The notes under the pieces: model-generated
The model's database searches: none
What the model saw: only the letters and a program-made list of their open reading frames with translations
What the model was told of the DNA's origin: nothing
Position numbers and translations under genes: made by a program
Source of the DNA: Eledone cirrhosa
Taxonomy: Eukaryota
Assembly (NCBI GenBank): GCA_964016885.1
Contig: OZ024740.1
Coordinates: 71,796,001-71,860,000 of the forward strand
Direction: 5' to 3'
Length of the DNA: 64,000 nt
In this document: piece by piece, positions 1 through 64,000 of the stretch
Layout of the letters: every line of letters begins with the position of its first letter
Position numbering within the stretch: the stretch's first letter is position 1

Positions 1-34
1 AACACGGACGCTAAACGATAATGATGATGATGAT
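1..34 (+). mobile_element. 3' tip of RTE family A copy with (GAT)n tail (element continues left of window)
   Basis: AACACGGACGCTAAACGAT(GAT)n matches the 3' ends at 6382-6421 and 16040-16078. Confidence 0.8.
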
Positions 35-45
35 ACACATATATA

Positions 46-374
46 TCATTTCATTTCATCATCATTTCATTTTATGTCCACTTTTCCCTGCTTGCAAGGG
101 CGAGACGGGAACTGATTCTGGCTTGATTTCTACAGCTGGATGCCCTTCCTAACACCAACCTCATTTACAGTGAGTGCTGGGTGCTTTTTTGCCGTGGCAC
201 CTCCACGACCACTTTGCAGTGGAATGATAGGGACCCCAGTCCTATCATCTCATTTCTACAGCTGAGTAAACTGGAGCAATGTGAAATAAAGTGCCTTGCT
301 CAAGGAAACAACACATCACCCGGCCTGAGAATTGAACTCACAACCTTTCAATTGCAAGGCCAATGCTCTAACCA
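46..374 (-). mobile_element. tRNA-derived CORE-type SINE (SINE1), 5' tip lost into TA array
   Basis: Near-identical to 417-764; B box GAGTTCAATTC, CORE-like CCTTGAGCAAGGCACTTT...CAGTTTACTCAGCTGTAGAAATG, RTE-type tail. Confidence 0.85.
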
Positions 375-416
375 CATATATATATATATATATGTGTATA
401 TATATATATATATATA

Positions 417-895
<479 letters not shown>

Positions 896-913
896 TATAT
901 ATATATATACATA

Positions 914-1257
914 TCATCATCATCATCATTTCATTTTACATCCGCTTTTTCCCTGCTTGCAAGGGTGGGACGGGAACTGATGCTGGCTTGATTTCTACAG
1001 CTGGATGCCCTTCCTAACACCAACCTCATTTACAGTGAGTGCTGGGTGCTTTTTTGCCGTGGCACCTCCACGACCACTTTGCAGTGGAATGATAGGGACC
1101 CCAGTCCCTATCATCTCATTTCTACAGCTGAGTAAACTGGAGCAATGTGAAATAAAGTGTCTTGCTCAAGGAAACAACACATCACCCAGTCTGAGAATTG
1201 AACTCACAACCTTTCGATTGCAAGGCCAATGCTCTAACCACTAAGCCATGTGCCTCC
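914..1257 (-). mobile_element. Full-length SINE1, third of three same-orientation copies separated by TA arrays
   Basis: Near-identical to 417-764. Confidence 0.88.
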
Positions 1258-1309
1258 ATATATACACATATATATATACACATATATATACACATATATA
1301 TATATATAT

Positions 1310-1354
<45 letters not shown>

Positions 1355-1743
1355 TATATATATATATACACATATATATACACACATATATATATATATA
1401 TACACATATATATACACATATATATACACATATACATACATATACACATATATATATACACATACACATACATATACACATATACATACATATACACATA
1501 AACATACATATACATATATATATATACACATATACATATATATACTTATACATATATATACATATATATATATATATACACATAAACATATATATACTTA
1601 TACATATATATACATATATATATACATATATATACGTATACATATATATATATACATACATATATACACATATACATATATATATATACACATATATATA
1701 TATATACACATATATATACATATATATACATACATATATATAC

Positions 1744-1788
<45 letters not shown>

Positions 1789-1809
1789 TATATATACACA
1801 TATATATAC

Positions 1810-1850
<41 letters not shown>

Positions 1851-1854
1851 TATA
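1258..1854. repeat. Imperfect (TA)n/(TACA) microsatellite array
   Basis: Direct reading. Confidence 0.97.
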
Positions 1855-2170
1855 TTCATTAGTTAAACAAAACAAGACCACAAATTTCACAAGGAAGACA
1901 TTATTAAAAGATTGTCAACATATTTAGTTTGATGTAAGGAATGTAGAGAATAATAATATTGATAATTTGATAATAATGCCCGTTTACAATTGTTTCGCTA
2001 CTCCGTATAATATTTCTGGATCAGATGACTATATATCATAATTGATCTGGTTCAGTTGAAAATAATTAGCATATTTAAAAAAACAGAGTGGCTCATTGGA
2101 ACTCAAAGGAATATAAATTAAAATAATGTTACATAATATAATGTTCCATATATTAGTTTTTACTATGGTG
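1855..2170 (-). mobile_element. Hammerhead-bearing Penelope-like mini-element, family H1 (degenerate core CCAATGA at 2093-2099)
   Basis: Inverted homologue at 39190-39516; motif core...GCCACTCTGT/ACGGAGTAGC GAAACAATTGTA AAC at 1982-2102; 3' end abuts TA array. Confidence 0.6.
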
Positions 2171-2271
2171 CCTTTGTTCAATCAGCTGTCAGCCATAATC
2201 ACCAATCTTTCCTCTCATATCCCCTCTACTATCTCAATCTCTCTCTTTAAGATTGGTTACTCTTGAACTGT

Positions 2272-3130
<859 letters not shown>

Positions 3131-3747
3131 CATCATCATCATCATCATCATCAGGTTTAGCGTCCGTGTTCCACGCTTGCATGGGTTTGGACGGGGGTTT
3201 TCCCACTTGAGGCAAGAGTGGTTGTCTTGCTCGCATAGGACTGTCTGGCGGGTTTTCTACAGTTGGATGCCCTTCCTAACACCAACCACATTTACAGTGT
3301 GGGGCTGGGAGGTTTTTACCGTGTTGCCTACACGGCCACATTACAGCGTGGACTGTCTGGCGGGTTTTCTACAGCTGGATGCCCTTCCTAACACCAACCA
3401 CATTTACAGTGTGGGGCTGGGAGGTTTTTACCGTGTTGCCTACACCAACCACATTTACAGCGTGGACTGTCTGGCGGGTTTTCTACAGCTGGATGCCCTT
3501 CCTAACACCAACCACATTTACAGTGTGGTGCTGGGAGGTTTTTACCGTGTTGCCTACACGGCCACATTTACAGCGTGGACTGTGTGTTTTTTTGTCGTGA
3601 CACCTACACGATCTCATTTGTTTCGGCCTGGATGTTGTGGGACCAACATAAATGTACATTGAAAGGGGCGGTGTGGATGGGGTGGAGGTGGTGGGACGGG
3701 GGGTTGTTTTGATAGAGATGCCTACTGACTGTAGTAGGTTTTTACTT
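3131..3747 (-). mobile_element. RTE-A 3' UTR-only insertion with internally triplicated module
   Basis: Matches RTE-A 3' UTR; the GGACTGTCTGGCGGGTTTTCTACAG...GGATGCCCTTCC unit occurs three times; (CAT)n at 3131. Confidence 0.85.
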
Positions 3748-3972
3748 ATATATACATATATATATACATATATACATATATATATATACATATATATATA
3801 TATACATATATATACACATATATATATGTATATATATGTATATATATATATATACATATATATATATACATATATATATATATGTATATATACATATATA
3901 TATATATGTATATATACATATATACATATATATATATATGTATATATACATATATACATATATATATATATA

Positions 3973-4209
3973 CGGATGTAAATATAATGTATTTTGCAAT
4001 ACACTTTATGCTTAATTAAAAGCATTTTGAAGACCGTAAGCTATTGTTTTAAAGTAGTGACAAATTCACTCACTTCGATCTCAGCAAACAGGAGGTGCTG
4101 AGATCGAAGTGAGTGAATTTGTCACTACTTTAAAACAATAGCTTACGGTCTTCAAAATGCTTTTAATTAAGCATAAAGTGTATTGCAAAATACATTATAT
4201 TTACATCCG
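3973..4209. repeat. Perfect foldback palindrome, 114-bp arms with 9-nt loop, TA-flanked
   Basis: 3973-4086 is the reverse complement of 4096-4209; loop AACAGGAGG. Confidence 0.93.
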
Positions 4210-4242
4210 TATATATATTGCTATTTCAGAGCTACAATTCTA

Positions 4243-4288
<46 letters not shown>

Positions 4289-4353
4289 GTATATATATGT
4301 ATATATATATGTATATATATGTATATATATATGTATATATATATATATATATA

Positions 4354-6421
4354 TCTCCCCCATATCGACCCGATAGAGGGACCAGCAGTGTTAGTCGAGG
4401 GGAGTATAATAAGTAAGGCAATCAAGGATATGAAGGACTGGTAAGGCGGCTGGGCCTTCGGAAATAGTTGCTGAGATGCTGAAGGCATCTGGCACGGTGG
4501 GACACACCATGGTCACCCGCATAGTTAACCAAGTCGTACAGAATGGGGTTGTTCCGAAGGACTGGCATAGCAGCATCATCGTTAACTGTTATAAGGGTAA
4601 AGGAGACGCCCTAGATAGGAGTAACTATAGAGGCATTAAATTAATCGACCAGGTCATGAAGGTCACGGAAAAAGTAATAGCGCAACTAATCAGAGAGAGA
4701 ATTGATCTAGATGAAATGCAGTTCGGGTTTGTGTCAGGCAAAAGCACCACAGACGCTCTTTTCATAGTACGACAACTACAGGAGAAGTACCTAGCTAAAG
4801 GTAAACCCCTCTACTTAGCTTTTGTCGACCTGGAGAAAGCCTTCGACAGAGTCCCCCGCTCCATTATCTGGTGGGCTCTTAGAAAACTAGGCGTTGACGA
4901 ATGGCTTGTGAGGGCTATACAAGCCATGTATAAAGAAACAGTCAGCAAGGTTAGAATTAACAACGAATATAGTGAAGAGTTTAGCGTAAAAGTTGGCGTC
5001 CATCAGGGCTCTGTTCTCAGCCCCCTACTATTTATTATTGCCCTTCAGGCTATAACAGAGGAGTTCAAGACAGGCTGCCCATGGGAACTCCTATACGCAG
5101 ACGACCTGACACTCATAGCGGAATCAATGGCCGAGCTAGAGAAGAAATTCCAAACATGGAAGCACGGCCTAGAGTCAAAAGGACTTAAAATTAACCTGGC
5201 TAAGACCAAAGTTCTAGTTTGTAGGAAAGAAAACAAGGCGGCGGTCCCTTCTGGGAAATGGTCGTGCTCGGTATGTAGGAAAGGCGTAGGTAGAAACTCC
5301 ATCTTATGTCCTAAATGCAAAGTATGGGTGCATAATAAAAGATGTAGTGGGATCACAGGTAAGCTAACTAAGAACATAGATTTTACATGTGGCCGGTGTT
5401 CTGGTGCAATAAGTAGCAGCAAGTGCCCACAAAATACTAGCTCTTTCAATTGCGCAGAGGGTTCTATAGAAATAGTGGACAGCTTCCGTTACCTGGGCGA
5501 TAAAATCAGCAGTGGGGGAGGGTGCTCTGAAAGTACTGTAGCTAGAGTCAGAACTGGTTGGAAAAAGTTCAGAGAGCTTATACCACTATTAGCTGCTAAA
5601 GGGTTCTCCCTAAAAATGAAAGGCAGGTTGTACGATGCCTGCATACGAACAGCAATGTTGCATGGTAGTGAGACCTGGGCATTGTGTGCAGAGGATATAC
5701 GCAGACTAGAGCGGAACGAAGCTTGCATGCTCCGCTGGATGTGTAACAGTAATATACGTGAACGGCAAAGCATAAACGAACTAAGGAAAAAATTAGAGAT
5801 AAGAGGGATCAGATGTTGTTTACTCGAGAGAAGGCTGCGTTGGTATGGACACGTGATGCGCATGAAAGTCGATAGCTGTATTACAAAGTGCAGGGCAATA
5901 AAGATAGACGGTAGCCACGGAATAGGCAGACCTAGAAAAACATGGGATGAGCTGATAAACTCCGACCTCACACACTTACACCTCTCCAAGACAATGTCAC
6001 TGGACCGAGACCTTTGGCGGTACTCAGTAACAGAGAAGACCCGCCTTGCCAGTAGGCATCTCTAACAAACTACACCCCGTCCCGCCACCACCCCCACCCC
6101 ATCCACACCACCCCGTTCTATGTAAAGTTATGTTGGTGCCGCGCCATCCAGGCCGAAACAAATGAGATCGTGTAGGTGTCACGACAAAAAAACACACAGT
6201 CCACGCTGTAATGTGGCCGTGTAGGCAACACGGTAAAAACCTCCCAGACCCACACTGTAAATGTGGTTGGTGTTAGGAAGGGCATCCAACTGTAGAAAAC
6301 CTGCCAGACAGTCCTATGCGAGCAAGACAATCACTCTTGCCTCAAGTGGGACTACCCCCGTCCAAACCCATGCAAGCGTGGAACACGGACGTTAAACGTT
6401 GATGATGATGATGATGATGAT
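4354..6421 (+). mobile_element. RTE-A LINE, 5'-truncated (RT ORF remnant 4476-6065)
   Basis: RT motifs [29 protein letters not shown]; PHD-type finger; 3' UTR and (GAT)n. Confidence 0.95.
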
Positions 6422-6528
6422 ATATATATATATATGTATATATATATATGTATATATATATATGTATATATATGTATATATATATATGTATATATATATA
6501 TGTATATATGTATATATATATATGTATA

Positions 6529-7976
6529 TCATCATCATCATCATCAATGTTTAACGTCCGTGTTCCACGCTTGCATGGGTTTGGACGGGGGTAGTCCCAC
6601 TTGAGGCAAGAGTGATTGTCTTGCTCGCATAGGACTGTCTGGCAGGTTTTCTACAGTTGGATGCCCTTCCTAACACCAACCACATTTACAGTGTGGGTCT
6701 GGGAGGTTTTTACCGTGTTGCCTACACGGCCACATTACAGCGTGGACTGTGTGTTTTTTTGTCGTGACACCTACACGATCTCATTTGTTTCGGCCTGGAT
6801 GGCGCGGCACCAACATAACTTTACATAGAACGGGGTGGTGTGGATGGGGTGGGGGTGGTGGCGGGACGGGGTGTATTTTGTTAGAGATGCCTACTGGCAA
6901 GGCGGGTCTTCTCTGTTACTGAGTACCGCCAAAGGTCTCGGTCCAGTGACATTGTCTTGGAGAGGTGTAAGTGTGTGAGGTCGGAGTTTATCAGCTCATC
7001 CCATGTTTTTCTAGGTCTGCCTATTCCGTGGCTACCGTCTATCTTTATTGCCCTGCACTTTGTTATACAGCTATCGACTTTCATGCGCATCACGTGTCCA
7101 TACCAACGCAGCCTTCTCTCGAGTAAACAACATCTGATCCCTCTTATCTCTAATTTTTTCCTTAGTTCGTTTATGCTTTGCCGTTCACGTATATTACTGT
7201 TACACATCCAGCGGAGCATGCAAGCTTCATTCCTCTCTAGTCTGCGTATATCCTCTGCACACAATGCCCAGGTCTCACTACCATGCAACATTGCTGTTCG
7301 TATGCAGGCATCGTACAACCTGCCTTTCATTTTTAGGGAGAACCCTTTAGCAGCTAATAGTGGTATAAGCTCTCTGAACTTTTTCCAACCAGTTCTGACT
7401 CTAGCTACAGTACTTTCAGAGCACCCTCCCCCACTGCTGATTTTATCGCCCAGGTAACGGAAGCTGTCCACTATTTCTATAGAACCCTCTGCGCAATTGA
7501 AAGAGCTAGTATTTTGTGGGCACTTGCTGCTACTTATTGCACCAGAACACCGGCCACATGTAAAATCTATGTTCTTAGTTAGCTTACCTGTGATCCCACT
7601 ACATCTTTTATGCACCCATACTTTGCATTTAGGACATAAAATGGAGTTTCTACCTACGCCTTTCCTACACACCGAGCACGACCATTTCCCAGAAGGGACT
7701 GCCGCCTTGTTTTCTTTCCTACAAACTAGAACTTTGGTCTTAGCCAGGTTAATTTAGAGTCCTTTTGACTCTAGGCCGTGCTTCCATGTTTGGAATTTCT
7801 TCTCTAGCTCAGCCATTGATTCCGCTATGAGTGTCAGGTCGTCTGCGTATAGGAGGTCCCATGGGCAGCCTGTCTTGAACTCCTCTGTTATAGCCTGAAG
7901 GGCAATAATAAATAGTAGGGGGCTGAGAACAGAGCCCTGATGGACGCCAACTTTTACGCTAAACTCTTCACTATAT
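6529..7976 (-). mobile_element. RTE-A LINE, 5'-truncated, inverted twin of 4967-6421 (nonsense codon at 7754)
   Basis: ORFs 7754-8236 and 6881-7672 encode the RT C-terminal half; shares the private 28-bp deletion giving the TRLASRHL end. Confidence 0.95.
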
Positions 7977-8037
7977 GTATATGTATATATATGTATATAT
8001 GTATATATATATATATGTATATATATATGTATATATG

Positions 8038-8102
<65 letters not shown>

Positions 8103-8157
8103 GTATATATATATATGTATATATGTATATATATATATATATGTATATATGATATAT

Positions 8158-8223
<66 letters not shown>

Positions 8224-8226
8224 ATA

Positions 8227-8380
8227 TCATCATCAACGTTTAACGTCCGTGTTCCACGCTTGCATGGGTTTGGACGGGGGTAGTCCCACTTTAGGCAAGA
8301 GTGATTGTCTTGCTCGCATAGGACTGTCTGGCAGGTTTTCTACAGTTGGATGCCCTTCCTAACACCAACCACATTTACAG
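8227..8380 (-). mobile_element. RTE-A 3' terminal fragment between TA arrays
   Basis: Matches the last ~150 nt of RTE-A. Confidence 0.85.
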
Positions 8381-8424
8381 TATATATATGTATATATGTA
8401 TATATATATGTATATATATATATG

Positions 8425-8489
<65 letters not shown>

Positions 8490-8534
8490 GTATATATATA
8501 TATATGTATATATATATATGTATATATATATATG

Positions 8535-8565
<31 letters not shown>

Positions 8566-8832
8566 GTATATATATATGTATATATGTATATATGTATATA
8601 TATATGTATATATAATATATATATATATATGTATATGTATATATATATATATTTATGTATATATATATGTATATATGTATATATAATATATATATATGTA
8701 TATGTATATATATATATATTTATGTATATATATATATATAACGAAGGAAATGTGGTAAGGAACCAGGTGGACCATAACGCACCAAAGTACTCAATACTTG
8801 AGGTAGTAGAGTGGGTAATAGGAACCAGTAAG

Positions 8833-8926
8833 ACCCCGACAGCTGAGCTCAAGCCGTTTCGACGGCTAATTCTGGACTAAATGAAAATTTATCCTGGTAT
8901 TTAAATAGCCGATCTTCTCAAGGGGT
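8833..8926 (-). ncRNA. Type I hammerhead ribozyme motif (U3-A8 variant), mirror of 10008-10101
   Basis: Reverse complement of 10008-10101. Confidence 0.72.
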
Positions 8927-9606
8927 AATTCCATATATGGTCAAAGTGATTGTCAAAAATCAGTAGTAATTCTGTGGTTGCAAATTAGTAGGGGAGATGG
9001 TGGCTAAACCTGCCAGTAGGAGAAAGAGGGGAGGGGGTGGAGTAGACCCAATCAAGCGTTGGTAGTGCCAGCTACAGCTGGGCATGAGGTCAAAGAAGAT
9101 ACAGGGGAGAGGGAGGGGGAGGAAGTCGGAACGGTAGGTAGAACAATGGGGGGTAGAAATAGGAAAGAAAAAATACTGAGAGTGAAGAAAAGCAAATAAG
9201 TGTAAAGAAAAAGAAAAAGTAAAGTAAATTAAATTCAACGACCTAGGTGTCAGGCTATTGTTAGGCGAGAATAAAATAAAATATTGGGCGGGGTGGATTC
9301 TGAATTTATTTCTCCGTATTCTACCTTTATTTCGTACGAACTTTCATGTAGCTTGTTTTAGATCTTTTAGAGTTAGCATTAGTATATATTTTTTTCCCGG
9401 GACTCAGAATTATTATCTCGTACAAGTTCACTTTGCTGCACTGGGTCGTTGCTGGCCCGGGATGGAAACCTTTATTGTTTATTTCGTGGTAGTCTCTTTA
9501 GTATTTTGGCCCCTTTTGTTGACCCGTCACCGTATCATTTACGTACTTATACCTCTTAAAAGGGTCCTTGCCTTATCCGTCCCACCTAGTTCTCTTACTT
9601 ATTTCC

Positions 9607-9637
<31 letters not shown>

Positions 9638-10007
9638 CTTCTTTCTTTCTTTCTTTATTTTATTCTCGCCTAACAATAGCCTGACACCTAGGTCGTTGAA
9701 TTTAATCTACTTTACTTTTTCTTTTTCTTTACACTTATTTGCTTTTCTTCACTCTCAGTATTTTTTCTTTCCTATTTCTACCCCCCATTGTTCTACCTAC
9801 CGTTCCGACTTCCTCCCCCTCCCCCTCCCCTGTATCTTCTTTGACCTCATGCCCAGCTGTAGCTGGCACTACCAACGCTTGATTGGGTCTACTCCACCCC
9901 CTCCCCTCTTTCTCCTACTGGCAGGTTTAGCCACCATCTCCCCTACTAATTTGCAACCACAGAATTACTACTGATTTTTGACAATCACTTTGACCATATA
10001 TGGAATT

Positions 10008-10101
10008 ACCCCTTGAGAAGATCGGCTATTTAAATACCAGGATAAATTTTCATTTAGTCCAGAATTAGCCGTCGAAACGGCTTGAGCTCAGCTGTCGGGG
10101 T
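10008..10101 (+). ncRNA. Type I hammerhead ribozyme motif (U3-A8 variant), predicted cleavage after GUC at 10096
   Basis: Stem I ACCCC/GGGGT; core TTGAGAA; stem II GA(T)CGGCTA/TAGCCGTC; GAAA; stem III ACGGCT/AGCTGT with palindromic TGAGCTCA. Confidence 0.75.
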
Positions 10102-10113
10102 CTTACTGGTTCC

Positions 10114-11713
<1,600 letters not shown>

Positions 11714-11817
11714 ATGTACAGACTTCATTTCTCTCCCTCCACAAATCTTAATTCTAGCGTATTTTCAAAACAATCCATATTTCGTATCAAGTCCAAATAG
11801 CCAATCTATCGCTAAAA

Positions 11818-12068
11818 CAAACTACATTTTCTGTTTCTATTAATTGCTAAATACGTAAGTTTTTGGGCGTATTTAACAGAACAAATTTTGTATTTTTGTT
11901 AATCGCTTGTTAAATGCAAGGACCCCATTCAATCATTACCTTCAAACTACATTTTCTGTTTCTATTAATTGCTAAATACGTAAGTTTTTGGGCGTATTTA
12001 ACAGAACAAATTTTGTATTTTTGTTAATCGCTTGTTAAATGCAAGGACCCCATTCAATCATTACCTTC
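11818..12068. repeat. Two-copy tandem duplication, ~125-bp unit, upstream of the RTE-A ORF
   Basis: AAACTACATTTTCTGTTTC...CAATCATTACCTTC repeated directly. Confidence 0.9.
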
Positions 12069-12159
12069 TTGCTAGCTATTTTCAAACCTTAATTCCTAAC
12101 GTATTTTCAAACCTCAATCCCTAATTCTAGCGTATCTTCAAAACAAAAAAACAAAATCC

Positions 12160-15100
12160 TTTCCTTCTTCCTTCTTCGAAGGCACGGGGCGGTCAAACGC
12201 CTAACACTCACAGCCATCATGTGGCCCCCTCCCCTCGCTCTCTCTCACTCTCTCTCTCTCTCTATAAATATATGATAGGAATACCCAACACCCCTCCCTC
12301 CCACCCCCACGCACCACCATTGCTATTACGTGGACCAATCATAAAACAGAGCCCCCACGCATCACCAGTATTATTACGCGGACCAATCAGAAACCAGAGG
12401 CCTATACTATCGCTTGCCTGGTTGCCTTTCGATATACGATATATGATGGATGGATGGACTGCGGAATCCTGGAGAGTGGAGGTGAGAGAGAGAAAAATCT
12501 GGACGCTCAGCGACAATGCCAAAGATAAAGACAAATTCACCTCTTGGACGAGAATGCGAGCACTCCTCATTGTTTCGACCGCGGACGGCTAACATAACCC
12601 CATCGCCCCCCGCCCCTCACCGCCCCCAACCCCCAAACGCAATCCAAAACTTCAGAGTTGGTACCATAAATGTAGGCACCCTAAAGGGTCGCGCTAACGA
12701 GGTTGTAGAAATGCTTGAACGTAAGGAGGTCGATGTTTGTTGTATTCAAGAGACCAGGTGGAGGGGTGGGTCTGCTAGGTTCATTGAGGGTAAAAAACGA
12801 TGTTATAAGCTTTTCTGGGTGGGAAACGACGATGGGCTGGGTGGAGTAGGAATCATGGTAGCAGAAAAGTGGGCAGATAAGATAATAGACGTAAATAGAG
12901 TGAACGACAGAATAATTAAAATACGACTTGTCCTCAATAGAACTACGGTGACAGTAATATCTGCGTACGCACCCCAATCCGGACTGCCCGGCACTATAAA
13001 AGACAGATTCTATGAGACACTGATGCTAACTACCTCCCAAATACCCGACAGTGACTATATAATTATCGCAGGCGACCTAAATGGTCACGTTGGACAACAT
13101 CGTGACGGCTACGACGAAATCCATGGAGGCTATGGGTTTGGTACTAGAAATGAGGAAGGCTCCAGAATCCTGGAATTCTGTGATGCAAATAACCTAACTA
13201 TCTGTAACACTAACTTCAAAAAACGTGACAATCACCTGATCACCTATAGATCCGGGGAACACACAAGCCAGGTAGATTATATCCTTACCAGAAGACGTGA
13301 CAGAGTGTCTGTTGTTAACACTAAATCCCTCCCCCATGAAGAATGCACCTCCCAACATAGACTGATAATTAGCGACCTCATAGTCAGGACGAGACGTACT
13401 CGACAACAGAAGAGGACTATCCTCAGGAGGAAAATATGGAAGCTAAAGGACCCCACAGCCAGGAATAAATTTCAAAGCATATTACTTGATGCTTTCGACA
13501 GTAAGGAAGAACATTTAGAGTCGGACAATATAGAGGGAGAGTGGGAATTTCTGAAAGCAAAGCTGCTGTTGGCGACAGACGAGGTCTGTGGCTGGAGCAG
13601 GCCTGTAGGCAGGAGGAGAGTAACATGGTGGTGGAACAGTAAGGTGGAGGGGTCAATTAAGGCCAAAAAGCAGGCTTGGAAAGTATGGCGGGATGGGGGA
13701 AGTAGAGAGGACTATCAAGTGGCCAGGAGGGAAGCTAGGAGACAAGTGTACTTAGCAAGAAGGGAAGCTGAGGAAAGAAAGTTCAAGCATGTTCTACAAC
13801 GCGATGACCAAAAACGTGAGGTGTTCAGGATTGCTAGGCAATGCGTCAAGGAAAACCGTGATATTGTCGGGGAGAAGTGTGTACTAAACGACGATGGCAC
13901 ACTTGCCATCACCGACGCTGATAAGAAGGTAGCTTGGAAGTGTCACTATGAAAGGCTACTAAATGAGGAGAATAATTGGGAGAAAGGCAGTCTCCCCCAT
14001 ATCGACCCAATAGAGGGACCAGCAGTGTTAGTCGAGGGGAGTATAATAAGTAAGGCAATCAAGGATATGAAGACGGGTAAGGCGGCTGGGCCTTCGGAAA
14101 TAGTTGCTGAGATGCTGAAGGCATCTGGCACGGTGGGACACACCATGGTCACCCGCATAGTTAACCAAGTCGTACAGAATGGGGTTGTTCCGAAGGACTG
14201 GCATAGCAGCATCATCGTTAACTGTTATAAGGGTAAAGGAGACGCCCTAGATAGGAGTAACTATAGAGGCATTAAATTAATCGACCAGGTCATGAAGGTC
14301 ACGGAAAAAGTAATAGCGCAACTAATCAGAGAGAGAATTGACCTAGATGAAATGCAGTTCGGGTTTGTGTCAGGCAAAAGTACCACAGACGCTCTTTTCA
14401 TAGTACGACAACTACAGGAGAAGTACCTAGCTAAAGGTAAACCCCTCTACTTAGCTTTTGTCGACTTGGAGAAAGCCTTCGACAGAGTCCCCCGCTCCAT
14501 TATCTGGTGGGCTCTTAGAAAACTAGGCGTTGACGAATGGCTTGTGAGGGCTATACAAGCCATGTATAAAGAAACAGTCAGCAAGGTTAGAATTAACAAC
14601 GAATATAGTGAAGAGTTTAGCGTAAAAGTTGGCGTCCATCAGGGCTCTGTTCTCAGCCCACTACTATTTATTATTGCCCTTCAGGCTATAACAGAGGAGT
14701 TCAAGACAGGCTGCCCATGGGTACGCAGACGACCTGACACTCATAGCGGAATCAATGGCCGAGCTAGAGAAGAAATTCCAAACATGGAAGCACGGCCTAG
14801 AGTCAAAAGGACTTAAAATTAACCTGGCTAAGACCAAAGTACTAGTTTGTAGGAAAGAAAACAAGGCGGCGGTCCCTTCTGGGAAATGGTCGTGCTCGGT
14901 GTGTAGGAAAGGCGTAGGTAGAAACTCCATTTTATGTCCTAAATGCAAAGTATGGGTGCATAAAAGATGTAGTGGGATCACAGGTAAGCTAACTAAGAAC
15001 ATAGATTTTACATGTGGCCGGTGCTCTGGTGCAATAAGTAGCAGCAAGTGCCCACAAACTACTAGCTCTTTCAATTGCGCAGAGGGTTCTATAGAAATAG

Positions 15101-16078
15101 TGGACAGCTTCCGTTACCTGGGCGATAAAATCAGCAGTGGGGGAGGGTGCTCTGAAAGTACTGTAGCTAGAGTCAGAACTGGTTGGAAAAAGTTCAGAGA
15201 GCTTATACCACTATTAGCTGCTAAAGGGTTCTCACTAAAAATGAAAGGCAGGTTGTACGATGCCTGCATACGAACAGCAATGCTGCATGGCAGTGAGACC
15301 TGGGCATTGTGTGCAGAGGATATACGCAGACTAGAGAGGAACGAAGCTTGCATGCTCCGCTGGATGTGTAACAGTAATATACGTGAACGGCAAAGCATAA
15401 ACGAACTAAGGAAAAAATTAGAGATAAGAGGGATCAGATGTTGTTTACTCGAGAGAAGGCTACGTTGGTATGGACACGTGATGCGCATGAAAGTCGATAG
15501 CTGTATAACAAAGTGCAGGGCAATAAAGATAGACGGTAGTCACGGAATAGGCAGACCTAGAAAAACCTGGGACGAGCTGATAAACTCCGACATCACACAC
15601 TTACACCTCTCCAAGACAATGTCACTGGACCGAGACCTTTGGCGGTACTCAGTAACAGAGAAGACCCGCCTTACCTAAATATATAGTAAAACCTACTCCA
15701 GCCAGTAGGCATCTCTAACAAAATACACCCCGTCCCACCACCACCACCCCCACCCGATCCACACCACCCCGTTCTATGTAAAGTTATGTTGGTGCCGCGC
15801 CATCGAGGCCGAAACAAATGAGATCGTGTAGGTGTCACGACAAAAAAAAACACACAGTCCACGCTGTAATGTGGCCGTGTAGGCAACACGGTAAAAACCT
15901 CCCAGACCCACACTGTAAATGTGGTTGGTGTTAGGAAGGGCATCCAACTGTAGAAAACCTGCCAGACAGTCCTATGCGAGCAAGACAATCACTCTTGCCT
16001 CAAGTGGGACTACCCCCGTCCAAACCCATGCAAGCGTGGAACACGGACGTTAAACGTTGATGATGATGATGATGATGA
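12160..16078 (+). mobile_element. Near-full-length RTE-A LINE (5' boundary uncertain, may extend to ~11715)
   Basis: Complete APE-RT coding region, ~400-nt 3' UTR, (GAT)n tail then TA array. Confidence 0.92.
12516..15678 (+). pseudogene. RTE-A polyprotein (APE endonuclease, RT, PHD finger) frameshifted by an 8-bp deletion at ~14720
   Basis: APE motifs TINVGTL, CIQETRW, SAYAPQ, GDLNGH, DYIL, SQH; CCATGGG^TACGCAGAC lacks AACTCCTA present in other copies; ORFs 12516-14816 and 14755-15678. Confidence 0.92.
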
Positions 16079-16082
16079 TATA

Positions 16083-16204
<122 letters not shown>

Positions 16205-16206
16205 TA

Positions 16207-16391
16207 TATAAAATATTAAACAAATAATGAATAAAACAATGAAACAGTTCCTTATATTAAACAAAAAAAGTTCATTATTTAACGATCGTTTCTAGGATAT
16301 TTATGTGTTAGAATTGGCATGCATATTCAACAGATCTATGTACAAAATTATACAAAATTATACAAACTATCAAGATTAAATATACATACCA

Positions 16392-16392
<1 letters not shown>
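16207..16392 (-). mobile_element. Partial duplicate of H3 element (3' half of hammerhead and terminus)
   Basis: Direct repeat of 17982-18166; contains GAAACGATCGTT on the minus strand. Confidence 0.75.
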
Positions 16393-17981
<1,589 letters not shown>

Positions 17982-18047
17982 ATAAAATATTAAAAAAATA
18001 ATGAATAAAACAATGAAACAGTTCCTTATATTAAACAAAAAAAGTTC

Positions 18048-18196
18048 ATTATTTAACGATCGTTTCTAGGATATATATGTGTTAGAATTGGCATGCATAC
18101 TCAACAGATCTATGTACAAAATTATACAAAATTATACAAACTATCAAAATTAAATATACATACCAAACACACATATATGCCGTCTTCAGAAATAAT
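18048..18196 (-). ncRNA. Type I hammerhead motif with ~115-nt stem II, in mini-element H3 (17982-18250)
   Basis: Stem I ATTATTT/AAATAAT; core CTGAAGA (18189-18183); long G.U-rich stem II; GAAA; palindromic stem III ACGATCGT; triplet GUU. Confidence 0.68.
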
Positions 18197-18250
18197 ATTG
18201 AGTTCTTCATACGGATTGGACACTACCGTAAACTCTTGGTAGATTTATCT

Positions 18251-18260
18251 ACATATATAC

Positions 18261-18313
<53 letters not shown>

Positions 18314-18404
18314 CATATATACATATATATATACATATATATACATATATATACATATATATACATATATATATATACATATATATATATACATATATAT
18401 ATAC

Positions 18405-18447
<43 letters not shown>

Positions 18448-18502
18448 CATATATATATATACATATACATATATATATATACATATACATATATACATAT
18501 AC

Positions 18503-18535
<33 letters not shown>

Positions 18536-18544
18536 CATATATAC

Positions 18545-18615
<71 letters not shown>

Positions 18616-18730
18616 CATATATACATATATATATATATACATATATATATATACATATATACATATATATACATATATATACATATATATATATATTATA
18701 TATACATATATTATATATACATAGATATAC

Positions 18731-18764
<34 letters not shown>

Positions 18765-18867
18765 ATATATTATATATACATATATATATATTATATATAC
18801 ATATATATATATACATATATATATATATACATATATATATATATTATATATACATATACATATATAC

Positions 18868-18910
<43 letters not shown>

Positions 18911-18921
18911 TACATATATAT

Positions 18922-18954
<33 letters not shown>

Positions 18955-19397
18955 TATATATATACATATATATATATATACATATATACATATATATATA
19001 CATATATACATATATATATACATACATATATATATACATATATATATATACATATACATACATATATATATACATATATATATATACATATATATACATA
19101 TATATATATACATATATACTTATATATATATACATATATACATATACACATATATATATATATACATATATACATATACATATATATATATATATATACA
19201 TATATACATATACATATATACATATATACATATACATATATACATATATATATATACATATATACATATATATATATATACATATATACATATATATATA
19301 TATACATATATACATATATATATATATACATATATACATATATATATATACATATATACATATATATATATATACATATATACATATACATATATAC

Positions 19398-19446
<49 letters not shown>

Positions 19447-19617
19447 CATATATACATATATATATATACATATATACATATATATATATATACATATATA
19501 CATATATACATATATATATATATACATATATACATATATATATATATACATATATACATATATATATATATACATATATACATATATATATATATACATA
19601 TATACATATATATATAT

Positions 19618-19650
<33 letters not shown>

Positions 19651-19762
19651 TATATACATATATATATATACATATATATATATATACATATATACATATA
19701 TATATATACATATATATATACATACATATATATATACATACATATGTATATATATACATATA
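18251..19762. repeat. 1.5-kb (TA)n/(TATACA) array
   Basis: Direct reading. Confidence 0.97.
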
Positions 19763-19811
19763 TCATCATCATCACCGCTTTACGTCCGTTCTTCCATGCT
19801 AGCATGGGTTA
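19763..19811 (-). mobile_element. 49-bp extreme 5'-truncated RTE-C tail
   Basis: Reverse complement matches 28745-28795 (TAACCCATGCTAGC...GGACGTAAA.CGGTGATGAT). Confidence 0.8.
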
Positions 19812-19894
19812 TATATACATATATATATATACATATATATACATATGTATATATACATATATATACATATATATATATATATACATATATATAT

Positions 19895-20500
19895 ATGTCT
19901 ACTGCTATGTCAAGGAATTTACCTTCTAATACCAGAAGAAGAACTCTGCCTCCCACAGTCCACAAAGGTCGTCAAATCCTACCCAAACCATCATCTACAC
20001 CTCTCACAACACACACACCCACTCGAAACCCCATCATTTGCCGCTACTCTCTACGCTATAGAATATGTACGGATAGTGGCTGCAAATTCACCCATTTACC
20101 TAGGACAAAACGATCTATCCCCACAAACAGCCACCACCATAATACATACTCTAATTTAACACCAACACAACCACTAATAACTCAAACAAGGAATCCACAA
20201 ATCTGCCGCTTTTCCCTGCGAGACAGATTGTGTTTAAACCAGGATTGTCCCTTTACCCATCTCCCGGGGACCCGTCGGACAAATGAAAATAAAATTAAAA
20301 ATAAAAGCAAAAACAAAAACCATAACCTACATAAAAATAACCACTACCACAGTCACCAACAGTCTTCTAAACAGGAAACTTCTTCCTCTTTTTTAGCCAT
20401 AATGAATCTGGCAAAAGAACTGGAAAAAAACATTCGAGCTATCACCCAGCACCACCCTCCACTATCACCCCACTGCACAAACTCCCATTGCTGCCATTAA
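19895..20500 (+). CDS. CR1 ORF1 (possibly 5'-truncated) with two C-x8-C-x4-C-x3-H zinc fingers
   Basis: [19 protein letters not shown] and [19 protein letters not shown]; the first ATG overlaps the TA array, next ATG at 19907. Confidence 0.7.
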
Positions 20501-23500
20501 CAAACAAACAAATTAACAACACACCAAAACAATTAAAACCATCCACTCTCGCCTCTACATTTTTGCTTAACGCCCAAGGCATCAGCCCTTCCACCAATAC
20601 TCAAAAATGGAAGATCAAATTCCTGGAGGACTGGATTGATGTCCATCCAAACCACATCCCTTTCTTCGTCCTCACTGAAACCCATCTCAGTAACCTCCAC
20701 TTGGAAGCCGAGGTGAAAGTGAAAAATTTCAAAGCCATCCGTGCTGATCGCACTGGCAGAAGAAAGGGCGGAACTGCCATTTATGTCCATAATTCTTTCT
20801 CAACAGAGGCTATGAACATATTCACTAATGGATACTGTGAGGCAGTCACTGTATTCAGTCAAACCAACAACCTATTAGTAGTTGGGCTCTATAGGCCACC
20901 CCAAACGCCTGTACCATGCTTCAAGGAATGCCTCAACAGCATAAAGTGTTTCATCCAAGAGTGTCACCCTGACAACATCTTAATGATGGGGGACTTCAAC
21001 CTCCCCGGAGTTGACTGGTCCACAAACAGCCTGCCACCAGGTTCTTCTGCCTCAACCTCTGACAGGGAAGCTGTGGAATCGCTTCTTGACTTCATGGATG
21101 ATTTCTTCCTATCCCAACTGGTGCTCGAACCAACGAGGTGCCACAAAAACGTCCTAGACTTAATTTTCAGCAATCACACTGACAATATCCACAATATTGC
21201 AGTGGAGAAAACTCTACTCTCTGATCATGACATGGTTCTCTGTGATCTGAGATTCCACCGTCCAATATACAAACCCAATGTCATCTCTCCTGTCCATCTG
21301 TTTGACGCTATGGATTTCCACAATGCAAACTGGGAAGCGACCAGTCATGATCTTGCACATGTCGACTGGTCCTTCACGCACACTCATACACCCACTAACA
21401 TCAAAAAGTCCTGGCAGACATTTGTGGACACTGTTACAAACATATGTGCTAAACACACCCCATTAAGAACTATAAACAAATCTAAGAGCAGAATCCCTAG
21501 AAATAGAAAAACGCTCATCAGAAAAATTAAGAGAACGAACAAAAAAATCAACAAGCTGAAATACTGTCAGCAGCAACACATCAACTTGACTGCCATTTCA
21601 TCACTAGAGATTAAAAAACATAACCTCCAAAACAACATAATGTCCCTCATCAACAATCAGAGAAGAGCTGAAGAGGCCTGGGCCATTGAGAAGATCAAAC
21701 TCAATCCCAAAGTGTTCTTTTCATTTGCAAAAAAACACAAAATCACTGGCTCTACTGTTGGCCCTCTAATTGATGAAAATGGCACTCTTCAAGACAATGC
21801 TAAAACCATGGGTGAGATACTGCAGAAACAATACTGCTCTGTTTTCAGCAATCCTGATATGGCCGATCTGGGCTGTATCGGCGATGTTACTCCCCATTAC
21901 ACCTTATCGGACATAACGTTTGGCGCCCCTGATGTCTTGGCGGCAATAAAGGAAATCAAGCATAATTCAGCAGTAGGTCCCGATAGGTTCCCTGCTTGTG
22001 TCTTGAAGGCGTGTCAACACCAACTTGCATCTCCTCTTGCCAATCTGTGGCGGAACTCACTGGATGCTGGATATGTGCCAGAAAACCTTCTATCCCAGTC
22101 TGTTGTCCCAGTTTTCAAAAAGGGAAACAAATCCCTTGCCGTGAATTACCGTCCAATCTCACTCACCTCTCATATCATTAAGGTATTTGAGAGAGTGGTG
22201 AGATCGCGAATGACCCACTTCCTTGAGAGTAACAATATGCTGAACTCCAACCAGCATGGATTCCGTAATGGAAGGGATTGCCTGACGCAGCTACTGAATC
22301 ACTTTGATGACATTTTGAGAGCCTTGGGAGAGGGTTCCAACACTGATGTTATCTACCTTGATTTCAGCAAGGCCTTTGACAGGGTTGATCATAACATTCT
22401 ACTGAGAAAGCTGTCCAATATTGGTGTCACTGGAAAGCTGCTGCAGTGGATCAAGAGCTTCCTGTCAAACAGAACCCAACATGTTGTAGTTGAGGGAGTC
22501 AAATCCAGCCCAGCCAAAGTCAGTAGTGGGGTCCCACAAGGCACTGTGTTGGGCCCACTTCTCTTCATCATCTATATTAATGACATCACTGACATCATCA
22601 AACACAGCAACATTAAAATTTTCGCTGATGATTCCAAGCTCCAAAAAGTCATCAATGGCATGGATGACCGGATAAGCCTTCAGTCAGACCTACTGGCTGT
22701 TACCCAATGGGCGGAAAAGAACAACATGTTACTGAACGAAGACAAATTCGAACTGATCCACTTTGGAAAAGAGGATGCTCTGAAACTCCCGTACTCCCTT
22801 CCCTCCGGGGAAACTCTCGTGGCATCTAACAACATCAGAGACTTGGGAGTAACCGTGGACAGCAACATAAGCTGGACCACGCATATAAGCAGCAAAGTTG
22901 ACATGGCCCGCAGAATGTGTTCCTGGATCCTCAGAACCTTCCAGTCGAGAGATTCCCGCACCATTATCCTTCTCTACTTTTGCCCGACCACACCTTGAAT
23001 ACTGTTGTCCACTGTGGTCTCCCCACACGAAACAAAGTATCATGAAACTTGAAGCTCCTCAAAGGGCAATCACGAAAAAGATAGATGGCATGTCAGACCT
23101 TGACTACTGGGGTCGATTAGAAAACCTGAAACTTTACTCACTCCAACGTCGCCGTGAGCGTTATATTATCTGCATGATGTGGAAAATGTTCCATCATCAC
23201 TGCCCAAATGATGTTGGCATCGCCTTCAAGATACACCCAAGGCTTGGGCCCCGTGCTATCCGTCCCATTCAAAAATCTAAATCGCAACTCATAACAACAA
23301 TACGGCACAATTATTTCACCTCAATCGGCCCTGCTCTCTTCAACATCACACCAGGACACGTCAAAACAGAAACTGACCACACAAAATTCAAGAAGTCTTT
23401 GGACAAATTCCTCCAAGTAATCCCGGACAAACCACCCACACCCGGATATGTCTCCGCAAACAGTAATTCTCTTCTCGAATGGGCCATCGTGCCCAAATCC

Positions 23501-23503
23501 TGA
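20389..23503 (+). pseudogene. CR1 ORF2 (APE endonuclease and RT), one frameshift near 22970, no ATG before the first endonuclease motif
   Basis: LLNAQG, LTETHL, YRPP, MGDFN, LDL, SDH; YRPISL, QHGFR, YLDFSKAFD, GVPQGTVLGP, FADD; ORFs 20488-22998 and 22898-23503. Confidence 0.88.
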
Positions 23504-23695
23504 ATTGAAAGACTTCGCCAGGTGGTGCTATTAAGTAAGACATGGCCTGGGCCAATACTGGCCAAAACATTTCAAAGTTATTCAAAGTTATATATATACA
23601 TATATATACATATGTATATATACATATATATACATATATATATATACATATGTATATATACATATATATACATATATATATATACATATATATAC

Positions 23696-23726
<31 letters not shown>

Positions 23727-23737
23727 CATATATATAC

Positions 23738-23792
<55 letters not shown>

Positions 23793-23874
23793 CATATATA
23801 TACATATATATATGTATATATATACATATATATATACATATATACATATATATACATATATATATATATACATA

Positions 23875-25390
23875 TCATCATCATCATCATTTTACGTCCG
23901 CTTTTCCCTGCTTGCAAGGGTGGGACGGGTCTTATTCAGCACAGCATCTCTCCACTCGTCGCGGTCCCTCGTCATCTCCACCGTGAGCTTCAATGATCTG
24001 AGGTCTGTTCTAACCACCTCCGCCCATGTTTTTGGTGGTCTACCTCTACCACGTCTTCCTTCAACTGGCATTTCCTGGCACTTCTTCACCCATCGGTCAT
24101 CCTCCATGCGCATCACATGTCCATACCACCTCAGTCTCCTCTCCCGTACACTACATTCTATCCCTCTCAGACACAGTTTCTCTCTCAACACATTTATGCT
24201 GGGTCGTTCACGCACATTTACACTGCACATCCAACGGAGCATGCTTGCCTCATTTCTCTCCAGCCGTCGCATATCTTCTGCGGTTGCTGCCCATGTCTCA
24301 CTACCATGCAGCATCGCGCTCCTCACACAGGCATCATACAACCGGCCTTTCGTACGCAGGGAGAAACCCTTCTTCGTCAACAGAGGAAGCAGCTCCCTAA
24401 ACTTCTTCCAACCAGTCCTTATTCTAGATACTATGGCCTCGGAACACCCTCCTCCCATGCTAATCTGATCTCCTAGGTACCGGAAGCTATCCACCACTTC
24501 TATAGCGCCCTCTCGCATTTGAAAAATGTGTCTATCAGTGCGACTTCTACTGTCTAATTTCCCTGTACATCTACTGCATACATATTTCTCCCTACCTGTT
24601 AGTTTGCCTGCTATCCCGCTACATCTCTTGTGTACCCAGGACCTACATTGTGTGCATTTTATAGAATTTATGCCAGTTCCTTTTCTGCATATCGAACATG
24701 GCCATTTCCCTGACGGAATCAGGGTTTTGTCCTCTTTTCTACTCATCAACACTTTTGTCTTAGCTAGATTTACTCCCAGTCCTCTTGCTTCCAACTGCTG
24801 TTTCCATAGCCGGAATTTATTCTCTAGCTCCTCTACTGATTCTGCCATAAGAGCCAGATCGTCAGCATAGAGAAGTTCCCATGGACAGCCAGTCTTAAAC
24901 TCCTCTGTTATGGCTTGGAGGACTATAATGAACAAGAGCGGGCTGAGGACCGAACCCTGATGTACTCCTACTTGTATCTGGAATTCCTCACTAAACTCCA
25001 TTCCTACCCTGACTTTACTGAGAGTACCTCTGTACAAAGTTTGCACTGTCCTCACAAGACATTCCTCAACACCCAGCTTCCTTAGAGACCACCAGATGAC
25101 AGATCGGGGTACCCTATCAAAGGCCTTCTCTAGGTCAACAAAGGCTAAGTATAGTGGCTTATTCTTCTCTAAGAACCTCTCTTGCATTTGTCTCACCAAG
25201 AAGAGGGCATCTGTTGTACTCTTCCCAGGCATAAAACCAAACTGCATCTCATCTAGTTTGACCCTTTCTCTAATTAGTTGTGCTAAAATCCTTTCTGCCA
25301 CTTTCATAACCTGATCTATCAGTTTTATACCCCTATAATTGCTCCTCTCCAAAGCATCCCCTTTACCTTTGTAGCAATTTATGAGAATAC
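23875..25390 (-). mobile_element. RTE-B LINE, 5'-truncated, RT frame open
   Basis: Near-identical to 57914-59435; ORF ends [12 protein letters not shown] directly before (GAT)n. Confidence 0.95.
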
Positions 25391-27142
<1,752 letters not shown>

Positions 27143-28800
27143 AAGGCGATGCACTAGATAGAGGAAACTATAGAGGTATAAAGTTGATGGACCAGGTCAT
27201 GAAAGTAACAGAAAGAGTTATAGCACAGTTGATTAGGGACCGGGTGAAAATAGACGAGATGCAATTTGGGTTTGTACCAGGAAGAGGCACCACTGATGCC
27301 CTCTTCCTTGTGAGACAGCTACAGGAAAAGTACCTAGCTAAAAGTAAGCCACTCTACTTGGCATTTGTTGACCTTGAGAAAGCCTTTGACAGAGTTCCAC
27401 GTGCAGTAATCTGGTGGGCTCTTAGAAAACTAGGAGTAGATGAATGGCTTGTGAAAGCGGTACAAGCCATGTATAGGGGAGCAGTCAGCAAAGTTAGGAT
27501 TGGCAATGAGTATAGCGAGGAATTTAGCGTACAGGTTGGGGTTCACCAGGGCTCTGTTCTTAGCCCTCTCCTGTTCATCATAGTCCTGCAGGCAATAACG
27601 GAGGAGTTTAAGACCGGATGCCCATGGGAACTCCTGTATGCTGATGACCTCGCACTCATAGCTGAATCTATGGTAGAACTAGAGAATAAATTCCAAACCT
27701 GGAAGCAGGGACTAGAGAGAAAGGGCCTCAAAGTCAACATGACAAAGACTAAGGTCCTTATAAGTAGACGAGAAAACAGAACCCAGATCCCCTCAGGGAA
27801 ATGGCCTTGCTCAGTATGTAGGAAAGGTGTAGGTAGGAACTCCATTCTCTGCCCCAAATGCAAACAATGGGTACACAAGAGATGTAGCGGGATCTCAGGA
27901 AGCTTAATTAAGAATGTAGGATTCACATGCAGCAGCTGTGCTGAAACAGCAAGCAAACAGCCACAGGAAACAAGTACCACCAATCTCTGGGAGGGCCCTG
28001 TAGAAACAGTAGACAGCTTCTGCTACCTAGGTGACCGAATTAGCAACGGAGGTGGGTGCTCAGAAAGTACAATAACTAGGGTAAGAACGGGATGGAAGAA
28101 GTTTAGGGAACTACTACCACTGCTAGCTGCAAAAGGCTTCTCCCTCAGAATGAAAGGCAGACTGTATGATGCGTGTATCCGAACAGCGATGTTGCATGGT
28201 AGTGAGACCTGGGCGCTGAAGGTGGAAGACTTACGTAGATTAGAGAGAAACGAAGCCTGCATGCTCCGATGGATGTGTAACAGTAATATACATGAACGAC
28301 AAAGCATAAAGGAATTGAGAGAGAGACTGAGCATAAGAGGAATCAAATGCTGCGTACAGGAGAGGCGGTTACGCTGGTATGGACATGTGATGCGTATGAA
28401 GGATGACAGCTGCATAAAAAGGTGCAGAGCACTAGAAGTTGATGGAAACCGCGGAGTGGGGAGACCCAAGATGACTTGGGATGAGGTGATAAAAGCCGAC
28501 CTTACCCAACTACACCTCTCAAAGTCAATGACACACGACCGTGACTTCTGGCGTCACGCAGTAATACAGGGTACCCGACCTCCCATGGGTACATGCTGAA
28601 GCATATAAACAGCACCCAGCACTCACTGTAAATGAGGTTGGTGTTAGGAAGGGCATCCAGCTGTAGAAATCAAGCCAGATCAGTTCCTGTATGAGCAAGG
28701 CATGGTCAGCCGACCAGACACTGCCCACAACAGGACAACCCGTCTAACCCATGCTAGCGTGGAAGAACGGACGTAAAACGGTGATGATGATGATGATGAT
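27143..28800 (+). mobile_element. RTE-C LINE, 5'-truncated, RT frame open to 28599
   Basis: RT motifs and PHD finger, clearly distinct from A and B; ~200-nt 3' UTR and (GAT)n. Confidence 0.95.
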
Positions 28801-28888
28801 ATACATATATATATATATACATATATACATATACATATATATATATACATATATACATATATACATATATACATATACACATATATAC

Positions 28889-28967
<79 letters not shown>

Positions 28968-28974
28968 CATATAC

Positions 28975-29121
<147 letters not shown>

Positions 29122-29354
29122 CATATATATATACATATACATATATATATACATATATATATACATATATATATATATATACATACATATACATATATAT
29201 ATATATATACATACATATACATATATATATACATATATATATATATATACATACATATACATATATATACATATACATATATATACATATACATATATAT
29301 ATATATACATATACATATATATACATATATATATATATATATACATATATATTT

Positions 29355-30265
29355 ATTAAAATAACAGATTAAAGTTTAAGCAAAGAATCGCTGCTAAAGC
29401 AGCGATTCTTTACTTAAAATTCAAAGAAAAAAAAATACTGGTCCACCCACACACACATATATATACACACACACATACACACGCGTACATTAACATACAA
29501 AGAGACTTATACACACACACACACACACACTTCTCCGTATAAGACAAAAGCTGAAAAATATCTTTTGACATGCTAAAATACCCCCCATTGCTTTCAGACA
29601 CATTCTTACTGACCATCCCTGCTACCACGAATTACTCTGCTATACACACACACACACTTATCTTAATAGCCATTTGACACACATCCCTGCTAACCATTAT
29701 CACATCGAACACCTTACTACTACTACACACATATTTGTTGTGAAAGAGTCATTTCTCAATCTTGGCGCAAAACCAATTTTTTATTCACATGACCTCTACC
29801 GACCAATCAAAATTGTTTTGACCACAGGAATTTTTGCAAACACCAAGTAGCGCTGGAGCCACTTTTTTAACATAAAAACAGTTTTGGCGCAAAATCAATT
29901 TTTTACATTCACATGACCTCTACTGACCAATCAAAATTGTTTTGACCACAAGAATTTTTGCAACACCAAAGTAACGCTGGAGCCACTTTTTTAACATAAA
30001 AACAGGTAGAATTCCCAAAACTAATCAGATCAGAGCAAACAACACGGACACTCTATCTCAAAATTAGTTTTGAAAAGCATTTAGAAATGCGCAACCGGTA
30101 AAAACTTAAAAACTTAAAACCACAACTGAATACTAAACCATACAATCACTAATACTCTTTTATTCCGAATTAAACCATTTTTCAACTGTGAACAATTTGT
30201 CAGCATTTTCTATTCCTTTTACCAATATATAATAACTTGTGTGTTACACCTCTATTCTTTTAACT
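29355..30265. mobile_element. Unclassified dispersed repeat with 13-bp hairpin, (CA)n tracts and an internal tandem duplication
   Basis: 29460-30230 is homologous to 61530-62277; hairpin AAAGAATCGCTGC-TAAA-GCAGCGATTCTTT at 29382-29411; ~125-bp duplication at 29762-30005. Confidence 0.6.
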
Positions 30266-30379
30266 ATATATATATATATATACATATAAATAGCTTAGAG
30301 TTTAGACTCAGAGAGGTCATTTACAGTCCTCTATTAGTCAATTGCAACTATAACATGTAAATGTTCATCAAATATTAAT

Positions 30380-30577
30380 ATATATACATATATTAATATA
30401 TATATATACACACACATATATATATATATACACATATATATATATACATACACATATATATATATATACACATATATATATACATACACATATATATATA
30501 TACATACACATATATATATATACACATATATATATATACACATATATATATATATATATACACATATATATATACAC

Positions 30578-30608
<31 letters not shown>

Positions 30609-30749
30609 TATATATATATATACACATATATATATATATATACATACACATATATATATACACATATATATATATATATACACATATATATATATATATA
30701 CACATATATATATATATATACACATATATATATATATACATATATATAC

Positions 30750-30824
<75 letters not shown>

Positions 30825-31347
30825 TATATATATATATACACATATATATATATATATATACACATATATATATATATACACACATATATATATATATACA
30901 CACATATATATATATATACACACATATATATATATATACACACATATATATATATATATATACACATATATATATATATATACACATATATATATATATA
31001 TACACATATATATATATATATACACATATATATATATATACACATATATATATATATATATACACACATATATATATATATATACACACATATATATATA
31101 TATATACACACATATATATATACACACATATATATATATATATATACACACATATATATATATATATACACATATATATATATACACATATACACATATA
31201 TATATACACATATATATACATATATATATATATACACATATATATACACACATATATATACATATATATATATATACACATATATATACACACATATATA
31301 TATATACATATATATATATATACTCATATATATATATATATATACTC

Positions 31348-31379
<32 letters not shown>

Positions 31380-31915
31380 TCATATATATATATATATACA
31401 CATATACTCATATATATATATATACACATATACTCATATATATATACACACATATACTCATATATATATACACATATACTCATATATATATATATATATA
31501 CACATATACTCATATATATATACACATATACTCATATATATATACACATATACTCATATATATATATATACACATATACTCATATATATATATATACACA
31601 TATACTCATATATATATATACACATATACTCATATATATATATACACATATACTCATATATATATATATATACACATATACTCATATATATATATATATA
31701 TACACATATACTCATATATATATATATATATACACATATACTCATATATATATATATATACACATATACTCATATATATATATATATACACATATACTCA
31801 TATATATATATATATACACATACTCATATATATATATATACACACACATATACTCATATATATATATATATATATACATATACTCATATATATATATATA
31901 TATATACACATACTC

Positions 31916-31949
<34 letters not shown>

Positions 31950-32125
31950 TCATATATATATATATATATACACATATACTCATATATATATATATATATA
32001 TACACATATACTCATATATATATATATACACATATACTCATATATATATATATATACACATATAGTCATATATATATATATATATACACATATACTCATA
32101 TATATATATATATACACATATACTC

Positions 32126-32157
<32 letters not shown>

Positions 32158-32250
32158 TCATATATATATATATACACACACATATACTCATATATATATA
32201 TATATATACACATATATATATATATATACACATATATATATATATATATA
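30380..32250. repeat. 1.9-kb array switching from (TA)nCACA to (TA)nCACATATACTCA units at ~31320
   Basis: Direct reading. Confidence 0.97.
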
Positions 32251-32869
32251 TAAATATAAGTATGTATGTATACGTACATACATATATGTATACAGACGTA
32301 CAGTAGCATGTATATATATACATACAGGCACACATATATACATGCACATATCAGTTTACCGAACATTTATTATAATGCTCGGTTTGTTCGTTTGTAAACA
32401 AACAAACAGCCTGAATTACGCCGTACAGTGTTTAGGCAACCACGTCACCTTTTTGTTCAACACTGACACAGGAACGATGTACTAGTTTCAAGCTTGTTAG
32501 CTATCGTCAACACCGTATACCCTTCTGCCAGATGGTTGAACATTGGAAAGTATATACTTTCCTTATGAAAATTAACGGCTGAGCAGAAGGTATACGGTGC
32601 TGACGATAGCTAACAAGCTTGAAACTAGTACATCGTTCCTGTGTCAGTGTTGAACAAAAAGGTGACGTGGTTGCCTTAACACCGTACGGCATAAATCAGG
32701 CTGTCCGTTTGTTTACAAACGGACAAAGCGAGCGTTATAATAAACGTTCGCTAAACTGATACGTACATATATATATGTGTACCTGTATGTATATATATAT
32801 ATATATATATATGCATGCTACTGTACGTCTGTATACATATATGTATGTACGTATACATACTTACATTTA
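32251..32869. mobile_element. Head-to-head palindrome of hammerhead mini-element H4
   Basis: 32251-32529 is an imperfect reverse complement of 32583-32869; hammerhead motif in each arm. Confidence 0.8.
32594..32636 (+). ncRNA. Minimal type I hammerhead ribozyme motif, predicted cleavage after GUA at 32630
   Basis: Stem I ACGGTG/CATCGT; core CTGACGA; stem II AGCT-AACA-AGCT (U.U at base); GAAA; palindromic ACTAGT; mirror at 32474-32516 (-) has TTGACGA. Confidence 0.75.
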
Positions 32870-32973
32870 TATATATACAGATATATATATACACAGATAT
32901 ATATATACACACATACATATATATATATATACATATATATATATACATAATATATGCATACATAATATATATA

Positions 32974-35111
32974 CATCATCATCATCATCGTTTAACGTCC
33001 ATGTTCCACGCTTGCATGGGTTTGGACGGGAGTTTTCCCACTTGAGGCAAGAGTGGTTGTCTTGCTCCCATAGGACTGTCTGGCGGGTTTTCTACAGCTG
33101 GATGCCCTTCCTAACACCAACCACATTTACAGTGTGGGGCTGGGAGGTTTTTACCATGTTGCCTACACGGCCACATTACAGCGTGGACTGTGTGTTTTTT
33201 TGTCGTGACACCTACACAAACTCATTTGTTTCGGCCTGGATGTTGTGGCACCAACATAACTTTACATTGAAAGGGTCGGTGTGGATAGGGTGGGGGTGGT
33301 GGGACGGGGGTGTGTTTTGTTAGAGATGCCTACTGACTGTAGTAGGTTTTACTTTGTATTTCAGGTAAGGCGGGTCTTCTCTATTACTGAGTACCGCCAA
33401 AGATCTCGGTCCAGTGACATTGTCTTGGAGAGGTGTAAGTGTGTGAGGTCGGAATTTATCGGGTCGTCCCAGGTTTTTCTGGGTCTGCCTACTCCGTGGC
33501 TACCGTCTATCTTTATTGCCCTGCAGTTTTTTATACAGCTGTCGTCTTTCATGCGCATCACGTGACCATACCAACGTAGCCTTCTCTCGACTAAACAACA
33601 TCTGATCCCTCTTATTTCTAATTTTTCCCTTAGTTCGTTTATGCTTTGCCGTTCGCATATATTACTATTACACATCCAGCGGAGCATGCAAGCTTCGTTC
33701 CTCTCTAGTCTGCGTATATCCACTGCACACAATGCCCAGGTCTCACTGCCATGCAACATTGCTGTTCGTATGCAGGCATCATACAGCCTGCCTTTCATTT
33801 TTAGGGAGAACCCTTTAGCGGCTAATAGTGGTATAAGCTCTCTGAACTTTTTCCATCCAGTTCTGACTCTAGCTACTGTACTTTCAGAGCACCCTCCCCC
33901 ACTGCTGATTTTGTCACCCAGGTAACGGAAGCTGTCCACTATTTCTATAGAACCCTCTGTGCAATTGAAAGAGCTAGTATTTTGTGGGCACTTGCTGCTA
34001 CTTATTGCACCAGAGCACCGGCCACATGTAAAATCTATGTTCTTAGTTAGCTTACCTGTGATCCCACTACATCTTTTATGCACCCATACTTTGCATTTGG
34101 GACATAAAATGGAGTTTCTACCTACGCCTTTCCTACACACTGAGCATGGGCATTTCCTGGAAGGGACCGGCGCCTTATTTTCTTTCCTACAAACTAGAAC
34201 TTTAGTCTTAGCCAGGTTAATTTTAAGGCCTTTTGATTCGAGGCCATGCTTCCATGTTTAGAATTTCTTCTCTAGCTCGGCCATTGATTCAGCTATGAGC
34301 GTTAGATCATCTGCGTATAGGAGTTCCCATGGGCAGCCGGTCTTGAACTCCACTGTTATAGCCTGTAGGGCAATAATAAATAGTAGGGGGTTAAGAACAG
34401 AGCCCTGATGAACACCAACTTTTACGCTAAACTCTTCACTATATTCGTTGTTAATTCTAACCTTGCTGACTGTTTCTTTATACATGGCTTGTATAGCTCT
34501 CACAAGCCATTCATCAACACCTAGTTTTCTAAGAGCCCACCAGATAATGGAACGGGGGACTCTGTCGAAGGCTTTCTCCAAGTCAACAAAAGCTAAGTAT
34601 AGGGGTTTACTTTTAGCTAGGTACTTCTGTATTTGTCGTACAATGAAAAGAGCGTCTGTGGTACTTTTGCCTGACACAAACCCGAACTGCATTTCATCTA
34701 GATCAATTCTCTCTCTGATTAGTTGCACTATTACTTTTTCCGTGACCTTCATGACCTGGTCGATTAATTTAATGCCTCTATAGTTACTCCTATCTAGGGC
34801 GTCTCCTCTACCCTTGTAACAGTTAATGATGATGCTCCTATGCCAGACCTTTGGAACAAGCACATTCTGTATGACTTCGTTTACTATCCGGGTGACCATG
34901 GTGTGTCCCATCATTCCAGAGGCTTTCAGCATCTCAGCAACTATTTCCGAAGGCCCAGCCGCCTTACCCGTCTTCATATCTTTGATAGCCTTACTTATTA
35001 TACTACCTTCAACTAACACTGCTGGTCCCTCTATTGGATCGATCTGGGAGAGACTATCCTTTTCCCATTTATTCTCCTCATTTAGTAGCCTTTCGTAGTG
35101 ACACTTCCAAG

Positions 35112-35114
<3 letters not shown>
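32974..35114 (-). mobile_element. RTE-A variant copy, 5'-truncated, with premature stop at 34258
   Basis: ORFs 34258-35114 and 33361-34140 encode RT; 3' UTR and (CAT)n. Confidence 0.93.
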
Positions 35115-35166
<52 letters not shown>

Positions 35167-35438
35167 TATATACATATATATATATACACACACATATATA
35201 TATACATATATACACACATATATATATACATATATACACACATATATATATATATATATACACACATATATATATACACACATATATATATACATATATA
35301 TATTTATACACACATATATATATACATATATATATATATACACACATATATATATACACACATATATATATACATATATATATATATGCACACATATATA
35401 TATACATATATATATATATACACACATATATATATACA

Positions 35439-35882
35439 TGGGGAGACCCAAGATGACTTGGGATGAGGTGATAAAAGCCGACCTTACCCAACTACACCTC
35501 TCAAAGTCAATGACACACGACCGTGACTTCTGGCGTCACGCAGTAATACAGGGTACCCGACCTCCCATGGGTACATGCTGAAGCATATAAACAATATGCC
35601 CCCCCCCCCCCACCGCAAGGTGGTCGTGGAGGTGCCACGGCAAAAAAGCACCCAGCCCACACTGTAAAGTGGACGTGTAGGCGCCACGAAAAAGCACCCA
35701 GCACTCACTGTAAATGAGGTTGGTGTTAGGAAGGGCATCCAGCTGTAGAAATCAAGCCAGATCAGTTCCTGTATGAGCAAGGCATGGTCAGCCGACCAGA
35801 CACTGCCCACAACAGGACAACCCGTCTAACCCATGCTAGCGTGGAAGAACGGACGTAAAACGGTGATGATGATGATGATGAT
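35439..35882 (+). mobile_element. RTE-C 3' fragment with longer (undeleted) 3' UTR
   Basis: Identical to 28457-28800 apart from an extra ~100 nt at 35593-35693. Confidence 0.9.
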
Positions 35883-35924
35883 ATATACACACATATATAT
35901 ATACATATATATATATATACACAC

Positions 35925-35981
<57 letters not shown>

Positions 35982-36026
35982 CATATATATATACATATAT
36001 ATATATACACATATATATATACACAC

Positions 36027-36057
<31 letters not shown>

Positions 36058-36127
36058 CATATATATATATACATACATATATATATATATATATACATAC
36101 ATATACATATATATAGATATATATAAA

Positions 36128-38987
36128 TCATCATCATCATCAACGTTTAACGTCCGTGTTCCACGCTTGCATGGGTTTGGACGGGGGTAGTCACACTTGA
36201 GGCAAGAGTGATTGTCTTGCTCGCATAGGACTGTCTGGCAGGTTTTCTACAGTTGGATGCCCTTCCTAACACCAACCACATTTACAGTGTGGGTCTGGGA
36301 GGTTTTTACCGTGTTGCCTACACGGCCACATTACAGTGTGGACTGTGTGTTTTTTTGTCGTGACACCTACACGATCTCATTTGTTTCGGCCTGGATGGCG
36401 CGGCACCAACATAACTTTACATAGAACGGGGTGGTGTGGATGGGGTGGGACGGGGTGTATTTTGTTAGAGATGCCTACTGGCTGGAGTAGGTTTTACTAT
36501 ATATTTAGGTAAGGCGGGTCTTCTCTGTTACTGAGTACCGCCAAAGGTCTCGGTCCAGTGACATTGTCTTGGAGAGGTGTAAGTGTGTGATGTCGGAGTT
36601 TATCAGCTCGTCCCAGGTTTTTCTAGGTCTGCCTATTCTGTGACTACCGTCTATCTTTATTGCCCTGCACTTTGTTATACAGCTATCGACTTTCATGCGC
36701 ATCACGTGTCCATACCAACGTAGCCTTCTCTCGAGTAAACAACATCTGATCCCTCTTATCTCTAATTTTTTCCTTAGTTCGTTTATGCTTTGCCGTTCAC
36801 GTATATTACTGTTACACATCCAGCGGAGCATGCAAGCTTCGTTCCTCTCTAGTCTGCGTATATCCTCTGCACACAATGCCCAGGTCTCACTGCCATGCAG
36901 CATTGCTGTTCGTATGCAGGCATCGTACAACCTGCCTTTCATTTTTAGGGAGAACCCTTTAGCAGCTAATAGTGGTATAAGCTCTCTGAACTTTTTCCAA
37001 CCAGTTCTGACTAGCTACAGTACTTTCAGAGCACCCTCCCCCACTGCTGATTTTATCGCCCAGGTAACGGAAGCTGTCCACTATTTCTATAGAACCCTCT
37101 GTGCAATTGAAAGAGCTAGTATTTTGTGGGCACTTGCTGCTACTTATTGCACCAGAACACCGGCCACATGTAAAATCTATGTTCTTAGTTAGCTTACCTG
37201 TGATCCCACTACATCTTTTATGCACCCATACTTTGCATTTAGGACATAAAATGGAGTTTCTACCTACGCCTTTCCTACACACCGAGCACGACCATTTCCC
37301 AGAAGGGACCGCCGCCTTGTTTTCTTTCCTACAAACTAGAACTTTGGTCTTAGCCAGGTTAATTTTAAGTCCTTTTGACTCTAGGCCGTGCTTCCATGTT
37401 TGGAATTTCTTCTCTAGCTCGGCCATTGATTCCGCTATGAGTGTCAGGTCGTCTGCGTATAGGAGTTCCCATGGGCAGCCTGTCTTGAACTCCTCTGTTA
37501 TAGCCTGAAGGGCAATAATAAATAGTAGGGGGCTGAGAACAGAGCCCTGATGGACGCCAACTTTTACGCTAAACTCTTCACTATATTCGTTGTTAATTCT
37601 AACCTTGCTGACTGTTTCTTTATACATGGCTTGTATAGCCCTCACAAGCCATTCGTCAACGCCTAGTTTTCTAAGAGCCCACCAGATAATGGAGCGGGGG
37701 ACTCTGTCGAAGGCTTTCTCCAAGTCGACAAAAGCTAAGTAGAGGGGTTTACCTTTAGTTAGGTACTTCTCCTGTAGTTGTCGTACTATGAAAAGAGCGT
37801 CTGTGGTACTTTTGCCTGACACAAACCCGAACTGCATTTCATCTAGGTCAATTCTCTCTCTGATTAGTTGCGCTATTACTTTTTCCGTGACCTTCATGAC
37901 CTGGTCGATTAATTTAATGCCTCTATAGTTACTCCTATCTAGGGTGTCTCCTTTACCCTTATAACAGTTAACGATGATGCTGCTATGCCAGTCCTTCGGA
38001 ACAACCCCATTCTGTACGACTTGGTTAACTATGCGGGTGACCATGGTGTGTCCCACCGTGCCAGATGCCTTCAGCATCTCAGCAACTATTTCCGAAGTTC
38101 CAGCCGCCTTACCCGTCTTCATATCCTTGATTGCTTTACTTATTATACTCCCCTCGACTAACACTGCTGGTCCCTCTATTGGGTCGATATGGGGGAGACT
38201 GTCTTTCTCCCATTTATTCTCCTCATTTAGTAGCCTTTCATAGTGACACTTCCAAGCTACCTTCTTATCAGCGTCGGTGATGGCAAGTGTGCCATCGTCG
38301 TTTAGTACACACTTCTCCCCGACAATATCACGGTTTTCCTTGACGCATTGCCTAGCAATCCTGAAGACCTCACGTTTTTGGTCATCGCGTTGTAGAACAT
38401 GCTTGAACTTTCTTTCCTCAGCTTCCCTTCTTGCTAAGTACACTTGTCTCCTAGCTTCCCTCCTGGCCACTTGATAGTCTTCTCTACTTCCCCCATCCCG
38501 CCATACTTTCCAAGCCTGCTTTTTGGCCTTAATTGACCCCTCCACCTTACTGTTCCACCACCATGTTACTCTCCTCCTGCCTACAGGCCTGCTCCAGCCA
38601 CAGACTTCGTCTGTCGCCAACAGCAGGTTTGCTTTCAGAAATTCCCACTCTCCCTCTATATTGTCCGACTCTAAATGTTCTTCCTTACTGTCGAAAGCAT
38701 CAAGTAATATGCTTTGAAATTTATTCCTGGCTGTGGGGTCCTTTAGCTTCCATATTTTTCTCCTGAGGATAGTCCTCTTCTGCTGTCGAGTACGTCTCGT
38801 CCTGACTATGAGGTCGCTAATTATCAGTCTATGTTGGGAGGTGCATTCTTCATGGGGGAGGGATTTAGTGTTTACAACAGACACTCTGTCACGTCTTCTG
38901 GTAAGGATATAATCTACCTGGCTTGTGTGTTCCTCGGATCTATAGGTGATCAGGTGATTGTCACGTTTTTTGAAGTTAGTGTTACAG
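36128..38987 (-). mobile_element. RTE-A LINE truncated inside the endonuclease; 2-bp frameshift at ~37011
   Basis: ORFs 36959-38987 and 36505-36942 almost identical to 13202-15678. Confidence 0.95.
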
Positions 38988-39189
38988 TATATATACATAT
39001 ACATACATATATATAAATATATATAAATATATATACATATACATACATATATACATATACATACATATATACATATACATTCTAATAAATATTGGCGGCC
39101 ATCTTGTTACCCATAGGCAGATCTCACACAATGCAGCCTCGACAGAAGAATACTGCTTGACTATGGCAGACAATTGATATACCCAGAAC

Positions 39190-39516
39190 ACCATAGTGAA
39201 ATACCAATATATGGAACATTACATTTATGTAACACTCTTTCCTTATTTTAATTTATATTCGTTTTGAAGTTCCGATGAGCTGCTCTATTTTTACCTATGT
39301 TAATTATTTTCAACTGAACCAGATCAGTCATGATCTATAATCATTTGATCCAGAAATATTATATGGAGTAGCGAAACAATTGTAAACGGACATTATTATT
39401 ATTAATATTATTATTATTATTCTCTACATTCCTTACATCAAACTAAAATATGTTGACAATCTTTTAATAATGTCTTCCTTGTGAAATCTGTGGTCTTGTT
39501 TTGCTTAACTAATGAA
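39190..39516 (+). mobile_element. Hammerhead mini-element H1, second copy (motif at 39269-39387)
   Basis: GTT CCGATGA GCTGCTCTAT...ATGGAGTAGC GAAA CAATTG TA AAC; 3' end abuts TA array. Confidence 0.65.
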
Positions 39517-39936
39517 TATATATATACATATATATATATATATACATACATATATATATATATACATACATATATATATATATACATACATATACATATA
39601 TATACATACACATATATATACATACACATATATATACATACATATACATATATATACATACATATACATATATATACATATACATATATACATATACATA
39701 CATATACATATATGCATATACATATATATACATACATATACATATATACATATACATATATATACATATATATATATACAAATATATACATATATATATA
39801 TACATATATATACATATATATATATACATATATATATATACAAATATATACATATATATATATACATATATATACATATATATATACATATACATATATA
39901 TATATATACATATATATATATACATATACATATATA

Positions 39937-40161
39937 TCATCATTCATCATCATTCCATTTTATGTTCACTATTTCCCTGCTTGCAAGGGCGGGACGGGAA
40001 CTGATTCTGGCTTGATTTCTACAGCTGGATGCCCTTCCTCACACCAACCTCATTTACAGTGAGTGCTGGGTGCTTTTTTTGCCGTGGCACCTCCACGACC
40101 ACTTTGCAGTGGAATGATATGGACCCCAGTCCCTATCATCTCATTTCTACAGCTGAGTAAA
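39937..40161 (-). mobile_element. SINE1, 5'-truncated
   Basis: Matches 417-643. Confidence 0.85.
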
Positions 40162-40227
40162 ACATACGTACTTGCCATTTAAACTCGCTAGGAATGTAGC
40201 TTCTAATTTGAATGGAAAGAGACGGAT

Positions 40228-40298
40228 GATGTGTTGGTGTAATGGTAGCACAGTGGTCGCGATAACCAAAGATGTGGGTTCGACTCCCATGTATGTCA
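40228..40298 (+). pseudogene. tRNA-like sequence (pseudo-tRNA or SINE head)
   Basis: A box TGGTGTAATGG, D stem GTGT/GCAC, T arm ATGTGGGTTCGACTCCCAT; G.U-rich acceptor stem and non-canonical anticodon loop. Confidence 0.55.
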
Positions 40299-40434
40299 AT
40301 ACTCATCTTCTTCCATTTATCTGCGGGTTCTAAACCCCATTATCAGGCTAACATTCCTTTAGTCAAAAATACGGTGAAAGCTATTCTATTTTCTAATTTC
40401 AAACCTGCTCACTGTTTCAAAACATACTTACTTG

Positions 40435-40471
<37 letters not shown>

Positions 40472-40828
40472 CATATATACACACATTCATATATATATAT
40501 ATATAGACATATATATATATATATATACACACATATATATATATATATATACACATATATATATATATATACACATATATATATATATATACACATATAT
40601 ATATATATATATACACATATATATATATACACATATATATATATATATATACACATATATATATATACACATATATATATACACATATATATATATATAC
40701 ACATATATATATATATACACATATATATATATATATATACACACATATATATATACACACATATATATATACACATATATATATATATACACATATATAT
40801 ATATATACACATATATATATATATACAC

Positions 40829-40863
<35 letters not shown>

Positions 40864-41952
40864 CACATATATATATATACATATATATATACATATATAT
40901 ATATATATACACATATATATATATACATATATATATACATATACACATATATATATATACATATATATATACATATACACATATATATATATACATATAT
41001 ATATACATATACACATATATATATATACATATATATATACATATACACATATATATATACATATATATATACACACATATATATATACACATATATATAT
41101 ACACACATATATATATACATACATATATATATACACACATATATATATACACATATATATATACACACATATATATACACATATATATATATATACATAT
41201 ACACACATATATATACATATACACATATATATACATATACACACATATATATACATATACACACATATATATATACATATACACACATATATATACATAT
41301 ACACACATATATATATACATATACACACATATATATATACATATACACACATATATATATACATATACACACATATATACACATATATATATATACACAT
41401 ATATATATACACATATATATATATACACACATATATATATACACATATATATATATACACACATATATATATACACATATATATATATACACACATATAT
41501 ATATATACACACATATATATATATATACAGACATATATATATATACATACATATATATATATACACACACATATATATATATATACACACACATATATAT
41601 ATATATATATATACACACACATATATATATATATATACACACATATATATATATACACACATATATATATATATACACACATATATATATATATACACAC
41701 ACATATATATATATATATACACACACATATATATATATATACACACATATATATATATACACACACATATATATATACACACATATATATATATACACAC
41801 ATATATATATATACACACACATATATATATATATACACATATATATATACACACATATATATATATACACACATATATATATATACACACATATATATAT
41901 ACACACATATATATATATACACACACATATATATATATATATATATACATAT
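40435..41952. repeat. 1.5-kb (TA)nCACA array
   Basis: Direct reading. Confidence 0.97.
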
Positions 41953-42823
41953 ATGGTGGCTGCCAACTCGTTTTCGAGTACAGCCACTACTTTATATCCA
42001 TGTAGGAGAACCTCTACTGGTGCAAAGGCACTGCACAAAACCAGTCCCACTCTCTTAACCAAGATGATATTTACCAAAAAGAAGAAAAAGTCAATATCAT
42101 TGGATACCATCAGGGTTGCAGGTGTTATATCAGAGTTTTCCTTCTCCTAGAATTCTGCCTTGACAAAGGCTAAGGGGTCATCTCTCCCGGATATATACAT
42201 ACATATATATACATATGGTGGCTGCCAACTCGTTTTCGAGTACGGCCACTACTTTATATCCATGTAGGAGAACCCCTACCGATGCGCTGAACGAGTGTGA
42301 CTTTTTAGTCCAGCCAGCGACTTGAAAACTCTGGTACAAACACTACACTTCTGACAATTATTGACACATAGTGCTGGGCCCATGGTACCATGTGATGACA
42401 AGTGCAGAGAGATCTCCAGATATAAAGCAATGCCTGTGCCGTGAAGCTTTTATAGTGAGCAAAGGCACTGCACAAAGCCAGTCCCACTCTCTTAACCAAG
42501 ATGATATTTACCAAAAAGAAGAACAAGTCAACATCATTGGATACCATCAGGGTTGCAGGTGTTATATCAGAGTTTTCCTTCTCCTAGAATTCTGCCTTCA
42601 CAAAGGCTAAGAGTTCATCTCTCCCGGTGATTTTCGATGGCGATTGACTCTTACGAGCTCCTTTGCCCTTTGACAGGTTTTGTTTTTAGTCCTGCAGGAT
42701 GTCCAAAGTCACCCTCCTCACCAAGAAACCTTGGTGGGGTTGCCAGTTTAGTCGCCAACGACCCGACCATGAGAGAGGTTGTACTGGGATACATGTTACC
42801 AGTAGCACCAACTGGTGACCTGA
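41953..42823 (-). mobile_element. Non-coding retroelement-like unit in two tandem copies (41953-42190 internally deleted; 42215-42823 longer)
   Basis: Direct repeat; terminal stem-loop GTGGCTG..CTCG-TTTT-CGAG..CAGCCAC next to TA; CTAGGAGAAGGAAAACTCTGA motif resembling RTE 5' regions. Confidence 0.5.
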
Positions 42824-42837
42824 CATATATACATATA

Positions 42838-42877
<40 letters not shown>

Positions 42878-42901
42878 CATACATATATATATATACATAC
42901 A

Positions 42902-42971
<70 letters not shown>

Positions 42972-43071
42972 CATACATACATATATACATACATACATAC
43001 ATATATACATACATACATACATATATACATACATATATACATACATACATACTTACATACATACTTATATA

Positions 43072-43729
43072 CATCATCATCATCAACGTTTAACGTCCGT
43101 GTTCCACGCTTGCATGGGTTTGGACGGGGGTTTTCCCACTTGAGGCAAGAGTGATTGTCTTGCTCGCATAGGACTGTCTGGCAGGTTTTCTACAGTTGGA
43201 TGCCCTTCCTAACACCAACCACATTTACAGTGTGGGTCTGGGAGGTTTTTACCGTGTTGCCTACACGGCCACATTACAGTGTGGACTGTGTGTTTTTTTG
43301 TCGTGACACCTACACGATCTCATTTGTTTCGGCCTGGATGGTGTGGCACCAACATAACTTTACATAGAAGGGGGCGGTGTGGATGGGGTGGGGGTGGTGG
43401 GACGGGGGTGTATTTTGTTAGAGATGCCTACTGACTGTAGTAGGTTTTACTTTGTATTTAGGTAAGGCGGGTCTTCTCTATTACTGAGTACCGCCAAAGG
43501 TCTCGGTCCAGTGACATTGTCTTGGTGAGGTGTAAGTGTGTGAGGTCGGAGTTTATCAGCTCGTCCCAGGTTTTTCTGGGTCTGCCTATTCCGTGGCTAC
43601 CGTCTATCTTTATTGCCCTGCACTTTGTTATACAGCTATCGTCCTTCATGCGCATCACGTGACCATACCAACGTAGCCTTCTCTCTAGTAAACAACATCT
43701 GATCCCTCTTATTTCTAATTTTTTCCTTA
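43072..43729 (-). mobile_element. RTE-A 3' fragment
   Basis: Encodes KKLEIRGIR...TRLT* plus 3' UTR and (CAT)n. Confidence 0.92.
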
Positions 43730-43738
43730 CATACATAT

Positions 43739-43771
<33 letters not shown>

Positions 43772-44070
43772 CATACATACATATATACATACATATATAC
43801 ATATATATATACATACATACATATATACATACATATATACATACATATATACATACATATATATATACATACATACATATATATATACATACATACATAA
43901 ATACATACATATATATACATACATACATAAATACATATATATATATATACATATATACATACATACATATATATATATACATATATATATATACATACAT
44001 ACATATATATATATACATGCATACATATACATACATACATACATACATATACATACATACATACATATAC

Positions 44071-44101
<31 letters not shown>

Positions 44102-44244
44102 CACATACATATATACATAAATATATATATACATACATATATATACACATACATATACACATACATATATATACACACACATACATATATATACACATAC
44201 ATATATATATACATATATATATACATACATATATATACACATAC

Positions 44245-44309
<65 letters not shown>

Positions 44310-44362
44310 CACATACATATATATACACATACATATATATACATACATATATACACACATAC

Positions 44363-44399
<37 letters not shown>

Positions 44400-44518
44400 C
44401 ATATATATACATACATATACACAGATATACATATACACATATATATATATATACATACATATATACATATACACATATATATATATATACATACATATAT
44501 ATACATATATACATATAC

Positions 44519-44585
<67 letters not shown>

Positions 44586-44595
44586 CATATATATT
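43730..44595. repeat. (TACA)n-rich TA array
   Basis: Direct reading. Confidence 0.97.
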
Positions 44596-45850
44596 AATTA
44601 ACCTGTCTAAGACTAAAGTTCTAGTATGTAGGAAAGAAAATAAGGCACCGGTCCCATCTGGGAAATGGCCATGCTCAGTGTGTAGGAAAGGAGTAGGCAG
44701 AAACTCCATTTTATGTCCCAAATGCAAAGTATGGGTGCATAAAAGATGTAGTGAGATCACAGGTAAGCTAACTAAGAATATAGATTTTATATGTGGCCGG
44801 TGCTCTGGTGCAATAAGTAGCAGCAAGTGCCCACTGAATACTAGCTCATTCCATTGAACAGATGGTTCTATAGAAATAGTGGACACCTTCCGTTACTTGT
44901 GTGACAAAATCAGCAGTGTTGGAGGGTGCTCTGAAAGTACAGTAGCTAGAGTCAGAACTGGATGGAAAAAGTTCAGAGAGCTTATACCACTATTGGCCGC
45001 TAAAGGGTTCTCTCTGAAAATGAAAGGCAAGCTGTATAATGCCTGCATACGAACAGCAATGTTACATGGCAGTGAGACCTGGGCATTGTGTGCAGAGGAT
45101 ATACGCAGACTGGAGAGGAACGAAGCTTGCATGCTCCGCTGGATGTGTAATAGTAATATACATGAACGGCAAAGCATAAACGAACTAAGGGAGAAATTAG
45201 GAATAAGAGGGATCAGATGTTTACTCGAGAGAAGACTACGTTGGTACGGTCACGTGATGCGCATGAAAGACGACAGCTGTATAAAAAAGTGCAGGGCAAT
45301 AAAATTAGACGGTAGCCACGGAGTAGGCAGACCCAGAAAAACCTGGGACGACTTGATAAATTCCGACCTCACACACTTACACCTCGCCAAGACAATGTCA
45401 CTGGACCGAGATCTTTGGTGCTACACAGTAATACAGAAGACCCGCCTTACCTAAGTACAAAGTGAAACCTACTACAGTCAGTAGGCACCTCTAACAAAAA
45501 TACACCCCCGTCCCACTACCCCCACCCCATCCACACCACCCCTTTCAATGTAAAGTTATGTTGGTACCACAATATCCAGTCCGAAACAAACGAGGCCGTG
45601 TAGGTGTCACGACAAAAAACACACAGTCCACGCTGTAATGTGGCCGTGTAGGTAACACGGTAAAAACCTCCCAGTTCACACTGTAAAAGTGGTTGGTGTT
45701 AGGAAGGGCATCCAGCCGTAGAAAACCCGCCAGACAGTCCTATACGAGCAGGACAACCAATCTTGCCTCAAGTGGGAAAACTCCTGTCCAAACCCATGCA
45801 AGCGTGGAAGATGGACGTTAAACGATGATGATGATGATGATGATGATGAT
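44596..45850 (+). mobile_element. Older RTE-A copy, 5'-truncated, stop at 44855
   Basis: INLSKTKVL...PHD...TRLT*; more substitutions than other copies; (GAT)n tail. Confidence 0.92.
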
Positions 45851-46250
45851 GCTTAGCCTGAAGCTATAGTAAAAGACTTTTGTACAAGCTGCCACAATGA
45901 AATCATGTGGTTGCGAAATGAACGTTATAATTAAACAGCTATGCCTGACCGATGCATTATATGTTATTGGTTCTATGATACTCAGTTAATTACCTATCTA
46001 CTTAAAAAAAGTACAACAGGTACAGTCATGGCTCAGAAATTACCAATCTGCTTCAATAGGTACAAGAATGGTCCTGAATATAAAAATATTGCTTTCTCCC
46101 AATCACTGGTTTCAACTTTAATTTCATATCATGGCACCTTCCTATCTTTTACATATCCTTGGAATAACCCAAATCAACTCTTTTGATATCAGATCACATG
46201 AAACCACCCCTGGCTCTATGATACAAAGTGTCTATTTTAAAGTTTTTAAC

Positions 46251-46620
46251 ATCATCATCACAGCTAGATAACTATTTTTCATGCTTGCATGGTTTTGATA
46301 GGTTATCATGTTATGAGGTTAAACAGGTCAAGAGGCCACGCCTTGCTCATACGATTCAATTTTGGTTTAGTTTTCTACAGCTGGATGCCCTTCTTAATGT
46401 CAATCACATTTTAACATGGAGTTGGAGCTTTTTTTTTGTGGCACCAGCACTACCACATTACAGGAGTGGGTGAAAGTGTTTTTGTTGTGTAACCAGTATG
46501 ACCACTATAGGGTGAACTGGGTGCTTTTGTCATGGCATTAGCACTATAACCTTACAGGGTGGACTGGATGCTTTTGTCATGGCACCAGGACGATCACCTT
46601 ACAGGGTGGACTGGGTGTTG
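46251..46620 (-). mobile_element. Decayed RTE-tail/SINE-type repeat
   Basis: (CAT)n, CATGCTTGCATGG, TTTCTACAGCTGGATGCCCTTC and tandem GGCACCAGCAC...ACAGGGTGGACTGG modules. Confidence 0.6.
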
Positions 46621-46840
46621 CTGAGGTCAACTTTACCTTTCATCGTTTCAAGGTTGATAAAAAATTACTAGTACAGTACTGAAGTCAATTCTTCTATATT
46701 TTTTTCTCAGTTCCACTCTGGAAGAAATTGGCTATATTCAGATGGGGAGAGGGGATGGGTTCTTCCAAGTTTAGAAATGCCCAATGCAGGCTGTATGTTA
46801 CTAAGATGCCCCTATGACACCACTAGAAGTTATGGGTCCA

Positions 46841-47591
<751 letters not shown>

Positions 47592-47700
47592 TACATACTA
47601 AATTTAAAGGTTGTGCACAGACCATGGGTCATCAGTGTTGTCCTTTCCTTTTGTGTCTCAACCATAAAAAAATAATTAAATGATAATTAAATTTAAATAA

Positions 47701-47889
47701 CAATTGTTTCTACTTTTGGCACAAGGCCAGCAATTACTCAGTACATTACTGGTACTTTATTTTATCGACCGCGTAAGGATGAAAGGCAAAGTTAACCCTG
47801 GCGGGATTTGAACACAGTCCGTAAAGGGACGTAACTATGCTGCAAAGCATGGCGTCCGGCCCTCTACCGATACTGCCAATCCACCACCT
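47701..47889 (-). mobile_element. tRNA-derived SINE2 (Meta-domain-like body) with TSD AAATTTAAATAA
   Basis: A box TGGCAGTATCGG, B box GTTCAAATCC, body TTTGCCTTTCATCCTTAC..GGTCGATAAAATAAAGTACCAG. Confidence 0.8.
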
Positions 47890-48650
47890 AAATTTAAATA
47901 ATAAATGTATAATATGGTTGGTTGATCTCGCTGCATCAATTGAAGACAGTTGCTTCTGATAGGACCTGCTGGAAGATGTGTCTGAGGACTCTGCCTCCAA
48001 GACACTCTCAGGAATAAGTGGAAGAAGAAGAGAAAGAGAAGAAAAAAATAATAATTACGTTAGTGCGCTTTCATCAGCATTTTCTTTGGTAGCTTTAGTA
48101 ACAAACGAAGACAGGCAGGAATATGTTTGTTTGCACAGAGCCGTATCAAGTCTCCTCAGACGACTATCTGTAAAAAGAACATACACACACACATATTATC
48201 ATCATTTTATATCTACTTTTCCATGCTGGCATGGGTTGGACAGATCTAATCAGATCTAATATCCTATGAGATGGCTCATGAGACCATGGTGATGTCTGTT
48301 CTTCCTAAGAAGCCATGACAACCTCTCTAGTGATGGTATCATGATAAAATGCACCAAGTACAGTCTGTAAAGTGGATGCCATTAGAAACCGTATCAAAAA
48401 TGGTTGAGAGAACTCTTTAATCACATCAAGGGTATGACAACCTCTCTAACGCTGATATCACAATAAAATGCACCCAGTACACTGTAAAATGGATGCTGCT
48501 AGAAAGCTGTAGAAACCATGCCAGAATTGAAATTTATTTAGCAAGTAATTACTTTGTCTACACTGACCTGACCAAATAATTCCATTTTAGTGGGGCAGTA
48601 CTACTACTTTATGTCAAACAATAAAACAATAAAACAATTCCTTCTACAAC

Positions 48651-48883
48651 TTACAATTTGACAGAAGTTATCATATATATGATATTTACAGTTTGACAGA
48701 GGTTATCATATATATGATATTTACAGTTTGACAGAGGTTATCATATATATGATATTTACAGTTTGACAGAGGTTATCATATATATGATATTTACAGTTTG
48801 ACAGAGGTCATCATATATATGAATATTTACAGCTTGACAGAAGTTATCATATATATGATATTTACAGTTTGACAGAGGTTATC
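48651..48883. repeat. 35-bp minisatellite, ~6.5 copies
   Basis: Unit GATATTTACAGTTTGACAGAGGTTATCATATATAT; two more copies at 52626-52705. Confidence 0.92.
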
Positions 48884-49944
48884 TGTTAGACACGAAGTGA
48901 CTAACAACAGAATGTTTTAGTCACTTAGTGTTCTAACATATATGTGTAGATCGTCAATTTTCTTTTTCAAGGTCTGGCCGTTGTGATTACATGCAATTGG
49001 CTAATTTTCAACCAATCAGAGTAAGTGTTGCCCAAAAGCATCCGCCATGTTTTTTTGTTTGTTTTCCTAGTTCATTTATTTTTGTTATTTCGTCGTTATA
49101 TGAATTTTTAAAATTTATATTAACTATTTTTAAAACAAATGTAATATATTGACGTTAGGGTTAGGGGGTCAATAGATAAGATGAAAGTCTACCGTAAAAG
49201 TTTGTACAAATATTTTTTAATTTATCGTTTGTACAAAACGATTCTAAATTTTTGTTTGTAAACATTTTTTAAACACTTCAACATAGCGTATATTCATGTT
49301 CTGTAATGTCCCATTTTTGTGCGCCCTTGTGATATAAAGAAATATATCTTTGTATCTCGTTCCTCTTTATATATTGCAATCGAGTATAGGCAGAGTTCCG
49401 ATTATAATACAAACTGCACTTTGTAAATATTTGTAAAAATAATTTTTCTAAAAACATTGTAAAAATTTGTGTCAAGATCGGTCAAAAAAAATTTCAAATC
49501 GAATGTGTAATATTGATGTTTCAGTTAAAATGTATAAATACAGTTGAGAGACGAGTTATTTCCCTTTAATGCAACGTGAGCAGACGATAAATTATTGAAA
49601 AGGCTCAAATTTTCACTATTACACATTTGCATTATTGTCAGTATTAACTTTGCCTTTCATCTTTCGGGGTCGATAAAATAAAGTACCAGTAATACACTGT
49701 CACTATAAGTAGATGCTATTCAAATTGAATTCCAATTGTTGGTTCTATTTCTTTAGTAGTTTCATTTGCACTGTACTACATTTGTATACTTACAAAGCGT
49801 TAAAAAGTTAGCGACATCATTGGTAAGTTATACCTTCCTATTAAATAAACCTTTGCATTATTTCGCGTGCAATAGTACAAAAATTAAATGTTCTTTACAA
49901 GAAACAGGAATATATGTTTATTTAAAACAAAACTGATGCATCCG

Positions 49945-50028
<84 letters not shown>

Positions 50029-50214
50029 AGTACTGAGTGAGAGGGGGGAGGATAAATAGAAAAATATATGAATATATGTATATGCAAAGTTTTATTTAAA
50101 TTGTTGGGTTAACAACGAGTAAATATTTATAACTGATATAAAAGCACTCAACAAGTATTTGGAGTATATTTACGATATTAAATAAATGGAAACTATATTT
50201 ATAAAACCATATTT

Positions 50215-50278
50215 ATTTCATTATATATATTTCAGGGATATCATATTAAAAATATGTTATGCCTTCTTCAGACAAAAT
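50215..50278 (-). ncRNA. Type I hammerhead motif, mini-element H5 (approx. 50028-50302, TA-flanked)
   Basis: Stem I ATTTTGT/ATGAAAT; core CTGAAGA; 14-bp stem II with two mismatches; GAAA; palindromic ATATATAT; triplet AUA. Confidence 0.65.
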
Positions 50279-50315
50279 ACAATATAAACAGTCTTATAAA
50301 TAGTGTATATATATA

Positions 50316-50399
<84 letters not shown>

Positions 50400-50411
50400 A
50401 CATACACTCAA

Positions 50412-50445
<34 letters not shown>

Positions 50446-50521
50446 CCTAGCTGGCCTGTCGGGCTTGCGCCCGGCTAGGTATATTTATTAATATATATCA
50501 TGTTTAACTAGAGTTATTACA

Positions 50522-50898
50522 AGGCAGTATCGGTAGAGGATCGGACGCCATGCTTTCCAGCATAGTTACGTCCCTTTACGATCCGAGTTCAAATCCCGCC
50601 GAGGTTGACTTTGCCTTTCATCCTTACGATGTCGATAAAATAAAGTACCAGTAATGCACTGGGTATTTGCTGGCCTTGTGCCTAAAGTAGAAACAGTTAT
50701 TACAAGCGTTGCCTTAAAAAAAATTAAACTAGACATGAAAAATGAACAAGCTCAAAAGAGCCACAGAATGTTATAATAAACCTTCAAAAATATTGTAATC
50801 ATTATCTATCCCACCGAGGTTGACTTTGCCTTTCATCCTTACGGGGTCGATAAAATAAAGTACCAGTAATACACTGGTGCCAAAAGTAGAAACAATTA
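50522..50898 (+). mobile_element. SINE2 copy (50522-50700) and truncated copy (50810-50898)
   Basis: Homologous to 47701-47889. Confidence 0.8.
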
Positions 50899-51221
50899 TC
50901 TATCTGTGGAATCCTTTATAAAAATATCACAATAAATACAGCTATAAATAATTACGTAATATTATTATCATATACTCAGTCTCTTTTTTTATAAAATCTG
51001 TGGCAGATGAAAAAGGAACTCAAGACGACACGATAATTAATTAAGTGAATTTATAATATAGAATTCGGTTTAAGTGCATTTCGTATTAATCATTACTAAA
51101 CATCTAATATGAGATATTGGACATTAGCTTAAACCAACCATGCCTTTCTTTTTACACTATTTCACTTAGTTCATATAAAAATATGATTTACAACTATAAA
51201 ATAAATAAATAAATATAATAA

Positions 51222-51309
51222 CAGGGCTGCGGAGCCGAAATTTAGGAAATAATGGAGTATCGGATCCGGAGTTGGAGCCAGTCAATTTTTGGCCGACTCC
51301 GCAGCGCTG
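51222..51309. mobile_element. 88-bp MITE with ~16-bp TIRs and probable 8-bp TSD (hAT-like)
   Basis: CAGGGCTGCGGAGCCG...CGACTCCGCAGCGCTG; flanks TATAATAA / TATAATAC. Confidence 0.65.
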
Positions 51310-51628
51310 TATAATACATTTCATATTAAAGTTATTAATAAACCTATTTTACACTGCATGCAAATTACCATGAGATCATGATATTAGATATAAGATACAG
51401 CCGAATATCTACATCTGTAAAAGTACGAAAGCGAAGTAATGATAAATGGCTTAAGTTTGCAGTGATAAAAATTTGATGATACAATACGATTGTTAATGTT
51501 ATAGTTCGATGAAAATGTAACAATATATAACTAAATTATTTTAATATTAGTATATTTATAAAATTATCATTATAGATTTGATCGTTCATATAAGCATCAT
51601 ATTAATTTTCAACACAATTATTTTGTTA

Positions 51629-52096
51629 CTATGAGTATATGATAATAATTGTTTCTACTTTAGGCACAAGGCCAGCAATTAACCAGTGCATTACTGGTAC
51701 TTTATTTTATCGACCCCGTAAGGATGAAAGGCAAAGTCAACCTCGGCGGGATTTGAACTCAGAACGTTAAGGGACGTAACTATGCTATGTATATGATAAT
51801 AATTGTTTCTACGTTAGGCACAAGGCCAGCAATTAATCAGTGTATTACTGGTACTTTATTTTATCGACCCCGTAAGGATGAAAGGCAAAGTTAACCTCGG
51901 CTATGTATATGATAATAATTGTTTCTACGTTTGGCACAAGGCCAGCAATGACCCAGTGCATTACTGGTACTTTATTTTATCGACCCCGTAAGGATGAAAG
52001 GCAAAGTTAACCTCAGCGGGATTTGAACTCAGAATGGCAAGGGCTGTAACTCTTTGCGTCTAAGCATGGCGTCCGACCCTCTACTGATACTGCCAC
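51629..52096 (-). mobile_element. Three tandem SINE2 units amplified together with flank CTATG.TATATGATAAT
   Basis: Units start at ~51629, 51785 and 51901; only the last keeps the tRNA head. Confidence 0.82.
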
Positions 52097-52284
52097 GTAA
52101 TTATTTATAGCTGTTATTACATTAAACATAGTTGTATTTATTGATATTTTTATAAAGGATGCCACAGGTTGTACGATAGATAATGATTACAATATTTTTG
52201 AGTAACAACTCTAGTCCCCACACTTTTGAAGGTTTATTATAACATTCTGTGGCTCTTTTGAGCTTGTGCATTTTTCATGTCTAG

Positions 52285-52624
52285 TCATCATCATCATTTC
52301 ATTTTACGTCCGCTTTTTCCCTGCTTGCAAGGGTGGGACGGGAACTGATGCTGGCTTGATTTCTACAGCTGGATGCCCTTCCTAACACCAACCTCATTTA
52401 CAGTGAGTGCTGGGTGCTTTTTTGCCGTGGCACCTCCACGACCACTTTGCAGTGGAATGTTAAGGACCTCAGTCCCTATTATCTCATTTCTACAGCTGAG
52501 TAAACTGGAGCAATGTGAAATAAAGTGTCTTGCTCAAGGAAACAACACATCACCCGGTCTGAGAATTGAACTCACAACCTTTCGATTGCAAGGCCAATAT
52601 TCTAACCACTAACCCATGTGCCTC
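52285..52624 (-). mobile_element. Full-length SINE1
   Basis: Matches 417-764. Confidence 0.88.
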
Positions 52625-53071
52625 TCATATATATGATATTTACAGTTTGACAGAGGTCATCATATATATGATATTTACAGTTTCACAGAGGTTATCGTAT
52701 ATATGACACTTCAAAATGAGGTATAGGTTGGAACGAGGAAGGGCATGCAGCCATTGTGTGAACTGCCTCAAAAACGTCTAGTCCAACCTATGTCAGCATT
52801 AAAAGTGGATGTAAAAACCACAATGATGATGATATATTCAAACACATCAGTGGAGCTGTTGTAAGTCTATACTGGTTACAAGTTAGAAACATTATCTGAT
52901 GATATACAATAGTAAGATAATTTATTTTATATATATATATTGATAAGAGGCAGTTACTTGCAATATAAGTTTCACCAAGTGACCAATCTCAACTGTGATT
53001 GTGATCATCCACTTAGTGAAACTTGTGAATGAGGTTTGCCAAGCATGAAATCTATACAAGACAAGTGTACT

Positions 53072-53450
53072 CATCATTTTATGTCCACTTTTCCCTGCTT
53101 GCAAGGGTGGGACGGGAACTGATTCTGGCTTGATTTCTACAGCTGGATGCCCTTCCTAACACCAACCTCATTTACAGTGAGTGCTGGGTGCTTTTTTTTC
53201 CGTGGCACCTACACGCCCACTTTACAGTGTGGGCTGGGTGCTTTTTTTGCCGTGGCACCTCCACGACCACTTTGTAGTGGAATGATAGGGACCCCAGTCC
53301 CCATTATCTCATTTCTACAGCTGAGTAAAATGGAGCAATGTGAAATAAAGTGTCTTGCTCAAGGAAAGAACACATCACCCGGTCTGAGAATTGAACTCAC
53401 AACCTTTCGATTGCAAGGCCAATGCTCTAACCACTAAGCCATGTGCCTCC
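53072..53450 (-). mobile_element. Full-length SINE1, long variant with an extra ~50-nt module
   Basis: Extra CGTGGCACCTACACGCCCACTTTACAGTGTGGGCTGGGTGC is also present in the RTE-C 3' UTR. Confidence 0.88.
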
Positions 53451-53879
53451 ATGTACTGTTTGTGTATTCTTGTAAATTCTCAATGCACCCACCTTCTGCT
53501 TTATATCATATATTTTATGTTACTAATTCTTTAATAAATTAAAATGTTAAGTCAGCAGCTTTCTGATAGGTTTGTCATTGAACCCATATAACAGAGGAGA
53601 CTTCTGGCACTCTTGGTCCCTGAACCACTTCCTTGCTGATTGCTATCAGTGCAGAGTTGATCACCTGCAAGAGTGAGTCCTGTGAGTTGGAATGGCTATT
53701 TCAATGCGTATTCCTCGCTTTCTTCTAGGGTAACGCTTTCTCCATTCCGAACACTGGGACCATAAAGTGGCTTGTGCCTGGGCTGTGCACACCAGAGTGC
53801 ATTTCCCCACACTGTCTGGAATTGTATCATTGTAGTAGTGATGGTGTAGGGTGCAAATATGTATGATATCTTGACACTA

Positions 53880-54420
53880 GGCAATAATTGTAGGAGCTGG
53901 TACAGAATGTGTCAGCTTCAGCATTTGGTCATCAGAAGAAGGGAGGTAGGTGTAAAAACCAAATTCACTACCTTCAATTCGGTATTTGTACCAACCCTTA
54001 CATATGGTCATGAATCTTGGGTAATGACCGAAAGAATACGTTCATGAATACAAGCAGCCAAAATAGGGTTCCTCCAAAGAGTCTTTGGAGTAACATTACT
54101 CGATTGAGTGCATAGCTTGGAAATCAGGGAGTCACTCTAGGTAAAGCTGCTACACCAAAGCTCCGATATTACAGTCATATGGTCAGAATGTCTAAGGAGA
54201 GAAACCCCGGACTAATTTTATGAGTAAAACAGCAGGCAAGAAAGCCAAGGGTAGAATCTGAGCAAGCTGGTTGGATAACATCCATGAACTCAGTTGGTTT
54301 CACTTGGGGATCAAGCCAGATCAAGTGGAGACAGTTGCTTCTGAAAGGACTTTCTGGAAGGTGTGTTTGAAGACTCTAATCCCATGACCCTCTCAGGGAT
54401 AAGTGGGCAAAGAAGAAGAG
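53880..54420 (+). pseudogene. Old decayed RTE of Expander/Rex3 type, 3' part
   Basis: FVPTLTYGHESWVMTERIRS peptide with many stops; its 3' end recurs at 47945-48030. Confidence 0.75.
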
Positions 54421-54494
54421 ATCTGTTGATACACTTAACAGAGTTTCTTACATTAAAGTATGCAAGTTTTTTTTTAGATAAATTCTGAAATAAT

Positions 54495-54678
54495 TGTTTC
54501 TACTTTTGGCACAAGGCCAGCAATTATCCAGTGCATTACTGGTACTTTATTTTATTGACCCCGTAAGGATGAAAGGCAAAGTTAACCTCGGCGGGATTTG
54601 AACTCAAACCATAAAGGGGCGTAACTCTTTGCTGCAAAGCATAGCGTCAGACCCTCTACCGATACTGCCAATCCACCT
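54495..54678 (-). mobile_element. SINE2 with TSD CTGAAATAAT
   Basis: TSD at 54485-54494 and 54679-54688. Confidence 0.85.
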
Positions 54679-55629
54679 CTGAAATAATACAATGTCACGT
54701 GATTGTAAAGTGAAGAAGAGCAACAAAAAGCATTTGAAATGAAGGAAGAGAGAAGGTTAATTTTTTTTCTTCTGGAATGTACCATTTAGTCTAAAGACTG
54801 ATTGTTTCTTCAGTTGTATGTTTCAAATGTTAAATAGTTGGTGGTATACACACACACACATATGCATACATATAAACAGGCACATGCACCTGTATGTTTG
54901 GAGTGGATAAAGCTTGTAGAATATACAGGGCTGTGATTAAATATAGTGAAACATTTAATTTGTTGCTTCATGTGGGTTTGCTATTCATTACTGATAGATA
55001 TATATCTCTCTCTGGATACTAAGTTAAACAGGAAATATATTAAATGACCCAGTATGCATGAAAAATTACCACATATACCCAAATATAGCCTAATCGCCTA
55101 TTTTATGTCTGAGAAATGGGCAAAAATACAAACCCCATTTATAAGCTGAGGTAGCTAATCAACACATTATGTTTAGATGGCACAGTTTTGAAATTCTCAT
55201 GAGTATATCTATGAAGTTTTAATATTTTGATATTTAAGATGTTTTAAATGTTGTTTAGAGTAAAGTTTTTGTTTCACAATTCCATTATGTAATGCTTCTT
55301 TTACCAATTTCCAACCGTTTTGAAGGCCATGTTCATTTTCAAAACATTTCAAAACCGTTGTAAAATTCATTTCCAAAGCAAAAATACTTTAGCACCTCAT
55401 TTACATAGAATTTGAAGTTGGTGAAAATCATCAAAATATTGACCTCAAATATAAGCTAACCCAACCCCCATTTTACCATCAAATTTTTGTCACATATTTC
55501 TCAGTTTATATACAAGTAGATATTGTAAATATTAAAACAATTTAGAGAATGTGAGAGGTTATAAATAGTTCAAACCAATAAAAATATCTCATCCAATTCA
55601 ACAGATTTATTTCATATTCTCTGCAGGAT

Positions 55630-56185
55630 GTGATCTCATCAGGGAAGTGGCCTTGCTGGATATGTAGAAAAGGAGTTGGCAGAAACTTTATACAATGTAC
55701 ACAATGCAAATTTTGGGTACACAAGAGGTCTAGTGCGATATTAAGCAGATTAACAGGAAAGGTAGATTTCATATGTGGCAGATAATCAGTTATAGTTAGT
55801 AGTAAGAAGATGAGTGAAATAACTTTCCCTAATCACAGGAAGGGTCCTTAGAAGTAATTGATAGCTTCTGCCTACTAGATGTTCTAATTAGCATTGGAGG
55901 TGGGTGTTCTGAGAGCATAGTAGCTAGAAGAAGAACAAGATATACGAGTAATTATATGTAGTGTGCAAGAGAGAAGACTGCACTGGTATAGACATTGTTG
56001 AGGGAAGAAGTGTCAAGAAATTCCAGTGAAAGAAAGCTGCAATAGCAGAAGTGGGGAGAACTGACTCCAGCTTGCTGAAGCTCACAGAGATGATAAAGAA
56101 GCATGACCAGTGGAGGGATGCTGTGCTGAAAAAGACCTATAAAAGCATAGAAAAGCAAACGTAGAATAGTGATGATAATGATTAT
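55630..56185 (+). pseudogene. Highly decayed PHD-RTE fragment
   Basis: [41 protein letters not shown] and CSVQERRLHWY remnants. Confidence 0.7.
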
Positions 56186-56439
56186 ACACACACACACATG
56201 TATATATACACAAAATAACTGAGACTGCGTAAATGTATATAAATGTATACATATTTTTGTATAGACATGTAAACACCACAAAAATGGCACTACAACGGAA
56301 TTGGATGTCATAAATTTATTCACGCAGTCTCGATTACTTTTATTCTGCATGTATACAGATACAACTTTATTGTACACAAACTAATATATTTCTTCCTTGT
56401 ACTGTGTTGTTTGCTTTGTTTACACACACCCATACATAA

Positions 56440-56471
<32 letters not shown>

Positions 56472-56473
<2 letters not shown>

Positions 56474-56569
56474 CAAAGGTGTGGTAAGATACCAGGTGGA
56501 CCATAAAGCACCAGAGTACTCGATACTTAAGGCCAGAGCTCAGCAGTCGAGGTCCTGACTCTTTTCTTA
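56472..56569. mobile_element. Tiny rearranged H2-family fragment
   Basis: Homologous to 8740-8805, followed by an inverted GAGCTCAGCAGTCGAGGTC stem III piece; TA-flanked. Confidence 0.6.
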
Positions 56570-56579
56570 TATATATATA

Positions 56580-59414
56580 TGGATCAATAAGACAATAGAG
56601 GTAGTTCGAGTTAGTAATCGAATAATTAAGCTTAGATTAGTTGTAGGTAGGAGACTACTGACAATCATCTCGGTCTATGCTCCCCAAGCAGGCCTAGGCA
56701 AAGATGAGAAAGACTGCTTTTATGAGCAACTTTTGCAAACAACCACAATGACAGAGGACGGAGACATCGTTATGCTAGCAGGAGACTTCAATGGTCATGT
56801 TGGACAGCTCCAGGATGGTTACACTGGGGTACATGGTGGGTACGGTTACGGTTCAAGAAATGAAGAAGGAGTGAGACTTCTTGAATTTTGTGATGCAAGT
56901 ACATTGACTATTTGCAACACAAACTTCCAGAAACCTGCCAATCACCTAATAACCTACAAATCTGGTGAGCACATAAGCCAGATTGACTTCCTGCTAGTTA
57001 GGCAGCGGGACAGGCAGATAGTGTCTAATACCAAGGCATACCCTGGGGAAGAATGTACCCCACAGCATAGGTTAGTTGTTAGTGATATCTCAGTAAGCAA
57101 GAGATGGAATGAGACATATAGGAAGGTGTGGAGAAGAAAGGTCTGGAAGCTAAAAGACCTTTCACTAAAATTCAAATTTAGGAAAGCCCTTCAAGATGTA
57201 TATGACGAAAAAGAAGACAATTTAGAGACGTATGACATAGATAATAACTGGAAGTTCTTACGTGACAACTTGCTGCAGACTACTGATGAAACCTGTGGCT
57301 GGAGCAGAGCTCCAACCAGACAGAGAGTGACCTGGTGGTGGAACAGCACAGTAGATAAGGCTATTAGAGACAAAAGACTAGCATGGAAGGCTTGGAAAAA
57401 GGGTGGGAGTAGGGAAGAATATACAGCCACTAAGAGAGAAGCTAGACGTCAGGTGTACTTAGCACGCAGGGAGGCAGGGAGTAGGAGGTTTGCCAATGTT
57501 CTGCGACGGGAAGATCAGAGGCGTGCGGTGTTCCACATTGCAAGGCAGTGTGTCAATGCAAATCAGGATGTTGTTGGTGATAAATGTGTCCGGGATGATG
57601 CCGGTGTACTTAGTGTCACGAATGACCAGAAAAAGGAGGCCTGGAAATGTCATTATGAGAGACTGATGAATGTGGAGAACGAATGGGAGAGAGAGAAATT
57701 ACCCTTGGTAGATCCGACAGAGGGACCAGCTATTGAGATTGACGAATATAGGGTCCAAGAGGCGATTAGGGAAATGAAAAATGGTAAGGCGGCCGGACCA
57801 TCGGGAATAGTTGCTGAGATGCTGAAGGCATCAGGGGACGTAGGCACTAAACTGGTTGCACGCATCATCAATCAGGCTATATATGGTGGTGTCATACCCA
57901 AAGACTGGTGCAGCAGTATTCTCATAAATTGCTACAAAGGTAAAGGGGATGCTTTGGAGAGGAGCAATTATAGGGGTATAAAACTGATAGATCAGGTTAT
58001 GAAAGTGGCAGAAAGGATTTTAGCACAACTAATTAGAGAAAGGGTCAAACTAGATGAGATGCAGTTTGGTTTTGTGCCTGGGAAGAGTACAACAGATGCC
58101 CTCTTCTTGGTGAGACAATTGCAAGAGAGGTTCTTAGAGAAGAATAAGCCACTATACTTAGCCTTTGTTGACCTAGAGAAGGCCTTTGATAGGGTACCCC
58201 GATCTGTCATCTGGTGGTCCCTAAGGAAGCTGGGTGTTGAGGAATGGCTTGTGAGGACAGTGCAAACTTTGTACAGAGGTACTCTCAGTAAAGTCAGGGT
58301 AGGAATGGAGTTTAGTGAGGAATTCCAGATACAAGTAGGAGTACATCAGGGTTCGGTCCTCAGCCCGCTCTTGTTCATTATAGTCCTCCAAGCCATAACA
58401 GAGGAGTTTAAGACTGGCTGTCCATGGGAACTTCTCTATGCTGACGATCTGGCTCTTATGGCAGAATCAGTAGAGGAGCTAGAGAATAAATTCCGGCTAT
58501 GGAAACAGCAGTTGGAAGCAAGAGGACTGAGAGTAAATCTAGCTAAGACAAAAGTGTTGATGAGTAGAAAAGAGGACAAAACCCTGATTCCGTCAGGGAA
58601 ATGGCCATGTTCGATATGCAGAAAAGGAACTGGCATAAATTCTATAAAATGCACACAATGCAGGTCCTGGGTACACAAGAGATGTAGCGGGATAGCAGGC
58701 AAACTAACAGGTAGGGAGAAATATGTATGCAGTAGATGTACAGGGAAATTAGACAGTAGAAGTCGCACTGATAGACACATTTTTCAAATGCGAGAGGGCG
58801 CTATAGAAGTGGTGGATAGCTTCCGGTACCTAGGAGATCAGATTAGCATGGGAGGAGGGTGTTCCGAGGCCATAGTATCTAGAATAAGGACGGGTTGGAA
58901 GAAGTTTAGGGAGCTGCTTCCTCTGTTGACGAAGAAGGGTTTCTCCCTGCGTACGAAAGGCCGGTTGTATGATGCCTGTGTGAGGAGCGCGATACTGCAT
59001 GGTAGTGAGACATGGGCAGCAACCGCAGAGGATATGCAACGGCTGGAGAGAAATGAGGCAAGCATGCTCCGTTGGATGTGCAGTGTAAATGTGCGTGAAC
59101 GACCCAGCATAAATGTGTTGAGAGAGAAACTGTGTCCGAGAGGGATAGAATGTAGTGTACGGGAGAGGAGACTGAGGTGGTATGGACATGTGATGCGCAT
59201 GGAGGATGACCGATGGGTGAAGAAGTGCCAGAAAATGCCAGTTGAAGGAAGACGTGGTAGAGGTAGACCACGAAAAACATGGGCAGAGGTGGTGAGAACA
59301 GACCTCAGATCATTGAAGCTCACGGTGGAGATGACGAGGGACCGTGACGAGTGGAGAGATGCTGTGCTGAATAAGACCCGTCCCACCCTTGCAAGCAGGG
59401 AAAAGCGGACGTAA
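56580..59414 (+). CDS. Uninterrupted partial RTE-B polyprotein frame (APE, RT, PHD finger); lacks N-terminus
   Basis: Frame open from WINKTIEVVRVSNRII through SVYAPQ, GDFNGH and YADD to REKRT*. Confidence 0.85.
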   Translation, partial: WINKTIEVVRVSNRIIKLRLVVGRRLLTIISVYAPQAGLGKDEKDCFYEQLLQTTTMTEDGDIVMLAGDFNGHVGQLQDGYTGVHGGYGYGSRNEEGVRLLEFCDASTLTICNTNFQKPANHLITYKSGEHISQIDFLLVRQRDRQIVSNTKAYPGEECTPQHRLVVSDISVSKRWNETYRKVWRRKVWKLKDLSLKFKFRKALQDVYDEKEDNLETYDIDNNWKFLRDNLLQTTDETCGWSRAPTRQRVTWWWNSTVDKAIRDKRLAWKAWKKGGSREEYTATKREARRQVYLARREAGSRRFANVLRREDQRRAVFHIARQCVNANQDVVGDKCVRDDAGVLSVTNDQKKEAWKCHYERLMNVENEWEREKLPLVDPTEGPAIEIDEYRVQEAIREMKNGKAAGPSGIVAEMLKASGDVGTKLVARIINQAIYGGVIPKDWCSSILINCYKGKGDALERSNYRGIKLIDQVMKVAERILAQLIRERVKLDEMQFGFVPGKSTTDALFLVRQLQERFLEKNKPLYLAFVDLEKAFDRVPRSVIWWSLRKLGVEEWLVRTVQTLYRGTLSKVRVGMEFSEEFQIQVGVHQGSVLSPLLFIIVLQAITEEFKTGCPWELLYADDLALMAESVEELENKFRLWKQQLEARGLRVNLAKTKVLMSRKEDKTLIPSGKWPCSICRKGTGINSIKCTQCRSWVHKRCSGIAGKLTGREKYVCSRCTGKLDSRSRTDRHIFQMREGAIEVVDSFRYLGDQISMGGGCSEAIVSRIRTGWKKFRELLPLLTKKGFSLRTKGRLYDACVRSAILHGSETWAATAEDMQRLERNEASMLRWMCSVNVRERPSINVLREKLCPRGIECSVRERRLRWYGHVMRMEDDRWVKKCQKMPVEGRRGRGRPRKTWAEVVRTDLRSLKLTVEMTRDRDEWRDAVLNKTRPTLASREKRT

Positions 59415-59435
59415 AATGATGATGATGATGATGAT
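56580..59435 (+). mobile_element. Young RTE-B LINE, 5'-truncated within the endonuclease
   Basis: Starts at a TA tract; (GAT)n tail directly after the stop codon. Confidence 0.95.
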
Positions 59436-59442
59436 ATATACA

Positions 59443-59937
59443 CAGGGTGTCTCAAAAAATGTATACACACTTTGATTAGAATGCTTTTAAAGTGGTAATT
59501 TACTATTTTATGTTCGTAAACTAAACTATTCCCGAATGTCAATAAAAAAAACAAAAAAACTTTATTAAAATTAATACAAATTACTGATAACAATTGAAAA
59601 TGCTGCCTGCAATAGTAAATTACCGGTTTGGTTGAAAATATGTGGATGAGGGCAAAACGTAAAATCCGTCGACAATTTGGTACTTCAGACGCCCTGTTCC
59701 CAAGTTATTTGCATGAATTTATTTGGCGAAATACTGTTCGTGCTGATAATACTTTTGCAGCATTTTCAATTGTTATCAGTAATTTGTATTAATTTTAATA
59801 AAGTTTATTTTTTTTATTGACATTCGGGAATCGTTTAATTTACGAACGTAAAATAGTAAATTACCCATTTTTTAAGTTTAACAGCATTCTAATCAAAGTG
59901 TGTATACAATTTTTTGGGGACACACACACACACCCTG
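59443..59937. mobile_element. Tc1/mariner-type MITE with ~165-bp TIRs
   Basis: CAGGGTGT...ACACCCTG termini, TA on the right flank; 59443-59606 complementary to 59757-59937. Confidence 0.8.
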
Positions 59938-60396
59938 TATATGTATATATGTATTTATTCATACGCGCGAGCCGACACAGGCACCCTAACAATAACGTGT
60001 GGGTGTGTACAGTGAATCCGGCAAATCAGATAAGATATTTTCATTTTTTTCTGCTTCTGTCGAGATATATTAAGAATTCACCCAAATATACTATGTTCCA
60101 CGTTCCACATTTTTTTCTTGCGGCGGGGAAAAAGAAACAGCTTTATTTCCGGGTAGGCGTGATTCATTGAACTAAAAATCAACACCACCTCACTTAGCTT
60201 CGTTTTAATACCCCGGTATACTATAGATATATACTTAAAGAGTGCTTTGTGGCAAAACGAATCATAGATTACCTACAATAAATTAATTAAGATATATTAT
60301 TAAATAAAACGTCATTTATGGTTAAGTTCTTAACTGTGGAGAGGCGTAAAGGATAATCGTTGTACTGTCAACACTAAAATAAGAAGAAATAAATAC

Positions 60397-60523
60397 CAAT
60401 TTCAGGATGGAAAATGATTCCTTTAAACACTGATTCAACTAATGGCCGAAAACATTCGTCAGGTACGCTATGAGCGTCACCAGATGAACGAATTCCCTGA
60501 TAGATGTCCTCAGATAAATCCAT
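60397..60523 (-). CDS. COMMD3: Probable first coding exon of COMM domain-containing protein 3
   Basis: AAAC-ATG; MDLSEDIYQGIRSSGDAHSVPDECFRPLVESVFKGII aligns without gaps to the recalled human N-terminus MELSESVQKGFQMLADPRSFDSNAFTLLLRAAFQSLL; phase-1 donor G|GTATTT; no further exons recognised. Confidence 0.62.
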
Positions 60524-60603
60524 GTTTTTCTGTTTGTTTCTACCGTAAGTGGTTTCTAGTTTAGAAGAGTTCCAGTCAAAAGTGACAGTGACTGTTAAAT
60601 GAT

Positions 60604-61104
60604 TAGGCATACGTTAAGACGGGCGTTCCGGAAAGTGAAAGTAAATTTTTTGACAACAGTGAATTTGTTTTTTTGTTTTTTTTTAACAATGAAAGTTACG
60701 ATACACACGCAATTGTATGGATTTCTTAATATATATATATGTGTGGGTGTGTATATGTGTGTATATATGTGTGTACACTGTGAATTTGTTTGTTTATTTA
60801 CAACAGGTCTCTATAGTGATATGGCGTTAATTAGTATTGCGTGTGTGATTATTTTTTCTTTAGATAGACGTTAAACGATGATGATGACACAAACACATAT
60901 ATATATATACAAACACACACATATATATACATACAGACACACATATATATACACACATATACACACCCACACATATATATATATTAAGAAATCCATACAA
61001 TTGCGTGTGTATCGTAACTTTCATTGTAAAAACAAACAAACAAATTCACTGTTGTCAAAAAATTTACTTTCACTTTCCCGAACGCCCGTCTTAACGTATG
61101 CCTA
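60604..61104. repeat. Inverted repeat or MITE-like structure, ~165-bp arms, starting 80 bp upstream of the putative COMMD3 ATG
   Basis: TAGGCATACGTTAAGACGGGCG... versus ...CGCCCGTCTTAACGTATGCCTA; spacer holds a ~20-nt RTE tail. Confidence 0.85.
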
Positions 61105-61132
61105 TATATATATAATGAAATATATATATATA

Positions 61133-61429
61133 TTAAAATACAAATATTAATAAAATAGATTTTCTTTTGATCAATTAAATTTTATTATACATATTTCGGA
61201 GGTACAACAGTACGTCCTCACCAGACAAAATATAATGATACATGACATACCCTGAGATGTTAAATGGTTAAGATTTAATTTGATTAAATCTTAACCATTT
61301 AACATCTCAGGGTATGTCATGTATCATTATATTTTGTCTGATGAGGACGTACTGTTGTACCTCCGAAATATGTATAATAAAATTTAAATGATCAAAAGAA
61401 CATCTATTTTATTAATATTTGTATTTTAA
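61133..61429. mobile_element. Head-to-head palindrome (147-bp arms, 3-nt loop) of hammerhead mini-element H6
   Basis: Arms differ at only a few positions; TA tracts on both sides. Confidence 0.85.
61331..61383 (+). ncRNA. Minimal type I hammerhead ribozyme motif, predicted cleavage after AUA at 61376
   Basis: Stem I ATTTTGT/ATAAAAT; core CTGATGA; stem II GGAcGTAC-TGTT-GTACcTCC; GAAA; stem III ATA-TG-TAT; mirror at 61179-61231 (-) has CTGGTGA. Confidence 0.78.
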
Positions 61430-61454
61430 TATATATATATATATATATATATAC

Positions 61455-61573
61455 TGAAAATATCGAATAATGTACACCATTTCACCAGTATCACACACAC
61501 ACACACACGTGTATGCGCACATACGCACATATATACACACACACATACACACGCGTACATTAACATACAAAGA

Positions 61574-61622
<49 letters not shown>

Positions 61623-62271
61623 CTCCGTATAAGACAAGAGCTGAAAAATATCTTTTAACATGTTAAAATATCCCCCACACACTTACAGACACATTCCTAC
61701 TGACCATCCCTCTACCACGAATTACTCTGCTACACACACACACACACACACACTTGTCTTAATAGGCATTTGAACTGTCAACAGGCTGCGGTTCGCACAC
61801 ACATCCCTGCTGACCATTATCACAACAACGAACCTCTTTACTACTACTACACACACACACACACATATTTGTTTTGAAAGACTTATTTTTCAGTGGCTTC
61901 TCAATCAGCCGACACAAACCTACATTTGGCGCAAAATCAATTTTTAACATTCACATGACCTCTACCGACCAATCAAAATTGTTTTGACCACAAGAATTTT
62001 TGCAACACGAATTGGCGCAAAACTTATTTTAATACCGCTGGAACCACTTTTTTAACATAAAAACAGGTAGAATTTCCAAAACTAATCAGATCAGAGCAAA
62101 CATCACGGACGCTCTATCTCAAAATTATTTTTGAAAAGCATTAGAAATGCGCAACCGGTAAAACTTAAAACCAAAGCTGAATACTAACCAATACTATTAC
62201 TGATTCTCACTTATTCCTAATTAAACTATTTTTCACTGTGAACAATTTGTCAGCATTTTCTTTTCCGTTTA

Positions 62272-62277
<6 letters not shown>
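61455..62277. mobile_element. Second copy of the unclassified repeat at 29355-30265
   Basis: Same orientation, collinear homology. Confidence 0.65.
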
Positions 62278-62311
<34 letters not shown>

Positions 62312-62359
62312 ATTATATATATATATATATATATTTGATTATATATATATATATTTGAT

Positions 62360-62390
<31 letters not shown>

Positions 62391-62393
62391 ATA

Positions 62394-62532
62394 GCGAAGG
62401 AGTTGTGGTAAGGAACCAGATGAACCATAACGCACCAGAGTACTCAATACTTAGGGTAGTAGAGTGGGTAATAGGAGAAAGTATGACCCCGACGGCAGAG
62501 CTCAAGCCGTTTCAACGGCTATTTCTGGACTA
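62394..62532 (-). mobile_element. H2-family terminal fragment with 3' half of hammerhead
   Basis: Homologous to 8741-8879; minus strand GAAACGGCTTGAGCTCTGCCGTCGGGGT. Confidence 0.75.
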
Positions 62533-62551
62533 TGTGTATATATATATATAT

Positions 62552-64000
62552 ATCATCATCATCATCATCATCATTTTACGTCCGCTTTTCCCTGCTTGCA
62601 AGGGTGGGACGGGTCTTATTCAGCACAGCATCTCTCCACTCGTCACGGTCCCTCGTCATCTCCACCGTGAGCTTCAATGATCTGAGGTCTGTTCTCACCA
62701 CCTCCGCCCATGTTTTTTGTGGTCTACCTCTACCACGTCTTCCTTCAACTGGCAATTCCTGGCACTTCTTCACCCATCGGTCATCCTCCATGCACATCAC
62801 ATGTCCATACCACCTCAGTCTCCTCTCCCGTACACTACATTCTATCCCTCTCAGACATAGTTTCTCTCTCAACACATTTATGCTGGGTCGTTCACGCACA
62901 TTTACACTGCACATCCAACGGAGCATGCTTGCCTCATTTCTCTCCAGCCGTCGCATATCCTCTGCAGTTGCTGCCCATGTCTCACTACCATGCAGCATCG
63001 CGCTCCTCACACAGGCATCATACAACCAGCCTTTCGTACGCAGGGAGAAACCCTTCTTCGTCAACAGAGGAAGCAGCTCCCTAAACTTCTTCCAACCCGT
63101 CCTTATTCTAGATACTATGGCCTTGGAACACCCTCCTCCCTTGCTAATCTGATCTCCTAGGTACCGGAAGCTATCCACCACTTCTATAGCGCCCTCCTGC
63201 ATTTGATAAATGTGTCTATCAATGCGACTTCTACTGTCTAATTTCCCTGTACATCTACTGCATACATATTTCTCCCTACCTGTTAGTTTGCCTGCTATCC
63301 CGCTACATCTCTTGTGTACCCAGGATCTGCATTGTGTGCATTTTATAGAATTTATGCCAGTTCCTTTTCTGCATATCGAACATGGCCATTTCCCTGATGG
63401 AATCAGGGTTTTGTCCTCTTTTCTACTCATCAACACTTTTGTCTTAGCTAGATTCACTCTCAGTCCTCTTGCTTCCAACTGCTGTTTCCATAGCCAGAAT
63501 TTATTCTCCAGCTCCTCTACTGATTCTGCTATAAGAACCAGATCGTCAGCATAGAGAAGTTCCCATGGACAGTCAGTCTTAAACTCCTCTGTTATGGCTT
63601 GGAGGACTATAATGAACAAGAGCGGGCTGAGGACCGAACCCTGATGTACTCCTACTTGTATCTGGAATTCCTCACTAAACTCCATTCCTACCCTGACTTT
63701 ACTGAGAGTACCTCTGTACAAAGTTTGCACTGTCCTCACAAGCCATTCCTCAACACCTAGCTTCCTTAGAGACCACCAGATGACAGATCGGGGTACCATA
63801 TCAAAGGCCTTCTCTAGGTCAACAAAGGCTAAGTATAGTGGCTTATTCTTCTCTAAGAACCTCTCTTGCAATTGTCTCACCAAGAAGAGGGCATCTGTTT
63901 TACTCTTCCCAGGCACAAAACCCAACTGCATCTCCTCTAGTTTGACCCTTTCTCTAATTAGTTGTGCTAAAATCCTTTCTGCCACTTTCATAACCTGATC
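62552..64000 (-). mobile_element. RTE-B LINE continuing beyond the window
   Basis: ORF 62576-63991 with RT and PHD finger; (CAT)n at 62552. Confidence 0.95.

What the first reader, a model, noticed from the sequence alone, without database searches (positions are those of the whole stretch)
8740..10116. H2 element: inverted 463-bp arms, each with a U3-A8 variant hammerhead
Seen: the core reads UUGAGAA, replacing the canonical C3-G8 pair by U3-A8; all three stems form and the triplet is GUC. The relative at 62394-62532 has stem III ACGGC/GCCGT (G.U changed to G-C), and the 56472 fragment is also internally inverted. Established: a 5'-inverted partial pLTR is a typical Penelope insertion structure, and 3-8 pair covariants are known in natural hammerheads. 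Weak inference: the peptide NSLTPRSLN at ~9675-9701 could be a relic GIY-YIG C-terminus.
Basis: partly seen in the sequence, partly recalled or inferred. Interest (0 to 1): 0.72.

Follow-up and report, generated by a model that had tools for sequence, protein, structure and literature searches.

The report
Hydra-clade Penelope copy with variant hammerhead
This is a broken, mirror-image copy of a young and very abundant Penelope-type jumping gene carrying a known variant of a predicted self-cutting RNA; its interest is that the ends of its many sister copies likely record where the element's RNA starts and where that RNA is cut.

Summary
Confirmed: two 463-bp inverted arms (461/463 identical) in (TA)n, each with a type I hammerhead fold, core UUGAGAA, GUC at 10096. 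It is a 5'-truncated, head-to-head insertion of a young Penelope-like family. The autonomous partner is in this genome: a 3,542-bp unit with a 717-aa ORF (TERT-like RT fold, GIY-YIG motif, Hydra-clade motifs). NSLTPRSLN is not a GIY-YIG relic; it lies in the 3' UTR. U3-A8 is already published, also in Penelope elements. What the family adds: (1) the 3-8 pair likely went C-G, U.G, U-A, C.A, U-A, and the C3.A8 mismatch amplified to 1,435 copies; (2) about 89% of arms stop inside ribozyme loop II at a conserved initiator-like TYAGTY, the likely transcription start; (3) a small sharp peak of 5' ends lies exactly at the predicted cut; (4) longer-than-unit copies read through that point (0 of 27 stop there), which fits circular or read-through templates. 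Cleavage and transcription start are untested; no RNA run was listed. This scan noted a Hydra-clade U3-A8 hammerhead in this genome, and start-marking ends in another genome, before.

The parts
8740..9280 (-). Left arm: 3' end of the element, about -441 to +98 relative to the predicted cut (C17 = 0); long 3' end
8740..8817 (-). 78-bp tail between the two 3' ends (+20 and +98), present on this arm only
8833..8926 (-). Hammerhead copy in the left arm (mirror of 10008-10101; predicted cut after 8838)
   Evidence: the two arm mismatches lie outside the ribozyme
9281..9284 (.). ATAT junction between the 5' ends of the two arms
9285..10116 (+). Right arm: last 832 bp of the element (3' UTR and ribozyme), ending at +20; short 3' end
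9675..9701 (+). NSLTPRSLN codons: 3' UTR, not coding
   Evidence: 777 nt after the stop of the intact ORF, different frame
10008..10101 (+). Type I hammerhead: stem I 10008-12/10097-101; core U3-A9 10013-19; stem II 10020-28/10066-73; GAA 10074-76; stem III 10077-81/10091-95; predicted cut after C10096
10050..10059 (+). Initiator-like TCATTT/TTAGTC in loop II (A at -44 and -40); likely transcription start (inferred)
   Evidence: Inr consensus TCAKTY from PMC4581360
10083..10090 (+). Palindromic loop III (TGAGCTCA); predicted dimer helix
   Evidence: -26.5 kcal/mol as dimer, -5.0 per monomer
8400..8739 (.). (TA)n target microsatellite, left (continues beyond 8400)
10117..10500 (.). (TA)n target microsatellite, right (continues beyond 10500)
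62394..62532 (-). Short arm of an older subfamily, -41 to +98, lacks the 5' core half
56471..56570 (.). Short head-to-head relic of an old subfamily: tail piece (-) joined to about -16..+21 (+)

Best explanation
The locus is a 5'-truncated, head-to-head copy of a young Penelope-like retrotransposon family with Hydra-clade protein motifs, inserted in (TA)n, whose two arms end at two fixed sites 20 and 98 bases past a predicted U3-A8 hammerhead cut and were likely reverse-transcribed from those two sites onto opposite strands of one target break. Shown: the autonomous unit, the two fixed 3' ends (one per arm), the same subfamily in both arms. Inferred: RT starts internally at the two sites, perhaps helped by TAT pairing with the cut (TA)n. 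Two template pools likely exist. Linear transcripts that start at the initiator-like motif inside loop II give the ~89% of arms that stop at -33 to -47; a minority cut by the ribozyme stop at +1. Long arms like this one, and longer-than-unit tandems, likely come from templates with no end at that point, most simply unit-length circles made by ribozyme cutting and ligation. Odds by step: identity 0.97; real hammerhead 0.9; cuts in vivo 0.6; start site in loop II 0.65; circles 0.4.
For: 3,542/3,543-bp tandem units with 784-786-aa open frames; 57 of 57 scored matches are full-length at 99-100% identity, 50 without internal stops; model pLDDT 93, top fold hit TERT 3du5, E 1.6e-8; RWR, DKT, YRDD, CxCX5C, VIY..YIG as in Craig 2021 section 11. 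Of 71 inverted partners of tail-bearing arms, 70 have the short end. 40 of 41 arm pairs agree at the subfamily site -6. Structure on 25 copies: 88.4% of cells paired, 21.6-47.9% when slid. With positions 3-9 free, 97 of the first 100 listed keep U4, G5, A6, A9, and position 7 takes all four bases (counted by eye). 62,363 matches to the 3' half against 7,095 to the 5' half with stem II. 52 of 96 arms and 57 of 71 partners end at -33..-47, none at -48..-56; contig depth falls about 15-fold or more there in X1, X2 and X4. TYAGTY with A at -40 persists through all 10 subfamily groups. 19 of 49 loci end at +1, against 4, 1, 4, 0 at +2, 0, -1, -2. Complete-ribozyme arms pair with each other in 21 of 79 insertions, 6-11% expected. 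0 of 27 full-ORF copies with a defined 5' end stop at -30..-50.
Against: No RNA data: start site, cleavage and circles are unobserved. The result refutes the simple version (one linear transcript from -40); the two-pool model was added to explain it. A C3.A8 core amplified to 1,435 copies with long arms, and the +1 peak is no weaker there: 5 of 5 +1 copies of the shared type with a readable tail carry the letter of the C3.A8 subfamily. So either that mismatch still cuts, or the +1 peak and the long copies do not need the ribozyme. In the anole element, ribozyme mutants did not affect insertion in vitro and no reads ended at the cut (PMC11167929). The +1 sample is biased by pattern geometry, a G run and CpG decay at C17. 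Covariation is modest: 5 pairs with double changes, 69 of 500 shuffles as high; the patterns that retrieved those rows fixed part of the motif. Rfam no hit.
Confidence: 0.6

Rival explanations
1. Same element, but the ribozyme is dispensable: long copies come from uncut read-through multimers, the 3-8 changes are near-neutral drift, and the +1 peak is an RT pause at the base of stem III.
For: C3.A8 subfamilies amplified (1,435) and gave long arms; ribozyme-dead anole RNA inserts normally in vitro (PMC11167929); Naiad elements thrive without canonical hammerheads (PMC8557442).
Against: U4, G5, A6, A9 are kept across subfamilies while position 7 and loop II change freely; the pair returned to U-A; a pause at stem III would be expected to include C17 (end at 0 or -1), yet +1 has 19 against 1 and 4; multimers started at the loop II motif should give full-length copies ending at -40, and 0 of 27 do.
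Confidence: 0.3
3. The short and inverted copies are a self-spreading non-autonomous element (retrozyme- or MITE-like) copied from non-coding masters.
For: Short copies outnumber complete ones about 9 to 1; retrozymes derive from pLTRs (bioRxiv 10.64898/2026.07.22.740005).
Against: Junctions differ from copy to copy; short copies carry the diagnostic letters of the autonomous subfamilies; the window copy is 98.7-99.3% identical to the coding unit; most short copies lack half the ribozyme.
Confidence: 0.05

Closest known systems
Hydra clade of C-terminal EN+ Penelope-like elements (Craig et al. 2021, PMC8557442; e.g. Hydra-1_Obim, Hydra-2_Amil)
   Same: Single ORF, RW(K/R), DKT, CxCX5C linker, CxxC and CxH by the conserved E and N, C-terminal GIY-YIG, (TA)n target, inverted 5'-truncated copies, tail at one end, type I hammerhead at the 3' end.
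   Different: Unit 3.54 kb (listed Hydra families 1.1-3.0 kb), 1.2-kb 3' UTR, 78-bp tail (30-40 bp in their Fig. 2). All Hydra hammerheads in their File S2 have CUGANGA and a 3-4-bp stem III with a 1-3-nt loop; this one has UUGAGAA, a 5-bp stem III with a 9-nt loop, and a 37-nt loop II. A different family from Hydra-1_Obim (other ribozyme; protein alike by eye only).
U3-A8 hammerheads of Schistosoma mansoni Cercyon PLEs (Cervera and de la Pena 2014, PMC4209133) and natural U3-A8 variants (Perreault 2011, PMC3088659)
   Same: Same core exchange; long stem II with an unpaired base after position 9/10.1; palindromic loop III; motifs on opposite strands a few hundred bases apart.
   Different: Here stem III can form in a monomer, and the genome keeps all four 3-8 states in an ordered series, including an amplified mismatch.
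Poseidon element of the green anole, PAc (Frangieh et al. 2024, PMC11167929)
   Same: Two internal RT start sites bounding the tail, both target strands extended, AT-rich target, read-through of the ribozyme.
   Different: Other clade; its ORF starts inside the ribozyme (here ATG at +191); its start sites are described as not homologous to the target, while both ends here fall at TAT; no reads ended at its cut site, while genomic copies here peak at +1.
Drosophila virilis Penelope promoter (Schostak et al. 2008, PMC2377424)
   Same: Internal promoter with Inr in the pLTR of the upstream copy.
   Different: Mapped by experiment there; inferred from insertion ends here; no intron looked for here.

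Membership tests
EN+ Penelope-like element | Single ORF with telomerase-like RT | tested here: met
   717-aa ORF; model pLDDT 93; top Foldseek hit TERT 3du5. Pfam and PDB sequence searches gave nothing.
EN+ Penelope-like element | C-terminal GIY-YIG endonuclease | tested here: met
   VIY-x-AYIGLT, conserved R, E, N in alignment; best homolog P0002 carries PF01541. By motif; no separate domain fold search.
EN+ Penelope-like element | Tandem/partial tandem (pLTR) and inverted 5'-truncated copies, tail at one end | tested here: met
Hydra clade | RWK, DKT, CxCX5C linker, CxxC and CxH, no CCHH | tested here: met
   RWR, SDKTG, CNCPDRSIC, CNLC..E, CKH against section 11 of PMC8557442; CCHH judged absent by eye.
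Hydra clade | Placement in the Hydra RT clade | tested here: inconclusive
   No tree with the published sequences. By eye P0055 matches Hydra-2_Amil nearly letter for letter, and the ORF is 41% identical to P0055 over 96%.
Hydra clade | Insertion into (TA)n | tested here: met
Hydra clade (descriptive trait) | Canonical CUGANGA hammerhead | tested here: not met
   UUGANAA in the young subfamilies; CUGANGA only in the oldest. Hence filed as a variant.
Type I hammerhead ribozyme | Three stems around YUGANRA / GAAA / NUH with 3-8 pair | tested here: met
Type I hammerhead ribozyme | Match to Rfam hammerhead models | tested here: not met
   no hammerhead hit to E 10; the long loop II and the variant core may account for it.
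Type I hammerhead ribozyme | Self-cleavage after C17 | not testable with these tools
   Indirect only: 5' ends peak at +1.
Type I hammerhead ribozyme | Loop I-loop II tertiary contact | not tested
   Not examined.
Non-LTR retrozyme | Non-coding tandem units, each with a hammerhead | tested here: not met
   The tandem unit found is 3.54 kb and coding.

The most novel reading that the evidence does not exclude
The copies form a genomic record of the Penelope cycle: the promoter fires inside the ribozyme so that the 5' copy cannot cut alone, linear transcripts give only dead-end mini-insertions, ribozyme-made circles give all long and tandem copies, and a C3.A8 mismatch hammerhead was active enough in vivo, probably with protein help, to carry a lineage of more than a thousand copies.
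Probability: 0.3. Interest if true: 0.75.

Novelty: new variant of a known kind. Interest (0 to 1): 0.52.

Why it matters
What hammerheads do for Penelope-like elements is open: circles were proposed in 2014, while the one reconstituted element did not need cleavage. This family has dozens of intact ORFs, tens of thousands of mappable ends and four natural states of the 3-8 pair on one scaffold, so the start site, the cut, the circle and the tolerance of the core can each be tested with ordinary assays. The single locus is an ordinary dead copy.

Tried and rejected
GIY-YIG relic at 9675-9701: rejected. Rfam: no hammerhead hit in the element; the whole-window scan listed mostly microsatellite noise (best 150 of 437 shown). 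Pfam and PDB sequence searches of the ORF and its alignment: nothing useful. No RNA holder listed; only contigs of unknown kind could be laid. The 28 C3-G8 matches are not all ancestral: 10 fall inside the C3.A8 part of the tree and are likely later point mutants. One linear transcript from -40 as template of all copies: rejected. One search used a mis-registered structure and is discarded; one search replaces it. (partner length within 1.5 kb) was biased and small: 8 of 16 visible partners complete, 45 of 61 not visible. Cap-derived extra G at the -40 ends: inconclusive, 26 junctions, and the script mis-extended the 8 from two subfamilies. Tail hairpin: single-sequence folds did not agree, covariation not tested. 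MTE-, Bridge- and DPE-like matches downstream of the Inr-like motif are partial and are not claimed. Arms from different parent subfamilies: not seen. My notebook and one search give 47 of 96 for the wall; the histogram sums to 52 of 96. Lunse 2017, Przybilski and Hammann 2007 and Nelson and Uhlenbeck 2008 were not held, so measured rates for C3.A8 and U3.G8 were not seen.

Full report
Observation. The arms 8818-9280 (-) and 9654-10116 (+) are 463 bp with two private mismatches. Both flanks are (TA)n. Positions below are given relative to C17 (window 10096 = 0). The left arm runs from about -441 to +98, the right arm from 9285 to +20, with ATAT between their 5' ends. The lowest-energy fold of 10007-10102 is the type I hammerhead, though the region is no more stable than shuffles and Rfam does not detect it.

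The autonomous partner. A DNA search of the own genome gave 1,748 candidates; the 40 scored were 98-100% identical. One cluster is an array with periods of 3,542-3,543 bp and four open frames of 784-786 aa. From the Met that aligns with homologs the ORF is 717 aa. All 57 scored protein matches are full-length, 50 without internal stops. The model has pLDDT 93 and its best fold match is TERT. The motifs RWR, DKT, YRDD, CxCX5C, VIY..YIG, CxxC and CxH are those that Craig et al. 2021 give for the Hydra clade (PMC8557442; passages, section 11, and supplement part 2 of 59 plus search passages seen). NSLTPRSLN lies 777 nt after the stop, in another frame: not a relic.

The ribozyme. On 25 hand-picked copies across subfamilies, 88.4% of cells pair, against 21.6-47.9% for slid controls; stem II has a G-C to A-U double change in 7 copies; only 5 pairs show double changes, and 69 of 500 shuffles reach that. 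With positions 3-9 left free, 97 of the first 100 of 7,095 matches keep U4, G5, A6 and A9, and position 7 takes all four bases (by eye). Loop III is palindromic and a dimer helix is predicted; the patterns required that palindrome. U3-A8 is published: in nature (PMC3088659, section 8 and passages) and in Schistosoma PLEs (PMC4209133, parts 1-2 of 4). The Hydra hammerheads listed in File S2 of Craig et al. all have CUGANGA.

History of the 3-8 pair. One pattern with four cores gave U3-A8 5,039, C3.A8 1,435, U3.G8 52, C3-G8 28, reversed controls 0. A tree of 118 copies (all 28 C-G, the first 30 of each other state; positions 3 and 8 masked; 218 columns; midpoint root; bootstrap not fully settled) gives a ladder C-G, U.G, U-A, C.A, U-A, with 100/99 and 100/98 support at the nodes that enter the first U-A and the C.A groups. 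Divergence within hand-drawn groups (92 of the 118 copies; likely single mutants left out) falls along it: 12.5-14.6, 6.4, 4.6, 5.0 and 3.1, then 1.9-0.4%. So the exchange likely went through a wobble, was broken to a mismatch that still amplified, and returned. Single 3-8 mutants C3G and G8C kill the anole ribozyme (PMC11167929, parts 1-2 of 4). That G8A cripples minimal hammerheads is my recall; the papers with rates were not held.

Ends. Copies have two 3' ends, +20 and +98, both at a TAT shared with the target. In 96 arms chosen by a tail pattern (90 loci from the first 100 of 29,513 matches; the pattern misses the window's own subfamily), 83 had an inverted hit; 12 were dropped as hits to far-upstream parts of the references; 70 of the other 71 have the short end. 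This fits the two internal RT starts and two-strand extension shown for the anole element. 5' ends pile up: 52 of 96 arms and 57 of 71 partners at -33..-47, none at -48..-56. Genome-wide, 62,363 matches hold the 3' half and 7,095 the 5' half with stem II (different patterns, so about 89% is rough). Contig depth drops at the same place in X1, X2 (one sample) and X4, and short pairs of the window's subfamily end there too (L036, L040, L043). The motif kept in loop II across all groups is TYAGTY with A at -40, close to the Drosophila Inr TCAKTY (PMC4581360, passages). D. virilis Penelope starts at an Inr in its pLTR (PMC2377424, passages). I infer a transcription start.

Against the simple model. 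Of 58 full-ORF rows from 50 loci (arrays counted more than once; one locus gave no row), all extend past -137; 27 have defined ends, none at -30..-50; a further copy, L035, ends at -26. Complete-ribozyme arms pair with each other in 21 of 79 insertions among the first 100 listed; independent arms would give 6-11% (P about 1.5e-4 at 11%). So passing the wall is a property of the whole event, and long templates lack an end there.

The cut site. Among 49 loci with (TA)4 within 16 nt of +2 (first 100 of 911 overlapping rows), 19 end at +1, after counting one tandem locus once and dropping one mutated longer copy; +2, 0, -1 and -2 have 4, 1, 4 and 0. Five of the 19 abut TA repeats directly. This is the end that a cut RNA would have. 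The sample is biased toward ends near +2, and an RT pause is not excluded. The peak is present in C3.A8-type copies, which means either that the mismatch cuts or that the peak is not made by the ribozyme.

Mechanism. Best reading: linear transcripts from loop II give short dead-end pairs, cut RNAs give +1 ends, and circles (proposed in PMC4209133; reviewed in PMC6765202, passages) give long arms and tandems. Rivals are read-through multimers with a dispensable ribozyme, and a protein or structure block at -40.

Novelty. Element type, inversion, tail and U3-A8 are known. In ten literature searches I did not find truncation ends used to map a PLE start site or cut, nor an amplified C3.A8 core; Lunse 2017 was not held, and the supplements of PMC4209133, PMC11167929 and PMC3088659 were not read and may bear on this. 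The bioRxiv retrozyme paper was read in part 1 of 5. Earlier AI notes of this scan (one search found none by sequence) describe a Hydra-clade U3-A8 hammerhead in this genome, start-marking ends in another genome and circle templates for retrozymes; I read them after forming these readings and they are not evidence. One note's sign of arms from different parents was not seen here at subfamily level. Verdict: new variant of a known kind, interest 0.52.

Noticed in passing
L033:3117-6742 (G000:C1:91489116-91492741): Between the two arms of the large tandem insertion, a 55-bp piece of the ORF is repeated 65.9 times at 99% identity, starting where the long arm ends. It may be repeated re-copying by the telomerase-like RT or a later satellite expansion.
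   Followed up: partly
window 40228-40298 (+): Rfam tRNA match, 38.9 bits, above the gathering score of 29, inside a short repeat; possibly a SINE head.
   Followed up: no
window 4373-7967, 13068-16070, 32975-35103, 36132-38983, 23881-25385, 56778-59425, 62583-64000: Several young 5'-truncated repeats with (CAT)n tails and RT-like coding, two of them tail to tail as 1,084-bp inverted arms. RTE-type LINEs and an octopus-type host by recall only.
   Followed up: no
window 3981-4201, 32346-32764, 59471-59897, 60609-61099, 61150-61412: Other fold-back elements, unrelated to this family by BLAST.
   Followed up: no
L032:4199-4158 (-): A short upstream ATG frame of 13 codons lies in the tail, between the inferred start site and the main ATG (read).
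   Followed up: no
L328, L375, L380: Short arms with internal deletions between the repeated GCCGTC of stems II and III, or across stem III, as if RT skipped the hairpin.
   Followed up: no

What the first reader, a model, noticed from the sequence alone, without database searches (positions are those of the whole stretch)
61133..61429. H6: a 297-bp hairpin made of two hammerhead units joined head to head
Seen: 147-bp arms and a 3-nt loop. The + arm has a textbook CTGATGA...GAAA minimal hammerhead with stem I extendable by ATCATT/AATGAT; one of the few arm differences hits the core of the - arm (CTGGTGA). It would be annotated as a MITE by structure alone. Inference: some TA-flanked hairpin elements in this genome are retro-derived PLE termini, and may be mobile as palindromes.
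Basis: partly seen in the sequence, partly recalled or inferred. Interest (0 to 1): 0.74.

Follow-up and report, generated by a model that had tools for sequence, protein, structure and literature searches.

The report
Mirror-joined ends of a Penelope retrotransposon
This DNA hairpin is two short copies of the ribozyme-bearing end of a Penelope-type jumping gene, joined head to head in a TA repeat; hundreds of sister hairpins with differing joints show it is not a mobile unit but likely a by-product of both cut DNA strands starting to copy the element's RNA.

Summary
The hairpin is real: 147-nt arms, 3 differences, hammerhead core at 61338, cleavage position 61376. Each arm is the terminal repeat (pLTR) of an RT + GIY-YIG Penelope-like retrotransposon with Hydra-clade motifs, inserted in (TA)n. 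It is not a MITE or a mobile palindrome. The genome holds at least 257 such head-to-head hairpins; 80 examined had 67 different joints, and the window's joint is unique. Of 71 classifiable hairpins, 69 pair a short-ended arm with a tailed arm. Both arms share subfamily alleles. Inner ends pile up at one base, an initiator-like TCACT 31 nt behind TATAAA. This likely reflects twin priming: each cut target strand primes at one of two sites in the RNA's 5' pLTR, copies to the RNA start, and the two cDNAs are end-joined. The window copy is a rare short/short exception. The core mutation in the left arm looks like neutral decay, and the + hammerhead is predicted to be masked inside the hairpin. Inverted pLTRs with a one-sided tail are published. 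The scan noted the twin-priming reading before, for Penelope-type hairpins elsewhere in this genome. No RNA data were available.

The parts
61120..61132 (.). Left (TA)n target flank
   Evidence: 88 of 92 family copies have (TA)3 at the 3' end
61133..61279 (-). Inverted 5'-truncated pLTR copy, element positions -55 to +91 (0 = hammerhead C3), short (S) outer end
61186..61224 (-). Hammerhead core to cleavage base of the inverted arm, with A6G (CTGGTGA), predicted inactive
   Evidence: that A6 is needed is established hammerhead knowledge, recalled
61279..61280 (.). Blunt head-to-head joint (-55 | -58), unique in the genome
   Evidence: overlap 0; 1 exact match
61280..61429 (+). Forward 5'-truncated pLTR copy, positions -58 to +91, short (S) outer end; includes the apparent TTG loop
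61323..61392 (+). Type I hammerhead: stem I 61323-61337/61377-61392, CUGAUGA 61338-61344, stem II 61345-61364, GAAA 61365-61368, short self-complementary stem III/loop 61368-61375, cleavage position after A61376
   Evidence: activity untested
61430..61453 (.). Right (TA)12 target flank

Best explanation
The hairpin is two 5'-truncated copies of the terminal repeat of a Hydra-type Penelope-like retrotransposon joined head to head in a TA repeat, likely made in one insertion event by twin priming and predicted to be a dead end. Shown: parent element with RT and C-terminal GIY-YIG; two fixed outer ends (S at +91, T at about +190); a sharp inner limit at -64; variable joints; arms that share alleles. 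Inferred steps: (1) a promoter in the pLTR (TATAAA at -95, TCACT with A at -64) starts the RNA at -64; (2) the endonuclease cuts both strands of (TA)n; (3) each 3' end primes inside the uncut RNA's 5' pLTR, normally one at S and one at T, using the ATAT/ATATATA match to the target, each site 8 nt in front of a small RCTC...GAGY hairpin; (4) both cDNAs run to or near the RNA 5' end; (5) their ends are joined, bluntly, through microhomology or with short inserts. The window copy is the rare S/S form (both primed at S, or the tail was lost later). In a read-through transcript the hammerhead would be buried in double-stranded RNA.
For: Parent: the arm continues into a 3,864-bp unit with RT and GIY-YIG frames; ESM Atlas hits 0.92-0.96, several clusters with RVT_1; weak Pfam GIY-YIG, E 0.012. 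Ends: of 92 copies anchored on an exact hammerhead match, 62 end at S, 25 at T, 5 elsewhere. Among those with two classifiable ends the script counts 51 S/T, 2 S/S (window, L127), 1 T/T, and two more are S/T by eye. Among 80 joint-anchored hairpins: 69 S/T, 1 S/S, 1 T/T, 9 unclassified; 35.5 S/T expected if ends were independent, p about 1e-18. Arms agree at three subfamily sites in 69 of 69, 71 of 72 and 72 of 72 hairpins. 33 of 160 arms end exactly at -64 and only 6 go further. TATAAA lies 31 nt upstream of -64, and this is the only TATAAA+Inr pair in the 4.3-kb element, seen in both pLTRs. Hairpins closing in a 0-60-nt window at the start site number 86+171, against 7+11 in an equal window at the cleavage site, so the template was likely uncut. 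In vitro, Poseidon_Ac cuts and extends both strands, starts at two internal sites that define the tail, and does not need hammerhead cleavage (PMC11167929).
Against: The window copy itself is S/S, the form that twin priming at S+T does not predict (1 of 71 in the joint-anchored set), so its own route is not settled. Allele agreement between arms could also come from time-separated subfamilies or gene conversion; 18 rare variants are mirrored against 171 single. The start site is inferred from DNA only. An extra G before -64 (cap copy) is seen in 13 of 48 non-templated cases, but only about 5 cannot be explained by the partner arm, which is inconclusive. Poseidon_Ac starts without homology to the target, whereas these ends overlap (TA)n. 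D. virilis Penelope has a TATA-less internal promoter (PMC2377424). RT identity rests on motifs and the Atlas: Pfam and PDB gave no RT hit.
Confidence: 0.75

Rival explanations
1. Fold-back or self-priming: one cDNA (or an antisense template, as proposed for Adineta Penelope) folds on itself and is copied back, giving a symmetric hairpin.
For: The window copy is symmetric (S/S) and its arms share alleles. Proposed in PMC3846280 to explain head-to-head palindromes. One T/T case (L054) has mirrored host flanks, that is a fold-back duplication.
Against: Copy-back predicts equal outer ends, yet 69 of 71 are unequal. The window joint is blunt, with no templated pairing to prime from, and its host flanks are not mirrored.
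Confidence: 0.14
2. An ordinary S/T hairpin that later lost its 97-nt tail by deletion between the ATAT at S and the flanking (TA)n, or by conversion between arms.
For: S/T is the normal product; S is followed by TAT, a microhomology with (TA)n; tails damaged after insertion are seen (L204, L232).
Against: No tail remnant is recognisable in the left flank. This is a variant of the best explanation, not an alternative origin.
Confidence: 0.2
3. A palindromic unit that moves as a whole, as a retro-mobilised hairpin or a MITE-like element.
For: Some joints recur: 7 loci share one and 5 of 80 share another. A tailed arm keeps the first small hairpin and could in principle be re-primed at S.
Against: Window joint unique; 67 joints in 80 hairpins. 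Recurring joints switch polarity (1 of 7; 1 of 5) and span subfamilies. No parent S/T hairpin with the window's joint and alleles was found; the 1-mismatch locus carries another allele at +46.
Confidence: 0.04
4. MITE of a DNA transposon, or a fold-back assembly artefact.
For: Long terminal inverted repeats flanked by TA.
Against: The arm is collinear with an RT + GIY-YIG element; many copies have no inverted arm; arms differ at 3 sites, flanks are not mirrored, and there are hundreds of asymmetric sisters. No transposase search was run.
Confidence: 0.01

Closest known systems
Hydra clade of C-terminal EN+ Penelope-like elements (Craig et al. 2021, PMC8557442), e.g. Hydra-1_Obim, Penelope-13_HM
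   Same: RW-type and DKT motifs, CxCx5C linker, no CCHH, CxxC and CxH beside conserved E and N, (TA)n target, hammerhead near the 3' end; Penelope-13_HM is listed with a 5'-truncated inverted copy.
   Different: Unit 3.86 kb against generally <3 kb (long 3' non-coding part); RWR instead of RWK; hammerhead sequence unlike that of Hydra-1_Obim and with U15.2-A16.2; no tree was built.
Canonical PLE insertion structure: partial tandem pLTR, adjacent inverted 5'-truncated copy, one-sided tail (PMC8557442, PMC3846280)
   Same: Head-to-head inverted copy, tail at one end only, variable upstream pLTR; TATA + TCACT in the pLTR as in Pen2a_Av.
   Different: Tail about 97-100 nt instead of 30-40; most copies are ORF-less stubs made of two pLTR ends; the data favour twin priming on a sense RNA over the proposed antisense self-priming.
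Poseidon_Ac in vitro mechanism (Frangieh et al. 2024, PMC11167929)
   Same: Two internal start sites that define the tail, both strands cut and extended, AT-rich target, hammerhead cleavage not needed.
   Different: Sites here are about 99 nt apart, lie in the 5' UTR and overlap (TA)n by 4-7 nt; the parts of that paper I read do not link the two sites to inverted copies.
Type I minimal/variant hammerheads of PLE pLTRs and non-LTR retrozymes (PMC4209133; bioRxiv 10.64898/2026.07.22.740005)
   Same: Type I topology, weak self-complementary stem III suited to dimers; one locus (L141) is a tandem array of four 176-bp hammerhead units.
   Different: In the window the two motifs lie on opposite strands, so one transcript carries only one sense hammerhead, paired with its antisense; not a retrozyme arrangement.

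Membership tests
EN+ Penelope-like element | Single ORF with RT and C-terminal GIY-YIG endonuclease | tested here: met
   Frames in natural copies L142-L144, L147, L048; Atlas; Pfam GIY-YIG weak. All copies examined are frameshifted or truncated.
EN+ Penelope-like element | pLTR partial tandem, adjacent inverted 5'-truncated copy, optional tail | tested here: met
EN+ Penelope-like element | Hammerhead motif in the pLTR | tested here: met
   By hand and folding; no Rfam hit
Hydra clade | DKG changed to DKT; RWK motif | tested here: met
   SDKT and RLRWRA (RWR, conservative variant) in L143 and L144
Hydra clade | CxCx5C linker; CCHH absent; CxxC and CxH around conserved E and N | tested here: met
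   CNCRNKTDC; YKCTVKTDHNTYNYIG without CxxC; CALCTME; INKKSELFSSCLH
Hydra clade | Insertion in (TA)n | tested here: met
   88 of 92
Hydra clade | Generally short (<3 kb) | tested here: not met
   Unit 3,864 bp; the paper gives this as a tendency, not a strict rule
Hydra clade | RT phylogeny groups with Hydra families | not tested
MITE (DNA transposon) | Uniform unit with fixed centre and length | tested here: not met
   67 joints in 80; unequal ends in 69 of 71
MITE (DNA transposon) | TIRs shared with a transposase-coding partner | tested here: not met
   The arm's longer copies code RT + GIY-YIG; no separate transposase search was run
Non-LTR retrozyme | Tandem direct repeats each with a hammerhead | tested here: not met
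   Window copy is inverted; met only at L141
Active hammerhead ribozyme | Self-cleavage at the NUH site | not testable with these tools
   Predicted pairing of stems I and II is 0.000 in the whole hairpin; in the 147-nt arm alone stem II is 0.97 but the stem I pairs tested are 0.0

The most novel reading that the evidence does not exclude
Penelope head-to-head repeats and the one-sided tail have one cause: a dimeric RT-endonuclease primes both target strands on a single sense RNA at two hairpin-marked sites, and the short products are run-off copies that map the element's transcription start. This family gives exact coordinates for a test (start -64, sites +91 and +190, RCTC...GAGY hairpins 8 nt downstream) and contradicts the published antisense self-priming proposal.
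Probability: 0.55. Interest if true: 0.65.

Novelty: new member of a known kind. Interest (0 to 1): 0.42.

Why it matters
As an object the hairpin is ordinary for a Penelope-like element. The value lies in the family statistics. Craig et al. call the formation of tandem and inverted PLE structures undefined; here the near-obligate short+tailed pairing, the shared alleles and the sharp inner limit at a TATA/Inr site give a specific, testable model. In practice, such ORF-less stubs look like MITEs and can be misannotated as DNA transposons, and hundreds of them could be sources of double-stranded RNA (untested).

Tried and rejected
Rfam scans found no hammerhead, only composition-driven hits. 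Pfam and PDB gave no RT hit for the fragments. RNA evidence: no RNA holder listed. Logan contigs of four runs covered the arms as collapsed repeats and did not span the locus, so the unique joint could not be confirmed independently. Selection on the hammerhead core of inserted copies: not seen (core 20 of 1580 against non-core 237 of 12667 substitutions, p = 0.11). Hammerhead-cut RNA as main template: rejected (18 hairpins near the cut, no pile at +39 by eye). RT stalling at the -70..-51 hairpin as cause of the inner limit: less likely, since the peak is at -64, past the loop, not at the 3' base. Cap-derived G: inconclusive. Collision of the T-primed enzyme with the S complex: 4 of 42 tailed arms stop at +92..+100 and 12 at +121..+156, suggestive only. 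A first mapping was spoiled by TA repeats in the reference and redone. The large inverted repeat around the hairpin (57990-59440 / 62549-64000) is a pair of unrelated LINE copies. Literature searches listed no paper whose title or abstract start points to twin priming in Penelope-like elements or to hammerheads in MITE-like palindromes; most listed papers were not opened, subscription papers are not covered, and bioRxiv supplements were closed.

Full report
Observation. The hairpin is there as described: arms 61133-61279 and 61283-61429, 147 nt each, 3 differences, centre TTG, z = -42 against shuffles, flanked by TA repeats. The + arm holds a type I hammerhead motif with C3 at 61338 and the cleavage position at 61376; the - arm has A6G. 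Rfam does not detect it. Positions below count from C3 = 0. The A at 61388 is not the family base (T in 141 of 146 arms). A core hit among 3 differences has probability about 0.23, and cores of inserted copies are not significantly more conserved than their flanks.

Parent element. A search of the own genome with the right arm gave 373 candidates, 40 scored, 30 fetched. Walking upstream led to copies with RT and C-terminal GIY-YIG frames. Locus L143 holds pLTR, ORF, about 1.3 kb of non-coding 3' sequence and a second pLTR, unit 3,864 bp. All ORFs seen are broken. The Atlas returns eukaryotic clusters at 0.92-0.96, several with RVT_1; Pfam gives only a weak GIY-YIG hit and PDB nothing. The motifs SDKT, RLRWRA, CNCRNKTDC, no CxxC inside GIY-YIG, CALCTME and INKK...CLH match the description of the Hydra clade (PMC8557442 section 11). 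The unit is longer than usual, no tree was built, and the hammerhead differs from that of Hydra-1_Obim (File S2). The host was not identified.

Copies anchored on the hammerhead. An exact 51-nt pattern has 115 matches. The 100 listed make 92 loci including the window, all mapped. 3' ends: 62 short (S, +91), 25 tailed (T, about +190), 5 other; 88 of 92 abut (TA)3; 5' ends: 24 at or beyond -74, 52 between -73 and -48, 16 closer. With two classifiable ends the script finds 51 S/T, 2 S/S (window, L127) and 1 T/T (L054, whose host flanks are mirrored too); L101 and L130 are S/T by eye. Both ends overlap the target repeat (TTTTAA|TAT and CTTTAA|TATATA). In 12 copies the T end runs on into the 5' UTR and ORF start, so S and T are internal sites of the upstream pLTR.

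Is the palindrome mobile? The window's joint has 1 exact match, 1 at one mismatch (another allele at +46) and 7 loci sharing a different joint at two mismatches. Those 7 differ in subfamily alleles, and in one the tail is on the other arm. Head-to-head hairpins with exact anchors number 86 and 171. I fetched 80: the first 40 listed in each search, leaving out the window and four loci already held (L078 S/unclassified, L151 and L152 S/T, L054 T/T). They show 67 distinct joints; repeated joints mostly occur in both polarities or in different subfamilies. Ends: 69 S/T, 1 S/S, 1 T/T, 9 unclassified, against 35.5 S/T expected by independence; adding the five left out gives 71, 2, 2 and 10. So the hairpins arise anew at each insertion, and the window's symmetric form is the exception.

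Mechanism. The arms of one hairpin agree at three subfamily sites in 69 of 69, 71 of 72 and 72 of 72 cases, as expected from one template, though conversion or the timing of subfamilies could contribute. Inner ends: 33 of 160 at exactly -64, 6 beyond. Position -64 is the A of TCACT, 31 nt behind TATAAA, the only such pair in the element; a TATA + TCACT pLTR promoter was proposed for Pen2a_Av (PMC3846280), while D. virilis Penelope is TATA-less (PMC2377424). I infer that the RNA starts at -64 and that the stubs are run-off copies. Only 18 hairpins close near the cleavage site in an equally wide window, so uncut RNA is the likely template, as in vitro for Poseidon_Ac, which also cuts and extends both strands from two sites (PMC11167929). 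Joints are overlapping by 1-7 nt in 31 of 80, blunt in 6, and otherwise carry inserts or mutations. A lead from earlier scan notes holds here: 8 nt behind each site starts a small hairpin, ACTC...GAGT (base intact in 66 of 88 tails) and GCTC...GAGC (a compensatory A-T to T-A change in 3 of 12 copies, probably one event). Their role is untested. Copy-back or antisense self-priming predicts equal outer ends and fails for the family; for the window copy it stays possible, although the joint is blunt and the flanks are not mirrored.

Ribozyme. The stem III/loop AUAUGUAU is weakly self-complementary (-2.2 kcal/mol), in line with dimer-dependent PLE hammerheads of low activity (PMC4209133). In the full hairpin its stems have predicted probability 0.000, and even in the isolated arm stem I is outcompeted; only the 73-nt motif folds with stems I and II. 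Cleavage at 61376 in a read-through transcript is therefore unlikely. No RNA run was available.

Hammerhead numbering, the need for A6 and the usual TATA spacing near -30 are recalled.

Verdict. Real feature, known kind: a stub insertion of a Hydra-type Penelope-like family, not a mobile palindrome. Identity as a PLE by-product is about 0.95 likely; the twin-priming route about 0.75 for the family and less certain for this S/S copy. Interest 0.42.

Noticed in passing
L141 (G000:C27 near 7,481,063): Tandem array of four hammerhead units at 176-bp spacing (-55 to about +116), ending in a tail: a retrozyme-like array derived directly from this pLTR.
   Followed up: partly
window 50271, - strand: A second hammerhead-like motif (TTTTGT CTGAAGA ... 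TGAAATATATAT) with flanks resembling this family's but a different stem II; possibly another Penelope-like family.
   Followed up: no
window 60604-61104: Another TA-flanked hairpin element directly beside the finding, without a CTGANGA core on either strand; the same terminus abuts a family copy at L006.
   Followed up: partly
window 4434-7976, 12486-15678, 23867-25390, 56559-59440, 62549-64000 and others: Many LINE copies with RT frames, some in inverted pairs (4967-7976 is a 3-kb palindrome at 98%), set in TA-rich microsatellite.
   Followed up: no
L054 / L024 (G000:C1 near 272,787,800): Tailed/tailed hairpin embedded in a 1.2-kb inverted duplication that includes host flank, probably a secondary fold-back.
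   Followed up: partly
L030 (oriented 601-1240, -), L038 and L147 (oriented 2140-3324): Fragments of other Penelope-like families with the same CxCx5C/GIY-YIG layout lie next to this family's insertions.
   Followed up: no
L003 and L018: The same 3-bp deletion in stem I of the inverted arm in two subfamilies, probably recurrent slippage.
   Followed up: no
window 40228-40298: Rfam tRNA match above the gathering score, possibly a SINE head.
   Followed up: no
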